Source: Pseudomonadota bacterium (lineage in GTDB: Bacteria > Pseudomonadota > Alphaproteobacteria > UBA2136 > UBA6156). Taken from it: DNA of 64,000 bases. The notes beneath the pieces are model-generated. The model saw only the letters and a program-made list of their open reading frames with translations. It made no database searches and was not told where the DNA came from. Below are positions 1 through 64,000 of this stretch, one piece after another. The position numbers were made by a program, and so were the translations under genes. Numbering within the stretch: position 1 is the stretch's first letter; every line of letters starts with the position of its first letter. Location: the NCBI GenBank assembly GCA_016125035.1, contig WGMN01000001.1, forward strand, positions 258,427 to 322,426, in the 5' to 3' direction.

Positions 1-373
1 GCGTTGGGCGTTTAAGAACCTGCCGCTGAGCTTCCACCCCATGGCCACGCCCGCCGCCTATGCGGCGATGGCCGCGCAGCAGCAGGGGAAATTCTGGCCC
101 TACGCGCATGCGCTGTGGGCAGACCAGAAAGACCTGAGCGAAGCCCTGCTGGTAAAGACCGCCAAGGCCGTGGGCCTGGACATGGCCAAGTTTGAAGCCG
201 ACCGCAAGAGCGCCAAGATTAAGGCGATGGTGGAGGCCGACATGGCAGATGCCGAGAGGATCGGGGCGCAGGGGACGCCGTTTTTTGTGATCAACGGCAA
301 GGCTGTTTCCGGGGCGTTGCCGGCGGAGAGCTTTAAGAAGGTGATCGACGGTGAGCTGGCGGGCGGTAAATAG
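1..373 (+). CDS. DsbA-like thiol:disulfide oxidoreductase, C-terminal part; 5' end lies outside the window
   Basis: The ORF track shows M at 41, but the frame is open to the window edge. The translated tail (…GTPFFVINGKAVSGALPAESFKKV) is typical of the DsbA/thioredoxin-fold C-terminus. Confidence 0.6.
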   Translation, partial: RWAFKNLPLSFHPMATPAAYAAMAAQQQGKFWPYAHALWADQKDLSEALLVKTAKAVGLDMAKFEADRKSAKIKAMVEADMADAERIGAQGTPFFVINGKAVSGALPAESFKKVIDGELAGGK

Positions 374-395
374 CCCGCGCGCGGGAGGCTAGGGG

Positions 396-1205
396 ATGGT
401 GGGCATCCGCCGCGTGGTGGGCCGGCCAAGGCGGGTGCGGCAGGCCAGCGCCTTCCCCCTGTTGCCGCTGCTGGCGGCGGTGCTGCTAACCCTGGCGGCG
501 GTGCGGCTGGGCAGTTGGAGCTGGCACTGGTTGAACATGCCGCATGCCAGCAACCCGGTGGACGAGGTGTTGAGCGGCAACCCCTTTAAAGACATGGCGC
601 TGGTACACCCCAAGGCGGCATTGCCGCCCGAAGCCGGGCGCCAGCCCTGGCGGGTGGTGCTGCCGGCACAGCCCAGCAACTTGCAGTTTGGCAACCCCAG
701 CGCGGCGGTGGTGGCCACCGTGCTGACCGACCCGGCCTGCGGCGCCTGCCGCGCGCAGGTGGACGAATGGCTGAAAAAGCTGCCGCGCGGCGTACGCGTG
801 GTTTATAAATTCTGGCCCGCGCAGGCGCAGCGCCTGACGCCAGGGATGTTGCTGGAGCTGGCGCGGCGCAAAGGCGTGACCGCCGACTATCTGCAGCGGC
901 TGGACCGCGCCGACGGCGACCTGAGCGACACCGAGATGCTGGCCATGCTGGAACAGGCCGGTGTGCCGCTGGATGCCCAGCGCGCGGCGCTGAGCGATGC
1001 CAACAACGGCCTGGGCAAGGTGCTGGACGCCGACCTGGCGCTGGCCACCAGCCTGAAAATGCCGCCGCCGCCGGTGCTGACCTTGAACGGTTATGTGATT
1101 GACGGCCAGGTGTTGAGCGAGGACAAGATCGCCACCTATGCCGAGCGGTTGGCCAACCACCAGCCTTTGACGCAAGACAGCGATTATTGGTTGATGGACA
1201 AGTAG
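396..1205 (+). CDS. thioredoxin-fold / DsbA-family protein with a CxxC (CGAC) motif
   Basis: A 269-aa ORF with an N-terminal hydrophobic segment and the motif LTDPACGACRAQ. It sits in tandem with the upstream DsbA-like gene. The start codon is uncertain. Confidence 0.55.
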   Translation: MVGIRRVVGRPRRVRQASAFPLLPLLAAVLLTLAAVRLGSWSWHWLNMPHASNPVDEVLSGNPFKDMALVHPKAALPPEAGRQPWRVVLPAQPSNLQFGNPSAAVVATVLTDPACGACRAQVDEWLKKLPRGVRVVYKFWPAQAQRLTPGMLLELARRKGVTADYLQRLDRADGDLSDTEMLAMLEQAGVPLDAQRAALSDANNGLGKVLDADLALATSLKMPPPPVLTLNGYVIDGQVLSEDKIATYAERLANHQPLTQDSDYWLMDK

Positions 1206-1260
1206 GGACTAGGGGCTAGGGACTAGGGAGTGGGAGCTAGTGGGCTGAGGGGGTGGTGGC
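1203..1260 (+). repeat. G-rich CTAGGG-like repeat tract (possible G-quadruplex former)
   Basis: Seen directly: tagggactaggggctagggactagggagtgggagctagtgggctgaggggg. There are at least six GGG runs separated by 3-5 nt, immediately after the stop of the preceding gene. Confidence 0.5.
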
Positions 1261-1455
1261 GGCAAGTTTGGGGTTATACACAAAAGTACGCGAGCAGTAG
1301 GGGCAGACCACGTGGTTGGGGGTGCCCGCGGCGTCATCCACCATGGTGAGGAACACCTTGGGGTGGCGGCCCGACGCCGGGCCGGAGCACTCCACCCGTT
1401 TATGGCCGGTGGGGACGCTCTCTGCCTTATGGGCGGTGGTGATGGGCTCGGACAT
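1237..1455 (-). CDS. small Cys/His-rich zinc-finger-like protein (72 aa), hypothetical
   Basis: The ORF carries C..H…CPYC spacing (HKRVECSGP…VVCPYCSRTF). No strong RBS was checked, so this could be a spurious high-GC ORF. Confidence 0.3.
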   Translation of the reverse strand: MSEPITTAHKAESVPTGHKRVECSGPASGRHPKVFLTMVDDAAGTPNHVVCPYCSRTFVYNPKLAATTPSAH

Positions 1456-1460
1456 AAGAA

Positions 1461-1491
1461 GTGATTGGTTATTGGTGATTGGTTATTGGTG
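1461..1491. repeat. dispersed intergenic repeat GTGATTGGTTATTGGTGATTGGTTATTGGTG (copy 1)
   Basis: Seen directly. Related copies occur at 1641-1672 and 5328-5355. Confidence 0.6.
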
Positions 1492-1556
1492 GGGTCCTGG
1501 CGTTTATACGACGTTGACGGGGCCGGGGCAACGGGGTAACACGGGCCGCCATGGCT

Positions 1557-1634
1557 GCGCACCCGTAGCTCAGCTGGATAGAGTACTTCCCTCCGAAGGA
1601 AGGGGTCGTGCGTTCGAATCGCGCCGGGTGCGCC
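1557..1634 (+). tRNA. tRNA-Arg (anticodon CCG)
   Basis: Cloverleaf read from the sequence. Acceptor stem GCGCACC/GGTGCGC, D-arm TAGCTCAGCTGGATAGAGTA, anticodon loop CTCCGAA with CCG, T-arm GGTTCGAATCC-like (GTGCGTTCGAATCGCGC), discriminator C. Confidence 0.85.
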
Positions 1635-1640
1635 AATTTA

Positions 1641-1672
1641 CGTTATTCGTGATTGGTGATTCGTTATTCGTG
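1641..1672. repeat. dispersed intergenic repeat (copy 2, variant CGTTATTCGTGATTGGTGATTCGTTATTCGTGG)
   Basis: Seen directly, immediately 3' of the tRNA. Confidence 0.55.
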
Positions 1673-1751
1673 GCGGTTGTGGCGGAATTTCTTGATTGAC
1701 TTGGCGGGGATTCGCTATAATCTGCCCGCCCCAAGGGAGGACGCCGTTACG

Positions 1752-2216
1752 ATGACCAAGCTGGCTATAGATTCTTTGGAACCGCTTAACGATAAACCCG
1801 TGAAAATGCGGGGATATCCGGACAAGTACGTTCCGACCGACAAGGAACCCTACATGAACACCAAGCAGTTGGCGTACTTCCGCGACCTGTTGCTGGTGTG
1901 GCGCAAGGAGCTGGAAGCGGGAAACCTTTCCACCATGCACGACCTGAAAGAACACAGCGCCATTGAGGCCGACATGACCGACCAGGCCACCATTGAGTAC
2001 GAACAAACCCTGGAACTGCGCAGCCGCGACCGCGCGCGCAAGTTGATCAGCAAAATTGACGAGGCGCTGGACCGTATCCGCGAAGGTGAGTTTGGCTACT
2101 GCCAGGAAACCGGCGACCCGATCGGCATCGGCCGCCTGCTGGCGCGCCCCATCGCCACCTTGAGCATTGAGGCCAAGCGCCGCCAGGAGAAGAAAGAAAT
2201 TAGTTACGCGGGGTAA
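1752..2216 (+). CDS. dksA: RNA polymerase-binding transcription factor DksA
   Basis: Coiled-coil region plus C-terminal zinc-finger region (GEFGYCQETGDPIGIGRLLARP). An AAGGGAGG RBS lies ahead of the Met at 1752, so the ORF-track start at 1653 is probably too long. Confidence 0.88.
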   Translation: MTKLAIDSLEPLNDKPVKMRGYPDKYVPTDKEPYMNTKQLAYFRDLLLVWRKELEAGNLSTMHDLKEHSAIEADMTDQATIEYEQTLELRSRDRARKLISKIDEALDRIREGEFGYCQETGDPIGIGRLLARPIATLSIEAKRRQEKKEISYAG

Positions 2217-2217
2217 C

Positions 2218-2718
2218 ATGGCGCACCCCGGACCCCTGCCGCCGCTGCAAAAGGTGCCGACCATAGAACGGCTGCTGGCCCCGGGTGAGCGGGTGATCTA
2301 CACCGCCAAGCTGCACCCCCTGTTTGGATGGTACTGGGCGGTGGCGGGCTTTCTGCTGATGGGGCTTGGCTACTTTTGGGCACCGCTGGCGTTGTTGGGA
2401 TTGCCGCCGCTGGGGGTTTACTGGCTGGCCTTCCGCAACAACGAAGTGGCGGTGACCACCCACAGGTTGCTGGTGCGGCGCGGGGTGGGCAAGATTTATT
2501 TAGAGGCCGTATTGGCCGAACACATTGACGACTGGCGGTTGAAGCAGAGCCTGCTGGGGCAGCTGCTGCACATGGGCACGGTAAGCGTGGGCGTGCATGA
2601 TGCCAGCGACACCCGCGCGCTGGTATTTACCTACATGTGGCACCCGTTGAGTTTTTTGGAAGCGTTGGAAACTTTGCAAAGCCGTCTTTATGAACAGCCC
2701 AGCAAGCGTGCCGCCTGA
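2218..2718 (+). CDS. membrane protein with bacterial PH-like (YdbS/YdbT-type) domain
   Basis: Two predicted TM helices followed by a small β-rich domain. The start overlaps the dksA stop. Confidence 0.5.
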   Translation: MAHPGPLPPLQKVPTIERLLAPGERVIYTAKLHPLFGWYWAVAGFLLMGLGYFWAPLALLGLPPLGVYWLAFRNNEVAVTTHRLLVRRGVGKIYLEAVLAEHIDDWRLKQSLLGQLLHMGTVSVGVHDASDTRALVFTYMWHPLSFLEALETLQSRLYEQPSKRAA

Positions 2719-3088
2719 GGAGCTGCGCCTGGCCAAGGCGCGGGATGTGCTGCAGGTGTTGTGGCAGGGCGCGCGCGCCGAGTTGGGCGCGGAATATTTG
2801 CGCGTGGAAAGCCCCAGCGCCGAGGTGAAAGGGCATGGGCCGGGCGACGCGCGGCTGGTGAGCGGCAAGCGCGGCGTGACGATTGAGGGGCTTGAGCAGG
2901 TGGGGAATTATGCGGTGAAGATCAGCTTTAACGACGGGCACCGCACGGGGATTTACACCTGGGAATACCTGAAGACGCTGGCGGATGAGTTTGAAGAGCG
3001 CTGGGCGGCTTATGAGCGTGACCTGAGCGCCGCCGGGCTTGGCAGAGACAAAGCCGGGCCGGTGGTTTTGCGCCGCGATTTGAGATAG
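2690..3088 (+). CDS. DUF971-like (gamma-butyrobetaine-hydroxylase N-domain-like) protein
   Basis: 132 aa. The motifs VKISFNDGH…GIYTWEYL are typical of this family. Confidence 0.55.
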   Translation: MNSPASVPPEELRLAKARDVLQVLWQGARAELGAEYLRVESPSAEVKGHGPGDARLVSGKRGVTIEGLEQVGNYAVKISFNDGHRTGIYTWEYLKTLADEFEERWAAYERDLSAAGLGRDKAGPVVLRRDLR

Positions 3089-3097
3089 GTTGGCGTT

Positions 3098-3535
3098 ATG
3101 CGGTGGTTTTGGCTTTTGGCAGTGATGGTAGCGGCGACGGCGCAGGCCGAAGTGGTGGCGCCGTTGCGCCTGGAGCTGCGCAACGCGCTGGTGCCCGAAG
3201 GCAAGGCGCCGTGGAGCGTGGCGCTGAGCGGTGATTTATATAACCCCACCAGCGACACCGTGGTGATCAGCGGGGCGAGCTCCCCCGTTGCCGGGCAGGT
3301 GGTGCCGCAGGTGTATGGTTATGATGCGAATGGCCTGCGCCAGGTGAGCGTGCCCAAGACGCTGGTGCTGGCGCCGCGCGGCGAGCTGGAATTTACCCCC
3401 GGGCAGCGTGAGCTGAAGTTTATCGGCCTGCGGCAGGATTTGAGCGCGGGCGACGAAGTGCCGCTGTACTTAAAGGATGACAAGGGCCGGGTGCAGGTGT
3501 TCCGCGTAACGGTGATTGGCGGGGTGGCCGAGTAA
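3098..3535 (+). CDS. secreted periplasmic protein (possibly DUF461/PCuAC-like)
   Basis: Signal peptide MRWFWLLAVMVAATAQA followed by a β-rich ~125-aa domain. There is no obvious Met/His copper motif, so the family call is weak. Confidence 0.4.
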   Translation: MRWFWLLAVMVAATAQAEVVAPLRLELRNALVPEGKAPWSVALSGDLYNPTSDTVVISGASSPVAGQVVPQVYGYDANGLRQVSVPKTLVLAPRGELEFTPGQRELKFIGLRQDLSAGDEVPLYLKDDKGRVQVFRVTVIGGVAE

Positions 3536-4203
3536 TGCGCGAGGTTGTGTTTGACACCGAGACCACCGGCTTTGGCGTGGAAGAGCACCGGGTGATTGAG
3601 ATAGGCTGCGTGGAGCTGGTGAACAGGCTGCCCACCGGGCGGACCTTCCATAGTTACCTCAACCCCGAGCGGGCGATCGATTATGACTCGCAGAAGATCC
3701 ACGGCATTACCGACGAGAAGGTGAAGGATGCGCCGCGTTTTGGCGAGATCGCCGAGGGGTTGCTGGCGTTTTTTGCGGACTCTCCGCTGGTGGCGCACAA
3801 TGCGGAATTTGACTTCAGCTTTGTGAACCGCGAGTTGGCGCGCTGCAATTTGGCGCCGCTGGCCAACGAAATGCGTGACAGCCTGGCCTTGGCCAAGAAG
3901 AAACTGCCCGGCCAGCGGCACAACCTGGATGCGTTGTGCCGCTATTACAGCATTGACCTTTCCGCACGGACGTACCACGGCGCGTTGCTGGACGCCCAGT
4001 TGCTGGCGGACGTGTATGTGGAGCTGACCGGCGGCCTGCAGGGCAGCATGCAGCTGGAGGCAGTGGCGGAGAAAGTTGTGGTGGCGGACAGCGAAGTGGT
4101 GGCGGTGAGTGGCGGCGGGCTGGTGGTGGAAGCCAGCGAGGCGGAAAAAGCCGCCCATGGGGCGTTTATGGCGAAGTTTGTGCCGGGTGGGCGTTGGGAG
4201 TAG
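3535..4203 (+). CDS. dnaQ: DNA polymerase III epsilon subunit (3'-5' exonuclease)
   Basis: Exo I motif VVFDTETTG, Exo II HNAEFD and Exo III YHGALLDAQLLADVY are all present. Confidence 0.9.
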   Translation: MREVVFDTETTGFGVEEHRVIEIGCVELVNRLPTGRTFHSYLNPERAIDYDSQKIHGITDEKVKDAPRFGEIAEGLLAFFADSPLVAHNAEFDFSFVNRELARCNLAPLANEMRDSLALAKKKLPGQRHNLDALCRYYSIDLSARTYHGALLDAQLLADVYVELTGGLQGSMQLEAVAEKVVVADSEVVAVSGGGLVVEASEAEKAAHGAFMAKFVPGGRWE

Positions 4204-4211
4204 TTTTTGTA

Positions 4212-4238
4212 TTAGCACTTACTTGACTTGAGTGCTAA
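4212..4238 (+). promoter_or_regulatory. CIRCE operator (HrcA binding site)
   Basis: TTAGCACTT-N9-GAGTGCTAA, a near-perfect match to the CIRCE inverted repeat, lies directly 5' of hrcA. Confidence 0.85.
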
Positions 4239-4257
4239 TGCGCCCTATTTTGGCGCC

Positions 4258-5331
4258 ATGGACAGCAAAACACCCCATACCATCACCGAGGCCAAACCGG
4301 CCGAGAAACTGAACACCCGCGCGGCCCAGGTGCTGGCGGATGTGGTGGAGAGCTACGGGCAATCCGGTGAGCCGGTGGGCAGCCGCGCGCTGGTGGAAAG
4401 CGGCAAATACCAGCTGAGCGGGGCGAGCATAAGGAACGTGATGCAGGACCTGGAGGGCATGGGCCTGCTGACCCACCCCCACACCAGCGCCGGGCGCATG
4501 CCCACCGAGCAGGGCTACCGCTATTACGCCCAGCACCTGGTGGAGGCCGAAGAGCCTGATGCGGCGGTGAAGAAGGCGTTGGAGGAGCAGATACACATTA
4601 ACAAGAGCTCCACCCAGCTTTCTCGCGATGTGACCAGCACCCTCTCTGCCCTGACCAACTGCGCCGCGCTGGTAACCACCCCCAAGAATGACAACGACCC
4701 GTTGGAAAACATGGAATTTGTACGTCTGACCGGCGACAAAGTGCTGGTGGTGATGGTGACCAAGAGCGGCGAGATTGAAAACCGCGTGATCGAGGTGCCG
4801 GCTTTTATCGGCGCAGAGGATTTGCAAAAGGCGGCCAAGAACTTGAAGCCGATGGTGATGGGGCACACCCTGGACCAGGCGCGGACGGCGATGATCGCCG
4901 GGTTGGCCGAGCAAAAAGGCCAGGTGAACGCCATGCTGGACCAGATGATGGCCGCCGCCCATGAGTGGGGACAGCCGGTGACCGCAGATGGCGCGATGGT
5001 GGTGGCAGGCAGCACGAATTTGTTCCAGTACCCCGAGTTGGTGCGCGACAGGTTGCAGAGCCTGGTGAAGCTGTTTGAGGAAAAGCGCTTGCTGATGGCG
5101 TTGGTGGAAGAAGTGCGCGGCAGCAATGGAGTGAAGATATTTGTGGGGCATGACGTGCCGGTGGTGGGCGCGGAAGACGTGAGCATTGTGGCCGCGCCTT
5201 ATGGCCATGCAGGGAAGAAGCTGATTGGCAGTTTGGGGGTTATCGGCCCGATGAGAATGAACTATAAGCGCACGTTGGGGGTGATTGATTACACCGGCAA
5301 GTTGCTGAACCGCGTGTTGGCAGAGAAGTGA
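4258..5331 (+). CDS. hrcA: heat-inducible transcription repressor HrcA
   Basis: The family-typical N-terminal winged HTH and the C-terminal region are present. The start is placed at 4258 (MDSKTPH) because the ORF-track start at 4228 lies inside CIRCE. Confidence 0.88.
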   Translation: MDSKTPHTITEAKPAEKLNTRAAQVLADVVESYGQSGEPVGSRALVESGKYQLSGASIRNVMQDLEGMGLLTHPHTSAGRMPTEQGYRYYAQHLVEAEEPDAAVKKALEEQIHINKSSTQLSRDVTSTLSALTNCAALVTTPKNDNDPLENMEFVRLTGDKVLVVMVTKSGEIENRVIEVPAFIGAEDLQKAAKNLKPMVMGHTLDQARTAMIAGLAEQKGQVNAMLDQMMAAAHEWGQPVTADGAMVVAGSTNLFQYPELVRDRLQSLVKLFEEKRLLMALVEEVRGSNGVKIFVGHDVPVVGAEDVSIVAAPYGHAGKKLIGSLGVIGPMRMNYKRTLGVIDYTGKLLNRVLAEK

Positions 5332-5355
5332 TTGGTTATGGGTTATTGGTGATTA
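5328..5355. repeat. dispersed intergenic repeat (copy 3: GTGATTGGTTATGGGTTATTGGTGATTA)
   Basis: Seen directly. It overlaps the hrcA stop codon. Confidence 0.55.
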
Positions 5356-5367
5356 AGAAAGGAAGAT

Positions 5368-5952
5368 TTGATGGTTGAGGACAAGAACATGAAAGACGGC
5401 GCGCATATGCCGGAAGTGGATGAAGTGGTAGAGGTGGTGGATGATGCGTTGCGCGCCGAAGCCGAAGGCGCAGAGGCTGTGCATGAGACGCTGATTGCCG
5501 ACCGTGACAGCTGGAAGGATAAGGCCATGCGTGCCGCCGCCGAGGCTGAGAATGTGCGGAAACGTGCCGCCGCCGACGTGATGGAAGCGCGGCAGTACGG
5601 CATTGCCAAGTTTGCGTTGGAAATGGTGGGCGTGGGCGACAACCTGGCACGCGCGCTGGGTGCGCCGGAAGGCAACGAGAAGGCCCTGCGCGACGGGGTG
5701 GCGATGACCGCGGCGTTGCTGGAGCAGATTCTGGGCCGCTTCGGCGCGGTGAAGATTGTGGTGAAGAAGGGGGATGTGCTGAACCCGGAACTGCACCAGG
5801 CGGTAGGTGAAATGGAAAGCGGCGAAGTGGCGCCGGGCAAGATTGTGCATGAGGCGCAGGTGGGATTTACGCTGAACGGGCGGCTGCTGCGGCCGAGCAT
5901 GGTGATGGTGGCCAAAGCGCCGGAAGCGCGGGGGGGGGAGGCGGTGGCATGA
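5368..5952 (+). CDS. grpE: nucleotide exchange factor GrpE
   Basis: Acidic N-terminus, a long helix, and the C-terminal β-domain ending …FTLNGRLLRPSMVMVAKA. Confidence 0.9.
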   Translation: MMVEDKNMKDGAHMPEVDEVVEVVDDALRAEAEGAEAVHETLIADRDSWKDKAMRAAAEAENVRKRAAADVMEARQYGIAKFALEMVGVGDNLARALGAPEGNEKALRDGVAMTAALLEQILGRFGAVKIVVKKGDVLNPELHQAVGEMESGEVAPGKIVHEAQVGFTLNGRLLRPSMVMVAKAPEARGGEAVA

Positions 5953-6539
5953 ACAACGAAATCGAAGCCAAGTATTTGAGTGTAAACCTAGAAGGTTGTC
6001 GCGCAGATTTGCGCAATGCAGAATTTTCCTGCGTGCGGCCATGGAGCCTGATGCGGCGTTATACCTTTATGCTGACAGAGCTTAACCCCAGCCTGCATAA
6101 ATGGGCGCGGGTACGCGATGAAGGCGACAAAATAACAATGACCTTTAAACAGGTGCATGACGCCCAGCGCATTAACGGCACGGAAGAGGTTGAATTTGAG
6201 GTTTCTGACTTTGACAGTGCGGTTTTGTTTATGCAACGAATCGGCTTCATCCACTGGGCTTACCAGGAGAATCAGCGGGAGACATGGGTGAAGGACGGAA
6301 TAGAAGTGACCCTTAATGAATGGCCCGCCTTACCGCCCTTTGTGGAGATTGAGGCCGCCAACGAAACCCTGGTAAAAGACGCCAGCAAGGAGCTGGGTTT
6401 TGACTACGGCAAGGCAGTGTTCGGAGGTATCGGCAGGCTCTACGGCCTGCAAACCGCTTTTACGGAAGAAGATATTTCCAACGTGCGCGAACTGACTTTT
6501 TCCAAAGCAAAGACCCTGCAAGTGGAAGTTGGTACATGA
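5949..6539 (+). CDS. CYTH-domain protein (CyaB/triphosphate-tunnel metalloenzyme family)
   Basis: N-terminal EIEAKYL motif and a ~190-aa length. The start overlaps the grpE stop (ATGA). Local GC is clearly lower than the neighbouring genes. Confidence 0.65.
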   Translation: MNNEIEAKYLSVNLEGCRADLRNAEFSCVRPWSLMRRYTFMLTELNPSLHKWARVRDEGDKITMTFKQVHDAQRINGTEEVEFEVSDFDSAVLFMQRIGFIHWAYQENQRETWVKDGIEVTLNEWPALPPFVEIEAANETLVKDASKELGFDYGKAVFGGIGRLYGLQTAFTEEDISNVRELTFSKAKTLQVEVGT

Positions 6540-6994
6540 AGGACCGTTTGACCATTGTGGAGGCTTGCACCGCGGATGAGCGGGAGGCTTATTTTGGGTT
6601 GCGCCACCAGGTGTTTGTGGAAGAGCAAAATGTGCCCGAGGAGATTGAGCGCGACAGTTTTGACGAGTTGCCTGAAACCAGGCATCTGTTGGGGTATGTG
6701 GACGGCAAGCCCGCCGCCACCGTGCGGGTGACCTACCCCCAGCCGGGCAAGGCCAAGATTGGCCGCCTGGCGGTGCTGCCGGATGCGCGTGGCAGCGGCT
6801 GTGCGCGGGCGTTGCTGGAAACGGTGATGAAGGACTTCCCCGAGCAGGGCATTACCCTGGCGGTGATGAGCGCGCAGAGCTATTTGCAGCGTTTTTATGA
6901 GAGTGTGGGCTTTGTGGTGGTGGGAGAGCCCTACAAGGAAGCCGGCCTGGACCATGTGTGGATGGAAATGCCGGTGAAGGAGATGGCGGCGTGA
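6536..6994 (+). CDS. GNAT family N-acetyltransferase
   Basis: An acetyl-CoA-binding motif (RGSGCARALLE) and a GNAT-typical length. The start overlaps the CYTH stop. Confidence 0.75.
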   Translation: MKDRLTIVEACTADEREAYFGLRHQVFVEEQNVPEEIERDSFDELPETRHLLGYVDGKPAATVRVTYPQPGKAKIGRLAVLPDARGSGCARALLETVMKDFPEQGITLAVMSAQSYLQRFYESVGFVVVGEPYKEAGLDHVWMEMPVKEMAA

Positions 6995-7053
6995 CTTTCA
7001 CCGCGAGATTTTATCTTTAACAACCCTAGTATTGAGACAAAGGAGAGACGACG

Positions 7054-8967
<1,914 letters not shown>

Positions 8968-8985
8968 GGTGCCCGGAACCTGAAA

Positions 8986-9010
8986 GGGGGGCCATGGTGC
9001 CCCTTTTTTG
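8986..9010 (+). terminator. rho-independent terminator after dnaK
   Basis: GC-rich hairpin GGGGGC-catggt-GCCCC followed by TTTTTT. Confidence 0.6.
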
Positions 9011-9169
9011 TTGCCAAAAAGCTGCAATTTGTATGCAGAAAAGGGTTAAAAGCGGGGTTTTTGCTATGAAAAACTTACTTACATTGTGCTAAATAGCTGG
9101 AAAGAAAGGTGCAGGAGAGGCTTGCGCCTGCACAACCAACGACCTAAATAACCGCGGAAAGCCAAGACG

Positions 9170-9829
9170 ATGACGCGACGCTACGCCCTGTTGGCCACCA
9201 TGGTGGCCCTGCTGGCCCTGCCCGGGGCGGCTTTGGCGTGGAATAGCAATTACATGAGCGGGTATGGAGGGTCATCCGGTTACGGCGGCTCCGGGCGTTA
9301 TATGAGCGGCTATGGCGGCTCGCACGGTTATGGTGGGTCGGGGCGTTATATGAGCGGGTACTCGGGCAGCCGTGGGTCTTATACCTCGCACTACAGCCAT
9401 GGGTCGTCTTCGTACGCTTCCAGGGCGTCTTCCGGCAGCGGGACGCATTACTACCACGTAGGTGTAAGCAGCAATAATGGGGGCGGGACGTATCCGTTCA
9501 GCTTTTACCGCCGTGGCGGCTATGACACCCGCAACGGCTACACCAGTGCTTACGCCCCCACGGAACGCCCGCACCGCGCCAGCTACGAAGCCTACCTGGA
9601 GCGCCTGCACCGCAACGCCCAGCAAGGCCGCAGCAGCTACATAGACACCGAAAGCATGGCCGCGCGCCAAGCCAACCCCCGCCCGGTGGCGCTGATGGAT
9701 GTTGAGCCCGCCGCCGGGCCTGCCAACACCCAACAACAGCCCGCCATGTGCGGCAACTGGCTGGGCCGCCCGGTGGAATGCCAGGAAACCACCACCAAGT
9801 GGCAGCCGTGGATGGAGCTTTACGATTAA
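9170..9829 (+). CDS. secreted Gly/Ser/Tyr-repeat protein (hypothetical)
   Basis: Signal peptide …ALPGAALA followed by tandem RYMSGYGGSxGYGGSG repeats, then a Cys-containing C-terminal domain. It is inserted between dnaK and dnaJ. Confidence 0.6.
   Translation: MTRRYALLATMVALLALPGAALAWNSNYMSGYGGSSGYGGSGRYMSGYGGSHGYGGSGRYMSGYSGSRGSYTSHYSHGSSSYASRASSGSGTHYYHVGVSSNNGGGTYPFSFYRRGGYDTRNGYTSAYAPTERPHRASYEAYLERLHRNAQQGRSSYIDTESMAARQANPRPVALMDVEPAAGPANTQQQPAMCGNWLGRPVECQETTTKWQPWMELYD
9251..9375 (+). repeat. 54-nt tandem repeat (about 2.3 copies) encoding RYMSGYGGSHGYGGSG
   Basis: Seen directly in the nucleotide sequence. It lies inside the 9170-9829 CDS. Confidence 0.7.
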
Positions 9830-9885
9830 AACCGCCAGCCCCGTTGAGGAGGGGTTGACCGCGGCTTATCACTCGGGATATTGAA

Positions 9886-11037
9886 GTGATAATGGCGCAG
9901 GATTATTACCAGATTTTAGGCGTGGCCAAAGGGGCCAGCGAGGCCGAGCTGAAGGCCGCCTACCGCAAGGCGGCGATGAAGTATCACCCCGACCGCAACC
10001 CGGGGGATGCGGCGGCGGAGGCTAAATTCAAGGAAGCCAACGAAGCCTACGATGTGTTGCGCGACCCGCAAAAGCGCGCCGCCTATGACCGTTTTGGCCA
10101 CGACGCCTTTAAAAACGGTGGTGGTGGCGGCAACCCGTTTGGCGGCGGTGGCGGGCCGGGGGGTGGCTTCCACTTTGAAGGCAACTTTGACGACCTGTTT
10201 GAGGATTTGATGGGTGGGTTGTTTGGCGGCGGCGGACCGCAGACGCGGCGCAGCCATGTGAGCCGCGGCGCGGATTTGCGCTACAACCTGAACGTGGATT
10301 TGAAGGACGCCTACACCGGCACCAAGGTGGAAGTGGCCTATCCCACCACCGTGACCTGCGAAGTGTGCCACGGCAACGGCGCCAAGCCCGGCACCAAGCC
10401 CACCACCTGCCCCACCTGCGGCGGCGCGGGAAATGTGCACTTCCGCCAGGGGTTCTTCCAGATGAGCCGCACCTGCCCGGATTGCGGCGGCACGGGGCAG
10501 GTGATTAAGGACAAATGCCCGGAGTGCAAAGGCAGTGGCCGGTTGCGCAAGAACAAGAAATTGCAGGTGAACGTGCCCGCCGGGGTGGACGACGGCACGC
10601 GGTTGCGGCTGGCTGGAGAGGGCGAAGCCGGATTGCACGGCGGCGAAGCGGGAGACCTGTTTGTGTTTGTGAGCGTGAAGCCGCACCCGATTTTTAAGCG
10701 CGAAGGGATGAATCTGGCGATGGAAGTGCCGGTGGGCATGGTGGATGCCGCGCTGGGCACCGAGGTGGAGATACCCACCGTGACCGGCGAGAAGACCACG
10801 CTGAAGATACCCGCCGGAACGCAGCCGGGTGAAGTGGTGCGGCTGCCGGGCTTTGGCATGCCCGCCCTGGCGCGCCCGCGCGACAAGGGGGATTTGCAGG
10901 TGACGGTGGCGGTGGATGTGCCCACGCGGTTGAGCAAGGCGCAGAGGGAGGCGCTGGAAGGGTTGCGCGAGGAGCTGGGGGCGAGCCGTGGGGTTGAGGG
11001 GTTTAAGGCGAAGCTGAAGAAATTTTGGCAGGGGTAA
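9886..11037 (+). CDS. dnaJ: molecular chaperone DnaJ
   Basis: J-domain with HPDRN, a G/F-rich region, and four CxxCxGxG zinc-finger repeats. Confidence 0.97.
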   Translation: MIMAQDYYQILGVAKGASEAELKAAYRKAAMKYHPDRNPGDAAAEAKFKEANEAYDVLRDPQKRAAYDRFGHDAFKNGGGGGNPFGGGGGPGGGFHFEGNFDDLFEDLMGGLFGGGGPQTRRSHVSRGADLRYNLNVDLKDAYTGTKVEVAYPTTVTCEVCHGNGAKPGTKPTTCPTCGGAGNVHFRQGFFQMSRTCPDCGGTGQVIKDKCPECKGSGRLRKNKKLQVNVPAGVDDGTRLRLAGEGEAGLHGGEAGDLFVFVSVKPHPIFKREGMNLAMEVPVGMVDAALGTEVEIPTVTGEKTTLKIPAGTQPGEVVRLPGFGMPALARPRDKGDLQVTVAVDVPTRLSKAQREALEGLREELGASRGVEGFKAKLKKFWQG

Positions 11038-11043
11038 GAAAAG

Positions 11044-11075
11044 CCCCCGGAGGTTCCTTGCGGAATCTCCGGGGG
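11044..11075 (+). terminator. stem-loop after dnaJ (putative terminator)
   Basis: A 9-bp perfect stem CCCCCGGAG…CTCCGGGGG, but no U-run follows. Confidence 0.4.
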
Positions 11076-11127
11076 CACCCCCTGTGTGTCGGGCTACACG
11101 TCCCCTCTGAGCGTGCCGTGTGCTTGT

Positions 11128-11328
11128 TTAGGACGCGGCCGACCTTTGCGCGATCCATTCATTCAGCGGATCGAGACTAAACTGTTTAATCATTGTTTCG
11201 GCAGCCTCTGGCTCGAACCCCATTTGCTGAGCGACTTCGGCCGCTTGCGCGCGGGCCTGCGTGTCATTCTCCAGCAGAGACTTCCAGTAGGTCTGGTTGA
11301 TATTGCGCACCACATCGGTATAGTCCAT
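11128..11328 (-). CDS. small hypothetical protein (~66 aa)
   Basis: ORF with an internal Met start (MDYTDVVRNINQTYW…). No family was recognised. Confidence 0.3.
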   Translation of the reverse strand: MDYTDVVRNINQTYWKSLLENDTQARAQAAEVAQQMGFEPEAAETMIKQFSLDPLNEWIAQRSAAS

Positions 11329-11531
11329 CGTCGTTTCTCCCGTTGAGCCCGGGGCTTCTTGGCGTCCCCGGGTATAGCGGTTGTTCACCACGACTGCAGG
11401 GGGTGCCTGCCGCGTGACATCCGATTTGTGTTTCCCCATTTGAACACCGGTTTCGGCCGGTGTGATGGATGCCCCCACGGCTTCCATCTGGTTAAAATGC
11501 TGGCAGCGAAAAAGGGCCCTGTCAACGCTGT

Positions 11532-12224
11532 TTAATCTGCTGATTTGATTGTGTGGCGTATAAATTTTTCATCAGAATTGCAGAACTTCTCCACAGGACA
11601 AACACCACATTTGGGGGTGCGCGCGGTGCAGGTGTACCGCCCGTGGAGGATGAGCCAGTGGTGCGCGTTGAGGAGAAATTGCTGGGGGATGATGCGCATG
11701 AGGTCGGCCTCGGTTTTCTCTGGCGTGGGGGCGTTGGACAGGCCCAGGCGGCGGGCGACGCGGAAGACGTGGGTATCTACCGCCAGCGTGGGCTGCCCGA
11801 ACACCGTGTTGAGGATGACGTTGGCGGTTTTGCGGCCGACGCCGGGCAGGGCTTCCAGCTCTTCGCGCGTGTGGGGGACTTCGCCGTTGTGTTTTTCCTG
11901 CAGGATTTGCGACAGGGCGATGACGTTTTTGGCTTTGCCGCGGAACAGGCCGATGGTTTTGATGTGGGAGCTGAGGCCTGCTTCCCCCAGGGTGAGCATT
12001 TGGGAGGGGGTGTGGATTTTATCGAACAACTCTGCGGTGGCTTTGTTGACGCCTTTATCGGTGGCCTGGGCGGAAAGCACCACCGCCACCAGCAGCTGGT
12101 AGGGGTTGTGGGCGATGAGCTCGGTGGTGGGAGAGGGCTGCCGCTTTTGGAAAGTGGTGAAGATGGCGTTGATGCGCGCGGCTTGACCTGCCGGGCTGCG
12201 TTTTACGCCTTTGGTTTGGCCCAT
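11532..12224 (-). CDS. nth: endonuclease III
   Basis: HhH-GPD motif (LPGVGRKTANVIL) and the C-terminal [4Fe-4S] cluster motif C-x6-C-x2-C-x5-C. Confidence 0.93.
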   Translation of the reverse strand: MGQTKGVKRSPAGQAARINAIFTTFQKRQPSPTTELIAHNPYQLLVAVVLSAQATDKGVNKATAELFDKIHTPSQMLTLGEAGLSSHIKTIGLFRGKAKNVIALSQILQEKHNGEVPHTREELEALPGVGRKTANVILNTVFGQPTLAVDTHVFRVARRLGLSNAPTPEKTEADLMRIIPQQFLLNAHHWLILHGRYTCTARTPKCGVCPVEKFCNSDEKFIRHTIKSAD

Positions 12225-13225
12225 GTTTGGTACCAGGTGTTGAGGCGGGTGAGGCCGACCTCCAGCGGGGTGGAGGGGGCCCAGCCGACGGCTTTTTTGA
12301 GTTTGGCGGTGGAGGCGGAGGTTTTATAGACCTCGGTGGCGGGCCAGCCCTCCAGCTTGAGGTTGGCTTTTTTGCCGGTGACCTTCTCCAGCGTTTTGAT
12401 GAAGGAGAGCATCTGCACCGGATTTTGGTTGCCGAGGTTGTAGAGGGTGTGGGGCGTGGGGGTTGCCGCCGGTGCGTGGGGCATGAGGCGGAGGATGGCT
12501 TCCACGATGTCATCCACGTAGGTGAAGTCGCGCCACAGATCGCCTTTGTTGAAGAGTTTGATGGGCTGCTTTTTGTAGAGGGCCTCGGTGAACATCAAGG
12601 GCGTCATGTCTGGGCGGCCCCAGGGGCCGTAGACGGTGAAGAAGCGCAAGCCCGAGGACGGCGTGCCGAACTGGTGCGCCCAGGCGTGGGTGAGCATTTC
12701 ATCCGCGCGTTTGGTGGCGGCATAAAGGCTGACCGGGCGCGAGACGTCATCGGCTTCCGCAAACGGTTTGGTGGGCTTGCCGGGTTGGGCGTTGGCGCCG
12801 TAGACGCTGGACGAGCTGGCGTAGAGCAGGTGCTTGATGGGGGCTTTGGCATCCGCCAGCGCTTTGCAGGCCTGGAGCACGGTGAAGTGACCGATGAGGT
12901 TGGAGTTAAGGTAATCCACCTGGTTGATGAGGCCGTAGCGCACCCCCGCCTGCGCGGCGAGGTGGATGATGTGCGAGGGCTTGGTGGCCAGGGCGAGTTT
13001 GATGACCGCCTTGCTGTTGGCGAGATCCAGCTTTTTGAAGGTGAAGTTTTTGGCCTTGGGGTGGCGGGCAAGTTCGCTCAATCGGGCTTTTTTGAGCTTG
13101 GGGCTGTAGTAGCTGTTGAGGTTATCCAGGCCCACGACCTTATAGCCTTCATCCAGCAGGCGGCGGGTGACGGCGAAGCCGATGAAGCCTGCGGCGCCGG
13201 TGACGAGAATGGGGGATTTAGGCAT
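12203..13225 (-). CDS. NAD-dependent nucleotide-sugar epimerase (SDR family, UDP-glucuronate 4-epimerase-like)
   Basis: Rossmann motif TGAAGFIG and catalytic YxxxK (YAATK). Confidence 0.85.
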   Translation of the reverse strand: MPKSPILVTGAAGFIGFAVTRRLLDEGYKVVGLDNLNSYYSPKLKKARLSELARHPKAKNFTFKKLDLANSKAVIKLALATKPSHIIHLAAQAGVRYGLINQVDYLNSNLIGHFTVLQACKALADAKAPIKHLLYASSSSVYGANAQPGKPTKPFAEADDVSRPVSLYAATKRADEMLTHAWAHQFGTPSSGLRFFTVYGPWGRPDMTPLMFTEALYKKQPIKLFNKGDLWRDFTYVDDIVEAILRLMPHAPAATPTPHTLYNLGNQNPVQMLSFIKTLEKVTGKKANLKLEGWPATEVYKTSASTAKLKKAVGWAPSTPLEVGLTRLNTWYQTWAKPKA

Positions 13226-13901
13226 GGGGTTTTTCTTTCTTGTAGGCCATCATTTGCCACTGGCGCGGGGTGGGGGATGTGCAGGCTGCGGCGAAGTGTT
13301 TCCAGCTGACGTGGCGGGCGGGGGTTCCAGGCTCGCCTGGGTCATGGAAAATGGGGCCCTTGGTGTTGAAATCATAAACCAGGACGCGGTGACCTGAGTA
13401 GCCTTTACGGCGGTTGAGTTTGCGCGAATTGAGCGCCACAGAAACAAGGAACCCTTTTTTAATATATTCCTTGATGGCCTTCACTGAAGACTGGTGGAAG
13501 GGGATATCCAGTTTACCGCTTTTGCGCAGGCGGAGGTATTCGCGCAGGGCCTTTTCCACGGAAGGGCGGTGACAATGATGAAGCTGGATTTTACCGGCTT
13601 CTTCGCCAAAGCTTTGGAGAAGTGCTTCTTCAAGACCATATTTTTGATAGAGGTCCATGAAGCTAACTTTTTCAGGTTCACGCGAAAAGCCGACCATGGT
13701 GTAGCCGCGCTTATAAAAGTTAATGAGGGAGCGTTGGTTCCATGCCCATTTGCCGGGGTATTTGGCGGTGAACTTATCCATATCGGCCCAGTTGAGGCGG
13801 ATGTCCGGCTCGAAGTGTTCCAGCACGCTGCGCAGGACGGCCTGAACGCAGTGGCCATCGCCGATGTTCTCGTAGAAAGGCGGGATGGGGCGCTTCTTCA
13901 C
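13218..13901 (-). CDS. hypothetical protein, possible papain/C39-like Cys-His fold
   Basis: GDGHCVQAV motif near the N-terminus and conserved His residues later. The call rests on a weak family impression only. Confidence 0.3.
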   Translation of the reverse strand: MKKRPIPPFYENIGDGHCVQAVLRSVLEHFEPDIRLNWADMDKFTAKYPGKWAWNQRSLINFYKRGYTMVGFSREPEKVSFMDLYQKYGLEEALLQSFGEEAGKIQLHHCHRPSVEKALREYLRLRKSGKLDIPFHQSSVKAIKEYIKKGFLVSVALNSRKLNRRKGYSGHRVLVYDFNTKGPIFHDPGEPGTPARHVSWKHFAAACTSPTPRQWQMMAYKKEKPHA

Positions 13902-14857
13902 TTTTTGGATTTGGTTTTGCGGCGTTTGATTTCGTCTTCGCGCAGGGCTTGGCGGCGGTCATGCCTCTCGGCCATCTGGTGCAGGAAGGGTTGCAGGCGC
14001 CCGGCGATGTAGGGATCTTGCAGGGCGAAGTAGAGGTTGGCCATTTGGAAGCCGACCTTATCGCCGCAATCGAACCGCAGGCCGTTGTGGAGATAGCCGG
14101 TGAAGCCTTCCTTTTTGCAGACCTCGATCATGGCGTCGGTGAGCTGGATCTCGCCGCCGCGGCCGGGTTTGGTTTTGGCGAGTTGGGCCATGTGGCGGCC
14201 GGTGAGCACGTAGCGCCCGACGATGGCCAGGTTGGACGGGGCTTTTTTGGGCTCCGGCTTTTCCACAAAAGTTTTGACGCGGGCGCGGTTGTTTTTGATG
14301 CCGGTGCCGCCGAGATCGAGGATGCCGTACTGGTTGGTGCGGTCTGGCGCCACTTCTTCCGCCATCACCACGCTTTTGCCGGTCTCGTTATAGATGGCGA
14401 GCATCTCTTTGAGCGGGTTGCCTTGGGAGGTGTCGATGATGTCATCTGGCAGCAGCACGGCGAAGGGTTCTTCCTGCGTGATGCCCGCCGCACAGCCCAC
14501 CGCGTGGCCCAGGCCCAGGGGTTGGCCTTGGCGGGTGTAATAAACCTTGGCGTCGGCGGGGAGGACACTCTCCACCAGTTTAAGCTCGGCCAGTTTGCCT
14601 TTTTTGCGCAGGGTGTCGGCGAGTTCGTACGGGTGGTCGAAGTGATTTTCCATCACCGCCTTGCCGCGGCCGGTGATGAAGATGAACTCGCGGATGCCGG
14701 CGGCGTAGGCCTCTTCCACCGCGTATTGGATGATGGGTTTGGCCACCACGGTGAGCATCTCTTTGGGCATGGCCTTGGTGGCGGGCAGAAACCGCGTGCC
14801 CAGGCCCGCCGCCGGAATGATGGCCTTGGTGACCTTTTGGAATTTAGCTTTTGCCAT
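13898..14857 (-). CDS. galU: UTP-glucose-1-phosphate uridylyltransferase
   Basis: AIIPAAGLGTRFLPATKAMPKEML N-terminal signature. Confidence 0.93.
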   Translation of the reverse strand: MAKAKFQKVTKAIIPAAGLGTRFLPATKAMPKEMLTVVAKPIIQYAVEEAYAAGIREFIFITGRGKAVMENHFDHPYELADTLRKKGKLAELKLVESVLPADAKVYYTRQGQPLGLGHAVGCAAGITQEEPFAVLLPDDIIDTSQGNPLKEMLAIYNETGKSVVMAEEVAPDRTNQYGILDLGGTGIKNNRARVKTFVEKPEPKKAPSNLAIVGRYVLTGRHMAQLAKTKPGRGGEIQLTDAMIEVCKKEGFTGYLHNGLRFDCGDKVGFQMANLYFALQDPYIAGRLQPFLHQMAERHDRRQALREDEIKRRKTKSKK

Positions 14858-14892
14858 GCGGATGAACCCTCTCCCCCCTGAGTTTGCTTAGC

Positions 14893-15858
14893 CTACCCCC
14901 TGCGGATGGCAAGCGCCACCGCGGTGATAAACAAAAGACCGATGAAAAAACCGAGCTCTGGGTAGCCCAGGACCATACTGCCCAGCGCAAGCAGCAGCAG
15001 CGCCACGTTAAGGATGGTCACAGCGACGAGAAGTTGCCGGTGGCTGTAGCCCAAAGAGAGAAAACGGTGGAACCAGAAGGTTTTATGCGGCTCCCACGGT
15101 TTATGGCCGGTGAGGACACGGCGGATGAGGGTGGAGGTGGCGTCTCCGCAGAATACGAGCGTGATGGTGATGAGTGGCCAGATGACCGTCCAGGTATCAT
15201 CTGCGCAGGCCACCAGCAGCAGGCCACCCAGTGTGTAGCCGAGCCAGGTGGAGGAAACATCGCCCATGAACACCTTGGCGGGGGGAGCGTTGACGCGCAA
15301 AAAGCCGAGGCCAACCGCCGCGATAAGCACCGCCAACGGAGCAAAGGCCGGCACCAGAAGGGAAATGCCAATGCTGATGACAATGGCCTCTGACGTGGCG
15401 AGGCCGTCGGCGCCATCCATGAAGTTGAAGAGGTTGACGAACCAGCCCCAGGAGAGGATGAGCAGCGCTTTTTCTGCCCACAGGGGCATGAAGTCGAACA
15501 GTTGGGGCAGGAACATGCTGCCGATGGCCACGGCGCCCAGGTGCACCGCCAGGCGGATGCGCGGGGGGACGTGGGCGTGGTCATCCACCCAGCCCACCCA
15601 GGCCAGCGGCAGGCCGGCGAGCAACAGCACCGTGAGGAAGGCGGCAAAGGGAAGGTGCAGGCTCCACACCGCCAGCAGGCCCGCAGGGGTAACCAGCAGC
15701 GGAAAGAGAAAGCCGCCGCCGTGGGGGGTGGGTGTGGTGTGGATGTGCCTTTCCCCCGCCGCGATAAGGCCGCGCCTAGCACAGGTGCGCACGGCAAAAG
15801 GCGCCAGCAGCACGGATGCAAGAAACACGACGGCAGGGAGCACCAGGGCCAGTGTCAT
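14893..15858 (-). CDS. polyprenyl-phosphate sugar-1-phosphate transferase (GT4 MraY/WecA family)
   Basis: Polytopic membrane protein with the NFMDGADGL signature. Confidence 0.8.
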   Translation of the reverse strand: MTLALVLPAVVFLASVLLAPFAVRTCARRGLIAAGERHIHTTPTPHGGGFLFPLLVTPAGLLAVWSLHLPFAAFLTVLLLAGLPLAWVGWVDDHAHVPPRIRLAVHLGAVAIGSMFLPQLFDFMPLWAEKALLILSWGWFVNLFNFMDGADGLATSEAIVISIGISLLVPAFAPLAVLIAAVGLGFLRVNAPPAKVFMGDVSSTWLGYTLGGLLLVACADDTWTVIWPLITITLVFCGDATSTLIRRVLTGHKPWEPHKTFWFHRFLSLGYSHRQLLVAVTILNVALLLLALGSMVLGYPELGFFIGLLFITAVALAIRRG

Positions 15859-17109
15859 CTATGCGCGGGCGGTGAGTTGCTTCATCAAGTTGAGGTATTG
15901 TTCCGCCAGCAGGCTGTGGAGGAAGGTTTTGGCGACGTAGATGCGCCCGCGCGCGGCCATCTTCTCGCGCCGGGCGGGATCATCCAGCAAGGTGGAGATG
16001 GCCTCGGCCAGGGCATCCGGCGCCTCCGGCGGGACGACCATGGCCGAGCCGGACTCTTGCATGATCTCCGCCCCCTCGCCGCGCAGGCAGGCCACCGCGC
16101 AGCTTTGCGCGGCCATGATCTCGAACATTTTGCTGGGGATGAACATGTCGAAGTCCGGGATGTTCTTCAGGCACACCAGGTTGATGTCGGCCATAGAGTA
16201 ATAAGCCCAGGTCTCGGCATGTTTGACCGGCGGCAGGAACTGCACGTTGGGCACGCCTTTGGCGTAGTTTTGCAGCTTTTCCTTATCGGCCCCCGAGCCG
16301 ACGAAGAGGAACACCACATCGGTGCGTTTGACCAGCAGGCGCGCGGCATCGATGATTTGGCCCAAGGCCTGAGCCTCGCCATGGTTGCCGATATAAAGCA
16401 CGATCTTGGTGAGCGGGCTTAAGCCCAGCTTGCTGCGCAGCTTGGCGGTTTCGCCGCTTTGGCGGGGGGCCAGCGCGGCGGCGTAGTCGGTATCCGACAC
16501 GCCGTTGAACACGGTGTAGAGTTTATCTGCCACGATGCCGCGCGCGGAGATCTGGCGGCCGAAGCTGCGGGTGACGGTGACGATGGCATCGGCCCGGCGG
16601 TAGAGGAACATCTCCAGCGCCGAGAGCACCTTGTAGATGAAGCCGGGGCGCAGGATGCCCATTTGCACGAAAATGGCGGGCCAGAGGTCGCGCACCTCGA
16701 AAATGAATTTAGCCTTATGGCGGCGCGCCAGCAGCCAGGCGCTGCCGACACAGAAAAAGCTGGGCGAGCTGGCCATGATGACATCTGGCCGGTTGGCGCT
16801 TTTGCGCCAGTTGCGCTTGAGAACGCTCCAGGCAAAGCTGATTTGGTTGAACACGCGCTTGAACTTGCCGCGGTTGGGAGCAACGTAGAGCCAGTGGCGG
16901 CGCACGGGGACGCCGTCGACCACCTCGTCATAGTACGGCGGGCGGTTTTGGTAGGCGGGGGGAACCACGCCATCCGGGTGGTTGGGAATGCCGGTGAGGA
17001 CGGTGACCTGCTCGCCCCGCTCCAGCCAGCTTTTGGCCAGCCCGCTGATGCGTGCGGACGGGGCGCCGGTCTCGGGCGGGTAGTACTGACAAATGACCCA
17101 TATATTCAT
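15859..17109 (-). CDS. glycosyltransferase, GT4-like (WbuB-like)
   Basis: Two Rossmann-like halves and a C-terminal E-x7-E-like region. Confidence 0.78.
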   Translation of the reverse strand: MNIWVICQYYPPETGAPSARISGLAKSWLERGEQVTVLTGIPNHPDGVVPPAYQNRPPYYDEVVDGVPVRRHWLYVAPNRGKFKRVFNQISFAWSVLKRNWRKSANRPDVIMASSPSFFCVGSAWLLARRHKAKFIFEVRDLWPAIFVQMGILRPGFIYKVLSALEMFLYRRADAIVTVTRSFGRQISARGIVADKLYTVFNGVSDTDYAAALAPRQSGETAKLRSKLGLSPLTKIVLYIGNHGEAQALGQIIDAARLLVKRTDVVFLFVGSGADKEKLQNYAKGVPNVQFLPPVKHAETWAYYSMADINLVCLKNIPDFDMFIPSKMFEIMAAQSCAVACLRGEGAEIMQESGSAMVVPPEAPDALAEAISTLLDDPARREKMAARGRIYVAKTFLHSLLAEQYLNLMKQLTARA

Positions 17110-17153
17110 GCTTGTTTTCTAGCATATGTTGGGGATGTTGGCTCGCGCGGCGC

Positions 17154-18047
17154 CTAAAGAATAACCTGCTCGCGTTCCGGCGCGATTTTTTGCAGCATGC
17201 TTTGAAAGGTGCGGAGTTTGCGCGGGTCTTGCTGTTCCAGCGGCGTGTGGATGATGATGCGGTTGGGCTCCAGCGACTGGATTTTGCAGGCCTTCCAGGC
17301 GTTGTTGACGAAGTGTTTGATTTCATTATCCCGCTTTTCCTGGTCGGTTTCGCCCTTGCCGTCTGGGATAAGGGTGATGCGGCGCAGGCCGAGGATGGTT
17401 TGCAGGTGTTTGACGTTGATGCCGTCTTTCTCCAGCCAGGCGGACATGTGCTCGGGCTTCATGCGGATGACCGCCCAGGAGTTGGAGGCGCCCATCCAGA
17501 TGGCGGTGATGCAGTCTGGGTAGTATTCCTCGGTGACGGCGGCGACAAACTCCTTGCCCCGGCGGGTGGCGATGCGCATTTTGGAGACCGGCTCTACGCT
17601 GGCGCACATGGCCACCACCTGGCGCGTGCCCACGGGCGGTTTTTCGTGGAAATCCATCACCGAGAGGAGGTTCTCGGGGATGAAGACGAATTTATCGTCC
17701 TGGATGCGGTAGATGATGCCAGCGTCGCGGAAGCCCGCCACCTCGGCCTCCAGGATGCGGCCGGGGGCGCCATCGCCCCACTGCATGAGCTCCATGGTGG
17801 TGATGAGCTGCTTGGTGGTGGGCAGGATGGGATTGTTGATATCCACCCACACGCCGTGCTCGCCGAAGCCATTGCGGCGGCGGACGGTGATATCGGCGAG
17901 GTCTAAGTTGACGTCGACCTCTACCAGCATGCCGCGGTCGACGTACGACAGGCGGATGGCGTTGGCCAGGGCGAGCTCGAGCTGGCGTTCGGTCCAGCCG
18001 TATTCCTCGCCTATTTTTTTAATGGTTGGGATATCGACAATATTCAT
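17154..18047 (-). CDS. hypothetical soluble protein (297 aa), last gene of the cluster
   Basis: ORF with plausible codon usage. No family was recognised. Confidence 0.45.
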   Translation of the reverse strand: MNIVDIPTIKKIGEEYGWTERQLELALANAIRLSYVDRGMLVEVDVNLDLADITVRRRNGFGEHGVWVDINNPILPTTKQLITTMELMQWGDGAPGRILEAEVAGFRDAGIIYRIQDDKFVFIPENLLSVMDFHEKPPVGTRQVVAMCASVEPVSKMRIATRRGKEFVAAVTEEYYPDCITAIWMGASNSWAVIRMKPEHMSAWLEKDGINVKHLQTILGLRRITLIPDGKGETDQEKRDNEIKHFVNNAWKACKIQSLEPNRIIIHTPLEQQDPRKLRTFQSMLQKIAPEREQVIL

Positions 18048-18123
18048 GGCTGTGCCTGAGGTGTCCCTTGCGTTTCTGTGAGTTTAGGCAAGGACAGCGC
18101 GCGGCGCAAGGGCCAAAAAATAG

Positions 18124-20586
18124 TTAATCGTTTACAGTGACATAGTGGTGACGGGAGCCGGCACGGAACTCGGCCAGCTCGGTGGTGACCTTGGTAAGCT
18201 GCCAGCCTTCCAGCGTTTGGCCGATGAGCAGCACCCCTTCCCGCCCCGAGGCGTAGGCGATGATGCCGCGGTCTGGGACGAAGCTGAGGACTTCCACGGA
18301 GGGGAAATCGGTGGTGGCCAGGCGCGGTTTGAGGCCGCGGGGGATTTCCACCTTGGGTTTTTCAGGTGCGAAGGGCTCGACCTTGAAATCGGAAAGTTGG
18401 CGCACCTGGGCGGGGGCGTTGGCCACGGGCTCGCCCATGATGGGCAGCTTTTTGGGGTTGTTGGTGTAGAGCTCGGGCGGGGGCAGCAGGGCCGACTGCT
18501 GGCCGCCGGCTGCGCTGCCGCCGGCGGCGGCGCTGGCATCCACCGGGGTTGAGGCGAGGGGTTTGCCATCCATGTAAGCGTCTGGGTCGCGGTTGAAGGC
18601 GGCGGCGGTGGGCACGGCGGCTTTAACGGCTTCGGTATTGTCGGTTTCGGTTAGTGATTTGCGGTAGGCGGCAAGTTCGCTCTGCAGTTTTTCAGGTGTG
18701 AGGTTTTCATCTGCATCGGGTGATGAAGGTGCGGCCGCCTGTTGCTGCGCGGAGGAACCGGGAGCGCCCCCCTTCTCGGCGCGCGCATTGGCCACCGCAC
18801 GCTGGAATTTGGCAAACAGGCTTACGTCTTCAGGCATGGTTTCGGAGCCGTCGGCAACGATGGGCTGGGCGGCCTGGTCGGGGGGAACGTCGGCAAAGTC
18901 TATCTGCGCGTTGGATTGCGCGCCCGGCTGGTTGGGCATGGATGCCATGGCCCCCACGGCAGGCGGCGGCAGCAGTGCGCCGTTGGCCACCGAAGAGGGG
19001 CTGACGCTGCCAAGTTGGGCCATGGAGAAAGTGCTCTCTGGCCGGACACCGCCATTGGCGCCTGAAAGATTTTCGGTTTGCTCATTGAGTGAGCCTGTCC
19101 AGCGCGCGACCTTTTCTTGCAGGTCGCTTTGTTTGCGCCCGCTGCTCCAGATGAACAGGGCGATAACACCCACCGCCACGGCCACCAGGCCCAGCCCCCA
19201 CACTGAGGAACTGCCACGGTTAAAGCCCGACATGCGGCCGTTTTTGCCGGAGCCGTGAAGCTCGGGCGGAGGAAGAGTGGGGGCAGCGCCGCGATTTTGC
19301 GGGACCGCCCAGGCCGGGCCGCTGGGAGCGGGGGTACCGGCCGTGGGTTTGAAGAAATCGGCAGGCGGTGAAAGCGCGGTGGCGGAGGAATCGGCAGGTG
19401 CTGCGGTTTGTGGCAGATCGACATCCCAATCGCTTGAGACCGGGGCATCGTTCGCCCATGGCAGGTTGGAGCCGGAGCTGGGGAGATCTGGCATGACAAG
19501 GGGCCCGGTGGGGCGCGGCGGAAGTGCGGCGGACGCGGCGGGCGGCAAGGGCGCTTGCACCGGCTGTGCAGGCAAGCCTGGCGTTGGAGAGGGCTCTTCG
19601 TGCACGGCGGTGGCGGGAGAGGAATAGGGCTCCGGCAGTGCGGGTTCGTTATCTGCAAATGGGGATTCTGACTCGGCGGCGCCCACGGGAACGTTGCTGA
19701 CAAGGTCATCTCCCGGAGGCGGGGCGATGATGCCGGAGGCGATCAGCTCTTCGTCCACACGGTCGAGCGGGCGGGTGTCGACCGGGACAGAAGGGTCCAT
19801 ACGCGAGGTTCCGGAAGACGGCAAAGTTGCGGCGGGCGCGGAGGGGGCCACCGTGGCGGCGGCAAAATCACGCGGCTTTTTTTCGCGCTGGCGGCGAGTG
19901 CCGGATTGCGGGGCGGCGGCAGGTTGGTACTCGCTGACATCGGGAGAAGGCGGGTTGGGGCGGGAAAGTTGGCTTGGCGCCTGCTGGGATGACCTCTCGG
20001 CGTTTTGCCCTGCGGGGGATTGAAATTTGCGCGGGCGGTCTTCCCCCCGGCCAGGCGCACGGCGCTTGAGCGGATTGTTTTGCGGCCGCGAAGGTTGCGG
20101 GCGGTTTTCTGCCGGAGCCTGCGGTTCTGGCCGTTGCGGGGCGGCTTGTTGCGGGGCGGGGGATTCCGCCTTTTTCTCCGCGACAGGCTCAGCGGCGGAG
20201 GGGGCAGCTTCGGCCGGTTTTTCCACCTGGGGCGTTGGCGCGGTGACGGCCTCAGGGGCGACTTCAGGCGCGGGTTGAGGCGCGGGCGCGGCCTCCACTT
20301 GTTGGGGGGCTGCCGTTGGCGCGGGCGTTGAAAAAGAATCTTCCAGCACGCGCTTGGGAGTGGAAGGCAAGGTGGAGAAAGCGCTGCTGGCGGCGGCGGC
20401 GACTTGCGCCTCGGTGGGTGTGGAGACCTCTGCCGCCTGCGGAGCAGGTTGGGGAACGGGTGACGGAGCAGGCTGGGCCGGCGCAGGTGCTGAATTTACA
20501 GGAGAAGAGGAGGTTGAAGGCGCGAGTGTATCCTCCGGCGGGGGAGCGCCGGTGAGACGTGAAGGAAGGACGCGCCGAAGGGCCAT
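18124..20586 (-). CDS. proline/alanine-rich bitopic membrane protein (820 aa)
   Basis: Long low-complexity P/A/Q-rich regions on both sides of a single TM segment (GLGLVAVAVGVIALFIWSS). The C-terminal ~110 aa look globular. Confidence 0.55.
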   Translation of the reverse strand: MALRRVLPSRLTGAPPPEDTLAPSTSSSPVNSAPAPAQPAPSPVPQPAPQAAEVSTPTEAQVAAAASSAFSTLPSTPKRVLEDSFSTPAPTAAPQQVEAAPAPQPAPEVAPEAVTAPTPQVEKPAEAAPSAAEPVAEKKAESPAPQQAAPQRPEPQAPAENRPQPSRPQNNPLKRRAPGRGEDRPRKFQSPAGQNAERSSQQAPSQLSRPNPPSPDVSEYQPAAAPQSGTRRQREKKPRDFAAATVAPSAPAATLPSSGTSRMDPSVPVDTRPLDRVDEELIASGIIAPPPGDDLVSNVPVGAAESESPFADNEPALPEPYSSPATAVHEEPSPTPGLPAQPVQAPLPPAASAALPPRPTGPLVMPDLPSSGSNLPWANDAPVSSDWDVDLPQTAAPADSSATALSPPADFFKPTAGTPAPSGPAWAVPQNRGAAPTLPPPELHGSGKNGRMSGFNRGSSSVWGLGLVAVAVGVIALFIWSSGRKQSDLQEKVARWTGSLNEQTENLSGANGGVRPESTFSMAQLGSVSPSSVANGALLPPPAVGAMASMPNQPGAQSNAQIDFADVPPDQAAQPIVADGSETMPEDVSLFAKFQRAVANARAEKGGAPGSSAQQQAAAPSSPDADENLTPEKLQSELAAYRKSLTETDNTEAVKAAVPTAAAFNRDPDAYMDGKPLASTPVDASAAAGGSAAGGQQSALLPPPELYTNNPKKLPIMGEPVANAPAQVRQLSDFKVEPFAPEKPKVEIPRGLKPRLATTDFPSVEVLSFVPDRGIIAYASGREGVLLIGQTLEGWQLTKVTTELAEFRAGSRHHYVTVND

Positions 20587-20677
20587 GGCGAAAACGATTT
20601 TATCTTGGTATATGAAGACTTACCAGTACGCGCAGGCGCTTATGCGTAATTTGACGGCAACGGAGGCAATGGGTTGC

Positions 20678-23278
20678 TTACTTGGGGCGACGCGCCGAAC
20701 TGCGCGCCGCGCGCACACCGTGGGGATATTTCTCGGCGAAGGCGACGGTAGCCTTCCACCAGTCACCGTCCAATTCCTCTCGCAGGCGTTTGATTTCTGC
20801 CACATCGTCGGGGGTTGTGGTGGCCAGCGCGTAGGTGAGTTTGTCGGCGATGAGGCGGCACACCACCTCGCCGTGCGGTGACATGAAATAAAACTCGGAG
20901 AAAAAGCCCGGGCGCGTCATGAGGCTGGCGATGGATTGCTGGTGCCTCTCTGACCGCAGGCCGAGGGATTGCATGAGAATGGGGATCATCTCGCGGCGCG
21001 GTTTGAGAATGAGACGCTTGGTAATGTTGCCAATAATCGCCTGGCCGACATCGGTGGTGAGGTCTTCTTCGTTTTGCGAGGCGATACCGCACATGCAGTT
21101 AAGCGAGCGGTAAGTGCGGAAGGCGCGCTTGAGCTGGTTGGCCACCAGCGCACCGCCCTTGGCAGAGATCATGCTGACCATTTCATCCACCAGGAGGTGT
21201 TTCTTCTCGCCACGGTCACCCAAGTACATGACGTTATCTATCATGGTGAAAATGGCGTTGATGATGACGTCGGAGATTTTTTCGTTGAGCACGTTTTGCA
21301 GGTTAAAGACCACCATTTTGTCTTTTTCGGTGAAGCTGGGAGGGCCGTCGAACAGGCGGCCGTAGATGCCTTTCTCACAATACGAGCCGATTTCGCGCGC
21401 CATGGTCATGCCGGCCTCGCGCGAGGCTTCATCCGCATAGGGAAATTTGAGGTAGGCCTGCTGGATCCAGGTGGGGCGCAGCACGTCATCCGGCGGCACG
21501 ATATCGTAAGCATATTGCACCACCTGCTCGATGAGGCGTTGCTCGGTGCGGCTGATTTTGTAATCGCCCTTTTGGATCATCAGCTCCACCGAAGTTGTCC
21601 ATTGCTGGAGGCGGAGTTTTGAGATTTCTCCGGCAAAGGGGTTGATGCAGACGTCTTGCCGGTCTAGGTCGATGATGATCAGCTTGCCCATGGTTTCGGC
21701 GAAGCGGTCGTAGTCATCCTTGATGGTCATGAGATATTGTTTTTCAACGCCGGCGCTGAACATCTGCAAAGTAAGATCGACCACCGCGAACGACTTACCG
21801 GAGCCGGAGGTTCCGGTAATGGCGTAGTGCCAGTTCATGAAGTCTGGGCTGGTGTGGTCGAAGAAGGTGATTTCGCCGTCGCGGTTGACGTAGATGGCTT
21901 GGGGCGTGTTGTTCTCATACCTGGTGTGAGGACGGCCGTGGCCACCCCAGTGCCCGTGGACCGGAAGCAGGTCGACGATATCGTCGGAGAGCACGCGGCG
22001 GGTGCGGGCAAACGGGTTGGAAAAACGCGCGCGCCACGACAGCGGCCAGCTGTAGCTGAAGGCTTGCAGCGACATGGACTTTTCAATATCCGGCACCACC
22101 GAGCGTTTTTTGAACTCGGACGAGACGCGCATAAGCGAATCTTCCACCTCGGCCTTGGTTTTGCCGTGAATGATGACACCGACCATGGCAAAGACGATTT
22201 TACGGCCGCCGAACAGCCGTGTTTTTACCTCTGATGCCTCTTGCGCGTAGAGCTCGGCCTCCTCTTTATTAAAGGCCGAGGCCACGCGTTTGCGCATGGC
22301 CGCACCGAGGGTGAGTTTGACCTTCTCGAGCTGCTGGTTGGCGCTGGTGAGATTGCAGAAAAACGTCATCTGGCCGTTTAGGGTGCGGCGGATGCTGCCG
22401 AGGTAATCGGAAATGATGTTGTCTGGCATCATCGCCAGCATGACGGTGCCGTGGTAGTCGTCGCCGATTTTGACGATGTCGTACTCGTTCTCCAGCGGCA
22501 GGGGGAAGACCTGTTCGGCAAAGGGACGCAGAGGATCGATGCTGATGCGCTGAGTGGGGTCTTTGTAGGAAGGAGCGTAGGCTGTCCAGTAGTGCTCTTT
22601 TAAATCTTCCAGGGACATGCGGTGCATTTCGAACATGCCGTTGAGCGTGTTTTCCGCAGCCATGACGGCTTCGCGGAAATCCACCAGCGCGGTCTTGACC
22701 GTTTCTTCCACGAACCAGCCGGCCGCGCGCCCCATGTTGAGGCCCAGTACGGCGAACACCTGAGCCACGGCGATATAGGCGATTTCCAGCACTGCCTTCA
22801 TCAGGCCAAAGCGCTCGGTGTTTTCCATCGTGCGCAGGGTGATGACCATGTAGGTTTCGCGCAGGCGGGTAAAGCCGCGCTCGCTTACCGCATAGCCGCG
22901 GGCGCCGGAATCGCGGATTTTTTCCGCGCGGGACTGGCGCAACAGTTTGGCACGCTCGAGAGCCGGGGTGGCGTCTAGGTAAGATTGCAGCGGCTTGGTG
23001 AGGTTATTGTGTGAAGTGATGATGACCTGCGCTTCATAATCCTGCGGGATGCTCTCGAGGAATGTGCGCAGTTCGTTCACCGTATCGCCATAGCCGGAAT
23101 CCATGGAATAGCTGGGAGGAACCGGGCAACGCCAGCAAATGCCCAAGGCGCCGTCTTTGAGCAGGTGAACCCGATAGAGCGGGGATTTAGGGTCGTCATT
23201 AAACTCGAAATACGGCAATTGCTCGGCAAGTTGGTACGGCCGAGGCGGGGTGTATTTGTCGCGGTGGAAGAAACCCAT
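20678..23278 (-). CDS. VirB4/TraC-family T4SS ATPase
   Basis: 866 aa. A Walker A motif (GTSGSGKSF) sits in the C-terminal half. Walker B is LLVDEMVS, and there is a GIASQNEEDL motif. Size and layout match F-type TraC. Confidence 0.85.
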   Translation of the reverse strand: MGFFHRDKYTPPRPYQLAEQLPYFEFNDDPKSPLYRVHLLKDGALGICWRCPVPPSYSMDSGYGDTVNELRTFLESIPQDYEAQVIITSHNNLTKPLQSYLDATPALERAKLLRQSRAEKIRDSGARGYAVSERGFTRLRETYMVITLRTMENTERFGLMKAVLEIAYIAVAQVFAVLGLNMGRAAGWFVEETVKTALVDFREAVMAAENTLNGMFEMHRMSLEDLKEHYWTAYAPSYKDPTQRISIDPLRPFAEQVFPLPLENEYDIVKIGDDYHGTVMLAMMPDNIISDYLGSIRRTLNGQMTFFCNLTSANQQLEKVKLTLGAAMRKRVASAFNKEEAELYAQEASEVKTRLFGGRKIVFAMVGVIIHGKTKAEVEDSLMRVSSEFKKRSVVPDIEKSMSLQAFSYSWPLSWRARFSNPFARTRRVLSDDIVDLLPVHGHWGGHGRPHTRYENNTPQAIYVNRDGEITFFDHTSPDFMNWHYAITGTSGSGKSFAVVDLTLQMFSAGVEKQYLMTIKDDYDRFAETMGKLIIIDLDRQDVCINPFAGEISKLRLQQWTTSVELMIQKGDYKISRTEQRLIEQVVQYAYDIVPPDDVLRPTWIQQAYLKFPYADEASREAGMTMAREIGSYCEKGIYGRLFDGPPSFTEKDKMVVFNLQNVLNEKISDVIINAIFTMIDNVMYLGDRGEKKHLLVDEMVSMISAKGGALVANQLKRAFRTYRSLNCMCGIASQNEEDLTTDVGQAIIGNITKRLILKPRREMIPILMQSLGLRSERHQQSIASLMTRPGFFSEFYFMSPHGEVVCRLIADKLTYALATTTPDDVAEIKRLREELDGDWWKATVAFAEKYPHGVRAARSSARRPK

Positions 23279-23309
23279 TTTTCTTTTTGTGCCGGTTTAC
23301 CTTGGCCCG

Positions 23310-23771
23310 TTATGGAGTGCCGTTGGGCATGGCTGCCGCACCAAGGTTGGGGCGCCCTGCCGGGCCGCCTGCGTCGTCTTGCCCCAGGGGAAGCTCGTTG
23401 GCGGGGCGGGCCCATTGGTAGCGGTCGGTGAGGAAGATGGTGCTCCAGTTGCCGAAAACGCGGGTGTTATCATCGGTGATGTGGGGGTAAGTCCACAGCA
23501 AGAGGGTTTGCGGCGGGCTGACCAGCGCCAGCTCTTTTTCTGGCAGGTAGCTGGGCCTATCCACCTTGGGGCGTGTGGATTGGCGGATAACCGGGTTTTG
23601 CATGCCCCCTGAACCACCCCGCATGTTTTGCGCGGTGGAAAGGGCGCTGTCCATGCTGAGGGGATAGTCGGGCGGGACCGCGCTGCCGTAATAGCGGCAG
23701 CCCGCCAGCAACACGGCTGAAAACACCAGGCCCTTGGCCAGGTGGGGAAGGAAGGAGGACGGTGTGCGCAT
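23310..23771 (-). CDS. small lipoprotein, TraV-like by position
   Basis: Lipobox LLAGC. The gene sits between the TraB-like and TraC-like genes, as traV does in the F plasmid. Confidence 0.4.
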   Translation of the reverse strand: MRTPSSFLPHLAKGLVFSAVLLAGCRYYGSAVPPDYPLSMDSALSTAQNMRGGSGGMQNPVIRQSTRPKVDRPSYLPEKELALVSPPQTLLLWTYPHITDDNTRVFGNWSTIFLTDRYQWARPANELPLGQDDAGGPAGRPNLGAAAMPNGTP

Positions 23772-23786
23772 GGGTGTTTTCTCCTG

Positions 23787-25217
23787 CTATTGGGTTTGCT
23801 GCTGGCCCGTGGCCTGGGAAACATCGGCAGGGCTGCCGCTGGCGCGGGCCGCGTCTGCCGCCTGGGCATCAAACAGCAAGGACCAGGGGCTGCCCTCGGC
23901 GCGAAGCTCGGTGCCGTTGAGGATGACCAGATGAATTTGGCGAGTGGCATCCAACCGGATGAAAGGTTGAACGCGGTTGACGCGCTCCATCAGGTAGTCG
24001 CGCAGCGAAGACATGGCTTTGTTAACACCCCCGGCGACCTCTGCCTTAGCCTGGCTGCCGGTAATGGCGTTTTGCTGGGTGCCGTTGGAGTCTACCGTGG
24101 TGGTTTGCTGGTTTTGCGCAATAACCTCGCCGATGCCGGCGGCGAAGTCGGCAAGCATGGAGGCGGCGATGCGGGTGGGGTCGCCCTCGTAGAGCATGCC
24201 GGGGACACCGATGATGCCGTCGTCGGCGTCTACCACGTAACCGGAAAGGGAATAAGTGGCGGCACCACGGTCGGGATAGACGCATGTCATGCGCGCGGGT
24301 TTGCCCACGGCGCGCTCGGTGGAAATGTTGCCGTTGAATTCCACCATTACAAAACAGCCGTCGAGGCTGACGGTTGAACCCATGGCGGTTTTGTAGACAC
24401 CCTCCACCCGTGCCAGCGCGGGGGTTGGTGTGCCGCCCACCAGGGCATCCACCCCGTTAAGCAGAGTGGCTTTAACAAACCCGAGCGGCGGCATGAAAGG
24501 CAGCTTGGCGCCCGTGCCATCGGCCTTAAGTGCGTCGGTTGCGTCGCTAGCGCCCTGCGGGCGCCCCTGACCGAAAGGGGATAACAGCGCCGAACCGCCG
24601 CGCGGCCCCGCCGCCCCCCCTAATGTAACCTGGTTGATACGCTGGCGGCGCGGAGCCACCGGACCGTTGCCCACACCACCTTCCACCGGGGAGTTGAGCT
24701 CCATCTGGTGTTGTTGGTCGGCAAGTTGCGCCAAACGATCGGCATCCTTGGCGCGCTCGAGTTGCAGGTTTTTGATCTCGGCGGTGAAGTCGCTCATCAT
24801 TTGCGTCATCTGGCGCTGAAGCTCTTGGTTTTGCGACAGCGCGTCCTGCAGGGCGTGGTCACGCTGTTGGAAGCTATCTTCAATGCGGTTGCGCAGGTCG
24901 GACATTTCGCGCCGGTTCTGCTCGTAGACGTTTTGCATCACCGCCGGGCGGTCGGACTCCAGCCCGCTGAAGGGCTCGGTGCTGGAAGGCTGTGCCCCCA
25001 CAGTGCCCAAAGTGGGGCTGGCGGTGTTGGCAGCCTTATGGCTGGAACCGCTGAACATCCAGAACAACAACACCACGCCGCCGATGACGATGGCAATTTG
25101 CGCCTGCTTGGGCAGGCCGCGGAATTTGGCCAGCATGCCTTGCTGCGGCGCGGGCGCGCCTTCTTCCGCCCGCATGCCGGGGCGGGAGATGATATCGGGT
25201 TGGTTGGGCTCTGCCAT
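23787..25217 (-). CDS. TraB/VirB10-like bitopic protein
   Basis: 476 aa with one N-terminal TM, a Q-rich coiled coil and a C-terminal β-domain. Size and position match F TraB. Confidence 0.5.
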   Translation of the reverse strand: MAEPNQPDIISRPGMRAEEGAPAPQQGMLAKFRGLPKQAQIAIVIGGVVLLFWMFSGSSHKAANTASPTLGTVGAQPSSTEPFSGLESDRPAVMQNVYEQNRREMSDLRNRIEDSFQQRDHALQDALSQNQELQRQMTQMMSDFTAEIKNLQLERAKDADRLAQLADQQHQMELNSPVEGGVGNGPVAPRRQRINQVTLGGAAGPRGGSALLSPFGQGRPQGASDATDALKADGTGAKLPFMPPLGFVKATLLNGVDALVGGTPTPALARVEGVYKTAMGSTVSLDGCFVMVEFNGNISTERAVGKPARMTCVYPDRGAATYSLSGYVVDADDGIIGVPGMLYEGDPTRIAASMLADFAAGIGEVIAQNQQTTTVDSNGTQQNAITGSQAKAEVAGGVNKAMSSLRDYLMERVNRVQPFIRLDATRQIHLVILNGTELRAEGSPWSLLFDAQAADAARASGSPADVSQATGQQQTQ

Positions 25218-25223
25218 GCGTTT

Positions 25224-27317
25224 TTAAGGCCTAGGTTGAGGTTGGCTTGAAGCCAGTTTAGACGGCGCACGGCCTAAACGCAAACCACCCGCTTGCCCGG
25301 CAGGCACCCCATTTGAGGCAAGAGGAACCACCGTGACGCTTTTAGCACGCGCGAGCGTGACCAATGCGTGCTGTTCTGGTGTGATTTGGGCCAACAAACC
25401 TTCTGCGGTGGAGAGGTCTACTCCCTGGGCCCAGGCCTGCACCCAGATGGCTGGATATTTGACAAAAAGCCGGTAACGCAAACGGCGCCAGGCAAGGCCA
25501 GCCTCGCGGAAACGAAATAAAGCCGACGATAACGTAGGGCTGCGTTGTTGGAGGTTTTGCCGGTAAAGGCGGTTGGCAAACAACCTTTTGACGTTGATGA
25601 ACAACTGGCTGGCGTTGATTTCTGGCAGCCATGCAGGTGCCGCCATGGCGTTGGCCTGCAAGGCAACGTCCCCTTCCGCCCCAGAGGGGGCACCGCGTTG
25701 CACGGGCGCTTGAGAAGCAATGCGCAAAGCCTCGCGCAGGGGTTCTCCCACCACGACATGGTGGCGTGACAGTTGAGATTCCTCCATGGCTAATTTGGCA
25801 AGGGGAACAAGGCGGGATTGGAGGGCGGCCGGACAAGCCCCCACGCGGTTGTGTGGGTGGAGGTTGGGGAACACCGCCGGGTCGAGCTCGTACTCCAGCC
25901 CCGCGGGCAGAGGGTGGTAGCCCAAGGTGGCCACCGTTTGCCCCAGGGGCAAGCTATCGAGCGCTGAGCCGTAAAGGGGGTGGGTGTAATCTTTGGAGCG
26001 CTCCTGGCCGGTGCGCTCGTTGATTGTATCGTACCAGTTTTGTGCGATTGCCGGGTAAAAGCGCTGCTTCATGGCCTCGGGTAATGTGAAAACGAAGGGG
26101 TTATCTGCGACAGGGTGGCGCGCCGCGCGTACAAGCGACTGTGTTGATGCGTAAGTGTAGTGCACGGGATCCCATAATGGGCCGGAAATTTGGACGAAGT
26201 GGCCGCCGGCGTCCCAATCCCACAATGCAGGTTCTACAAAGTGGGCCGGGTGTGTGGGCAACCACACCGCCCCCCACACGGCCGCCACGCGAGGGTGAGG
26301 CAAAGAGAGGTTTGGCAGCATGGGCTGGGGCGCTTGAGCCGGGTTGTAAGCCGCCCCATTCGACACCACAACCTGAGCCGGAAAAACCTGCGCGGTTGTT
26401 ACATAGCCCGGCTGTACAACATCTAAAATGGTGCCGGCGGGTTCGGGAGAATCCTGCTGGTTGACCACCTGGTGCAGCCCTGAGACCGCGCGCCCTGCTT
26501 CCACACCAAGGATGCGGTAGTCTTCACCCACCTGGTAGATACCGTTGTAAGCCTCTAGCGTGGGGATGATGGTGACGCCTTGCAAAAACAGCTCTTCGTA
26601 CCAGGCAGCGCCGCCGTTACTTTCGTAGAATTCTTCATACGGTTGGTTCTTTGGGCGTTTATGCCAACGGGCGGTAAAAGATTGTGCTGATTTTTGCGCG
26701 AGCGTTGCGTCTACCTGTTTGGCGAACAAGCGTGTGGTTTGGGGAAGGCGCCAGCCATCTTGATAGAAAGTGTCTGGGCGCAGCTTATAAGGGGTTTGCA
26801 CGGGTTGGGGATAAACGGCGCGCAATTGCAGAGATTGCCCGGCCAGCTGCACGCCCGCAGCGGGTGCTATTTCCGCGCGGCGGTAGGTGGTGAAAATGGC
26901 GTTTTCAACCAGTTCGGCGCCCGGGGTGGCAATGGTGATATCCTCGCATCCTGCCGGGAATATGGGCGTTGCAGGCGGCGTGGGCAAAGGTAAAAGCCCG
27001 GTATGGATAACACGGCCCGCTAAATCTCTTACAAACACAGGGGCCAGCGGCCATTCGTCGAGCTGGGCAGGGTTGGCGGCATGCAGGTAGGTGGCGTCTT
27101 GCAGAATGTGATGGCCGTGTGCAGTGAGTGTAAGGGGGAGGTCGAGCTGGGCAAGCGACTGCCACTCTTCAAGACCAGGAAAAGGTTTTTGGTTGGCAAG
27201 CTCGGTGAGATGCCGGGCCAGGTGAGGATGGTCGCCACGGCGGAGATCCCAACAGCCGGCGAGAACGCGCAGCTGCTGCGCGTTTAAGGTTTCTGGCAAG
27301 TGGCGTAATGTGGCCAC
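25224..27317 (-). CDS. large hypothetical soluble/periplasmic protein (697 aa)
   Basis: ORF translationally adjacent to the TraB-like gene. No family was recognised. Confidence 0.5.
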   Translation of the reverse strand: MATLRHLPETLNAQQLRVLAGCWDLRRGDHPHLARHLTELANQKPFPGLEEWQSLAQLDLPLTLTAHGHHILQDATYLHAANPAQLDEWPLAPVFVRDLAGRVIHTGLLPLPTPPATPIFPAGCEDITIATPGAELVENAIFTTYRRAEIAPAAGVQLAGQSLQLRAVYPQPVQTPYKLRPDTFYQDGWRLPQTTRLFAKQVDATLAQKSAQSFTARWHKRPKNQPYEEFYESNGGAAWYEELFLQGVTIIPTLEAYNGIYQVGEDYRILGVEAGRAVSGLHQVVNQQDSPEPAGTILDVVQPGYVTTAQVFPAQVVVSNGAAYNPAQAPQPMLPNLSLPHPRVAAVWGAVWLPTHPAHFVEPALWDWDAGGHFVQISGPLWDPVHYTYASTQSLVRAARHPVADNPFVFTLPEAMKQRFYPAIAQNWYDTINERTGQERSKDYTHPLYGSALDSLPLGQTVATLGYHPLPAGLEYELDPAVFPNLHPHNRVGACPAALQSRLVPLAKLAMEESQLSRHHVVVGEPLREALRIASQAPVQRGAPSGAEGDVALQANAMAAPAWLPEINASQLFINVKRLFANRLYRQNLQQRSPTLSSALFRFREAGLAWRRLRYRLFVKYPAIWVQAWAQGVDLSTAEGLLAQITPEQHALVTLARAKSVTVVPLASNGVPAGQAGGLRLGRAPSKLASSQPQPRP

Positions 27318-27428
27318 AGTTTGGGGTTTTTTTACCTTGGGTTACGCGATGATAATGCCCAAGGCTTGGGCCGATGTCAGCAGATATCAGGTGTGGCGAG
27401 AGAGAAACGATGCTTGGTTAAGCTGCAG

Positions 27429-29330
27429 TTAGCCCGGACCGCCGCCGGCGTTGGTATAAATGCAGCCGGATTTGGTGGAGTAGATTTTTTCCACGCGTTT
27501 GGCAAATTCTCCGCGGACCTTGGCAAGTTCATTGAGACGGGCAATTTGCTCGTCAACCGCCGGGATCATTACTTCCTTCACAACACGGGCGAGACGCTCG
27601 CGCAGTTCGGGGCTATCGATGAGGTCTGGGGTGGTGGCAGCACCATCCGCAGCAGTGGTGGCAGCAGGCTGTTTGATGCCTGCGCCTTTTTCGGTAAGCA
27701 GGCGGGCATAGACCTCTTTGAGTTTGAGGCTGAGGTAGCGATAGGTATCGCGCGTGGCGGTGAGAGCGACATCGTTGCTGCTTATATCGTAAAAAGCTGC
27801 GGTATCGGTGGCGTTACACTGGGTTTGCAGATCGGTTACGATATAGGGATCAAAGATGGGGATGGTTTGGTTAGCCGTGCAACCCAGCGCGACAAGAGCC
27901 AGGGAAGGCAGTGCGGCTTTGTCAGTAGCATAGGCCGCGGGTAGTTTAAGTTGAGCGTCAATAATGGTTTGTAGATCGCTCACACCTATATCGTTCAGAT
28001 TTACGGCAACGGATTGTGACGGCACGATTTGGTGATTACCGGTGTCATCTGCAGCTTGGGCGGGGTCTCGGCCGTTAATAATTTGCACGTAGGTCTGCAA
28101 GGCATACTTCATGTTGTTGGAGCTGCAGTTGAGGTAGTCCTTTTGGAATTCGGCAGTCAAAGGGTCTGAAATAGCTATATTAGAGGAATAGCTGAGACCA
28201 CGACTGAGAGTTAATTTTGTTTTGTCGGCGGCCAGAGACAAAGTCGCGGGGTCGATGTTGGCGGCTTTTATTTTTTGGAAGACCTGGTCTATCCAATCCG
28301 GGACAATTTTGTTGTTCATGATGAAGCGCATGAGATCGAAGAACACCGAGGTTTGCAGGGGGGCTTCCTTGACACCGTAATCGGTGCTGGGGGTGCAGCC
28401 GCCGCTAAGATCGGAGCCGTTGCAAAGGCGTACTTGCGGCACCAACAGCAGCGGCCAGCACGCTGTGGTTGAGTTGCTGGTATTGGTCGCGTCGGCAGAT
28501 GAGGTGTTTGTGGCTGCAGGGCATAGCAGGGGGCGGATGGATTCGTTCACGTTCTCTGTGCCACGGATGACATCGGCGAAGGCTTTACCGCTCTCTTTGC
28601 GTTTCTTCAAAGCAGCGTCATCGCTGGCGTATTGCATGGAGCAGACCTCCCACGCCTGGGCGTACGCCTGGGCTTTTACGATATCATCCTTGTTGGTGAC
28701 CTGCGGGGCGGACTGAATGGCATTGGTTGAGGTGTTTGTATTGTTGGCGGCGTTGGCTGTTTGCGCGGCATCATAAGCTTTGGTGACGATGTCCATGCGG
28801 ATGGGGACCTGCTCTTTGACGCAGGCGCTCATGTACTGGTTTTTGGCGTCCTGCTTGAGGGAATCGAGCTTACAGGCTTGCTGGAATTGTTGGTAACGGG
28901 CGTTGCCGTAAGAGTTTAGAGTATCGAACAGCGCGGCGGTTTGCGGCAGGCTGTAGTTGTAGGTGAGGATTTGTTTGGCCAGCTCCGAGTTAACGTCTTT
29001 TTTAAACTTATCGAAGACTTCCGGCATGTTAAACAGGGCGCTGGTGTAATCACCCTGGCCGATACCACCGCAGCCCTTGAGGGCATCCACGTCATCATCG
29101 GTAGTGGCGACGGGGGTGGTGGGGAAGGTGGTGTTTTGGGTGTTATCGGTGCCGAGGTTGAGCATTCCGGAGGGGCCGCCAAAGGCGCTTCCAGACTCGG
29201 AGAAGTAGTATTGGGGGGCGGTTGTGGTGGTGGACGCCGTGGGGCTTGGGTCATCGGCAAATGCGGGTACCGCAATGGCTGAAAACAGCCATAGGCCGAG
29301 CACGGCGAGGGCGGCGGGGCGGAAACTCAT
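27429..29330 (-). CDS. secreted Cys-containing protein with C-terminal coiled coil, TraH-like (tentative)
   Basis: Signal peptide (MSFRPAALAVLGLWLFSAIAVPAFA), an N/T-rich body and a C-terminal coiled coil. The region has markedly lower GC. Confidence 0.35.
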   Translation of the reverse strand: MSFRPAALAVLGLWLFSAIAVPAFADDPSPTASTTTTAPQYYFSESGSAFGGPSGMLNLGTDNTQNTTFPTTPVATTDDDVDALKGCGGIGQGDYTSALFNMPEVFDKFKKDVNSELAKQILTYNYSLPQTAALFDTLNSYGNARYQQFQQACKLDSLKQDAKNQYMSACVKEQVPIRMDIVTKAYDAAQTANAANNTNTSTNAIQSAPQVTNKDDIVKAQAYAQAWEVCSMQYASDDAALKKRKESGKAFADVIRGTENVNESIRPLLCPAATNTSSADATNTSNSTTACWPLLLVPQVRLCNGSDLSGGCTPSTDYGVKEAPLQTSVFFDLMRFIMNNKIVPDWIDQVFQKIKAANIDPATLSLAADKTKLTLSRGLSYSSNIAISDPLTAEFQKDYLNCSSNNMKYALQTYVQIINGRDPAQAADDTGNHQIVPSQSVAVNLNDIGVSDLQTIIDAQLKLPAAYATDKAALPSLALVALGCTANQTIPIFDPYIVTDLQTQCNATDTAAFYDISSNDVALTATRDTYRYLSLKLKEVYARLLTEKGAGIKQPAATTAADGAATTPDLIDSPELRERLARVVKEVMIPAVDEQIARLNELAKVRGEFAKRVEKIYSTKSGCIYTNAGGGPG

Positions 29331-29370
29331 ACCTTTAAGTTTGGGGCGGGAGGCTTTGTGTTGCAAGGGG

Positions 29371-31551
29371 TTAGCCGCCCTTTGCCGGGTGTTTGACCAG
29401 GGTGACGCGCAGGGCGTTTTGCGCGGTGGCGATTTTTTCAAAAATATGTTCGAGTTCAAGTGTTTGGCGGTGGGAAAGATTCATGCTGCGGGCTTGTTGC
29501 ACGGCTTTTTCCAGGTGGTGGGCCACCCTGGCCAGGCGCTCTTGTAAACCGTAGAAGGCCTTGATTTCCTTGAGATAACTGGCCACGGTGGCTTCGTCGG
29601 CCTGGGACATCAGGGCGTGGGCTTCCAGCTCGCGTTTGAGGCTTTCCACCGTGCTTCCAAGCTCTTGAATTTGCGCGGTTTGTTGAGCGATGGTGGCCTC
29701 GCGCTGCTTGCCCCAGGTCTCGGCGTCGCGCAGGGCGGTCTCCAGGGCCTCTTGACGTTTTTTCAAGGCGTTAGCCACCGCCGGGGCGAGGCTGTTCGCT
29801 GCCGATGGCGGCAATTCGCTGCGGCCGGGCGGCAAGGAAGCGGCAGAAAGCGGCAAAACGCTGCCGGAAGCGGCGGCGGGGGCGAGGTGCTTGATCTGCC
29901 CTGCTGCCGCAGCCTCGTAAAGTTCGGTGAACTGGGGGCCCCTGCCCCATGAGGCGCCGTGCTGGCGGATGAAATCGGCCATCTCCTCCTGCGCGCTCTG
30001 GGGCAGGTCGACCGCGGTGGAAGCGTTGGTGATCTGCACCAGGCCGTCCTCGAACAGTTGGCGCAGGCGCGGCGAGGCTTTTTCCCTGACCTTGGCGTAG
30101 ACGATGACGTTGGGGCGCGAGGTGCCCAGTGCCTCGGCTATTTTGCCCTGCGACAAGCCCAGCGTGAGCAGCGCGCCGATGGCGAAGTAGAGCTCTATTT
30201 TATCCAGCGGGCGGGTGCGGGCATTGAGGCAGATGCGCAGGGTTTGCGCGGCCTGCACCGACGGCGTGGCGCGCACCTGGCACAACAGCCTGTCCACCCC
30301 CTTGGCGCGGGCGGCGTGGATGCGGCGCTCGCCGTCGATCACCGCGCCTTCCGGCGTGATGAGCAGCGGCGGCCAGTGCTCGGCGTCGCCGTCGGTGAGT
30401 TTGCGGATGTGGGGCAGATTTTCCGGCGCGAGGTTGGAAGGAGGCCTGAACTCCAGCCCCAGCGAGGTAAGCACGGAGATGGGCCGCCATTCCACGCCTT
30501 GCAGGGCGAAGGTTTCGTCTTCCTCTGGCGTGAGGCTTGCCGGCAGGGCTTGGCCGGAATCGGCATCTTCCGCCGCCGCGGGTGGTTGCTGTTTGGCGGA
30601 GAGGGCCAGGCCATCGCGCAGCTCCGGGTACTCGGTGGCGAAGGCGGCGGCGATTTGCGCGGCGCGGCCCGGCACGGCATTGGACATGGCCTCTTCCAAG
30701 AGGCGTTGGGCGCGCTTCTCGTTCAGCCCCAGTTTGCGGAAATCGTAGACCACGCTTTTTAAGTCGGCATCCAGCAGGCGTTGGACGTAGAAGGCGTCCA
30801 TCAGCTCATTAAGGATCTGGCTGGCGCGGGAGTCGGTCACCCCGAAGTGGTAGGCGATCTCTTCAAAGCTGGCGACGCCGCCGACCTTGACGTGCATCAG
30901 CGCGGCGCGGCGCTTTTCGTCCCGTTCCGCGGCAATGAGGTCATTGAGTTTGCGCTCGATGAAGCTATCCTGGGCGATCTTCATCAGCAGGTTGGTTTGG
31001 CGCGAGCGCTGGGCGGAGGAGGCCTCGGAACGCAGATGCTCTTGCATGGTGCTTTCCTGGTCGAGGTGTTGCACCAGCAGCGGCGGGTTCTCGCGAAACT
31101 GGGCGCGGTCGGCGTCGGACATATCATTCATGTGCGCCTGGCGGGCCTGGTATTCGGGGTCGCGGTTGCGCATCTCCAGCGCCTTGCCTTCCAACCGGCT
31201 GCCGAAGAAAGTGTTGAACTGCACGGTGACCACCTCGCCGCCGGCCTTGGTGTAGACCGGGTTGAAATCGCGCAGGCAGGTGAGCAGCACTTCGTAGGCC
31301 TCTTGCAGCAGGTCATCGCCATCTAAGTGATAATGCCGCGCCAGGCTGAACGCCGCCTGGCGGCGGCCATGGATATACTTGACCGCGGATTGGCGCGCCA
31401 GTTGGTAACCTGCGTCTTCTGTTTTAAGGGCCTCGGCACGCACGGAGGTGGGGCTGCTTTGCCGCGCCTTGGCCGCCCCTTTGGCGGCGGCGGCTTTTTT
31501 GGGCGATGCGGCGGCGGCCTTTTTGGCCGCGGGCTTAGTGGTTTTGGGCAT
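29371..31551 (-). CDS. fusion protein: Lys/Ala-rich tail + ECF-sigma-like regions 2 and 4 + ParB-like N-domain/HTH + C-terminal coiled coil
   Basis: The N-terminal tail MPKTTKPAAKKAAAASPKKAAAAKGAAKA is histone-H1-like. DLLQEAYEVLLTCLRDFNP is sigma region 2-like, and SFEEIAYHFGVTDSRASQILNEL is region 4-like. VIDGERRIHAARAKG is ParB box-like, and GKIAEALGTSRPNVI is an HTH. Confidence 0.6.
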   Translation of the reverse strand: MPKTTKPAAKKAAAASPKKAAAAKGAAKARQSSPTSVRAEALKTEDAGYQLARQSAVKYIHGRRQAAFSLARHYHLDGDDLLQEAYEVLLTCLRDFNPVYTKAGGEVVTVQFNTFFGSRLEGKALEMRNRDPEYQARQAHMNDMSDADRAQFRENPPLLVQHLDQESTMQEHLRSEASSAQRSRQTNLLMKIAQDSFIERKLNDLIAAERDEKRRAALMHVKVGGVASFEEIAYHFGVTDSRASQILNELMDAFYVQRLLDADLKSVVYDFRKLGLNEKRAQRLLEEAMSNAVPGRAAQIAAAFATEYPELRDGLALSAKQQPPAAAEDADSGQALPASLTPEEDETFALQGVEWRPISVLTSLGLEFRPPSNLAPENLPHIRKLTDGDAEHWPPLLITPEGAVIDGERRIHAARAKGVDRLLCQVRATPSVQAAQTLRICLNARTRPLDKIELYFAIGALLTLGLSQGKIAEALGTSRPNVIVYAKVREKASPRLRQLFEDGLVQITNASTAVDLPQSAQEEMADFIRQHGASWGRGPQFTELYEAAAAGQIKHLAPAAASGSVLPLSAASLPPGRSELPPSAANSLAPAVANALKKRQEALETALRDAETWGKQREATIAQQTAQIQELGSTVESLKRELEAHALMSQADEATVASYLKEIKAFYGLQERLARVAHHLEKAVQQARSMNLSHRQTLELEHIFEKIATAQNALRVTLVKHPAKGG

Positions 31552-31730
31552 ACGTGCCTCTTTTTAATTGTTGGCCCGAGCATGCCACATTGTGGCCGGG
31601 GCGTCAGGGGCGCAAGCGAGGGCGGGGGTGAGTGCTGACAGGGGGTGTGGCAGTTGCGCTACCGCCCCCACAGGCAAGCCGCCCTCCCCTGCGCCTGTGG
31701 TGTGGAGAGGGCGGCCTGTTGCCGGAGCTT

Positions 31731-32177
31731 TTACCAGCGCCGCCAGTAAAGGTAGGTTTGCGGCGGTTCGTATTCGTAATAGACCGGCGGCGGGCGGTAG
31801 ACCACCACCGGCGCCACCGCGACCGGATAGGGGACCGGCACGTAGACAGTGGCCGGCGGTACCACAGGTGGCGGGGGCACGACCGGGGCGGGCTGAGGCA
31901 CCGGCATGACCGAGGTGCTGTCCTGCACCGTTTTGGTGGTAGTGCTTGTGGTGGAGCCCACCGGGGCAGCAGGCGCCGGCGTGGTGACCGTGGTGCTGCT
32001 CTCGGTATGGCTGATGACCACGTTGCCGCCGAGGAAGCAGCCCTTGGTGGCGAGCTCGGCCAGTTTGGCCGGCGTGAGGACGGTTGGCCAATCGCACACC
32101 GGCTGGGCGGCGGAAGCAATGGACAGGCTGGCGACGAGGCAGGCGGCGGGAAGCGTGCCGCGGAGAAGTGGGCGCAT
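31731..32177 (-). CDS. small secreted Pro/Val-rich protein
   Basis: Signal peptide followed by a PxxP-rich low-complexity region. Confidence 0.4.
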   Translation of the reverse strand: MRPLLRGTLPAACLVASLSIASAAQPVCDWPTVLTPAKLAELATKGCFLGGNVVISHTESSTTVTTPAPAAPVGSTTSTTTKTVQDSTSVMPVPQPAPVVPPPPVVPPATVYVPVPYPVAVAPVVVYRPPPVYYEYEPPQTYLYWRRW

Positions 32178-32294
32178 GGCGGCCCTCCTTATTTTGCGAG
32201 AACGGAACGGGTGGATGGCCCGCCCTGGCGGGCGGCGTAGGCTCTTAAGACGTTAGATGCATACAGTTATTGCGGTAAAATGGCAAGGCGGCTT

Positions 32295-34064
32295 TTAGGC
32301 CGCGCCTTTTTTGGCCTGGTTTTTGAGGGTTTGCTGGAGCTCGCCCAGGAAAGGACTGGGTTGCGGCGTGTGCCAGGTGAGCAGCAGGTTGGCGCGGGTG
32401 CGGCTGATGGCCAGGTAGAACATGCGGCGCTCGTGGTCGGGGTTAGGGCCCAGCAGGGTTTGCGGCGGCCACGGCCAGGAGGCGGCGCCGGCGTGGGGCA
32501 AGATGACGGTGGTGAACTCCATATTACGCACCTCGCGCACCGGGGCGACGGTGATGGGGGACTCCATATTCGGCAGGGTTTCCTGCATGACGCGGGGCAG
32601 CACCTCGGTGAGTTTGCCCGACAGGCTGAGCAGGGTATCGGTGGCCAGCAACGCCTCCGGGTGCTCGGCCGCCGGGAGGGTGGTGAGGAGCTCGGCCACC
32701 AGGGACTTGAAGACGTCTCGCGGCGGCATGGCCTTGGCCTGCAACAGCTGCCCGGCACCGGCAAAAGCACGGCGCACCCGCTGCACCGCGGTTTGCAGCG
32801 GCGGGGTGAGCCCTTCCAACGGCGGCAGCGGGCAACCGGCCGCCAGCCAGCCCTCGGCCCTAAGGCCCTGGCTGAACAGCCCCGTTACCACCCCCGCCGG
32901 CAGGCCGAAACCGATGAGCACCAGCTGCAAATGCGCGGGCGTGGCCTGGCCGAGCATGACGTAGAGCATGGCCAGCACCAGCTGGGCGGTGGGATTCTCC
33001 CATATAAGCCGGGCGTAGCTGGCCGGGTTCATGCCTGCCTTGCGCAGCACCTGGGTGATGAGCGAAGCGGTAAAATCATCCCGCGTGAGGATGCCGATGG
33101 CCAAGCGCGAGCCCTTGGCCTGCGCCAGCAGTTGCGAGCAGGTGCTGGCAAGGAAGGCGTGCTCGGCCACCGCGGAGGGGAAGGCCTCGGCGCGGAGGTC
33201 TCCCGGGTTGGGGTTGGCGGTGCCGTCGCCCTTGGTGGCGCGGTGCTTGAGCTGGCGGGCGATTTTGTTAATGGCGGGGGCCAGGGTTTTGGGCAGGCGG
33301 AAGCTGACCTCCAGATTAAAGCGTGTGATGTCTGGCCAGGCTTCCACCGCCTCGATGGCTTGCAGGCCCATGGCGCCGTCTTGCACGAAGGCGGTGATGT
33401 CGTCATCTGCCGCCATGGTGAGGGCCACCCCGCTGCCCATGTGCATTTGCAGCCAGATGAGCTGGAGCTCGGTGGCGTCTTGCAGGTTATCCAGCAGAAT
33501 GTGCGACACCGGCAGCGGCGGGACCTTGCCCTCCCGCATGCCCAGCACGTGGCGGCGGATGATGTCGTGCCTATCGAGCAGGCCGAGTTCTTCCAGCTTG
33601 TGCTGGTAGGCGCTGACGAAGGCGTAGTGGCGGTCGGTCTCTGGCAGCTTTTTGGCGTGGCTTTTGGCCGCGCGGATGATGTGCTCGGCCTCGGACAGTG
33701 TGCCGGGGAACGCTTGCTGGGCCACCAGTGTGCGCAGGATCTCCCTCACCTGGTTGTTGCTGACGAAGGAGAAGGGCTCGCCCGCTGCTTGCAGTTGCGC
33801 GGCGGCGAGGTCTCGCAGCGTGCCGGCGCGCAGGCCGCCGGTGGCGATGTGTGCGTTGAATTGCGGGTAGTGACCGTGGGCGTAGCTTTTGATGTACTCC
33901 AGGCTGCGGAAGGCGAAGGTGCACAGCGCCGCCTTTTGGCCGGAAGTGATGAGGCGGTGGGCTTTTTCCAGCAGCAGCAGCGTTTTGCCCGAGCCGGGTG
34001 GGCCGACCACCAGGGCGCTCTCATGGTGTTTGAGGACTGCTTGCTGGCTGCGCGACCACTCCAC
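32295..34064 (-). CDS. UvrD/Rep-like superfamily I helicase domain protein
   Basis: Walker A VVGPPGSGKT and the UvrD_C-like motif FYLAISRTRANLLLTW. Motif II reads DNLQD rather than DEFQD. Confidence 0.65.
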   Translation of the reverse strand: MEWSRSQQAVLKHHESALVVGPPGSGKTLLLLEKAHRLITSGQKAALCTFAFRSLEYIKSYAHGHYPQFNAHIATGGLRAGTLRDLAAAQLQAAGEPFSFVSNNQVREILRTLVAQQAFPGTLSEAEHIIRAAKSHAKKLPETDRHYAFVSAYQHKLEELGLLDRHDIIRRHVLGMREGKVPPLPVSHILLDNLQDATELQLIWLQMHMGSGVALTMAADDDITAFVQDGAMGLQAIEAVEAWPDITRFNLEVSFRLPKTLAPAINKIARQLKHRATKGDGTANPNPGDLRAEAFPSAVAEHAFLASTCSQLLAQAKGSRLAIGILTRDDFTASLITQVLRKAGMNPASYARLIWENPTAQLVLAMLYVMLGQATPAHLQLVLIGFGLPAGVVTGLFSQGLRAEGWLAAGCPLPPLEGLTPPLQTAVQRVRRAFAGAGQLLQAKAMPPRDVFKSLVAELLTTLPAAEHPEALLATDTLLSLSGKLTEVLPRVMQETLPNMESPITVAPVREVRNMEFTTVILPHAGAASWPWPPQTLLGPNPDHERRMFYLAISRTRANLLLTWHTPQPSPFLGELQQTLKNQAKKGAA

Positions 34065-34073
34065 GGCCGGGCC

Positions 34074-34862
34074 TTACGCGCTGGGGTTGACGCGGTGGAT
34101 GCGCAGGTACATGGCGTAGACGTTGCGGATGTAACGGTTGGCATAGTAAGCCGTGCCGCTGTGGTAGCGGCCCACCAGGCCCCACCAGTCGCGGCCGGAG
34201 TCGCGGTTCTCGAGCAGGTATTGCACGGCGTAGGCCAGGTTGGAATCAACATTAAAGGCCTGGTGCAAGGTGGCGAAGTGGCTGCCGTGCACGCGCCAGT
34301 TAATTTGCATCATGCCGATATCGAGGTTGGTGTAGCCGCTGGAGAGGAAGCGTTGGGCAAAATTCTCGGCCTCCTGCGTGTTATTGAAGCGGCGCGAGAA
34401 CGGCCGCGGTTGCAGCACCACCGGGGAGAGATCGGACAGCGCAGAGAGCTGGGCCGATGTTTCCGCCGCGCTGGCGTTGGAGCGGGCGATGCCCGGGGCG
34501 CGGAAGTCGAACCTTACGAAGCCCATGGCGCGCCACTGGTTAAGGGCGGAGAGCGCGGCGGCGCGGCCGGAAAGTGTGCGCGAGGACGGTGCGTTGACGC
34601 CCACGGTGTAGGGCCACGGCAACACCCAGCCGCGGATGCCCTGCCCGGTTTCCACCAGGCTGATGGCGTGGAGCAGGCCGGGCGGGATGTTGTGGGTGTG
34701 CTCGGCCTCGCTGATGAGCAGCCAGGCGTTGCGCGCGACCACCGGGTCGAAGGGGTCGGAGGCGTACTCGGCCTGTGCGTGGATGCTGCCGATGGCGGCG
34801 AAAAGCGGCAGCAGGAGGAAGAGGAACTTCACGGTTATTTTATGGGGGGCGGCGTTAGGCAT
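34074..34862 (-). CDS. specialised lytic transglycosylase (SLT domain, VirB1/IagB-like)
   Basis: Signal peptide, then an SLT catalytic region (LLHAISLVETG…QINW). Confidence 0.7.
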   Translation of the reverse strand: MPNAAPHKITVKFLFLLLPLFAAIGSIHAQAEYASDPFDPVVARNAWLLISEAEHTHNIPPGLLHAISLVETGQGIRGWVLPWPYTVGVNAPSSRTLSGRAAALSALNQWRAMGFVRFDFRAPGIARSNASAAETSAQLSALSDLSPVVLQPRPFSRRFNNTQEAENFAQRFLSSGYTNLDIGMMQINWRVHGSHFATLHQAFNVDSNLAYAVQYLLENRDSGRDWWGLVGRYHSGTAYYANRYIRNVYAMYLRIHRVNPSA

Positions 34863-34873
34863 TGCTGGCAACC

Positions 34874-35602
34874 CTACCGCAAGAATACCAGGAACAGCAC
34901 GCCTTTGTCGCCGGGCTGGCCAGCCGGGGCAAGGCGCAGGTTTTCCATGGAAGCAAAGCGCAGCACGCCCCACTCATCGGTTTTGGGAATGGTGATGGCC
35001 GGGAGGTTGACCTCGTTAGGTTTGGCGTACTCATTACGCACGTGCACCACCAGGCCGGTAAGCTGGGGAGATTGCCAGACCTCGGCGAGATCGAACATCA
35101 TGCCGTTGCCGCGGAACCAGTTGGGGATGACGTAGGTCTCGCGGTTCACTCCAGGGATGTCTTCATCCTGGGCCATGGAGCGGATGAGATCATGCGGGCC
35201 GAAGTTTTTGGAAATGTTACGCTTGACCTGGTCGAGCTCCAGCCCGTTGACGACTTGCAGGAACGAGCGGTAGGGCACGTCGGTGGTGAGCACCACGATG
35301 TAGGTGTTGCCCGATTGGCCGGTGAGGAACATGCGTGTGGCCATTTTGGGCAGCAGCGAGCGCATGCGGAAGGCGCGGTTGTTGTAGCCATCGACCACCA
35401 GGATATCGACGTAGCTGGGGTCTTCCAGCGTGACGTTGGTGATGGGTTCGGGGAATTCCACATGAGAGACGTCGTCTTGCGTCAGCCCGATGGTGAGGGT
35501 TTTGGTGGGCCCCTGCCACACCAGAGTATCGGCATGCAGCGCGGCAAAGGGCAGCGCCAGCAGGGCGAGGATGAGCAGGAGGGGGCGCAAGGCGTTCTTC
35601 AT
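34874..35602 (-). CDS. TraK/VirB9-like secreted protein
   Basis: 242 aa, the same length as F TraK, with a signal peptide and a β-rich body. It sits between the TraE-like gene and the lytic transglycosylase. Confidence 0.4.
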   Translation of the reverse strand: MKNALRPLLLILALLALPFAALHADTLVWQGPTKTLTIGLTQDDVSHVEFPEPITNVTLEDPSYVDILVVDGYNNRAFRMRSLLPKMATRMFLTGQSGNTYIVVLTTDVPYRSFLQVVNGLELDQVKRNISKNFGPHDLIRSMAQDEDIPGVNRETYVIPNWFRGNGMMFDLAEVWQSPQLTGLVVHVRNEYAKPNEVNLPAITIPKTDEWGVLRFASMENLRLAPAGQPGDKGVLFLVFLR

Positions 35603-35696
35603 GGATTGGTGGGCTGATTTTGCATGGTTTGCCCCTGCTTGGCCAGTGCCTTATGGGGAAGAGCGCTGAAGTTGTGGGCCATGACACAGGCAGCGG

Positions 35697-36359
35697 TTAC
35701 TGGGCCGGCGGCGCGGCGGCCGGAGCGGGAGCGCCGCCGGGAGTGGTGAGCGGTGTTTCCTTATAAGAACTGAGTTTGAGGCCGTAGGGGTTGGCCGGGC
35801 TGACTTGCGTTTTCTCGAACTTCATGGCGATTTGCAGGGGCACGTTTTCCGCCACCGTGCCGGCGATGATGGTGTTGAGCTGGCCGATGATGGTGACCTC
35901 GCGTATGTCTACGCCGTTCTCGCTGTATTTTTTGACTTGCAGGGAGGATTCGTCTGGCACGAAGAGCGATGAGCGGCGGTCGGCGGTGGAATCGCGGATC
36001 TTACGCTCGAAGTAGGGCACGGAGTCGGTGAGCAGGGCGGGGGAAAAGAAGCTTCTGATCGCGCTGTATTGTTTGGCCATGGTCTCGGGCGTGAAGGAGT
36101 TGATGGACTGGGTGATGTAGCTGGTGAACATCATCGTCAGGCGGTCGTCTTCCGTGGGGCTGTAGAGCCCGGTGGCGGCGCCGGGCACCACGATGACCGG
36201 CAGGCTCATGCGGCGTTGCATCAGCTGCGCGTTGAGCGAGGCGTTGCGGCTTAGCTGGCAGGTGGTGACCAGGCCCAGCACGATGACGCAGATGAGCAGC
36301 ACACCGGCGATGCGGTGGGCACGGTCAATGACAGCTCCGGCGCGGGCGACGAAATCCAT
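35697..36359 (-). CDS. TraE/VirB8-like bitopic protein
   Basis: An N-terminal TM followed by a periplasmic domain of about 170 aa. The position follows the TraL-like gene. Confidence 0.35.
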   Translation of the reverse strand: MDFVARAGAVIDRAHRIAGVLLICVIVLGLVTTCQLSRNASLNAQLMQRRMSLPVIVVPGAATGLYSPTEDDRLTMMFTSYITQSINSFTPETMAKQYSAIRSFFSPALLTDSVPYFERKIRDSTADRRSSLFVPDESSLQVKKYSENGVDIREVTIIGQLNTIIAGTVAENVPLQIAMKFEKTQVSPANPYGLKLSSYKETPLTTPGGAPAPAAAPPAQ

Positions 36360-36469
36360 GCGGCAAGCTTAGCGTGTTGGCGCAAAGATGGGGAGGGATT
36401 AGGCGTGGCACCCGGGTGGTTTGCGGCAGGGGGTGTGGGAATTGGGGGACTGGGACCCGCAGGCGGGCC

Positions 36470-36736
36470 CTACATTTCCAGCTTTTTACAAAACCGCGGA
36501 GATGGGCGCATGCGGCCCAGCTGGATGTAGCGGTACATGACCCGCATGGCCAGCCCTTCCGGCTTATCCATGGTGAGTTTGTACATGAAGTAGGCCGCCA
36601 TGGCGCCCAGCAGGATGGACGGCAGCGCCTTGCCGCTGACAAACATGCAGGCGTAGTAGGTGGTGAGGTAAGTCATGACGTATTCAGGCGTGCGGTTGGG
36701 CCTGTCGATATTACGGGGCACGGAGCGCATTTGCAT
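36470..36736 (-). CDS. TraL/VirB3-like small membrane protein
   Basis: About 70-88 aa with one hydrophobic helix and basic flanks. It sits directly after the pilin genes, as traL does in the F plasmid. Confidence 0.3.
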   Translation of the reverse strand: MQMRSVPRNIDRPNRTPEYVMTYLTTYYACMFVSGKALPSILLGAMAAYFMYKLTMDKPEGLAMRVMYRYIQLGRMRPSPRFCKKLEM

Positions 36737-36742
36737 GGCGGG

Positions 36743-37090
36743 TTACTGCACCGTGACCGTGCCGCACGTGCCCCCCAGGCTGCTGACGATGGGGCAGACG
36801 ATGCCGCGGAAACCGTTAAAGACCGTGGGCAGCATGGTGATGATGACCCCGCACAGAATAAGCACCATGCCAAAGCTGGTGTTGCCCTTGGCGCCTATGG
36901 TCCACACGCCGAGGAAGGCCACCGCCAGCCCGAAAGCCAGGCCCAGTTTGCCGGTGATGATGAGCTTGAGCAGTGCAAGCTCGGCACTGCCGACAGGTGC
37001 CTGGGCGGCCTCGGCCCAGCCCATGGAAACGGCGCCGATACCCAGAAGTATCAGCGCCGTAAAGAGGAGCAGGGTTGCGCGCGTTGGCAC
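36743..37090 (-). CDS. VirB2/TrbC-like T4SS pilin (paralogue 1)
   Basis: 115 aa. A signal peptide is followed by two hydrophobic helices separated by a short loop. Confidence 0.55.
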   Translation of the reverse strand: MPTRATLLLFTALILLGIGAVSMGWAEAAQAPVGSAELALLKLIITGKLGLAFGLAVAFLGVWTIGAKGNTSFGMVLILCGVIITMLPTVFNGFRGIVCPIVSSLGGTCGTVTVQ

Positions 37091-37110
37091 AGCTTAACCT
37101 TTGCCGCGGC

Positions 37111-37464
37111 TTAGCGGCCGACGTCTTGCACGGTGGTGGTGCTGCCGCCGAACTGAGTGAGCACGCCGGACGCGAGGTCATGCATACCGTTGAAGATGCC
37201 GGGGACCAGGGTGATGAGCACACCGCCGATGATCATGACGATGCCGGCGCCGGTCTCTTGCTTAACGATCCACGTCCACAGGCCGAGGATGGTGATGGCC
37301 AGGCCGATGAAGAAACCGATACTGCCGGTGATGGAATCCTGCAGGGTGCCGAGGATGGTGTTACCCGCGTCGGCGGCGTTGCCGGCGGCGAAAGAGGGCT
37401 CTACCACCGCAGCAAGCATGAGCATGGCAGCGGCCATTGCAAAGAAGGTATGACGATTGACCAT
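37111..37464 (-). CDS. VirB2/TrbC-like T4SS pilin (paralogue 2)
   Basis: 117 aa with the same architecture. It is clearly related to 36743-37090 (…LITLVPGIFNG… versus …IITMLPTVFNG…). Confidence 0.55.
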   Translation of the reverse strand: MVNRHTFFAMAAAMLMLAAVVEPSFAAGNAADAGNTILGTLQDSITGSIGFFIGLAITILGLWTWIVKQETGAGIVMIIGGVLITLVPGIFNGMHDLASGVLTQFGGSTTTVQDVGR

Positions 37465-37540
37465 AGGTTGTGTACTCCTGTTTGATGTTATTGTTGGGTG
37501 GGGTTAAGCCTTTGACAAGCCCCTCTTTTACCGTGAGCGC

Positions 37541-39130
37541 TTATTTTTTGGCGGCGGAGGGGGTGTCGGTGACCACCAGAAGGTGAGATTTTTCAAACTG
37601 GGTAAAGGTTAGCGTGATGTTGTGGGCGGCCTTGACCTGCGCCGCCAATTGGGCCAGCACCTGTTGCACCGGCGCCTCAGCGGTGAGGGACCACTTTTCG
37701 GCCATAAGGTACTGGTTTTCTGGGGAAAGTTGCCAATCGGCCTGCCATTTCTCGCTGCCGTGGGCCGCCGCCTGTGCCAGCACGGCATCGGTGAGGCCTT
37801 GCAGCGACTGGTTTTTGGCGTGGACGGTGACCATGACGTCGTCGAGCGCCACCGGCCCGGCCGCGGGCTCTACCTGGTTGGCGTTGAGCATGTCGTGCAC
37901 AGATTGGCCGGCGCGCAGGGCCAGGGCGCGGTCCATCATGGTTTCAGCCTCGGCCTTAAGGCGCTCGGCTTCGCGCAGTTTGGCCTGTTGCTCTTGAATT
38001 TGGGCGGCGTTGGCGAGTTGCTCGGCCTCGGCGATCTTGGCTGCGGCGGCGGCGATGAGCTGGCGGCGGGAATCATCCGCCTGGGCCTCGGCCTGCTTGA
38101 GGTTTGTGCTTAGGCTGCTGATCTTGTTTTGGTAGGCCTTTTCCTTCTGGCCTTTTTCCGCTTGCAGCTGCTTGGCCAGGGCCTCGAACTCTTGCAGGCG
38201 TTTTTGCGTGGCTTCCAGCTCGTCTTGCAGTTGCGCCTCGTGCTGGCGGCGGGTGGCTTCTTCCGCGCTGGTTTGCGCGCGGGTGGTGGCGGCGCGTTCC
38301 AGTGTTTCTGCATGGCGGCGCTGCTCTTCCTGGATCTGGCGCTCGCGCTCGCGCAGTTTGGCCGAGAGTTGGGCGATGGTTTCTTGCTCTGAAGCCGCGC
38401 GTTTTTCGTCGGCGATGCGGGCCAGGTTGCGCGCGGCGGCGGCGTCGGCCTCGCCCATGCGGGCGGCGGCGGTGTTATCCACCGCTTGCCAGGTGCCGAG
38501 TTGCTCGACCAGGGGATCGACCTTGGGGGCGGGTTTTTGCTCCACCACGTGTTTGGGCAGGAGATCTTGCTGCGCAGGCGCCACCTGCGAGACCTTGGCC
38601 GCCGGTTGGCCGATGTTGCTGCCCGGTGCCATGGGCTTGGGCTGGGGCAGCTCTTCCTGCGGGTGGGCGGGAGGCATTTTGGCCAGCAGCTCGGACGCCA
38701 CCTTGACGTTGGGCAGGGCCGGCAGGCTGGAGGTGGCACGGGCGGGCAGCGGCGTGGGGGAATCGAAGAAGGTGAGCGCGATGGAGGGGTCGGCCGCGCG
38801 GGCGTCGGCGGCGGTGGAGCCGTCGAAGAGCATTTGCGCAGGCTCGCAGGGCTCGCCGTTGGCATCGTAGAGGTAGCGGTTGCCGGAGAGGCTGCCCTCC
38901 ACCATCACCCCCAGGCCGGGGCCGGAGCAGTCGGCCGTGAGGCCACCCACCGCCGCCGCCTGCAGCGAGCCCGGCACCATGGCCGAGCTGGCCAGCAGCA
39001 CGCCGCTGTCGGCGCCGCGGGGGGCGGGCGAGCCGTCGGCCAGCGTGGCGGAGCGCCCGGCGCAGCCACCGAGCACGGCAAGGCCGGCGATGGCCGCGAG
39101 CAACGCCGGAGTGGGGCGGACCTTTTGCAT
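37541..39130 (-). CDS. coiled-coil lipoprotein with conserved C-terminal domain (paralogue A)
   Basis: Lipobox LGGC, a long E/Q/A-rich coiled coil and the C-terminal stretch W..LSPENQ…QQ…ITLTF…LLVVTD. Confidence 0.6.
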   Translation of the reverse strand: MQKVRPTPALLAAIAGLAVLGGCAGRSATLADGSPAPRGADSGVLLASSAMVPGSLQAAAVGGLTADCSGPGLGVMVEGSLSGNRYLYDANGEPCEPAQMLFDGSTAADARAADPSIALTFFDSPTPLPARATSSLPALPNVKVASELLAKMPPAHPQEELPQPKPMAPGSNIGQPAAKVSQVAPAQQDLLPKHVVEQKPAPKVDPLVEQLGTWQAVDNTAAARMGEADAAAARNLARIADEKRAASEQETIAQLSAKLRERERQIQEEQRRHAETLERAATTRAQTSAEEATRRQHEAQLQDELEATQKRLQEFEALAKQLQAEKGQKEKAYQNKISSLSTNLKQAEAQADDSRRQLIAAAAAKIAEAEQLANAAQIQEQQAKLREAERLKAEAETMMDRALALRAGQSVHDMLNANQVEPAAGPVALDDVMVTVHAKNQSLQGLTDAVLAQAAAHGSEKWQADWQLSPENQYLMAEKWSLTAEAPVQQVLAQLAAQVKAAHNITLTFTQFEKSHLLVVTDTPSAAKK

Positions 39131-40527
39131 TAGTCGGAGATTACAATAATGCGGTCGTTGTCGAACAGGCTGAAGGTTATTTTTATGCCTCTCTCGTTGA
39201 CCAGATACTGCGCGAGGTAGTTTACGAACTGCTGGAAGCTGGTTTCCACGTCCAGGCTGAAGCGCTGGGTGAGGATGTCTTGGTTTTCAGGCGAGATCTT
39301 CCATTTGAGGCGCCAGGGACCGATGAAAGGTTCGGCACGTTTGACCACCATGGTCATGATGTCTTCCAGGGTTTTGGAATCCTCGTGCACCACCACGCGG
39401 TACTGGCGGATATCGACCCAGTCGGTATGGGTGCGGGCGGTGGTGAGGTTGGCGCTGCCGGGCAGCGGGCCGGAGGCCGGGGCGATGTTGGCGAGCTGTT
39501 TGTCGGATGGGATGACGCCCGGCGGCAGCGGCTGGGCAACTTCCAGCCCGGCAGAGGCGATGTTGACGTCTTGCTGCGCGGTGGCCTGGGCCTTGGCTTG
39601 CTGGGCGAGCTGGTCGTTGACCACTTTGCGGATGGCGAAGACGATGCGGTCGTCTTTCTTCACAGCGGTGGTGGCGGCCTCGGCCAGGGCCTTTTGCATG
39701 TCGGGGTCGGAATCCTTGACGGCGGTGCGGGCGATGGTGCGGATATAACCTTCTGAGTCTTTGACGCTTTGCAGGGCCAGGGCGCGCATTTGCGGGGCGG
39801 AGTCGGCCACCCGTTCGTCTACCAGCGTGGCAATGCCTGGTTGGGACGCGGAGACGGCCTGTTGGGCGATGGCCGCCATTTGCGGCATGGCTGAAGACAC
39901 CGTTTGCGCCGCGATGGCCTGGATGCGCGGCTCGGCCTGCTGGACCTGCCGGGCGGCGATGGCCGCGACCTGTTGCGGCTGGAGAATGGTTTGGCGCTGG
40001 GCCGCCAGCTGCGCCCGCGTGCCGGAGACCTGGTTGGCGAGCGCCGCCAGCTGGGTTTGCGTTTGCTCGCGCGTGAGGCCGACGATATCGCGCTGCGCGG
40101 ACAGCTGCTGGTTGACGGCTTGCTGGGTGCCGTTGTTGGCGCGCAGCACCTCGCTGGTTTGGCTGAGCAGGGTATCGGTGCGGTTGGCGAGGGTGTTAAA
40201 CCGCGCGTCGATATCGGCGATGGTTTGGCGTTTGACTTGCTCGGCCACCGTGCGCGCCACCTCTTCTGGTGTGGGGGGAGGCACCGCCGCCTGGCTGCGG
40301 GTGATGACCACCTTGCCGGTCATCGGCTGGGGAATATCGTATTGCGGGCCCTGGTTGCTGGCCACCTGCACCGGCTGGTAGACGGCGGGGAGATCGGACA
40401 GCGCGAGTGCGGGCGCAGGCGCCGAGTGCGTAGGCGCGGCACAGCCAGCCAGAACAAGGCCCAGGGCGGTGGCGGTACGGGCGTGGCGCAATGTCATCAT
40501 GACGATTCTGGCCAAAGTGTGCCTCAT
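39130..40527 (-). CDS. coiled-coil lipoprotein with conserved C-terminal domain (paralogue B)
   Basis: Lipobox LAGC, Q/A-rich repeats and the C-terminal stretch W.L.W.ISPENQ…QQF…ITFSLF…IIVISD, clearly related to paralogue A. Confidence 0.6.
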   Translation of the reverse strand: MRHTLARIVMMTLRHARTATALGLVLAGCAAPTHSAPAPALALSDLPAVYQPVQVASNQGPQYDIPQPMTGKVVITRSQAAVPPPTPEEVARTVAEQVKRQTIADIDARFNTLANRTDTLLSQTSEVLRANNGTQQAVNQQLSAQRDIVGLTREQTQTQLAALANQVSGTRAQLAAQRQTILQPQQVAAIAARQVQQAEPRIQAIAAQTVSSAMPQMAAIAQQAVSASQPGIATLVDERVADSAPQMRALALQSVKDSEGYIRTIARTAVKDSDPDMQKALAEAATTAVKKDDRIVFAIRKVVNDQLAQQAKAQATAQQDVNIASAGLEVAQPLPPGVIPSDKQLANIAPASGPLPGSANLTTARTHTDWVDIRQYRVVVHEDSKTLEDIMTMVVKRAEPFIGPWRLKWKISPENQDILTQRFSLDVETSFQQFVNYLAQYLVNERGIKITFSLFDNDRIIVISD

Positions 40528-40587
40528 GCGCCAAAAGCGGCCAATATCCGGCCCCCGGAATACACTACGGAGTGTGGGAAATGCACA

Positions 40588-40923
40588 TCAGCAGGTGATT
40601 AAAAAAAGGGCAGCGAGGGCGGCACCTGCGGCGCACGCCGCCTCTACCCACAAGCTGGCGGCGCCGATGGGCGTGCCGCAATGCCGGCAGCGGCCGCGCA
40701 GCGCCAGCCAGCTGAAGACGGGAATGAGATCGGCAACCCCCAGCACCGTGCGGCACTGGTTGCAGCTGCTGGGCGGGTGGCGCAGCGAGATGCCGCGCGG
40801 CAGGCGGTAGGCCGCGCAGGTGATGAAAGAGCCGAGCACGCCGCCAAACAGCGCGGCCACCAGCGGCCAGAACCAAGGCCAATGCTGGTGGATGGCGCAG
40901 GATGCCTGGAAAAACCAGCCCAA
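40588..40923 (-). CDS. prepilin peptidase N-terminal (zinc-binding) domain only; catalytic A24 domain absent
   Basis: GSFITCAAYRLP, SSCNQC and DLIPVFSWLALRGRCRHCG match the PilD/GspO N-domain. The ORF stops right after the second TM helix. No hydrophobic remainder is present in any frame downstream. Confidence 0.6.
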   Translation of the reverse strand: MGWFFQASCAIHQHWPWFWPLVAALFGGVLGSFITCAAYRLPRGISLRHPPSSCNQCRTVLGVADLIPVFSWLALRGRCRHCGTPIGAASLWVEAACAAGAALAALFLITC

Positions 40924-40934
40924 GGCCCCCTGCC

Positions 40935-42014
40935 CTAGCCGCAGGTGGGGTTTACCGCCGCGGTATCATCATTAACCGTGGTGATGCGCGCCGGCAGCTT
41001 GTTGGAGCCCGCGCCGGGGCGGGCACCGCAACCGCCGCCGGAGTTACGCGGGCGCGGGTTGCTGAAGTAGTAGAACGCCTTGGGTTCGTCATCGGTGCCC
41101 AGTTGCAGTGCCGAGCAGCAGAAGTCATCCGGCAGGCCGAGCAGGTGCATGAGGCCTTGCATGGCGCTGCGGCGGGTGGCGTCATTCTGGCTGTTATCCA
41201 CGTAAATGGTGGCGTTGTAGTAGGTGGCGGAGTCGGCCTGGGCGGCCACCGCCAGCGACTTGGGATAGTAGACGACCAGCTCGGGCGCGCCGTTATCGCA
41301 GGTGGCATCGCCGGTGAGGCCGGTGGCAGGGTCTTTCGGCAGGGCGTTGCAGGTAGCGATTTTGTTGGCGTAGGCGTTTTTGGAGTAAGACTCCAGCGAT
41401 TGGGCGACGCGGTCGAGGCGTTGCAGCGTGAGGTTGTAGCGGTCGAGCTTTTCCGGGTAGTCGGTGAAGCGGGTCATGATGTCGTCATCGGACGGTTGGA
41501 GTGCGCTGAAGGTTGAGACCTCTCTGCCCGAGAGGTGGGACCACCAGGTGACGTCGTCGGCCGCCGCGAGGGCCGTGCCCTGCACCGCGATGCCGGGACC
41601 GGCGGTGGTTTGCCCGTTGGGGCCCGAGGAAATGAGTGTGGCGTAGTAGATCTCCACCGGGCTGCCTTGCAGGTTGCGCGAAGGGTCTTTGTACATGATG
41701 TAGGAGCGCGGGCGGCCCCAGACGTCGTTCTCCATCTGGCTGGTGGAGAGGTTGGTGTAGCCGCCGAGATCGGTGAACCAGGTATCTTCAGCCGGCAGGA
41801 CGTTTTTATCGGCCAGGTAGGCTTGCAGGGCCTTGCGGATCTCTAGCTGGGTGTTCTCCTCGCTTTGGATGTCGCGCTGGCGGATGAACTGGAAAATGGC
41901 AGGTGTGCTGATGCTGACCAGCACCGCCAGCACCGCGATGACGATGACCATCTCTGCCAGAGTGAAGCCGCGGCGGCAGGAGGCAAGGGTAGAAGACAGC
42001 ATGGGCGTTTTCAT
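40935..42014 (-). CDS. large prepilin-type pilin/pseudopilin (359 aa)
   Basis: Class III signal RRG|FTLAEMVIVIAVLAVL with Glu at +5. Confidence 0.7.
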   Translation of the reverse strand: MKTPMLSSTLASCRRGFTLAEMVIVIAVLAVLVSISTPAIFQFIRQRDIQSEENTQLEIRKALQAYLADKNVLPAEDTWFTDLGGYTNLSTSQMENDVWGRPRSYIMYKDPSRNLQGSPVEIYYATLISSGPNGQTTAGPGIAVQGTALAAADDVTWWSHLSGREVSTFSALQPSDDDIMTRFTDYPEKLDRYNLTLQRLDRVAQSLESYSKNAYANKIATCNALPKDPATGLTGDATCDNGAPELVVYYPKSLAVAAQADSATYYNATIYVDNSQNDATRRSAMQGLMHLLGLPDDFCCSALQLGTDDEPKAFYYFSNPRPRNSGGGCGARPGAGSNKLPARITTVNDDTAAVNPTCG

Positions 42015-42947
42015 CTACAGGGTTCCTTTCAGGTTTATACTATAGCTTAAACTGGAGGCCGGGCTACCCCACGGGGTGGGAGAGGTGGCGTTGTTGGTGA
42101 GGCGCAAGGTGAGTGAGGAATCTGGGTTGGCGATGCTGGTAATGGCCAGCTTGCCGCCGCCGGGGAGGGTTTTTTCCAGCAGGCGGAAATCTTCGTCTAC
42201 CCCCAGCAGGCGGCGGTTGGCATCCACCGACAGGTCGAGAAAGCGCGGGGCGTTGGGATCGTTCGCCATCAACGTGGTGAAATCGAGCGTGAGGTTGGCG
42301 GAGCCGCTTTGCAGCTGGGTGAGGTATTGATTCATGATCGTGGTGCGGTAGGCGTTGACCTGCTCTTGGTAATAGCGCAGTTGCGCGCTGGCGATGCGGC
42401 CGAGGTGCTGGCGCACGTTGGCCCAGTTATCGCGCTGGGCGTCTTCATTGGTGAAGGTGATGACGATGTCGTCGGAGCCCACAGGCGGCAGGATGCCTTG
42501 CAGGGCGGAAATGCTGCCGACCGCGGGGATGGTGGTCTCCAGCTTATGGTTGGGGCCGCTGGAGATGAGCGCCACGCCGGTGACCGGCACCACCACCGTA
42601 TCGCTGGGGGGATTGCTGTAGAGCACGCGATTTTCGCGCACCATAAGGCCTTGCATGGGTTGGCCCCAGGGGTCGAGCGTGGGGTCGGCCCAGCGGCCGG
42701 TGCCGAGTTGGGCGAGATCTGGCGTGGTGCGGATGAAGGCGAGGATGTCGGTTTGGCTGGAGGGGGCGAGCTCGAAATTATCCAGGGTGATGTTCTGGGC
42801 CACTTTGCGCACCGCGTTCATGTAATCCTGTGCGGCGTCGACACGCATGCGCGACAGCTGGGCCGTGCTTTCTCCGGCACCCACGATGATGCCGCCCGTG
42901 ACTGACAGGAACAGCGAAAAAATGGCAAGGAACAGCATTGCCTGCAT
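42015..42947 (-). CDS. membrane-anchored periplasmic pilus-associated protein (310 aa)
   Basis: An N-terminal hydrophobic helix with no canonical prepilin cleavage motif. The start is translationally coupled to the upstream gene. Confidence 0.45.
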   Translation of the reverse strand: MQAMLFLAIFSLFLSVTGGIIVGAGESTAQLSRMRVDAAQDYMNAVRKVAQNITLDNFELAPSSQTDILAFIRTTPDLAQLGTGRWADPTLDPWGQPMQGLMVRENRVLYSNPPSDTVVVPVTGVALISSGPNHKLETTIPAVGSISALQGILPPVGSDDIVITFTNEDAQRDNWANVRQHLGRIASAQLRYYQEQVNAYRTTIMNQYLTQLQSGSANLTLDFTTLMANDPNAPRFLDLSVDANRRLLGVDEDFRLLEKTLPGGGKLAITSIANPDSSLTLRLTNNATSPTPWGSPASSLSYSINLKGTL

Positions 42948-43009
42948 GGGTGGAACCTCCTTTCTGGCCAGTTGCTTATACCGGCCTGCACCAGCGCCGA
43001 CTTACAGGG

Positions 43010-43594
43010 TTACTCCACCCCCGGAATACTGAGCCGGTGCAAACCGTAAATGCTTTTGAATTCCACGATTTTAGGGTGGATGGCGATGATGGTGAGATCG
43101 AGCGTGGGGTTGGCTTCCAGGCGCTTGTTAAGCTTGTTTTCCAGCAGGTTGGCGGCGTCGCTGTCGTACTTGCGCAGTTCATCGAGGGCGGCGTCGGCGT
43201 TCTGGGTGCGGGCAAGGGCCACGCGCACCTGGCTGCCGACCCCCATCCACTGGTTATATATCAATACTTTAGGGCCCGCCGCGCCATCTACCCGGCCGCC
43301 CATTTGCAGGCCCTGCAACTGCGGCTGGAAGGCGCTTTTGCTGTTGAGGATCTGCTCGGCCTGGTGCAGCGCCTGCAGGCGGGCGATGCGCAGGGCCTCG
43401 GCCTCGACGTCGAGGGTGGAGGAGACCTCCTCCACCTTAGCCTTAACTTGCGGGAACGGGCTGGGCTGGCCGCTGTAGGTGGGAACGACAGTGGCCGAGG
43501 TGGAGTTGGCCGCCTTCCACAAAATGATGCTTTGGCCCCACGCCAAGGGCGAGAGCAAAACCAGCGCGGCGACGAGGGCGAGGTGTTTGATCAT
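43010..43594 (-). CDS. periplasmic protein (GspC/PilP-like by position)
   Basis: Signal peptide MIKHLALVAALVLLSPLAWG. The assignment is by position only. Confidence 0.4.
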   Translation of the reverse strand: MIKHLALVAALVLLSPLAWGQSIILWKAANSTSATVVPTYSGQPSPFPQVKAKVEEVSSTLDVEAEALRIARLQALHQAEQILNSKSAFQPQLQGLQMGGRVDGAAGPKVLIYNQWMGVGSQVRVALARTQNADAALDELRKYDSDAANLLENKLNKRLEANPTLDLTIIAIHPKIVEFKSIYGLHRLSIPGVE

Positions 43595-44106
43595 GACGGT
43601 TGGCCCGGAGATTTTTTATCCAGCCCGTAGATCTTGCCGGTAAGGCGCATGTGCACCTTGTTTTTTTGCCCGTATGACGGTGTGAGCTGAATGAGGTTGA
43701 TGACGATTTTTTTGGTGTTGTGCAGGCGGTCGGCCAAATAGAGCGCGGTGGAGTAGTCGAGGTCGCCCTCGATGCTGACGTTGCGCACGTAGAGGTTGTT
43801 CTCGCCCACGGTGCGGACCTCGCGCGAATCAACCGTGAAGTTGATGTCGGTTTGCTCTAGCCCCAGGTGGCGCAGGATGTCGAGCTGGGTGGCGGTTTGC
43901 TCGTCGATGGTGAGTTGGTCGAGCTCGGTGAGGGCGGCGGACAGGCGCGCGGCGTTATCGAGCTCTTGGTTCAGGCGGGTGAGCTGGTTTTGGCGGGTGA
44001 GGATCTCTTCCTCGATACTCTGGCCGGAGAAAAAGATGAATGCCGAGAGCGCCATGAGCGCGGCCAGCGTGACGAGCATGATATTGCGGTAGGAGCTGCG
44101 GGTCAT
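43591..44106 (-). CDS. GspM/PilO-like bitopic assembly protein
   Basis: 171 aa with an N-terminal TM, a coiled coil and a small C-terminal domain. Confidence 0.45.
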   Translation of the reverse strand: MTRSSYRNIMLVTLAALMALSAFIFFSGQSIEEEILTRQNQLTRLNQELDNAARLSAALTELDQLTIDEQTATQLDILRHLGLEQTDINFTVDSREVRTVGENNLYVRNVSIEGDLDYSTALYLADRLHNTKKIVINLIQLTPSYGQKNKVHMRLTGKIYGLDKKSPGQPS

Positions 44107-45398
44107 TGCGGCACCTCGGTGGAGGAGGGTGGGGGTTGGGTGGGAAGCGCCGCAGGGGGAGCCACCGCCCCCGTGGCGGAGACCATGGTAAGGGAGGCCT
44201 CTGCCTGTGCCGTGGGCGAGACCGCGCGCAGGTCTTCAGCGGTGAGGGTGACCGAGACCTGCGCCTGCTGGAGCATTTGCGGGGTTGGTTTTTCCGCCCC
44301 CTCGGTTTGCACGGCGATGGAGAGTTGGGTTTGGTCGCCAGGCGTGCCGGTGCGTTGCAGCGTGCGCACCCACGGCTGGTTGGCGATGACGTGTTGCGCG
44401 CGGCGCTCTTGCGCGAAGAGCAGTTTATCCAGCGTGTGGTTGAGGATGATATCGACCGTCTCTTGCTGCGGAGCCTTCATGCCCGAGCGGGGAGAGTATT
44501 CCGCCGGGCTGAACTTGATTTGGGTGAGGTCGCCAAATTGGGCGGCGGTGCGGGCGGCGGCGTCTACGATGCCGGAGGGCTGCTGGTTGAAGGATTTGGC
44601 CATGCTGTCGAGCAGCTCTTGCGGGCGGCGGATGTGGCCGGTGCTTTGGTTGATCTGGATACTGTTGATGCGTTGCTGGGTTTGGGTGATCTCGCCCTCC
44701 AGCCGCGCGCGCTCGGACCAGTTGGTGAAGTAGAAGGCGGCGCTAGAGATAAGCAGGATGAGCCCGAAGAGACTGCCGGTGAGGTAGATGATGGTGTGGT
44801 CGAGGTGGCGGTAGAGCGGGCGCACGCCGGGCAGCGGCTTGAGGGTGGAGAATGGCACGGGGGTTATCTGGTAAGCCTCCAGCGCCACTTGCAGGGTGCG
44901 GTAGAGCTCGAGCTGGCTGAGCACCGCCACGCACAGGGTGGCGCCGGGGTTGGCCAACACATAGTCGGTAATGGCGTTGACGAGCGCGGCCGAGGCATCG
45001 GAGCCGGTGAGCACCAGTTGCGCGGTGCGCCACATTTGCTGGCCTTCGTCGGTTTGCTCGCGCACGCCGTGGATGATGACCTCGGGGCTGAGGACGTAGA
45101 AGAAGGCCTGGCAGTCGGCCGGGGCGAAATCCTCGGCCAGCCAGACTTTGACCGACTGGCGCATTTCGCGGATTTCGTCCGGCAGGTAGCCGTAGATGTA
45201 GCGTTGGCCGGAGAACACGCGGGCAAGTTGCGGCCCGCGTACCGGGTTGTTGCCCATTTGGCGCGCCACCTCGCCCACGCCGGCGAGGTCTTTGACCACC
45301 TGGATGTGGTCGCGGCCGGGCACCAGCAGAATGGTGGTATCGCCACGGGTCATCTGGCGGAAGGTGATGCTGCGGCGGGCGAGGACCATCAGGCTCAT
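44103..45398 (-). CDS. GspL-like (PilM-PilN-like) bitopic assembly protein
   Basis: 431 aa: a cytoplasmic domain of about 200 aa, a single TM (IIYLTGSLFGLILLISSAAFYF) and a periplasmic domain. Confidence 0.4.
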   Translation of the reverse strand: MSLMVLARRSITFRQMTRGDTTILLVPGRDHIQVVKDLAGVGEVARQMGNNPVRGPQLARVFSGQRYIYGYLPDEIREMRQSVKVWLAEDFAPADCQAFFYVLSPEVIIHGVREQTDEGQQMWRTAQLVLTGSDASAALVNAITDYVLANPGATLCVAVLSQLELYRTLQVALEAYQITPVPFSTLKPLPGVRPLYRHLDHTIIYLTGSLFGLILLISSAAFYFTNWSERARLEGEITQTQQRINSIQINQSTGHIRRPQELLDSMAKSFNQQPSGIVDAAARTAAQFGDLTQIKFSPAEYSPRSGMKAPQQETVDIILNHTLDKLLFAQERRAQHVIANQPWVRTLQRTGTPGDQTQLSIAVQTEGAEKPTPQMLQQAQVSVTLTAEDLRAVSPTAQAEASLTMVSATGAVAPPAALPTQPPPSSTEVPQ

Positions 45399-45400
45399 GG

Positions 45401-46486
45401 CTAGCGGTACTCCATAAGCGCGAAGATGGGGCCCACCAGCGAGGTATAGGTGGCGAGAATGAAGAAGGGCAGGAGCACGGCCATGACGATGAATTTAATC
45501 GTACTTGTGACCTGGCGTATATAGCGTTCAAGCTCAAGCTTATAGGGGGTTTGCAGGTCTTCCACCCGCTCGGCGATGGCGCCGGTGTTCTCGCCCGCCT
45601 GGATGGCGTTGACGAAGGAAGCGCGGAAAGGAATGGCGGAGACGGCGTAGCTCATGCGCAGGCCGTTGCGGTGATCTTCCGCCGCCGCAAGCAACAGGCT
45701 GGCCAGCACCGGGTTGGTGACGCAGCCGGAGAGTTGCTCGAGCACTTGATAGGTTGGCATACCCGACCTTACCAGCGCAGGCAGGAAGTAGACCACCACC
45801 ATGGCGTTAAAACCGACAATCAGTTTACGGCTGACCCCCCACCACAAGGTGAATTTGAGCCAGTAAGGGCGCAGGGCATAGGTGTTGCGGCAGAAAAACA
45901 GGGTGGTAGCCAGCACCAGCACCACAATGGGCTGGAACGGGTGGCTGCGCAGCCAGACCGAAGCCACCCAGAACCATTGCAGGATGAAGGGAAAAGAATT
46001 GTAAGACTCTGGCTTGCGGTCGAGCACCGGCTGGATGACCAGCGGCAACATGATGATGAGCACCCCCAGTGAGAGGATGATGAGCATGATGCCGATGCCC
46101 AGCGGGCCGGCCAGCTTCATCCACAACTCTCGCCGGCCCTGGTATTGAACCTCCATAGCCGACACCAGCGCGGGCACCGCCTGGCGCAGCTGGTTGCTGC
46201 GCTCGGCGGCTTCCACCACCGCCAGCTCTTGCGACTTGAAGCCCAGGCGGGCCTGGGAAATGGCCTGGTAGAACGGTGTTTGGCCGGCCTCCACCTCGCG
46301 CTGGACGAGATCCATTTGCGGGCCGAGGCTGGCGTATTCGTCATGACTGAAGGCCGCGCAGGTGTTGCGCACCGCCTCGGCCAGCGACATCTGCCCGGCG
46401 CCCGCGTTCAACCAGCCGGCCAGCGTCTTGAAAAAATCAATGCGGTCGGAGGTGGAGAGGGATGACTTGCCGATTTGCAGACCCAT
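45401..46486 (-). CDS. GspF/PilC-family inner-membrane platform protein
   Basis: Polytopic protein with two T2SSF-like repeats. Confidence 0.82.
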   Translation of the reverse strand: MGLQIGKSSLSTSDRIDFFKTLAGWLNAGAGQMSLAEAVRNTCAAFSHDEYASLGPQMDLVQREVEAGQTPFYQAISQARLGFKSQELAVVEAAERSNQLRQAVPALVSAMEVQYQGRRELWMKLAGPLGIGIMLIILSLGVLIIMLPLVIQPVLDRKPESYNSFPFILQWFWVASVWLRSHPFQPIVVLVLATTLFFCRNTYALRPYWLKFTLWWGVSRKLIVGFNAMVVVYFLPALVRSGMPTYQVLEQLSGCVTNPVLASLLLAAAEDHRNGLRMSYAVSAIPFRASFVNAIQAGENTGAIAERVEDLQTPYKLELERYIRQVTSTIKFIVMAVLLPFFILATYTSLVGPIFALMEYR

Positions 46487-46547
46487 GGAGGCCCAGTTTC
46501 ACTCTTTTTTTGTTTGGCACGGCCGGCCGTATGGCCTGCTGCTTGGC

Positions 46548-48359
46548 CTAGGTTGCCAGTGTTTCGGCTGAAAGTTCAAGGATTTTCGTCGAGAGCTCGG
46601 CGGCGTCGGTGATGCCGGACTTGATGTGCTGGGCGCCCATCCGCCCCATTGGCTGCCAACCGGCACGGCGGGCCATGTCTTCCAATTCCGTGTAGTTGCG
46701 TTGCGCGCTTGCCTCAATGATTTCACGCGTGGGCTTGAGCCACTCGGCCACCGCGATGCGGCTGTAGTAACCGGTGAAGTTGCAACTGGCGCAGCCTTCC
46801 GGGTTGGCGACGTGCAGGTCGGCGCCCTCGAACGACACGCCGTAGCGGTCGAAAACATAGCGGGTGTAGTCATCCGGCGTGGGTTGCTTGATGCGGCAGT
46901 GGGTGCACAGGCGGCGCACCAGGCGCTGGGCGGCGATACCGCGCACGTATGACAGCATGAAGCCGTTGATGCCGAGTTCGTCCAGCCGGGAAATGGCGTC
47001 GAGCGAGGTGTTGGTGTGCAAGGTGGTGAACACCAGGTGGCCGGTGTTGGCGGCCTCGAACACCAGGCCGGCCATTTCGGGGTCGCGGACTTCGCCGAAG
47101 ATGATCACGTCTGGGTCGGCACGCAGGGAAGACTTGAGCAGTTGCAGGCCGGTGCGGGCAGGGTCTTCGTTGGAGACTTCCATCTGCACCGCGTAGCCGG
47201 GCACGCGTTTTTCAGGCGGGTCTTCGATGGTGTGCACGGACAGCCCCTTGGCCATGGGATTGACGCTGATGACCGCGGCGTGGATGGACTCGGTTTTACC
47301 CGAGCCGGTGGGACCGGTCCAGAAAATGATGCCGTTGCTGGCCATGGCCGCTTGCTTGATCTTATCGATGAACTCTGGCGTGTAGCCGATGACTTCCAGC
47401 GGCATGACATCCGGTTGCAGGCGGCGCAGCACGATGCGCGGCACCGGGCCCAGGCGGCCCGCGTGAGGCTGGATTTGCACGCGCCAATCGTAACCCGAGC
47501 GGGTGAAGGCGCCCTTGTTGGCGTGGTTGAGGTTGACCTTGGGCATGCGCGCCAGGTTTTCGATACGCACGCGCAGTCTATCCAGTTGCTCGGTGGTGAT
47601 GACCTCCTTGGGGTGCACGAAGCCGTCGATGCGGTACTTGATGATGGCGCGCGGCTCGCCCTTGATGGAGGGATCGATGTGGATGTCTGACGCGCGGGCG
47701 TCGATGGCGTTGGTGACCACGCGGTCGAGCAGGGCCTCGGCTTCCATGCCGGAATCGATGCTCTCGGATTCTCCCGACAGCCAGAAGGCGCCCGCGACCT
47801 CGCGCAGGCAGAAGTGCCAGTGCAGGTTGACCCCGTTGGCGAAAAACTCGCGGAGCTGGGACTCCAGCACCAGGTCGCGGGTGGGGCTATCGTGCGCCAG
47901 GTGGATATCGGTGACTTGCTCCTGCTCGTCTTTTTTGATCGCCAGCGGGATGATGCGCTCGCGCCGCAGCAGGGTTTTGAGGCGCGCGGGAAGATCTTGC
48001 CGCAGAGTGTAGGACTCTGGCGGGATATCGAGGATGGAGAGCAGCTCCCTCGATTTATGCGCGCGGGCGATGGCGCGGGCCAGTTGCAGGCGGGTGATGA
48101 CACGTTGGGTGAGGAGCTCCCGCGTGAGGAGTTGTTTGTTCTCGCCGCTTTTGAGCACCTCTTCCAGGCGCTTTTTGGCGACGTTGTCGATGCCGAGATC
48201 GACCGATGCGTTGAGAACTTTTAGGACGTTTTGATAGAACGCGTCGCGGTTGGTGGCCTCCAGGTTGGGGGGAGAATCTTCGGATACCGGGATGTAATCG
48301 GCGATGCCAACGGGCGCCCCGAGGGGGGCGCCAGCGTAATCTTCGGCTGCGGGTGGCAA
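46548..48359 (-). CDS. GspE/PilB-family secretion ATPase
   Basis: Walker A GPTGSGKT, Asp and His boxes, a tetracysteine motif (CxxC…CxxC) and an N-terminal N1E-like domain. The start is uncertain; a TTG at 48359 is the first start codon after the upstream stop. Confidence 0.85.
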   Translation of the reverse strand: MPPAAEDYAGAPLGAPVGIADYIPVSEDSPPNLEATNRDAFYQNVLKVLNASVDLGIDNVAKKRLEEVLKSGENKQLLTRELLTQRVITRLQLARAIARAHKSRELLSILDIPPESYTLRQDLPARLKTLLRRERIIPLAIKKDEQEQVTDIHLAHDSPTRDLVLESQLREFFANGVNLHWHFCLREVAGAFWLSGESESIDSGMEAEALLDRVVTNAIDARASDIHIDPSIKGEPRAIIKYRIDGFVHPKEVITTEQLDRLRVRIENLARMPKVNLNHANKGAFTRSGYDWRVQIQPHAGRLGPVPRIVLRRLQPDVMPLEVIGYTPEFIDKIKQAAMASNGIIFWTGPTGSGKTESIHAAVISVNPMAKGLSVHTIEDPPEKRVPGYAVQMEVSNEDPARTGLQLLKSSLRADPDVIIFGEVRDPEMAGLVFEAANTGHLVFTTLHTNTSLDAISRLDELGINGFMLSYVRGIAAQRLVRRLCTHCRIKQPTPDDYTRYVFDRYGVSFEGADLHVANPEGCASCNFTGYYSRIAVAEWLKPTREIIEASAQRNYTELEDMARRAGWQPMGRMGAQHIKSGITDAAELSTKILELSAETLAT

Positions 48360-48384
48360 GGGAAGGGCGATAGCCGGACCCCCC

Positions 48385-49047
48385 TTATTGAACCGTGTTG
48401 GCGGCGTAGCACACGTTAACAACGGAAGCTGAGCCAAGCGCGCCAGGAGTGGGAGCCGCCGCACCCGAAGTGGCGGGCAGGCAGTCGCTGCCGGTGGGTT
48501 GGTACACCAGGCGGCCTTGGGTGGGGTCTTCCGTGCCGTCGATGGTGCGGTCGGCCTCTTTGGCCTCGGTGAGCGGCATGCTGGAGAACTGGACGATCAT
48601 ATAAACATTGGTGCCGGTAAGCCCCCAGTTGGACGCGGTGCCGGGCATTTGGGTGACCGTGCCGCCGGTGCCGTAGCCGTGGTTGACGCTACCGCCGCTG
48701 ACCGCAAAACCGGGCAGCAGGTTGCGCAGCTCGGACTCGCGGATGTTGCTTTGCCAGGTGACGCCCGACGGCAGCGCGTTGGCCAGGGCCAGCATGTTGT
48801 TGGCGGCGCTGACCGAAGAGATAGCCTCGTGCGGCCAGACGCGCTGGGCGGAATAGAACTGGCCGTTGGCGTCTTCGATCTGGCGGAATTGCGAGCCCAG
48901 CTTGGTGCCGCTGGTGCGGTTGATGAGTTGCCAGCCGATGGTGACGATGATGAGCGTGATAAGGATGGCGATGATGGCGACGATGAGGATCGTCTGGTCA
49001 ATCGTATAACCCTTGCGGTTAGCCAATAGCTTTTGAAAGCGTTGCAT
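48385..49047 (-). CDS. prepilin-type pilin with atypical cleavage region (RKG|YTIDQT…)
   Basis: A short basic leader and a hydrophobic helix ILIVAIIAILITLIIV. It has Asp at +4 and Gln at +5 instead of Glu at +5. Confidence 0.55.
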   Translation of the reverse strand: MQRFQKLLANRKGYTIDQTILIVAIIAILITLIIVTIGWQLINRTSGTKLGSQFRQIEDANGQFYSAQRVWPHEAISSVSAANNMLALANALPSGVTWQSNIRESELRNLLPGFAVSGGSVNHGYGTGGTVTQMPGTASNWGLTGTNVYMIVQFSSMPLTEAKEADRTIDGTEDPTQGRLVYQPTGSDCLPATSGAAAPTPGALGSASVVNVCYAANTVQ

Positions 49048-49123
49048 GAGAGGAACCTCCATTCCTGTTTGTATCGAAGCTAGCACAAGCCAAAACCGAC
49101 TCCCCCTAAAAACAGCGGGGGCG

Positions 49124-51169
49124 TTAATTCAGCCGTTTGACCTGTAGCAAAACTACAAACTCCACTTCTTCGAAGGAAATGCCCTGCTCGTTGGCCAGTT
49201 TGCCCAGCGCCGGAACCTCGCGCAGCAGGGGAATGCCGGACTCGGTATCCACCGCCACGGTTTTGGTGAGGCCGCCGATAACCTTGATCTCGCCGTCGCG
49301 GATACGCACCTTCTGGTCGATGAGGCGGGTGTTGGCCACAGGTGCCACGCCCGCGGTGGTGCCGCTGACGCCGCCGGGGATATCCACCGTTTTGGCCAGA
49401 GAGGTAATGGGGATTTGCAGCGAGATGGTGTTGGGCTCGGAGGGGTTATCGCTGATTTGCGCCGTGGCCGAGAATTGCAGCCCGATGAACTGGTTGCGCT
49501 CTTGCACGTCGGAAGCGGTGCTGGTGGCCGTGCCGGTGGTGGTGGTGGACTGAATAATAAAATATTTTTCGTTGCGGCCATCGATGAGGGTGGCGCGCTG
49601 ACGGTCCATCAGTTCCATCATCGGGTGCATCAGCTCGTAGGTGGTGCCGTATTGCTCGAGCAGGCCGATGACTGCATCCAGGTTGGGGCCTTCGGCACTG
49701 ATGCCGCCCACGGTGGTGAGGTTGGGCGCGGTATAAGTGGCAAGGTCACGCGAGAGGGCCGAGGTGATGCTGCCGATGAAGCTGCCGCTGAGCGCGGCCC
49801 CGCCCTGCTCGCCGCCCACACGCAGGCGGGCACGCTGGTCGAAGTTGCGGGTGCGGCTGACCGCCAGCACACGCGCTTCCAGCAACAGGCGGCGGCTGGC
49901 GATTTCCTGCACGCGGTTGATGATATCGCTGGCTTCTTCCAGCACCGAGCGGGGGGCACGCATTTGCACCAGGCCCACGGATTTGTTGATGCGCACGTAG
50001 CCGCAGCGGTTGCTGTCGGAGTCATTGTCGGCGCTTGAGGATTGCTGCGCGTTGGGCGTGCTGGCGGGGATGGGCATGAACATGTTGGTGTTGGATGCCG
50101 TGGATGACTTGTCTTTATCCTTGCTGTTGCTGCTGGTGGGCGGCGGCAGCAGCTGGGCGGAGGAAGGCATGCCGACCGTTTGCACGTCTTCGGAGTGTTG
50201 GGTGCAGTTGCTCTTGATGAGTTGGTTGAGGTCATCTTCCAGGTCGACCCAGAGGTTGCGCTGGTAGTGAACCTTGACACTGTTGCTGCCGCCAGCCGCG
50301 GTGCTGCTGCCGTCGGAGCCGCTTGAGCTGCTTGAGGAACCGCTGCTGCTGGAGTTGCCGCTGGAGAAATCGGTGGAATAGTTGACCGAGATATTTTCAT
50401 CCCGTTCGGGTTCGTAGAGGTTGACCGTCCATTGGCGTTGGGGCAGGCCGCCGATGGTGACGTAGTCACCCGCGTTGATGAGGCTGAGGCCGAAGGGGGT
50501 GAGCAAGGCCTCGAAAGCATCGTAACATGTTACATCCTTGAGGTTTGTAGTGATGCGGGCAGACGAAAGTTTGTCTTTGTTCTCGGTGATGACCAGGTTG
50601 TAGTTGCACTGCTCGGCCAGGCCGCGCAGGGCTTGCGAGAGGCTGACGTTGGGGCCGGGGTTGAAGCTGGCCAGGCGCGGCTCGGAGGCAGAGGGCAGCA
50701 CGAGGAGGCGGCGCTCGCCCTCTTTAATGATTTGAATATCAAACACATCTTCGATGTAGCTGCGGGCTTCGTCGAAGGTGAGGTTGTTCATCAAAACTGT
50801 TTTGTGGCGGGAGCGGCGCACGCCGTTGCCCCAGCGCACGGCGACGTTGTAGGTGCCGGCAAGTTTTTGCAGAACAGTTTCAGTGTCATACTGGCCGGAG
50901 AGGGTGAAGGTGGCGTTGGCGGCCATTTGGCGTTGCGAGATGGGTTCGCCCATGCCGAGCACGCTGGCATTGCGTTGATTTTCAGTCTCATAGTCTTTGT
51001 AGGGGTTGGCCGGCGAGTTGCGTTGCACGTAGGAAATGCTGTTGCAGGCGCTGAGTGAAACCAACACGATAGCCAGCAAAGCGGCGGCTACAGAGCGCGG
51101 CAGAACGCTGCCGATGGCGGCAAACGGGCGGCAAAGAGCGGCGGCAAAGCTGCGGAAGGCGGCCATTAT
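49124..51169 (-). CDS. secretin (GspD/PilQ family) lipoprotein
   Basis: Lipobox LSAC, a Ser-rich linker and the C-terminal secretin motif GIPLLREVPALGKL. Confidence 0.85.
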   Translation of the reverse strand: MMAAFRSFAAALCRPFAAIGSVLPRSVAAALLAIVLVSLSACNSISYVQRNSPANPYKDYETENQRNASVLGMGEPISQRQMAANATFTLSGQYDTETVLQKLAGTYNVAVRWGNGVRRSRHKTVLMNNLTFDEARSYIEDVFDIQIIKEGERRLLVLPSASEPRLASFNPGPNVSLSQALRGLAEQCNYNLVITENKDKLSSARITTNLKDVTCYDAFEALLTPFGLSLINAGDYVTIGGLPQRQWTVNLYEPERDENISVNYSTDFSSGNSSSSGSSSSSSGSDGSSTAAGGSNSVKVHYQRNLWVDLEDDLNQLIKSNCTQHSEDVQTVGMPSSAQLLPPPTSSNSKDKDKSSTASNTNMFMPIPASTPNAQQSSSADNDSDSNRCGYVRINKSVGLVQMRAPRSVLEEASDIINRVQEIASRRLLLEARVLAVSRTRNFDQRARLRVGGEQGGAALSGSFIGSITSALSRDLATYTAPNLTTVGGISAEGPNLDAVIGLLEQYGTTYELMHPMMELMDRQRATLIDGRNEKYFIIQSTTTTGTATSTASDVQERNQFIGLQFSATAQISDNPSEPNTISLQIPITSLAKTVDIPGGVSGTTAGVAPVANTRLIDQKVRIRDGEIKVIGGLTKTVAVDTESGIPLLREVPALGKLANEQGISFEEVEFVVLLQVKRLN

Positions 51170-52431
51170 TGGACTCCCCTGAAGCCGAAGCGGTCGGCGC
51201 CGGTGACGACGATGAGTTTGCCGCCGGGGAAAATCTCGTACCGCAGGCCGAAGATTTTGAGAATACGCTCGATGGCGGTGCCGAACGGCTCTTCCACGTG
51301 GGCGGGTTTGAGCACCTGGTCGGTACCGGCGTACATGCGCAGGCGCCACTGGCCTTTGCCGGCCTGGTTGACGATGTTCTCCAGCGCGTCGACCAGGGGG
51401 ATCTCGTCGTAGTGGATGCTGATCATGCTGTCCTTCAGCACCGATTCGGTGACCGCGACGTCGGCGCCGCCGGGGGCCTTGCCGCCGATGCCGACAGAAG
51501 CCGAAGAGGAATCGCCGCCGACGCGGTCGGTGATGACCAGGCGTTGGGTGTTCTCATACTTAATGACGCGCAAGGGCTGGCCGGAGCGGGTTTGCAGGCG
51601 GGCAAGCAGCGCGTTGAGCACTTTGACGAAGGGCTCTTCCGCGTAAATGCTGATCTCCATATCCGGCAGGCCGGCGTTGGATTCGTCCAAGTCCCACACC
51701 ACGGCCCAGGTGCCGGCGCCGAGTTGGTCCATCATGCGTTGCAGGGCGCGGCGCACGGAGATGCGCTCTTCCTTAAGGCGCACGATGCCGTGCTGGAAAT
51801 CCACCCCGCTGGCGGCGCTGGCGGTGGGCGTCGCGCCAATGGCCAGCTCTTGCCCGCCATCGGTGATGGGCATTGGCTGGGCAGCCATGGGTTGTTGCGC
51901 AGGCGCGGCCGGACGGCCGGCCGCGGCGGGCGCGCCGCCGGTGGCCAGCGAGGGGTAGTCCTCGAGCGAGCGGGGAGACTTGGTGTTTTGCGCCATTTGC
52001 ATGCCGTCGATATCGTCGCCGGAGGAGCCGCCGCCGGCGAGCAGGCCAGGGTCTTGCCCGATGCGGGCGATCTCGCTCTGGGTATCTGGCACGCCGTTGG
52101 CCATGGTGTTGAGCGCTTGCTCGTACTGCTGGCCGCCGGGGTTCTTTTGCGCGTAGAGGGGGCGGTATTGGTCGCCGGAGGAGGATTTCCAGTCGGCGAG
52201 TTCGCCTTCCGTCTTGGCGCGAAGCTCGGTGTGTGCGGGCACGTAGACGCCGCGGGTGTCATCCACATAGGGCTGCACCGGCGTTTCGGTGACCGGGGCC
52301 ACGTAGCCGGGAACCACAGGGGGAGGAGAGGCCAGCGCCGCCTGAGCGCCAAGCAGCGCAAGACCAAGGGCGCCGCCCAAAGCAGTGCGGCTGAGCGGAG
52401 ACGGGGGGAACCTTAAAAAGGATTTCGGCAT
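51166..52431 (-). CDS. periplasmic secretin-partner protein with STN-like / paralogue C domain
   Basis: Signal peptide and a Q/A/P-rich region. The C-terminal ~70 aa resemble the C-domains of the two coiled-coil lipoproteins (WRL…LIVVTG). Confidence 0.5.
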   Translation of the reverse strand: MPKSFLRFPPSPLSRTALGGALGLALLGAQAALASPPPVVPGYVAPVTETPVQPYVDDTRGVYVPAHTELRAKTEGELADWKSSSGDQYRPLYAQKNPGGQQYEQALNTMANGVPDTQSEIARIGQDPGLLAGGGSSGDDIDGMQMAQNTKSPRSLEDYPSLATGGAPAAAGRPAAPAQQPMAAQPMPITDGGQELAIGATPTASAASGVDFQHGIVRLKEERISVRRALQRMMDQLGAGTWAVVWDLDESNAGLPDMEISIYAEEPFVKVLNALLARLQTRSGQPLRVIKYENTQRLVITDRVGGDSSSASVGIGGKAPGGADVAVTESVLKDSMISIHYDEIPLVDALENIVNQAGKGQWRLRMYAGTDQVLKPAHVEEPFGTAIERILKIFGLRYEIFPGGKLIVVTGADRFGFRGVQ

Positions 52432-52585
52432 GGACAGCGTGCTTGACTCTTGTTGGTTGTTTGTGACGCTATCATGTTCAATTGAACCAAAGGAGTAGCC
52501 CCCGCTCATCAAATGATGGGGGTGTGACCAAAACACCATGAAAGTGCTTACGTGTTAAGCAGTTCATGACAAAAACGGAGAGCTG

Positions 52586-53968
52586 ATGGACCCACGTTAC
52601 CGCTTTACCATCGTAGTAAGTTTTTTGCTGATGGGCTGGTGGGCCTATGTGGTGCTGACCACCTTTTTGTTTGGCGAGCGCGGGTTGAACGTGCAGCGCT
52701 ACGGTGAGGGCGTGCTGTGGGTGGGACTGGCCGCGCTGGCCGGATTTACGCTTATTGCCGCCGCCGCCAAGCTGGTGGCCTGGCAGCGCAAGCGCCAGAG
52801 CACAGGATTTGAAGCCGCGCCCGAGGATGAATTTGGCACCGCCTTTGAAATGAGCGACAGCGCCGGCAACAGCAGCCCGTTTAAGATCGCCCTCTCTAAA
52901 TTTTTGCCCCAGCTAGTGGCGCCGCCCGTATGGCCAGGACTGACCGCGCTGGAAACCGAGTTGCTGGGATTTTTGAACGGCTACCGCCAGTGGCCGCTGG
53001 ACATTGCCAACCCGGAGACCAGCTTGTACGAGCAAGCAGTGGCGCGCTGGCAGGTGATGCGCCACCTGCCCGGCGCAGGGCCGTGGCACCGCGTGGTGGC
53101 GCTGGCCAAGGACCTGGCGCTGGTTTACGCCTACCAGGAAGTGCGCACCACCTACCCGCTGCATGAGTTTTGGAAACGTGACCGCATAAAATTTGTGCAG
53201 CGCAGCCGCCCGCATGGAGGCATGACCGCGTTTGTGCTCTCTACCATGCCGGCCTTCCGCGCGCTGGCGGGCAACGCCGAGGGCCAGGCGATGCAGCGCA
53301 GCCTGCTGACCGCGTTGCGCTACCACGAAAACCCGACCTTGTTGCCGGTGAATGCCGGCAGTTTTGCCCGTGAGCTGGTGGACTACCTGTGGCGCGCAGA
53401 TGCCCAGTTGCGCCAGCTGGACGTGGAAAAGCTGGATGAGCTGACGCCTGCCCGCGCCGAAGAGCTGAAAGGCGCCGTGACCGGCCACTGGCTGGGTGTG
53501 CTGGCTGAATTGCGGCTGCAGGAAACCCCCAGCGACGCCATGCAGGCATTGAAGCAGGCCGACGGCGCGGTATGGGTGAAGTTGCAAGCCCTGCTGGAGC
53601 ACGTGGCGCCGATGCTGAGCCCTGACATGCGCCAGCTGTTGGGGCTGTGGGACACCCAGGGCGGCATGCACCACCCGGCGTGGGCGCACCTGGCGAACAT
53701 TTTGCTGGACGCGGGGCTTATTGCCAACAGCCACGACGGCGTGGGCGCGGTGAACGGCTGCTTTATTTTACGCGCGGGCGAGCTGACCTGGGGACCGGCG
53801 GTGAAGATTGTGACCGACCCCGCCAAACACCAGCCGGTGCTGAAGGTTTGGGACGGCCTGGTGGGCTACAAGGGGCCGGTGGATATTGCCCTGGACCTGG
53901 GCCAGTTGACCGCCATGGCCACCACCCGGGCACGCGAGCTGGAAGTGAAAATGGGCGAGCTGTTTTAG
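52586..53968 (+). CDS. hypothetical membrane-anchored protein (460 aa)
   Basis: Two N-terminal TM helices and a large soluble domain. It is the only plus-strand gene between the two minus-strand operons. Confidence 0.5.
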   Translation: MDPRYRFTIVVSFLLMGWWAYVVLTTFLFGERGLNVQRYGEGVLWVGLAALAGFTLIAAAAKLVAWQRKRQSTGFEAAPEDEFGTAFEMSDSAGNSSPFKIALSKFLPQLVAPPVWPGLTALETELLGFLNGYRQWPLDIANPETSLYEQAVARWQVMRHLPGAGPWHRVVALAKDLALVYAYQEVRTTYPLHEFWKRDRIKFVQRSRPHGGMTAFVLSTMPAFRALAGNAEGQAMQRSLLTALRYHENPTLLPVNAGSFARELVDYLWRADAQLRQLDVEKLDELTPARAEELKGAVTGHWLGVLAELRLQETPSDAMQALKQADGAVWVKLQALLEHVAPMLSPDMRQLLGLWDTQGGMHHPAWAHLANILLDAGLIANSHDGVGAVNGCFILRAGELTWGPAVKIVTDPAKHQPVLKVWDGLVGYKGPVDIALDLGQLTAMATTRARELEVKMGELF

Positions 53969-53978
53969 CTGCGCGCGC

Positions 53979-54008
53979 AAAAAAGCCCGCCGGGGGGCGG
54001 GCTTTTTT
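53979..54008. terminator. bidirectional rho-independent terminator
   Basis: AAAAAA-GCCCGCC-gggg-GGCGGGC-TTTTTT, placed between convergent genes. Confidence 0.7.
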
Positions 54009-54022
54009 GCGGCGGGGGTTAG

Positions 54023-54391
54023 TTAGTAGTGGATGCCGCCGGTGTCTGGCGCCGGGGCGTCGGTATCGCCCGGCACGGGGGCGGTGGTGGTGACCGCCGC
54101 CGTGCCGCCGCCGATGGTGGTGACTTGCTCGTGCTGGGAGAACAGCACGCTGAAGAAGTAGTAGCAGCCGCTCATTAAGTAGCGTTGGACGTAGAGGGTC
54201 CAGGTGGGTTGGTTGCCGACCAGGGCAAAGGCCGCCTGGTGCAGGAATTGGGTGGAGAGCTCGATCGGTTTGCAGGATTGCTCGAGCTTGGACTCGCCCT
54301 TGGCGGCGAGGATCATGCCGATCCAGACGCACACGCCGATGAGGGCGAGGAAGATAAACACGGTCTGGCCGAATTCAAAGGGTTTGGACAT
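54023..54391 (-). CDS. small membrane protein (122 aa), hypothetical
   Basis: Two hydrophobic helices. Confidence 0.4.
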   Translation of the reverse strand: MSKPFEFGQTVFIFLALIGVCVWIGMILAAKGESKLEQSCKPIELSTQFLHQAAFALVGNQPTWTLYVQRYLMSGCYYFFSVLFSQHEQVTTIGGGTAAVTTTAPVPGDTDAPAPDTGGIHY

Positions 54392-54533
54392 GGGGGCGTC
54401 TCCTGCTTGATGACTGGGCGTGATGCATGGAGGTGACCATACTCAACGTATACGGCTTTGGCCAGTGGTTAGCCCCTGCCCGCACCACCCTGCGTGGCAG
54501 GGCGGTGACGGTAAGGTTGAGACAGCGCGCGGC

Positions 54534-55172
54534 CTAGAGGGCGTCGACGTCCGGCAGCGAGGCCTTGGCCTTGGTGGCGCGCTTGGGTTTGGCGGCGCCT
54601 TCCTCGGGCATGGTGGCGGGGGCAGCGTCTGGCTGGTCATCCACCGGGGCGGGAGAGGCCTCGGCACGCGGTTGCTGTGGCGCCTGCTGCGACGGGCCCT
54701 TGCGCACCTTATCGGCGATGCCGTAGCGCTGCGCCACGCGCGAGATGAAGTTGGTGCCGGAGAGATCGAGCTTATGGCGCTGGCCTGCCGACTTTAATTT
54801 GGAGACCATGAAGTCGAGGCAGTCTTCGAAGTCCTTGCGGGTTTGCTCGAACTCATTGCGGCTGGTTTTGGCGACGTAGCCGCGGGTTTGCCTATCTGCC
54901 TGCACCAGGATGTACTCCCACAGGCGGGCGAAGTTGACCATGTCGGTGCCTTCCGGCGTGGTGCGGATGAAGGTTTCCGCAAAGTTGCCGTGGCGGGCGA
55001 GCTGGACCATCTGGTTAAGCAGGCGTGCGCGGAACTGCGCGTTGCCCTTGGCCAGGTGCTTGTTGAGCACCGCGCCGAGCGCGGCTTCCAGCGTGTTGTC
55101 TCCGCCGTGGCCGCCTTGGCCGGCAGGGCCTTGCGGCGCGGAGGGAGGAATGGATTGGGGGGTATCGGGCAT
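54534..55172 (-). CDS. hypothetical protein with Pro-rich N-terminus and Lys/Ala-rich C-terminus
   Basis: The start is placed at the internal Met (MPDTPQS). Confidence 0.4.
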   Translation of the reverse strand: MPDTPQSIPPSAPQGPAGQGGHGGDNTLEAALGAVLNKHLAKGNAQFRARLLNQMVQLARHGNFAETFIRTTPEGTDMVNFARLWEYILVQADRQTRGYVAKTSRNEFEQTRKDFEDCLDFMVSKLKSAGQRHKLDLSGTNFISRVAQRYGIADKVRKGPSQQAPQQPRAEASPAPVDDQPDAAPATMPEEGAAKPKRATKAKASLPDVDAL

Positions 55173-55366
55173 GAGAGGTGCTCCTTTATTATCAGCACGG
55201 TTGCCGCCGGTTTGAGGGGGCGGCACAGGTGTTCTTTCCACCGCGCACAGGAATTGGGCACGGCGTTTTTTTAATGTAGGCCCGCTGCAAGCCTGGGGCA
55301 AGTCTTTGCTTGTTTTATGAGCATGTTCAACACCTTGTTGTAAGGTGGCGGGGCGTGCACGTTAGG

Positions 55367-56314
55367 CTAGTGGGTGGCGAGGATCTCGATGGTGTCACCG
55401 CCCATTTGCGGCGACGGCAGGGCGGCGATGGGCACGGTATCGAGGCTGGAGACCTTGGCCAGGTAGCGGCTGATGGCCTTGACCCTTTCCCTGAACTTGG
55501 TGCCGTTGGGGTTGGGCCCGCGGGCGAACAGCGTGACGTTGGTGTTGTTGCGCAGCGCCTCCACTACGTCGCGGCTGGCGGGGAGATCATCACGCGAGGG
55601 CCAGATGTCGTCGCCCGCGCCGTAGCGGATGGTCCACACCGCCACGTTGCTGGCGGCGGCCGGGCGGGCGCCGGTGCTGGGGGTGGGAGAATCGGCAAGA
55701 GAGGCAAGTTGCTGCGGCGCGGCCTGGAGTGGCGAGGTGATGGTGGCGGGCTCATCATTACCCACCGGGCGGAAACCGCTTTGGTAGCCCGCGGGCGAAG
55801 AGGCCGGCATGTAGCTCTCGGCCGGAGGGGCGCCGGCGGGACCGATGCCCAGGGACTGCATGGCCGAGCGTTCTTCCATGGAACCGGGCACGGAGCCCCC
55901 GGTGGAAGCAGGTTGGTAAGTGCTTACCCGGGAGGTGTCGTCGCCGGCGTCGCCCATGCGGTGGAGCTCGTTGCGTTCCACCAGCTGCATGCGGCGGTCG
56001 AGCCGGAGCATGGCCTTTTCCACCCGGTCGAGGCGCTCTTGCGTATCGCTCATCGATTTTTGCAGCTGCTGCTCAATATAAGAAGGATAACCGGCGGGGA
56101 CCATGTAGCCCTGCATGCCGGCCTGGGGAGACATTTGCGGGGCCGCCTGCATGGCGGGGGCGGCGTAGGCGGGTTGGGTGGCCTCGGCGGCGGCGTAAGG
56201 TTGGGCGGCGGGCTGCTGGCCGGCCATCATGGCGCCGGCACAGCCAACCTGAAACATTGCGGCAACAGATGCTAACGCGGTAGCCGCTGTTGTTTTCATG
56301 GTTGTGTGGCGCAT
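55367..56314 (-). CDS. Q/A/M-rich coiled-coil lipoprotein
   Basis: Lipobox VGCAG. Confidence 0.5.
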   Translation of the reverse strand: MRHTTMKTTAATALASVAAMFQVGCAGAMMAGQQPAAQPYAAAEATQPAYAAPAMQAAPQMSPQAGMQGYMVPAGYPSYIEQQLQKSMSDTQERLDRVEKAMLRLDRRMQLVERNELHRMGDAGDDTSRVSTYQPASTGGSVPGSMEERSAMQSLGIGPAGAPPAESYMPASSPAGYQSGFRPVGNDEPATITSPLQAAPQQLASLADSPTPSTGARPAAASNVAVWTIRYGAGDDIWPSRDDLPASRDVVEALRNNTNVTLFARGPNPNGTKFRERVKAISRYLAKVSSLDTVPIAALPSPQMGGDTIEILATH

Positions 56315-56379
56315 GGCACCCCCCTTTGTTCTTACCCTTAACTGACCTTAAGGATACGCACAGGCGCGCGTGGAGGCAA

Positions 56380-64000: not shown

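Follow-up and report, generated by a model that had tools for sequence, protein, structure and literature searches.

In the IncI plasmids R64 and TP114, a type IV pilus (T4P) is linked to a type IV secretion system (T4SS); the pilus aids contact with the recipient and the T4SS carries out transfer (PMC9045228, PMC12857230). For PAPI-1, a type IVb pilus is required for transfer (PMC5297154, PMC12857230). With IncI plasmids and PAPI-1-type islands as established precedents (PMC9045228, PMC5297154, PMC12857230), the pairing of two pilin classes in the DNA analysed here is less surprising than a preliminary description had implied. What sets it apart is its chromosomal, vertically inherited setting, the position of the pilus module inside an F-type-like T4SS cluster, and several odd details.

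The window is the whole stretch of 64,000 nucleotides that was analysed. We read the locus, with a probability of about 70%, as a composite of two separate filament machines, in which a type IVb-like pilus is nested in a deeply divergent F-type-like T4SS cluster. The uncultured alphaproteobacterium that carries it probably produces two filaments that are unrelated to each other. The pilus module comprises about 16 contiguous genes (37541-53968) and has T4SS genes on both sides (17154-37464 and 54023-61196). The four pilin ORFs, all on the minus strand, lie where they had been described (36743-37090, 37111-37464, 40935-42014, and 48385-49047), and both the VirB2-type and the prepilin-type class are real. 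The range first assigned to the locus, 36743-49047, was too narrow; the pilus module also includes the genes at 49124-51166, 51166-52539, and 52586-53968. T4SS genes, too, extend beyond that range on both flanks. Two small genes encode the pilins of the T4SS:

37111-37464, minus: TrbC/VirB2-type T4SS pilin, type A; 117 aa; Sec signal ...SFA/AGN (slash, cleavage site); motif WTWIVKQETGAG
36743-37090, minus: diverged TrbC/VirB2 paralogue, type B; 115 aa; C-terminal Cys-x11-Cys, usually C-P-I-x6-GG-x-C-G

As read from the sequence, a signal-like helix at the N-terminus of each protein precedes two hydrophobic ones, and the Sec signal and the two helices with a short polar loop are those of the TrbC/VirB2 family. 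Type A starts with ATG and has an AGGAG ribosome-binding site, and type B starts with GTG. For both genes, GC3 of 0.81-0.82 and GC1 > GC2 favour the minus-strand frames over overlapping plus-strand ORFs, and more than 10 related loci conserve both proteins. Types A and B share 40% identity over 75 aa (E 4e-16), which bears out their description as paralogues.

That description was to fall if the ORFs proved to be generic two-TM membrane proteins without a TrbC/VirB2 profile match. Type B alone indeed matched no Pfam or NCBIfam family, no pilin turned up when PDB sequences were searched by profile, and a Foldseek comparison of the type A model with PDB structures gave nothing significant (H-pilus 9vpe, E 3.2; T-pilus 8exh, E 9.9; TMt 0.49-0.56), a helical hairpin being too simple to discriminate. 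The AF2 model of type A is such a helix-loop-helix hairpin (helices 30-68 and 71-106, loop 69-70 formed by Q-E of KQETG, pLDDT 72). Against this, type A passed the curated threshold of PF04956 TrbC/VirB2 (31.8 bits, cut-off 27.9, E 1.7e-7), as did most of its 41 homologues, and the family profiles of types A and B were linked with 99.6% hhalign probability, with 2/9 type B orthologues matching PF04956 unaided and 8/9 retaining the Cys pair. The genes also hold an invariant position directly upstream of TraL/TraE; they head the T4SS operon beside TraL/VirB3 and TraC/VirB4 homologues, a synteny kept in related loci. The family match, the profile link, and the invariant position largely refute the generic two-TM explanation, which is now scarcely credible. 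With regard to pilin maturation (C-terminal trimming, cyclisation, or acetylation), neither an S26 TraF-type peptidase nor TraX was recognised in the window.

The second pilin class is encoded by the following genes, listed together with a partial prepilin peptidase:

40935-42014, minus: large minor pilin, PilV/TcpB-like role; 359 aa; class III signal G/FTLAE; PF07963 and TIGR02532
48385-49047, minus: major pilin with type IVb-like fold; 220 aa; non-canonical N-terminus KG/YTIDQT
42015-42947, minus: pilin-like 310-aa protein, leaderless (MQA followed by a hydrophobic helix); paralogue of the globular part of the minor pilin
40588-40923, minus: stand-alone N-terminal (Zn-finger/methylase) half of a prepilin peptidase; 111 aa; PF06750 E 2.6e-26

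The minor pilin carries ...CRRG/FTLAEMVIVIAVLAVL, and with matches to PF07963 (N_methyl) and to TIGR02532 its prepilin assignment holds; G/FTLAE with Glu5 was conserved in all 13 orthologues with a recovered N-terminus among the 15 examined. In the major pilin gene, GGAGG precedes the ATG at 49047 by 8 nt; Met1 does not vary among 30 homologues, and the mature form has 207 aa beginning with Tyr1. Its invariant G/YTIDQTILIVAIIAIL has Gly-1 and the hydrophobic stretch, with Gln5 next to Asp4 in place of Glu5. Because residue +5 is Gln, none of the 30 family members matched a pilin HMM, including PF07963/TIGR02532 and PilS PF08805. The prepilin assignment of this protein thus failed the N-methylation-motif HMM check and stands on structure and context: the pilin fold was found, with a long N-terminal helix on a beta-sheet and a C-terminal disulphide. 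The leaderless protein is related to the minor pilin (BLASTP E 2.8e-4), and its N-terminus is conserved in 14 loci.

The half-peptidase is equally short in 14 orthologues, with its four Cys intact, and its 30 nearest representative clusters are all <200 aa. For the aspartyl-protease half, no GxGD was found in coding frame, and there was no polytopic protein among 20 unassigned ORFs of the cluster. With no protease half found in the window, maturation of the pilins relies on a gene that was not seen. The assembly genes of the pilus module are:

45401-46486, minus: GspF/PilC-type platform protein; PF00482 E 2.8e-24
46548-48464, minus: GspE/PilB-type assembly ATPase; PF00437 E 1.1e-69
49124-51166, minus: secretin with lipoprotein signal LVSLSAC; PF00263 E 3e-19; TIGR02519 MshL E 1.4e-31
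51166-52539, minus: secreted PilL/TcpQ-like protein, whose gene opens the pilus operon; PF10671 TcpQ E 0.03, below cut-off
37541-40527, minus: two coiled-coil lipoproteins (529 and 465 aa); lipoboxes LGGC and LAGC
43010-45398, minus: three single-pass or secreted accessory proteins of pilus assembly (194, 171, and 431 aa); synteny holds in all related loci
52586-53968, plus: 460-aa membrane protein, constant partner of the pilus operon, upstream of and divergent from it in 11 loci

The GspE/GspF-type genes named in the preliminary description were thus found; the true start of the GspE gene is probably downstream of 48464. The lipobox of the secretin follows an internal Met, and its lipoprotein status is a sequence-level prediction. 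The 529- and 465-aa lipoproteins share a C-terminal domain with the PilL/TcpQ-like protein (E 3e-12 and 2e-5), and they travel with the pilus genes where the pilus and T4SS clusters separate (related loci L005 and L015). The accessory proteins gave no significant family match, the only hit being a weak one to GspM (E 0.027).

Like the type IVb pili TCP, CFA/III, and BFP, this module has its biogenesis genes in one cluster, with a lipoprotein secretin, a protein with a weak TcpQ-like domain, a large minor pilin, a single ATPase, and a major pilin whose length is about 200 aa and whose residue 1 is not Phe. It differs from them in the invariant Tyr1, Asp4, and Gln5 in place of Glu5, in having three TcpQ-like-domain proteins, in its coupling to a T4SS, and in carrying only the N-domain of a TcpJ/BfpP-type peptidase (nor is there a PilU), as do 14 related loci. 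The remaining T4SS genes are:

36470-36736, minus: TraL/VirB3-like small membrane protein; PF07178 E 4.5e-4 and TIGR02762 E 2.6e-3, both below cut-off; position conserved in related loci
35697-36359, minus: TraE/VirB8-like protein; PF05309 E 6e-4 and TIGR02761 E 2e-4, both below cut-off
34874-35602, minus: secreted, conserved 242-aa protein at the TraK position; weak T2SS-T3SS_pil_N match (E 0.012); 67-70% identical in related loci
34074-34973, minus: lytic transglycosylase, VirB1-like role; PF01464 SLT 23.4 bits, cut-off 21.3
32295-34064, minus: UvrD-like helicase within the T4SS operon; PF00580 and PF13361; position conserved in L001, L003, L004, and L024
29371-31551, minus: 726-aa protein with a ParB/Spo0J-like HTH region; PHROG ParB-like families E 2.6e-9; PDB 6sdk Spo0J E 1.5e-4
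23787-25217, minus: TraB/VirB10-like protein; PF03743 TrbI 51.2 bits, cut-off 35
20678-23278, minus: TraC/VirB4 ATPase with F-type N-terminal domain; PF19044; PF11130 TraC_F_IV 30.9 bits, cut-off 28.1
17154-20586, minus: two conserved proteins (820 and 297 aa) whose genes end the cluster; no family match; syntenic in L024 and L025
54023-61196, minus: upstream half of the T4SS cluster, with three conserved unknowns, the coupling protein, the TraF-like thioredoxin, and a Cys-rich 398-aa protein
56671-58131, minus: coupling protein, with a 2-TM ORF before it; PF12696 and PF10412
58596-59606, minus: TraF-like thioredoxin; PF13728 TraF 27.4 bits, cut-off 23

In the F-type core, TraB passes through its TrbI domain, and TraL and TraE stay below cut-off (E 2e-4 to 3e-3). 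Putative TraK and TraV were picked out by position and a signal or lipobox. Among the F-specific TraF, TraH, TraN, TraU, TraW, and TraG, the TraF-like thioredoxin passes; family searches of the cluster recognised none of the other five, nor a VirB6-like polytopic protein, and other large proteins had no family match.

The gene order pilin-TraL-TraE-(TraK)-...-TraB-(TraV)-TraC, the F-type N-domain of TraC, and the TraF-like thioredoxin are shared with F-type systems (F, R27/IncH, Neisseria GGI, ICEAfe1). The Neisseria GGI encodes a chromosomal F-like system that works with partition-type proteins. Unlike F-type systems, the present cluster has duplicated pilins of the TrbC/VirB2 type, a helicase and a ParB-like gene inside the operon, an inserted T4P module, and no recognised TraN, TraU, TraW, TraH, or TraG. 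Its TraC is 59-86% identical across related MAGs, and only about 25% identical to the next nearest, ordinary TraC.

The preliminary description had left a choice between two distinct filaments and a mixed assembly pathway. Results showed that each pilin class has its own recognisable core machine nearby (ATPase, platform, and lipoprotein secretin for the pilus; VirB3/4/8/10-like proteins and a coupling protein for the T4SS), so two distinct filaments are favoured. In a chimeric pathway, VirB4 and the coupling protein would feed substrate into the pilus apparatus, or the pilus machine would handle the VirB2-like proteins. A model of that sort exists for PAPI-1 (PMC12857230), the operon linkage is tight, with 76 nt between the last pilus-module gene and the first TrbC gene, and many outer-membrane parts of the T4SS went unrecognised. 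However, candidates for VirB2, VirB3, VirB8, VirB10, VirB1, and a VirB7/TraV-like lipoprotein are recognisable here, unlike in PAPI-1, and the export signals of the pilin classes differ (Sec versus class III), which makes a mixed pathway quite improbable. That the pilin genes form one operon, as had been proposed, is plausible, since all genes share a strand and those for TrbC are bounded by gaps of 76, 20, and 6 nt. Immediately 5' of the first TrbC gene is a weak promoter-like site; such sites occur here at chance level.

The sequences establish to which families or folds the four pilins and the core machine parts belong, that the nested arrangement is conserved, and that its setting is chromosomal and vertically inherited. 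We infer that both filaments are made and cooperate. The tandem TrbC/VirB2-like proteins, Sec-exported membrane pilins, would be polymerised by the VirB3/VirB4/VirB8/VirB10-like machine. The GspE ATPase and the GspF platform would assemble the PilS-like major pilin, the PilV-like large minor pilin, and the leaderless pilin-like protein, which would then emerge through the lipoprotein secretin. By analogy with the IncI plasmids (R64, TP114) and PAPI-1, the likeliest role of the T4P is to establish and stabilise contact with a target cell, after which the T4SS with its coupling protein would move a substrate. DNA is a plausible substrate, given that the cluster encodes a coupling protein, a UvrD-like helicase, and a ParB-like protein. 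No family or motif of a relaxase or an integrase was found in 17-61 kb; since no relaxase was found, conjugation is not established, and a very divergent relaxase may be present.

Cooperation of the two machines has to be weighed against the view that they are merely co-located, the pilus serving general adhesion, motility, or uptake and lying inside the T4SS cluster by chance. In L003 and L005, and in L015, the pilus and T4SS clusters are separated. Five related loci lack the major pilin gene in the cluster; in another genome this gene and the T4SS genes are about 170-190 kb apart, and orphan copies without any machine occur in Mesorhizobium. All of this would suit independent functions. On the other hand, the non-adjacent clusters of L003 and L005 still share one contig, about 25 kb apart. 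The nested arrangement, flanked on both sides by T4SS genes, recurs in about 10 related MAGs in which GspF is only 50-80% identical, and such order seldom persists without co-function. The order pilus module, two to three TrbC genes, and TraL/TraE is kept in L001, L004, L012, L013, and L017-L022, the upstream T4SS genes p315-p255-p122 adjoin the pilus module in 7-8 MAGs, and both systems are present in every assessable genome. Functional independence is therefore unlikely.

Compared with IncI1/IncI2 (R64, TP114: pil thin-pilus cluster and tra/trb T4SS), the locus likewise encodes two unrelated filaments in one element, and its pilus combines a PilS-type major pilin (about 200 aa) with a large minor pilin of the PilV type, a lipoprotein secretin, and one GspE-type ATPase with a GspF platform. 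Its T4SS, however, has F-type markers (TraC_F_IV, TraL/TraE-like proteins, TraF-thioredoxin) and TrbC/VirB2 pilins rather than Dot/Icm-like parts. The gene order is permuted, a full prepilin peptidase is lacking, and no protein belongs to PilS or another R64 family at the sequence level. A PilV shufflon is also missing, 36-53 kb holding only chance-level GC-rich repeats. The cluster is chromosomal, with no replicon seen, and plasmid-borne ATPases are <37% identical.

The PAPI-1/pKLC102/SPI-7/ICEclc islands resemble the locus in being chromosomal, with a type IVb pilus cluster (pilL-pilV) adjoining T4SS genes, which in those islands are of the GI type. They are ICEs at tRNA genes with an integrase, a relaxase, and an MPF_G-type T4SS, whereas the present cluster, with recognisable VirB2/3/8/10 homologues, lies between dnaJ/sugar genes and yggT/rph at a site beside dnaJ that is conserved between MAGs. 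L024 shares the dnaJ-side synteny, and TraC (81% identity) is more conserved than the flanking housekeeping genes (DnaJ 66%).

The supercluster may tentatively be viewed as a domesticated, vertically inherited core organelle of a clade of uncultured alphaproteobacteria rather than the transfer apparatus of a mobile element. Its two machines would then be obligately coupled and would serve to contact and inject other cells (for example prey, hosts, or kin) or to exchange DNA with them, and prepilin processing would be split between the methylase-type half and an unlinked protease. If true, this reading would parallel the essential T4P and T4SS pair of epibiotic Saccharibacteria.

The window, with a GC content of ~62%, lies within a 461-kb MAG contig, and according to codon-position GC and ORF maps, a long minus-strand run of genes spans ~17 to ~61 kb. 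Two classes of pilin genes and a short peptidase-like gene occur in this run:

36743-37090, minus strand: type B pilin paralogue, 115 aa (40% identity to type A over 75 residues, E 4e-16)
37111-37464, minus strand: type A TrbC/VirB2-like pilin (GC129_01535), 117 aa (PF04956, 31.8 bits, E 1.7e-7)
40588-40923, minus strand: stand-alone half prepilin peptidase, 111 aa (TM1, CxxC...CxxC zinc loop, TM2, then stop; PF06750 (A24_N_bact), E 2.6e-26)
40935-42014, minus strand: PilV-like minor pilin (class III signal RRG|FTLAEM; PF07963 and TIGR02532)
48385-49047, minus strand: major pilin

Type A exceeded the curated PF04956 cut-off of 27.9 bits and weakly matched NCBIfam TraA. Type B alone had no family match, and PF04956 was reached independently by two of nine type B orthologues. 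Family profiles of type A and type B, drawn from orthologues in related loci, were linked with 99.6% hhalign probability (E 7.6e-25). The PF04956 match, this profile link and the T4SS genes downstream indicate that the two ORFs are not generic two-TM proteins but paralogous TrbC/VirB2-like pilins, as the preliminary description had proposed. A WTWI(I/V)KQETGAG loop is near-invariant in type A, whereas type B carries a conserved C-terminal Cys pair, usually C-P-I-x6-GG-x-C-G, that type A lacks (alignment A3); this suggests that a disulphide closes a C-terminal loop. In some relatives the tandem comprises three pilin genes. The AlphaFold model of type A (pLDDT 72) consists of a signal helix and a helix-loop-helix hairpin. 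Foldseek with this model listed the cyclised H-pilus and the Agrobacterium T-pilus, neither significantly, and a PDB sequence search with the pilin profiles returned only marginal matches, namely the geopilin N-terminus (E 0.5) and a phage coat protein. A plasmid search found no relatives of the TrbC-like pilin.

Downstream, the TrbC genes are followed by TraL-like and TraE-like genes, each scoring below cut-off, and by genes for an SLT transglycosylase, for a UvrD-like helicase and for a ParB-like protein; beyond these come a TrbI-domain TraB/VirB10, then a small lipoprotein, and a TraC/VirB4 that has an F-type N-domain. The UvrD-like helicase and the 726-aa ParB/Spo0J-like HTH protein (29371-34064, minus strand), which stand between the transglycosylase and the TraB/TraC block, are both kept in relatives; given that no relaxase was recognisable, both are candidates for a role in DNA processing. 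Within 56671-58476 (minus strand), the 486-aa coupling protein begins at Walker A without a transmembrane segment, and the first 20 nt of its gene are shared with a 108-aa ORF that has two TM segments; the two may form a split coupling protein. Together, the coupling protein, the helicase and the ParB-like protein suggest that the substrate may be DNA.

The minor pilin carries a textbook class III signal, and G|F(T/S)xxE is retained in its orthologues, in agreement with its earlier designation as a prepilin-type pilin. For the major pilin, the ATG chosen previously has GGAGG 8 nt upstream and Met1 is invariant in the family alignment, which confirms the start. No Pfam or NCBIfam model matched this protein or its 29 aligned homologues. 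The family N-terminus is invariantly G|YTIDQTILIVAIIAIL (alignment A1); its beginning, G|YTIDQT, has Tyr1, Asp at +4 and Gln at +5, and no Glu5. Two C-terminal Cys are conserved, and the AlphaFold model (pLDDT 89) places a 55-residue N-terminal helix on a beta-sheet. From the invariant N-terminus with Gln5, the Cys pair and the predicted fold, we infer that this protein is a pilin whose fold is type IVb-like and whose N-terminus is non-canonical. The prepilin-type assignment was thus upheld by the modelled fold and the gene context, and found no backing from pilin HMMs. The gap that separates the secretin and major pilin genes contains a short GC stem-loop (CCCCC-gctgtttttA-GGGGG, 49093-49113, minus strand), which lies just upstream of the major-pilin ribosome-binding site and may be an mRNA processing or stability element.

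Next to the minor pilin, a 310-aa protein (42015-42947, minus strand) is a paralogue of its globular part and starts with MQA and a hydrophobic helix, without a leader. This N-terminus is conserved in 14 loci, and the protein may be a leaderless, Glu5-less tip subunit. Among the loci fetched from other genomes, the PilV-like minor pilin gene is tandemly duplicated in one (L020, 14586-16821) and the major pilin gene in another (L021, 6595-8055), and thus pilin copy number varies within the clade. In five related MAG loci (L012, L013, L016, L017, L018), the major pilin gene is missing from the secretin-GspE gap of the pilus cluster. In L026 some 170-190 kb separate it from the T4SS genes, and the gene immediately before it encodes a 3427-aa protein with a Peptidase_S74 domain. 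Islands of Mesorhizobium and Bradyrhizobium carry orphan homologues at ~50% identity. A plasmid search with the major pilin gave one match, an orphan on the mobilizable MOBQ Mesorhizobium plasmid NZ_AP023253, which has neither a pilus machine nor mating-pair genes; chromosomal Mesorhizobium copies are likewise orphans.

The half prepilin peptidase ends after its second transmembrane segment, and neither a GxGD regex over all six frames nor a count of TM segments in 20 unassigned ORFs of the cluster revealed a protease half in the window; any partner protease must be encoded elsewhere. The same short gene occupies the same place, with all four Cys intact, in 14 loci (L001, L004, L005, L011-L013, L015-L022). 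In an exhaustive search of a 1.8-billion-protein library, the 30 nearest representative clusters were all <200 aa, and full-length peptidases appeared only further down the list. According to reviews, prepilin peptidases are bimodular or, in Tad systems, protease-only, with the methylase residing in the zinc-binding N-domain (PMC10191384, PMC3584216). A gene for the methylase alone would supply the third arrangement, so far missing.

The pilus module also holds genes for a GspE ATPase, for a GspF platform and for a secretin that carries a lipoprotein signal; three accessory proteins received no family assignment. Three proteins (37541-40527 and 51166-52539, minus strand) have in common a C-terminal domain of 65-90 aa with weak similarity to TcpQ (E 0.03), two of them being lipoproteins with long Gln/Ala-rich coiled-coil regions, and they are possibly secretin partners. 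Upstream of the module, a divergently oriented gene encodes a 460-aa membrane protein. A shufflon search for repeats over 36-53 kb yielded only GC-rich chance matches, and the pilus ATPase had no plasmid relative above 37% identity.

The observation of both pilin classes in one locus, and its annotation-level interpretation, proved correct, and had left two options, two filaments or a mixed assembly pathway. The two classes differ in export signal, and core parts of a separate machine are recognisable for each, although not every expected component was found; this favours two separate filaments, each built by its own machine. We give the reading of two separate filaments that cooperate a probability of roughly 0.7. 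The presence of VirB2/3/8/10-like parts makes a mixed option, a chimeric pathway as proposed for PAPI-1, less likely. Two separate, cooperating filaments would find their template in the IncI case, and transfer of PAPI-1 requires the T4P (PMC12857230, PMC9045228, PMC5297154).

Tblastn of window proteins against 23 fetched loci showed the order PilL-like, secretin, (pilin), GspE, GspF, four accessory genes, PilV-like, half peptidase, two lipoproteins, two to three TrbC genes, TraL and TraE to be kept in L001, L004, L012, L013 and L017-L022. Three genes upstream of the module (54023-56314, toward the coupling protein) were kept in 7-8 MAGs. With conserved T4SS genes upstream and TrbC/TraL/TraE downstream, the pilus module is nested within the T4SS cluster, and the alternative that the two machines are independent is hard to square with the conservation of this nesting. 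In one sub-lineage (L003/L005), the pilus and T4SS clusters lie ~25 kb apart on the same 1.1-Mb contig, and in L015, a shorter contig, housekeeping genes directly follow the pilus module and no T4SS genes are seen; the two lipoproteins stay with the pilus genes in both cases. A promoter and terminator scan gave counts not above those of shuffled sequence, and hence nothing firm on operon structure.

Homologues of the TrbC-like pilin, major pilin, GspF and TraC come almost exclusively from uncultured alphaproteobacterial MAGs. The idea that the clade might consist of Micavibrio-like predators was dropped; the ARL-13 genome paper reports no T4SS (PMC3189940). The cluster is flanked on one side by dnaK, dnaJ and sugar-nucleotide/glycosyltransferase genes and on the other by yggT and rph, and the sole tRNA in the window, at 1.6 kb, is far from it. 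No integrase or recognisable relaxase was found at 17-61 kb by Pfam, NCBIfam and PHROG scans of all large unassigned proteins and a three-histidine motif regex; a very divergent relaxase is conceivable. L024, a 1.36-Mb contig from a different sample, repeats the window's gene content beyond TraC (the unassigned genes, glycosyltransferases, epimerase, HhH-GPD gene and dnaJ), with identities of 81% for TraC, 86% for a 297-aa protein, 66% for DnaJ, 69% for the epimerase and 61% for the HhH-GPD protein. In L025, a more distantly related genome (TraC 59%), a T4SS sub-cluster lies between tsaD/rnpA/yidC and flagellin/ruvAB, the T4SS genes there being scattered among housekeeping genes. The TraC family is 59-86% identical across ~85 clusters, and ordinary TraC ~25%. 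The above-neighbour conservation of TraC, the shared dnaJ-side synteny and the steep drop in identity agree better with strongly selected vertical inheritance than with an ICE that has moved recently, and the T4SS cluster (17154-37464 and 54023-61196) appears to be chromosomal and vertically inherited.

Combining a type IV pilus with a T4SS is not new in itself, since IncI plasmids and PAPI-1-type islands find recipients in this way. Here, by contrast, an F-type-like T4SS with VirB2-type pilins is joined to the type IV pilus, and this deeply divergent, undescribed variant has several features worth study. The role of pilin methylation is an open question according to a recent review (PMC10191384), and the stand-alone methylase half together with a Glu5-less major pilin offers a natural system to probe N-methylation and residue 5. 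The supercluster appears chromosomally fixed across a whole uncultured alphaproteobacterial lineage and, as no relaxase or integrase was found, a conjugation machine and its helper pilus could have been domesticated together.

Follow-up and report, generated by a model that had tools for sequence, protein, structure and literature searches.

Three hypothetical proteins encoded in a pilus gene cluster on the minus strand of a 64,000-nucleotide stretch of DNA from an uncultured alphaproteobacterium (the window), here called P1, P2, and P3, carry a homologous domain that occurs in four copies. This shared module is best explained as a divergent branch of the widespread TcpQ/BfpG family and has an N0-like fold. 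In the reading that we favor, to which a probability of about 0.6 can be assigned, P3 would be the hoop of a nearby secretin, while P1 and P2 would serve as membrane-tethered extra partners that dock on the secretin assembly or on the P3 ring. All three open reading frames (ORFs) are present where the sequence-only reading had placed them and correspond to NCBI hypothetical proteins on a 461,513-bp MAG contig, namely GC129_01540 (P1, 529 aa), GC129_01545 (P2, annotated with 456 aa, or 465 aa when counted from the first ATG), and GC129_01600 (P3, 421 aa). The relevant features are as follows.

37111..37464, minus strand: first TrbC/VirB2-like gene, opening the F-like type IV secretion block (PF04956, E=1.7e-7)
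37541..39130, minus strand: P1, a 529-aa lipoprotein
37565..37831, minus strand: P1 domain copy, residues 434-522 (BLASTP, hhalign)
37871..38458, minus strand: helical spacer of P1, residues 225-420 (~195 aa), from sequence composition
39130..40527, minus strand: P2, a 465-aa lipoprotein (LAGC, Cys29)
39133..39399, minus strand: P2 domain copy, residues 377-464 as modelled, the protein ending at D465 (BLASTP, hhalign)
40588..40923, minus strand: A24N, a prepilin peptidase N-terminal domain-only protein of 111 aa (A24_N_bact, E=2.6e-26)
49124..51166, minus strand: lipoprotein secretin starting MAAFRS..., lipobox LSAC (Pfam Secretin, 3e-19, and Secretin_N_2)
51166..52431, minus strand: P3, a 421-aa secreted non-lipoprotein with an N-terminal domain and two tandem TcpQ/N0-like domains
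51202..51426, minus strand: P3 copy B, residues 336-410, C-terminal and more diverged (pLDDT 55-78)
51529..51786, minus strand: P3 copy A, residues 216-301, matching P1 and P2 (pLDDT >90)
52054..52293, minus strand: N-terminal domain of P3, residues 47-126, highly conserved with many invariant residues (pLDDT up to 93)

The C-termini of P1 and P2 had been regarded as clearly homologous, and every comparison bears this out: BLASTP aligned them over 89 aa at E=1e-13 (29% identity, 56% positives), family profiles matched with an hhalign probability of 99.8% (E=9e-28), and leave-family-out HMMs searched against all 673 ORFs of the window gave E-values of 3e-21 and 3e-15. The weak similarity previously ascribed to the C-terminus of P3 reflects a genuine relationship that had been located in the wrong part of the protein. 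The significant BLASTP match is internal (residues 238-302; E=3e-6 to P1 and 1e-3 to P2) and belongs to copy A, whose profile aligns with those of P1 and P2 at 96.4% and 94.5%, whereas the C-terminus itself holds a second, more diverged copy, bringing the total to four copies in three proteins. Copy B reaches hhalign probabilities of 87% to P1, 42% to P2, and 72% to copy A, is not significant in HMM-versus-sequence searches of the window ORFs, and adopts the same topology as the other copies in the AlphaFold prediction, at lower confidence. No fifth copy was found in the window with a combined HMM, the secretin's own N-domains included. Each copy spans about 88-95 aa rather than the roughly 60 aa initially estimated, and the short SPENQ helix constitutes an 8-10-residue insertion between strands 2 and 3 in all copies except P3 copy B.

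The low pairwise identity between P3 and the other two proteins (24-31%), together with the modest BLASTP E-value from P2 to P3 and the failure of the copy A profile to reach P2 at better than E=0.32 in the 673-ORF search, might be taken to mean that P3 resembles P1 and P2 through composition or convergence and that homology is limited to P1 and P2. This possibility is already largely refuted and scarcely credible, as the pairwise alignment suggested as a check revealed similarity beyond composition (the BLASTP match of P1 to P3 at 3e-6 is compositionally adjusted), the P1 profile retrieved P3 at 2.4e-7 among the 673 ORFs with no comparable false matches, the profile alignments of copy A are strong, and the predicted topologies are identical.

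The domain has the N0-type fold (beta-alpha-beta-beta-alpha-beta-beta) seen in BfpG, DotD, and secretin N0 domains, and its size agrees with the roughly 80-90 residues of TcpQ members. Pfam TcpQ (PF10671) is the sole family that matches it, with scores below the gathering threshold of 27 bits: P3 copy A scores 18.9 bits (E=1.6e-3), 21 of 44 P3 orthologues reach E<=0.01 (best E=1.4e-5, best score 25.5 bits), and the P1 and P2 domains do not match the model even at E<=10. In hhalign comparisons with a small, hand-made reference of eight BfpG/CofC/TcpQ-family sequences, probabilities were 87% for P1, 85% for P2, 61% for P3 copy A, and 31% for copy B, while the four families combined matched this same reference at 95.7% (E=8.4e-9), full-length and in register. 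UniRef names a P1 orthologue (P0168) [quoted passage not shown] and likewise calls one P3 orthologue a TcpQ C-terminal domain protein. A PDB sequence search with the four-copy profile did not recover BfpG, and its only matches (designed proteins and a deformylase) were dismissed. Judged by sequence, the domain is closer to TcpQ/BfpG than to anything else.

The sequence-only reading had proposed TcpQ-, PilP-, or DotD-type domains that interact with secretins or pilotins. Its TcpQ/DotD component is consistent with the fold, the Pfam match, the profile comparison, and the position of P3, and binding to the secretin is inferred from them. The PilP component is not upheld, since no chain with the beta-sandwich HR fold of PilP/GspC appears among the fold matches listed, and nothing in the analysis speaks for a pilotin link, with no pilotin chain (PulS/AspS, MxiM, or PilF/TadD) among the fold matches; pilotins engage the C-terminal S-domain of the secretin. 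In the BfpB-BfpG cryo-EM structure, where BfpG is distinguished from pilotins, strands beta3 and beta5 of BfpG pair with two strands of the N-terminal linker of the lipoprotein secretin, and the complex forms a 17:17 hoop (PMC12531336).

The genomic setting of P3 closely follows that of known TcpQ proteins. The position directly before a lipoprotein, type IVb-style secretin is the classic tcpQ/bfpG position, and P3 occupies it: its stop codon overlaps the ATG of the secretin gene by one base (TAATG), and the LSAC lipobox of the secretin was read off its sequence. All nine reference TcpQ-family genes (bfpG and eight plasmid genes) likewise lie directly upstream of a secretin or secretin-position gene. 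P1 and P2 do not share this position: their genes close the pilus block, about 9-10 kb further downstream. Short, secretin-coupled proteins are the nearest relatives of the P2-type domain, single-domain proteins of this sub-type in other genomes being encoded directly upstream of a lipoprotein secretin in three of three cases; the cluster-specific module initially suggested is thus not supported. P3 itself bears a signal peptide (..AQAALA|SPPP, read off the sequence) without a lipobox. A WXG100 match in its N-terminal part was rejected as sub-threshold (E about 1e-3) and confined to one of 44 orthologues.

On the model of type IVb pili, the module would ring the periplasmic part of the lipid-anchored secretin by edge-strand pairing and thereby promote its assembly. 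P3, a secreted protein whose gene immediately precedes that of the secretin and is translationally coupled with it, would be the TcpQ/BfpG equivalent, and a double hoop is conceivable because P3 holds two tandem copies. P2 and P1, lipoproteins encoded by a fixed gene pair, carry the module beyond a long helical spacer. They would most likely use it to dock on that secretin assembly or else on the ring of P3, with their lipid anchors and spacers tying the assembly to a membrane. The secretin at 49124..51166 is the presumed docking partner. Docking, its stoichiometry, and the membrane that would hold the anchors are inferred, whereas the homology of the copies, their fold, the synteny, the lipoboxes, and the linkage of the pair to the pilus genes were observed.

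P1 and P2 are indeed tandem lipoproteins, as first noted: the lipoboxes LGGC (P1, Cys23) and LAGC (P2, Cys29) are conserved across the respective families, and the P2 stop and P1 start codons overlap in TAATG. P1, with 68 homologues found only in uncultured Alphaproteobacteria or metagenomes, begins with a conserved region that contains Cys, continues through a Pro-rich linker and the helical spacer, and ends in the TcpQ/N0-like domain. In P2, a helical region that is variable and rich in Q/A is accompanied by a conserved helical block (DYIRT.AR..V.D.DP.M...VVFAIRK) and by the C-terminal domain, which closes exactly at an invariant ...SD at the protein end. The label of coiled coil is only loosely appropriate. 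The P1 spacer is a practically Pro/Gly-free stretch, with 0-1 Pro+Gly per 56-aa window and 71-80% A/E/Q/K/R/L, yet shows no significant heptad periodicity in a crude test, whereas residues 183-336 of P2 are periodic and amphipathic but interrupted by prolines. Orthologues of P1 range from 461 to 529 aa, indicating a nearly constant spacer, while those of P2 extend from 219 to 1028 aa, with a spacer ranging from none in the 219-aa orthologue to about 800 aa. Since P2 orthologues without a spacer exist while the P1 spacer is constant, an essential heterodimeric P1-P2 coiled coil was judged unlikely, and the high variability of the P2 spacer would fit a flexible tether better than a ruler. Pfam and NCBIfam matches of full-length P1 and P2 were dismissed as coiled-coil noise (SMC, Rad50, TrlF) and a spurious Peptidase_C70.

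Such long spacers, with that of P2 so variable, and the additional Cys-containing region of P1 could also belong to general envelope tethers whose N0-like domain binds peptidoglycan, the inner-membrane pilus platform, or each other instead of a secretin, making P1 and P2 loosely analogous to TcpQ at most. N0-like domains do have many partners, occurring also in type IV secretion outer-membrane complexes (DotD and Xanthomonas VirB7), TonB-dependent signaling, and phage baseplates, and the fold alone leaves the partner unfixed because such domains serve in so many systems. This alternative appears improbable, however, given the clear homology of the P1/P2 domain with P3 copy A and with the short proteins next to secretins, and given that no peptidoglycan-binding family was detected.

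By linkage, the P2-P1 pair belongs to the pilus block. The two genes adjoin in 19 of 19 loci that hold sequence upstream of P1, and A24N, the final recognizable pilus gene ahead of P2, occupies the same place in every related locus reaching that position. The pair closes the pilus gene block and adjoins an F-like type IV secretion block, in which genes including TraL, TraE, a TraK-like gene, and SLT come after the TrbC/VirB2-like gene. This block also has a gene for TrbI/VirB10 and another one at the traV position. A long plus-strand ORF at 32280-35135 was judged to be a shadow of genes on the minus strand and was discarded. A mobile-element origin was also considered, but the locus looks resident, because no integrase was seen, it lies between dnaK/dnaJ and RNase PH, and gene order is kept in 17 species-level MAGs. 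P1 and P2 found no match among 72,556 plasmids by blastn with DNA or tblastn with protein, and therefore do not represent a known plasmid system.

The direct adjacency of P2-P1 to secretion genes in most loci raises the question of whether the two proteins are outer-membrane core lipoproteins of the F-like system rather than pilus components, analogous to Xanthomonas VirB7 or Legionella DotD, in which a lipid anchor is combined with a ring of C-terminal N0 domains around the core complex. P1 and P2 do share with these proteins the combination of a lipoprotein with a C-terminal N0 domain, but their genes precede the pilin-like first gene instead of lying within the secretion genes and being inherited with them. 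In two related genomes (loci L014 and L019), the P2-P1 pair is followed by housekeeping genes in place of secretion genes, with A24N still upstream in L014. Moreover, the secretion block opens as F-like systems usually do (pilin, TraL, TraE, and TraK-like) and has its TrbI/VirB10 and traV-position genes, and both the secretin-coupled relatives of the P2-type domain and its proximity to TcpQ/BfpG point to the pilus. A role in the secretion core thus seems unlikely, and partnership with the pilus secretin remains the preferred reading. In a further scenario, which we consider a long shot, P1 and P2 would couple the two machines physically: their TcpQ-like heads would clamp the pilus secretin, while the anchors and spacers, or the Cys-containing N-terminal region of P1, would contact the F-like machine. 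If this were true, the two machines would make up a single envelope organelle in this lineage, chromosomally fixed and inherited as a whole, perhaps with the secretin as a common outer-membrane conduit.

The domain itself is ordinary; what is new is its spread over four copies and its placement on two long lipoproteins. Type IVb secretin assembly and envelope anchoring have reportedly become accessible at atomic detail only now, with the 2025 BfpB-BfpG structure. A lineage with two tandem copies beside the secretin and two on lipid-anchored helical tethers of very different lengths represents a natural experiment that could reveal the number of rings per secretin and how a secretin is tied to membranes. 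It also provides a handle on a conserved locus of uncultured Alphaproteobacteria that joins a pilus and an F-like type IV secretion system. Should the tethers link both machines, a new principle would emerge; otherwise, the findings would amount to a modest extension of the TcpQ family.

Compared with known systems, the window proteins depart from each in different respects. In the BfpG/TcpQ/CofC/LngC family (PF10671), whose members partner the secretins of type IVb pili, known proteins consist of one domain in about 130-170 aa. P3, by comparison, has two copies in tandem and adds a further domain at its N-terminus. P1 and P2, at 465-529 aa and with orthologues reaching 1028 aa, are lipoproteins encoded away from the secretin. 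The SPENQ insertion is present in all copies but P3 copy B, and Pfam scores fall below the threshold. DotD and Xanthomonas VirB7 are much shorter than P1 and P2, spacerless, and encoded inside secretion operons, and no sequence similarity to them was detected. Secretins and TonB-dependent transducers have their N0/STN domains built into the channel protein, unlike the window copies. R64-type thin pilus clusters on plasmids and integrative elements encode, at the PilL position, proteins of 275-356 aa with a TcpQ domain in their C-terminal part; the genes lie upstream of that for a PilN-family lipoprotein secretin, in pilus clusters alongside conjugation genes. To our knowledge, these proteins possess neither a long helical spacer like those described here nor paired paralogues. 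The window pilus cluster resembles the R64-type clusters in accompanying a transfer apparatus, but it encodes several TcpQ-domain proteins rather than one, and its accompanying secretion genes follow an F-like order in place of the MPF_I/MPF_T type of R64-type plasmids.

The genes for P1, P2 and P3, the three proteins sharing the domain under study, are members of a single long minus-strand array, and their source record is a contig of 461,513 bp from the metagenome-derived assembly of a 'Proteobacteria bacterium'.

Genes of the domain-bearing proteins and two landmarks (window positions)
37541-39130, minus strand: P1, 529 aa, identical to hypothetical protein GC129_01540
39130-40527, minus strand: P2, 465 aa, identical to hypothetical protein GC129_01545
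49124-51166, minus strand: secretin, 680 aa (Pfam Secretin, 3e-19)
51166-52431, minus strand: P3, 421 aa, identical to hypothetical protein GC129_01600 (longest ORF extends to 52539, 457 aa)
56671-58131: coupling-protein gene, on the other side of the array

In pairwise BLASTP comparisons, the last 89 residues of P1 and P2 aligned with an E-value of 1e-13 (29% identity, 56% positives), and similarity was also found between P1 and P3 (3e-6) and between P2 and P3 (1e-3). Domain columns were cut out of alignments of 21 P2, 68 P1 and more than 179 P3 orthologues and compared profile against profile, giving 99.8% (E=9e-28) for P1-P2, 96.4% (1.4e-9) for P1 with P3 copy A, and 94.5% (7e-8) for P2 with copy A; copy B, at the true C-terminus of P3, was weaker (87% to P1, 42% to P2, 72% to copy A). 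Leave-family-out HMMs, run on the window's full set of 673 stop-to-stop ORFs, found nothing beyond the three proteins: the P1 profile recovered P2 (3e-21) and P3 copy A (2.4e-7), the P2 profile recovered P1 (3e-15) and copy A (5e-3), and the copy A profile recovered P1 (6.6e-6). A combined HMM detected exactly four copies in the window, with no match in the secretin's own N-domains. The homology of the P1 and P2 C-termini, claimed in an earlier sequence-only reading, is borne out by both BLASTP and profiles, and the weaker similarity to P3 is real, although the good copy is internal (residues 238-302 of the 421-aa protein, 274-338 of the 457-aa ORF) rather than C-terminal; a domain common to all three was likewise correctly recognized, but it spans about 90 aa per copy instead of 60 and occurs four times.

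The only Pfam family touching P1, P2 or P3 is TcpQ (PF10671), which matches P3 copy A of the window at E=1.6e-3 (18.9 bits, threshold 27). Among 44 P3 orthologues, 21 match it at E<=0.01, the best at 1.4e-5; neither the P1 nor the P2 domain has a PF10671 match. Against a small reference profile of eight sequences, comprising BfpG (pMAR2) and seven annotated plasmid TcpQ-family proteins, with an eighth (Acidovorax) left out, P1 reached 87%, P2 85%, copy A 61% and copy B 31%; a profile combining all four families reached 95.7% (E=8.4e-9), in register across the entire domain. The window domains differ from BfpG by an insertion of 8-10 residues between strands 2 and 3, which is the 'SPENQ' stretch highlighted previously. 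One P1 and one P3 orthologue are named 'Toxin co-regulated pilus biosynthesis protein Q C-terminal domain-containing protein' in UniRef, so the TcpQ assignment is not new for those two; the P1 orthologue (P0168, UniRef100_A0A6N4R0P2) has no PF10671 match in the Pfam-A version searched, even at E<=10, and its name may derive from another model version or a different InterPro signature. A PDB sequence search with the four-copy profile returned nothing useful. Structural neighbours of the predicted domains include Legionella DotD, Xanthomonas VirB7, the signalling domains of FpvA, FecA and PupA, and phage baseplate hubs, with no PilP/GspC-type or pilotin chain as matching chain among those listed. 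The domain is very probably of TcpQ/BfpG type, and the earlier leading guess of a secretin-related TcpQ/DotD-type module was a good one, given the weak PF10671 match, DotD among the fold matches and the place of P3 beside the secretin.

The array begins with P3, followed by the secretin, a 233-aa ORF, a T2SSE-type ATPase and a T2SSF-type platform protein. The secretin ATG overlaps the P3 stop codon (TAATG), and the secretin start (MAAFRS...) carries the lipobox LSAC, which makes it a lipoprotein secretin like those of type IVb systems; P3, as read from its sequence, has an ordinary signal peptide. Between the secretin N-domains, at about residues 270-300, is a long low-complexity stretch rich in Ser and Gly (SSGNSSSSGSSSSSSGSDGSS), and a second, Ser/Asp-rich one precedes the secretin core. 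P3 also possesses a strongly conserved N-terminal domain (residues 47-126; 52054-52293, minus strand; predicted pLDDT up to 93) with the invariant pattern PxGYVAP...Y.DDTRG..P.H, and its overall conservation (47-69% identity) is much above that of P1 or P2.

The four-copy profile, searched against 1.84 billion representative proteins, retrieved only 211 clusters at E<=1e-3, of which 205 reach E<=1e-10; the sub-family is sharply delimited. It comprises P1-, P2- and P3-like proteins and about 60 short proteins (150-270 aa). About 20 of the latter are lipoproteins ending in ...ISD or ...VTD, and P0254 (219 aa), the one whose locus was examined, is a P2 orthologue that lacks the spacer and sits at the corresponding place in its locus. 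Another 34 or so, mostly non-lipoproteins, end in ...SDTYY; genes of this sister family (160-260 aa) lie directly upstream of a lipobox-starting gene in all three readable contigs, and in L005 (region 10001-12297), the one full-length case, the downstream gene encodes a 564-aa secretin away from type IV secretion genes. A DUF1294 gene adjoins the ...SDTYY gene on the other side in two of the three (L005, L023, L025), away from other pilus genes. Reference TcpQ-family genes are directly upstream of the secretin, or of a gene in its position, in 9/9 cases, and the lone P2-type domain thus occupies the tcpQ/bfpG position.

In the BfpB-BfpG structure, a hoop of 17 BfpG molecules surrounds the secretin; each contributes its strands beta3 and beta5, which pair with two strands of the segment linking the lipidated secretin N-terminus to N0, and pilus biogenesis is blocked when these contacts are broken (PMC12531336). 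On the basis of homology, fold and gene position, P3 would be the secretin partner equivalent to BfpG, with two modules in tandem, a reading to which we assign a probability of about 70%.

P1 and P2 lie farther along the array, where four unknown genes, a 359-aa protein with a prepilin N-methylation motif and a 111-aa peptidase fragment precede P2 and P1; two TrbC/VirB2-like genes, TraL, TraE, a TraK-like gene, a lytic transglycosylase and a UvrD-like helicase follow, with TrbI/VirB10 and TraC/VirB4 beyond the helicase. The fragment (40588-40923, minus strand) corresponds solely to the Cys-rich N-terminal domain of prepilin peptidases (A24_N_bact, E=2.6e-26), lacks the aspartyl-protease domain, and occupies the same place just before P2 in every related locus reaching that position. 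The secretion block starts with the tandem VirB2/TrbC-like genes (36743-37464, minus strand; 117 and 115 aa), both of which are kept in most related loci, although a Pfam match exists for the first alone. A 951-aa ORF on the plus strand (32280-35135) has no Pfam match and was rejected as a shadow, in 62% G+C DNA, of the TraK-like, SLT and UvrD-like genes opposite, which are conserved in related loci.

The earlier description of P1 and P2 as tandem lipoproteins holds, since their lipoboxes are conserved within their families and the P2 stop and P1 start again overlap in TAATG; 'coiled-coil' fits them only in part. In a crude Fourier test the P2 spacer (residues 183-336) is strongly periodic (z up to 5.3), but it contains regularly spaced prolines and looks, from sequence, like short helical repeats, whereas P1 residues 225-420, almost devoid of Pro/Gly and 75-80% A/E/Q/K/R/L, show no significant 3.5-residue hydrophobic periodicity (z<=1.3); 'helical spacer' is therefore the safer term. 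Among P2 orthologues, P0230, P0244 and P0254 included, length varies between 219 and 1028 aa through expansion of the helical region, against 461-529 aa for P1, and the long forms contain tandem units of about 17 aa ('..AIRkVA..TV...D...') with regularly spaced prolines. In P1, a conserved region after the lipobox (residues ~40-125) carries invariant cysteines (D-C..GPGLG ... NGEPC ... FDG).

P1 was found in only 17 of 185,579 species genomes scanned, all uncultured MAGs labelled Alphaproteobacteria or Proteobacteria, one labelled Magnetococcales, and a P2-type gene abuts it in 19/19 loci holding sequence upstream of P1. Where contigs are long enough, the order pilus genes-peptidase fragment-P2-P1-VirB2-TraL-TraE-TraK-SLT-UvrD is kept, with two exceptions: after P1, L014 continues with DksA, a hydrolase and MnmG, and L019 with an S41 protease, a deacetylase, NUDIX and RmuC. 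Since these are housekeeping genes and L014 still has the peptidase fragment upstream of the pair, a module border falls immediately behind P1, and the pair belongs to the pilus side of it. This border weighs against the main rival reading, in which P1 and P2 belong to the neighbouring F-like secretion system as lipoproteins of the DotD or VirB7 kind, and which their architecture would fit; with the usual F-like genes already present and the nearest relatives of the domain also pointing elsewhere, such an assignment is unlikely. Both P1 and P2 have the shared module attached to a lipid-anchored spacer, and their genes are inherited together with those of the pilus. They might bind the secretin assembly that P3 is proposed to join, or the P3 ring itself, tethering the assembly to a membrane, a role that we propose tentatively.

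In the window (~17000-61000) and in loci L001-L022, a type IVb-like pilus block sits inside a type IV secretion block of F-like type (two VirB2 genes, TraL, TraE, TraK-like, SLT, UvrD-like helicase, TrbI, TraC and coupling protein). The window has a G+C content of about 62%. Because housekeeping genes flank the locus (dnaK/dnaJ at 7-11 kb, RNase PH at 62.9 kb), no integrase was seen at it and gene order is kept in 17 species-level MAGs, the system appears to be resident in the chromosome, and neither a plasmid nor a recent island.

The shared domain is real and of a known kind; new are its four-copy expansion, the tandem arrangement in P3, a pair of tethered lipoproteins whose spacer varies greatly in length, and the place of P1 and P2 at the seam of a conserved pilus and type IV secretion locus in an uncultured lineage.

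Follow-up and report, generated by a model that had tools for sequence, protein, structure and literature searches.

The 64-kb stretch of DNA analysed here (hereafter the window), which comes from a Pseudomonadota metagenome-assembled genome (MAG), contains, at 40588..40923 on the minus strand, a gene for a 111-aa protein that consists of the N-terminal, cysteine-containing domain of the prepilin peptidases PilD/GspO and lacks the whole of their peptidase domain. Short proteins of this kind are found at one fixed place in related pilus clusters, and we regard them as a real, conserved and previously undescribed domain-architecture variant in a little-known pilus lineage carried by conjugative elements. 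As to function, we see about an even chance that the 111-aa protein is a functional, free-standing pilin N-methyltransferase module, in which case leader cleavage would be left to a peptidase of the host.

A 111-aa protein that matches the methylase module of PilD/GspO

PilD/XcpA of P. aeruginosa and GspO/PulO are bifunctional prepilin peptidases/N-methyltransferases (MEROPS A24A). PilD is bi-modular: its modules are made of packed helices, and its methylase domain corresponds to the first two transmembrane (TM) domains (PMC10191384). In this enzyme, zinc is required for the S-adenosylmethionine (SAM)-dependent methylation and not for cleavage, the cysteines are spaced CxxC-x21-CxxC, and a glycine and a basic residue located by the third cysteine contribute to methylation (PMC3584216). 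The gene of the window can be summarized as follows:

40588..40923 (minus strand): stand-alone A24_N gene (IPR010627/PF06750), 111 aa; Pfam match, HMM match and AlphaFold2 model with a pLDDT of 92

The only Pfam match of the 111-aa protein is to PF06750 (A24_N_bact; E = 2.6e-26, 91.9 bits for a cut-off of 23). It spans profile positions 1-81 of 84 and protein residues 25-105; the curated threshold for membership in the A24_N_bact/IPR010627 ('methylase') domain is thus passed over the whole domain. A preliminary description, made by reading the DNA, had assigned the product to the N-domain of PilD/GspO from its motifs, and the profile match bears this out: the protein displays GSF..C..YRLP, then C54-x2-C57 and, 21 residues further on, GRC79RHC82. 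The CxxC-x21-CxxC zinc site is therefore present, together with G77 and the basic residue R78 in front of the third cysteine. The C-terminal end of the protein lies 17 residues past the invariant Glu of the second hydrophobic helix, the TGA stop codon coming directly after this helix and being followed, 60 nt further, by the ATG of a lipoprotein gene. The GC3 of the frame is 0.84, like that of the neighbouring genes.

The predicted layout comprises an N-terminal helix, a WPWFWP motif, TM1, a cytoplasmic C4 zinc ribbon (C54, C57, C79 and C82) and TM2. AlphaFold2, run with the family alignment, gives a confident model of a two-helix hairpin carrying a zinc ribbon (pLDDT 92, pTM 0.75), with (i) a helix at residues 3-14; (ii) TM1 at residues 18-43; (iii) a zinc ribbon of four strands, accompanied by short helices (residues 63-75); and (iv) TM2 at residues 88-110. 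Searches of solved structures, whether by sequence or by fold, returned nothing meaningful that resembles the 111-aa protein.

The 111-aa reading starts with TTG, while the GenBank version (MBI1308530.1, labelled 'hypothetical protein') has 118 aa and starts with CTG at 40944. The CTG codon makes the gene overlap the 3' end of the prepilin gene located upstream; the TTG codon at 40923 gives an N-terminus that agrees in length with those of the homologues, and it is preceded by a G-rich, Shine-Dalgarno-like stretch. The choice between the two start codons is ambiguous.

The peptidase half is absent from the window and from the related loci

Prepilin peptidases of the PilD/GspO type (MEROPS A24A) are characterized by a PF01478 domain, by two catalytic Asp residues, the second of which lies in a GxGD motif, and by about eight transmembrane helices. 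The 111-aa protein has neither the domain nor the aspartates, and its AlphaFold2 model shows two TM helices (residues 18-43 and 88-110) before it ends at residue 111. By these features, it is a member of the PF06750/IPR010627 family and not a prepilin peptidase. The names given by JGI to its relatives ('prepilin signal peptidase PulO-like enzyme', 'leader peptidase/N-methyltransferase') are overstated, since these proteins are not prepilin peptidases either.

We made an HMM of 275 positions from 64 full-length prepilin peptidases and used it, all filters being switched off, to search the segments of all six frames throughout the 64-kb window. Its sole match was the 40588..40923 ORF (E = 1.3e-39), which aligns with HMM positions 11-102 of 275; no counterpart of the catalytic Asp positions (around 127 and 193 of the HMM) was present in any frame of the window. 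Pfam scans showed that PF01478 is absent from the polytopic membrane ORFs of the window, and a search for GxGD by regular expression gave no plausible match in the window. Based on the filter-free six-frame HMM search, the GxGD search and the Pfam scans, we reject the idea that a catalytic domain lies concealed in a different frame or at some other place in the window. An ORF with eight TM segments (14893-15858) was also considered as the missing peptidase and rejected, as it encodes a family-4 glycosyltransferase.

The preliminary description had stated that the protein terminates right after TM2, that the A24 domain is missing and that nothing continues it in other frames, and it had singled out a catalytic domain in an adjacent frame as the observation that would overturn its account. 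Its statements stand: the alignment stops at HMM position 102, none of the six frames contains the catalytic domain and, of the two profiles it proposed for comparison, PF06750 and PF01478, only the former matches. We extended the full-length HMM search to nine related loci (designated by L numbers, see below), which were scanned over up to ±10 kb, seven of them with some 10 kb or more of sequence on one side or both, and found no A24 catalytic domain in any frame.

The A24_N gene belongs to a pilus operon on an integrated conjugative element

The A24_N gene is part of a minus-strand operon whose genes are, in order:

51166..52539 (minus strand): first operon gene, 457 aa, no family match; C-terminus conserved in L002 and L007
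49124..51349 (minus strand): secretin (PF00263, E = 3e-19; PF07655, weak)
48385..49062 (minus strand): second prepilin-like gene, about 220 aa, between the secretin and ATPase genes; leader ending in ANRKG, followed by YTIDQTILIVAIIAIL
46548..48464 (minus strand): type IV pilus/T2SS-type assembly ATPase (PF00437, E = 1e-69)
45401..46486 (minus strand): platform protein of the GspF/PilC type (PF00482, E = 3e-24)
42015..45398 (minus strand): four cluster genes (431, 171, 194 and 310 aa), no family match; order kept in L001, L002, L006, L007 and L008
40935..42014 (minus strand): prepilin-type protein, 359 aa (Pfam N_methyl, TIGR02532); leader ending in CRRG, followed by FTLAEMVIVIAVLAVL
40588..40923 (minus strand): the A24_N gene
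39130-40527 and 37541-39130 (minus strand): two genes for coiled-coil-rich lipoproteins of 465 and 529 aa, no Pfam/NCBIfam match

The 359-aa prepilin (RRG↓FTLAE, the arrow marking the cleavage site) has Phe+1 and Glu+5, and its gene ends 11 nt upstream of the A24_N gene; it is the likely substrate of the 111-aa protein. The G↓F-x-x-x-E/D motif is kept in all related clusters, with Asp+5 in one copy of L085. The second prepilin-like protein (G↓YTIDQ) has Tyr+1 and Asp+4 and lacks Glu+5; it is possibly the major pilin. In L086, a counterpart of 219 aa (48% identity) is encoded at the corresponding place, and L008 has two tandem copies of the gene; there is none at that place in L001, L002, L006 and L007. 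The listed GTG start of the ATPase gene (48464) overlaps this second pilin gene, so that the actual start is probably downstream of 48385. The products of the four genes at 42015..45398 are bitopic or signal-peptide proteins, and the position of these genes is that of alignment-complex genes. The two lipoproteins share only a C-terminal domain of about 88 aa (29% identity, E = 2e-13); in all the loci whose contig is long enough, the gene that comes after the A24_N gene encodes a homologous lipoprotein.

Genes of an F-like type IV secretion system lie directly downstream of the pilus operon, and two further genes of the same element lie upstream of it:

20678..37503 (minus strand): conjugation genes, including the following five
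37114-37503 (minus strand): TrbC/VirB2-type pilin
35697-36359 (minus strand): TraE-like protein
32295-34064 (minus strand): UvrD-like helicase
23787-25217 (minus strand): TraB-like protein
20678-23278 (minus strand): TraC/VirB4
56671-58131 (minus strand): coupling-protein-like ATPase, upstream of the pilus operon
58596-59606 (minus strand): TraF-like thioredoxin protein, upstream of the pilus operon

A gene at the SLT position stands between the TraE-like gene and the UvrD-like helicase gene. The window also covers housekeeping genes on either side of the element, namely dksA, hrcA, dnaK, dnaJ and sugar genes (as far as about 17 kb) and, from 61.3 kb onwards, yggT and rph; the whole integrated element (about 17100-61200) is thus visible. 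Of the ORFs scanned, none could be assigned to an integrase or relaxase family. Several large ORFs of the element have no family match (18124-20586, 25224-27317 and 27429-29459), and the GC content is lower (0.54-0.56) in the 27-29 kb stretch. A tRNA-Arg (CCG) gene at 1559-1635 (plus strand) adjoins dksA; it is not an obvious integration site, since it is not adjacent to the element.

Altogether, the cluster has the composition of a conjugation-associated type IVb pilus cluster, namely genes for a secretin, an ATPase, a platform protein and one or more prepilins that adjoin the type IV secretion genes of a mobile element; it does not show orthology with pilL-pilV at the level of sequence, nor their gene order, most accessory genes having no NCBIfam/Pfam match. 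Like PAPI-1 pil2 and the R64 thin pilus, it combines a secretin (with a weak Secretin_N_2 match), an ATPase, a platform protein and prepilins with neighbouring conjugation genes on a mobile element, and it has in common with them prepilin leaders of roughly 13-18 residues and a large second pilin. However, the gene order and most accessory proteins differ from those of PAPI-1/R64, and the systems are not orthologous in detail. The published descriptions of PAPI-1 that were consulted, on which the comparison with pil2 is based, mention no methylase-only gene.

The short form is conserved at a fixed position in seven independent clusters

A word-indexed search retrieved about 28 relatives of 108-164 aa with PF06750 only, 20 of which are 57-71% identical to the protein of the window. 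DNA context was obtained for seven independent clusters: L001 (= L005, from a 1-Mb contig of an Alphaproteobacteria MAG), L002 (with L003 and L004), L006 ('Blastochloris viridis' MAG), L007 ('P. fluorescens' MAG) and L008 (Pseudomonadales MAG), which we refer to as the five core clusters, and L085 and L086, which are more distant from the window. All seven contain a short A24_N gene (109-164 aa) in a fixed place, after the gene for the prepilin of about 360 aa and before the lipoprotein gene. The comparison of orthologous clusters that the preliminary description had called for thus yields the short form in seven clusters and a catalytic domain in none of the nine loci.

The gene order is well conserved in the five core clusters: ATPase, platform protein, proteins of about 370-470, 165-240, 200 and 310-350 aa, prepilin(s) of about 345-375 aa, A24_N protein of 109-164 aa and lipoproteins, with an upstream secretin gene seen in four of the five. 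In L085 and L086, the order agrees by gene size and Pfam family. TrbC, TraE and UvrD-like genes follow in the loci that are long enough, namely L001/L005, L002, L006 and L008 (the last without TrbC). In the five loci where both ends could be read, the A24_N gene starts between 14 nt before and 15 nt after the point where the prepilin gene ends. A scan of JGI metagenomes added only a few short contigs, two of which carry the same lipoprotein gene downstream of the A24_N gene. In L085, three tandem prepilin paralogues of about 345 aa (6888-10014; G↓FTLVE, G↓FTMIE and G↓FSIVD) precede the A24_N gene, which suggests diversification of the large pilin. A search of 72,556 plasmids found no member of the short A24_N family, and the ATPase homologues found there are at most 37% identical.

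The A24_N protein of the window is 56-71% identical to those of the five core clusters, and about 50-71% identical to its counterparts over the seven clusters. For comparison, the identities in the five core clusters are 68-76% for the ATPase, 61-68% for the platform protein, 39-48% for the prepilin and 26-37% for the 194-aa protein; the A24_N protein is thus as conserved as the platform protein and nearly as conserved as the ATPase. The dN/dS ratio within the core family (Nei-Gojobori) is 0.10-0.34, values that are rough because dS is saturated. A small gene so well conserved points to a working stand-alone protein rather than to a broken gene.

The short proteins form a family with its own signature

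With a profile made from 20 members, a search of 1.84 billion protein representatives gave 15 matches at E <= 1e-30; among the best 49 matches, 48 are proteins of 89-170 aa, and full-length enzymes of the ordinary kind do not come up before about 1e-24. A BLOSUM62 neighbour-joining tree puts 73 short sequences into one uninterrupted block of leaves. Strict monophyly is unsupported: with a second distance and bootstrap, the exact clade was recovered in 0/200 replicates and a relaxed one in 37/200. The case for a family therefore rests on the profile ranking, the signature residues and synteny.

Column statistics were computed for 73 short-family members and 130 full-length enzymes. Both groups have in common, at 85% or more, G27, G31, S32, F33, R40, P42, S46, P50, S52, C54, C57, P68, S71, G77, C79, R80, C82 and E94. 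The four cysteines are kept at 97% or more and G77 at 96% in the short family, as in the full-length enzymes; in a 29-sequence family alignment, C54, C57, C79, C82 and G77 are invariant and R78 is present in at least 90%. The two groups differ at (i) position 36 in TM1, which is Cys in 99% of the short family versus Val in 85% of the full-length enzymes; (ii) position 66, which is Leu in 97% of the short family versus Asn in 50% of the full-length enzymes; (iii) the start of TM2, where an Arg-Tyr pair is found in 89-91% of the full-length enzymes and in 26-34% of the short family. In addition, the WPWFWP stretch that precedes TM1 has an invariant P16 to P20 in 20 core members. In summary, the short family shares with PilD/GspO the PF06750 module, TM1, the cytoplasmic CxxC-x21-CxxC site, TM2, the Gly and basic residue and the TM2 Glu, whereas it lacks the whole peptidase domain (PF01478, six further TMs and both catalytic Asp) and the Arg-Tyr pair, and possesses WPWFWP and the TM1 cysteine.

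Some members of the short family have three or four TM segments (four in, e.g., P0027, P0068, P0077 and L085 10001-10495): they keep TM3-TM4, lack GxGD and display 'WVES(R/H)..KVLLFS'-like motifs at the site of the first catalytic Asp. These members suggest that the ancestor was a full-length enzyme whose peptidase was eroded step by step, and the 'WVES(R/H)..KVLLFS' stretch may be either what is left of the peptidase or a functional site that arose anew.

Two other architectures were encountered. An A24_N-only ORF of 106 aa in an Alphaproteobacteria MAG (L011, 9992-10312, plus strand) lies on the chromosome outside any pilus cluster; the product of the adjacent gene, judged by eye, looks like a membrane protein, perhaps of the SPFH type. 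The ORF lacks WPWFWP and Cys36, has no catalytic remnant nearby and looks like an independent truncation. A similar case was found on an Acidimicrobiia contig (L055). Conversely, P0070 is a full-length prepilin peptidase of 345 aa with two tandem A24_N zinc-finger modules before its peptidase domain.

Possible functions of the 111-aa protein

We favour a stand-alone methyltransferase because the 111-aa protein matches the methylase module, keeps the residues tied to methylation and is encoded directly after a prepilin with Phe+1 and Glu+5. In support of this explanation, the limits of the protein coincide with those of the PilD methylase domain as defined by its first two TM domains (PMC10191384). 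The following scheme can be proposed: (i) an ancestor of the pilus-cluster lineage would have lost the peptidase half, the methylase half being retained under selection; (ii) an A24 peptidase of the host cell would cut both cluster prepilins after Gly-1; (iii) the 111-aa protein, sitting in the inner membrane beside the assembly machinery, would use SAM to methylate the residue newly exposed at the N-terminus, i.e. Phe+1 in the 359-aa pilin; (iv) this methylation would take place before the pilin enters the conjugation-associated pilus. Among the options raised by the preliminary description, processing of the prepilins by a peptidase encoded elsewhere fits the data, since the integrated element contains no A24 catalytic domain in any frame, and it has a precedent in ICE PAPI-1, whose conjugative type IV pilus has no peptidase of its own and depends on the host PilD for pilin maturation (PMC8565334). 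A new stand-alone role, the second of these options, fits as well, because the conserved short family is held at one place in a conserved cluster.

Some observations go against a stand-alone methyltransferase. No SAM-binding motif is defined for the IPR010627 domain, and the module could need the peptidase half; the Arg-Tyr pair of TM2 is lost; and Glu+5 is missing from the second prepilin. The identification of IPR010627 as the methyltransferase has been called 'very likely' and is not formally shown (PMC4471445). Besides, the benefit of a separate methylase is unclear, since a host PilD would already methylate pilins and since methylation is reported to be dispensable for pilus assembly in P. 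aeruginosa (PMC3584216). For the short family as a whole, the claim of a naturally autonomous pilin N-methyltransferase is tentative, its chances falling slightly short of even.

The protein could instead be a non-catalytic pilin handler, namely an adaptor in the membrane that would bind prepilins by their N-terminus or leader at the cytoplasmic face and present them to the host peptidase or to the platform/ATPase of the cluster, the zinc-finger hairpin having lost, or never had, autonomous enzyme activity. The signature specific to the short family (N-terminal helix and WPWFWP, Cys36, Leu66), which is missing from the full-length enzymes, and the loss of the Arg-Tyr motif are consistent with such a role, and so is a degree of conservation like that of the platform protein and close to that of the ATPase, as a component of the machine would show. 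Aly et al. suggest that the zinc finger may serve in folding or in the binding of substrate or SAM (PMC3584216). However, all the residues tied to methylation are kept, including the Gly and basic pair, and we consider a purely non-catalytic role rather unlikely, if credible.

It is improbable that the 111-aa protein is one half of a split enzyme, which would dock onto a peptidase-only A24 protein of the host (TadV/CpaA/FppA type) and thereby rebuild a PilD-like bifunctional enzyme; docking may in addition widen the range of the host peptidase to the G↓F and G↓Y prepilins of the element. Related elements are found in Alphaproteobacteria MAGs as well as in Pseudomonadales, and Tad-type peptidases are common in Alphaproteobacteria. 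Peptidase-only A24 enzymes do occur naturally (TadV; PMC10191384), and an assembly in trans is plausible because the two modules of full-length PilD consist of packed helices (PMC10191384). However, there is no peptidase-only gene in the element or within up to ±10 kb at the nine loci, some hosts are Pseudomonas-like and are expected to have a complete PilD, and the loss of the Arg-Tyr pair together with the new TM1 cysteine argues that the old interface is gone.

Mobile elements often carry modulators of host functions, and the substrate-facing part of PilD is kept here while cleavage is impossible, so that the protein might conceivably interfere with the host as a decoy or dominant-negative factor that ties up host prepilins or the host PilD, for example to silence host pili while the element is being transferred or to keep out phages or competing elements. 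This is very unlikely: in every cluster the gene lies within the pilus operon, to which it is probably translationally coupled, directly after the prepilin gene, a place that fits a role in biogenesis better than one as an antagonist. Finally, the gene is short (111 aa), starts with TTG and is a 'hypothetical protein' in GenBank, as might be expected of an assembly artefact or of a truncated pilD on its way to loss, the decaying gene of the preliminary description, but this reading is effectively refuted by the intact stop codons and fixed downstream gene in seven clusters, the identities of about 50-71%, the dN/dS of 0.10-0.34, the GC3 of 0.84, the absence of a frameshifted remnant in the nine loci and the length of at most 170 aa of 48 of the 49 best representatives in the search of 1.84 billion proteins.

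Relation to known systems and implications

In being a natural one-module derivative located inside a pilus cluster, the 111-aa protein resembles TadV/CpaA/FppA of Tad/Flp pili (PMC10191384). The reduction is reciprocal, since TadV keeps the peptidase whereas the short family keeps the methylase. No published description of a methylase-only protein was found in the literature searched. The pilus-cluster lineage itself, which is carried by conjugative elements of mostly uncultured Pseudomonadota, was found neither in this literature nor in the 72,556 plasmids. An immediate consequence of recognising the family is that the database label 'prepilin peptidase' can be corrected for such proteins.

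To our knowledge, the methylase is fused to the peptidase in every enzyme studied so far, which makes the two activities hard to separate. Pilin N-methylation has been known for more than 40 years, and its purpose is still described as a mystery (PMC10191384). Since the conserved 111-aa protein is naturally detached from the peptidase, it can be produced, purified, mutated and deleted by itself. This makes it possible to test directly whether the module suffices as an enzyme and what methylation does in pilus assembly or conjugation, and hence opens an experimental route to two questions, namely the identity of this module as the methylase and the purpose of pilin methylation. If the 111-aa protein is indeed a free-standing pilin N-methyltransferase, it would provide the first evidence that the IPR010627 zinc-finger hairpin can act as a self-sufficient membrane enzyme; the mobile element would bring its own methylase and borrow whichever leader peptidase the host has, and the gene would allow the role of pilin N-methylation, still unexplained, to be approached by clean genetics.
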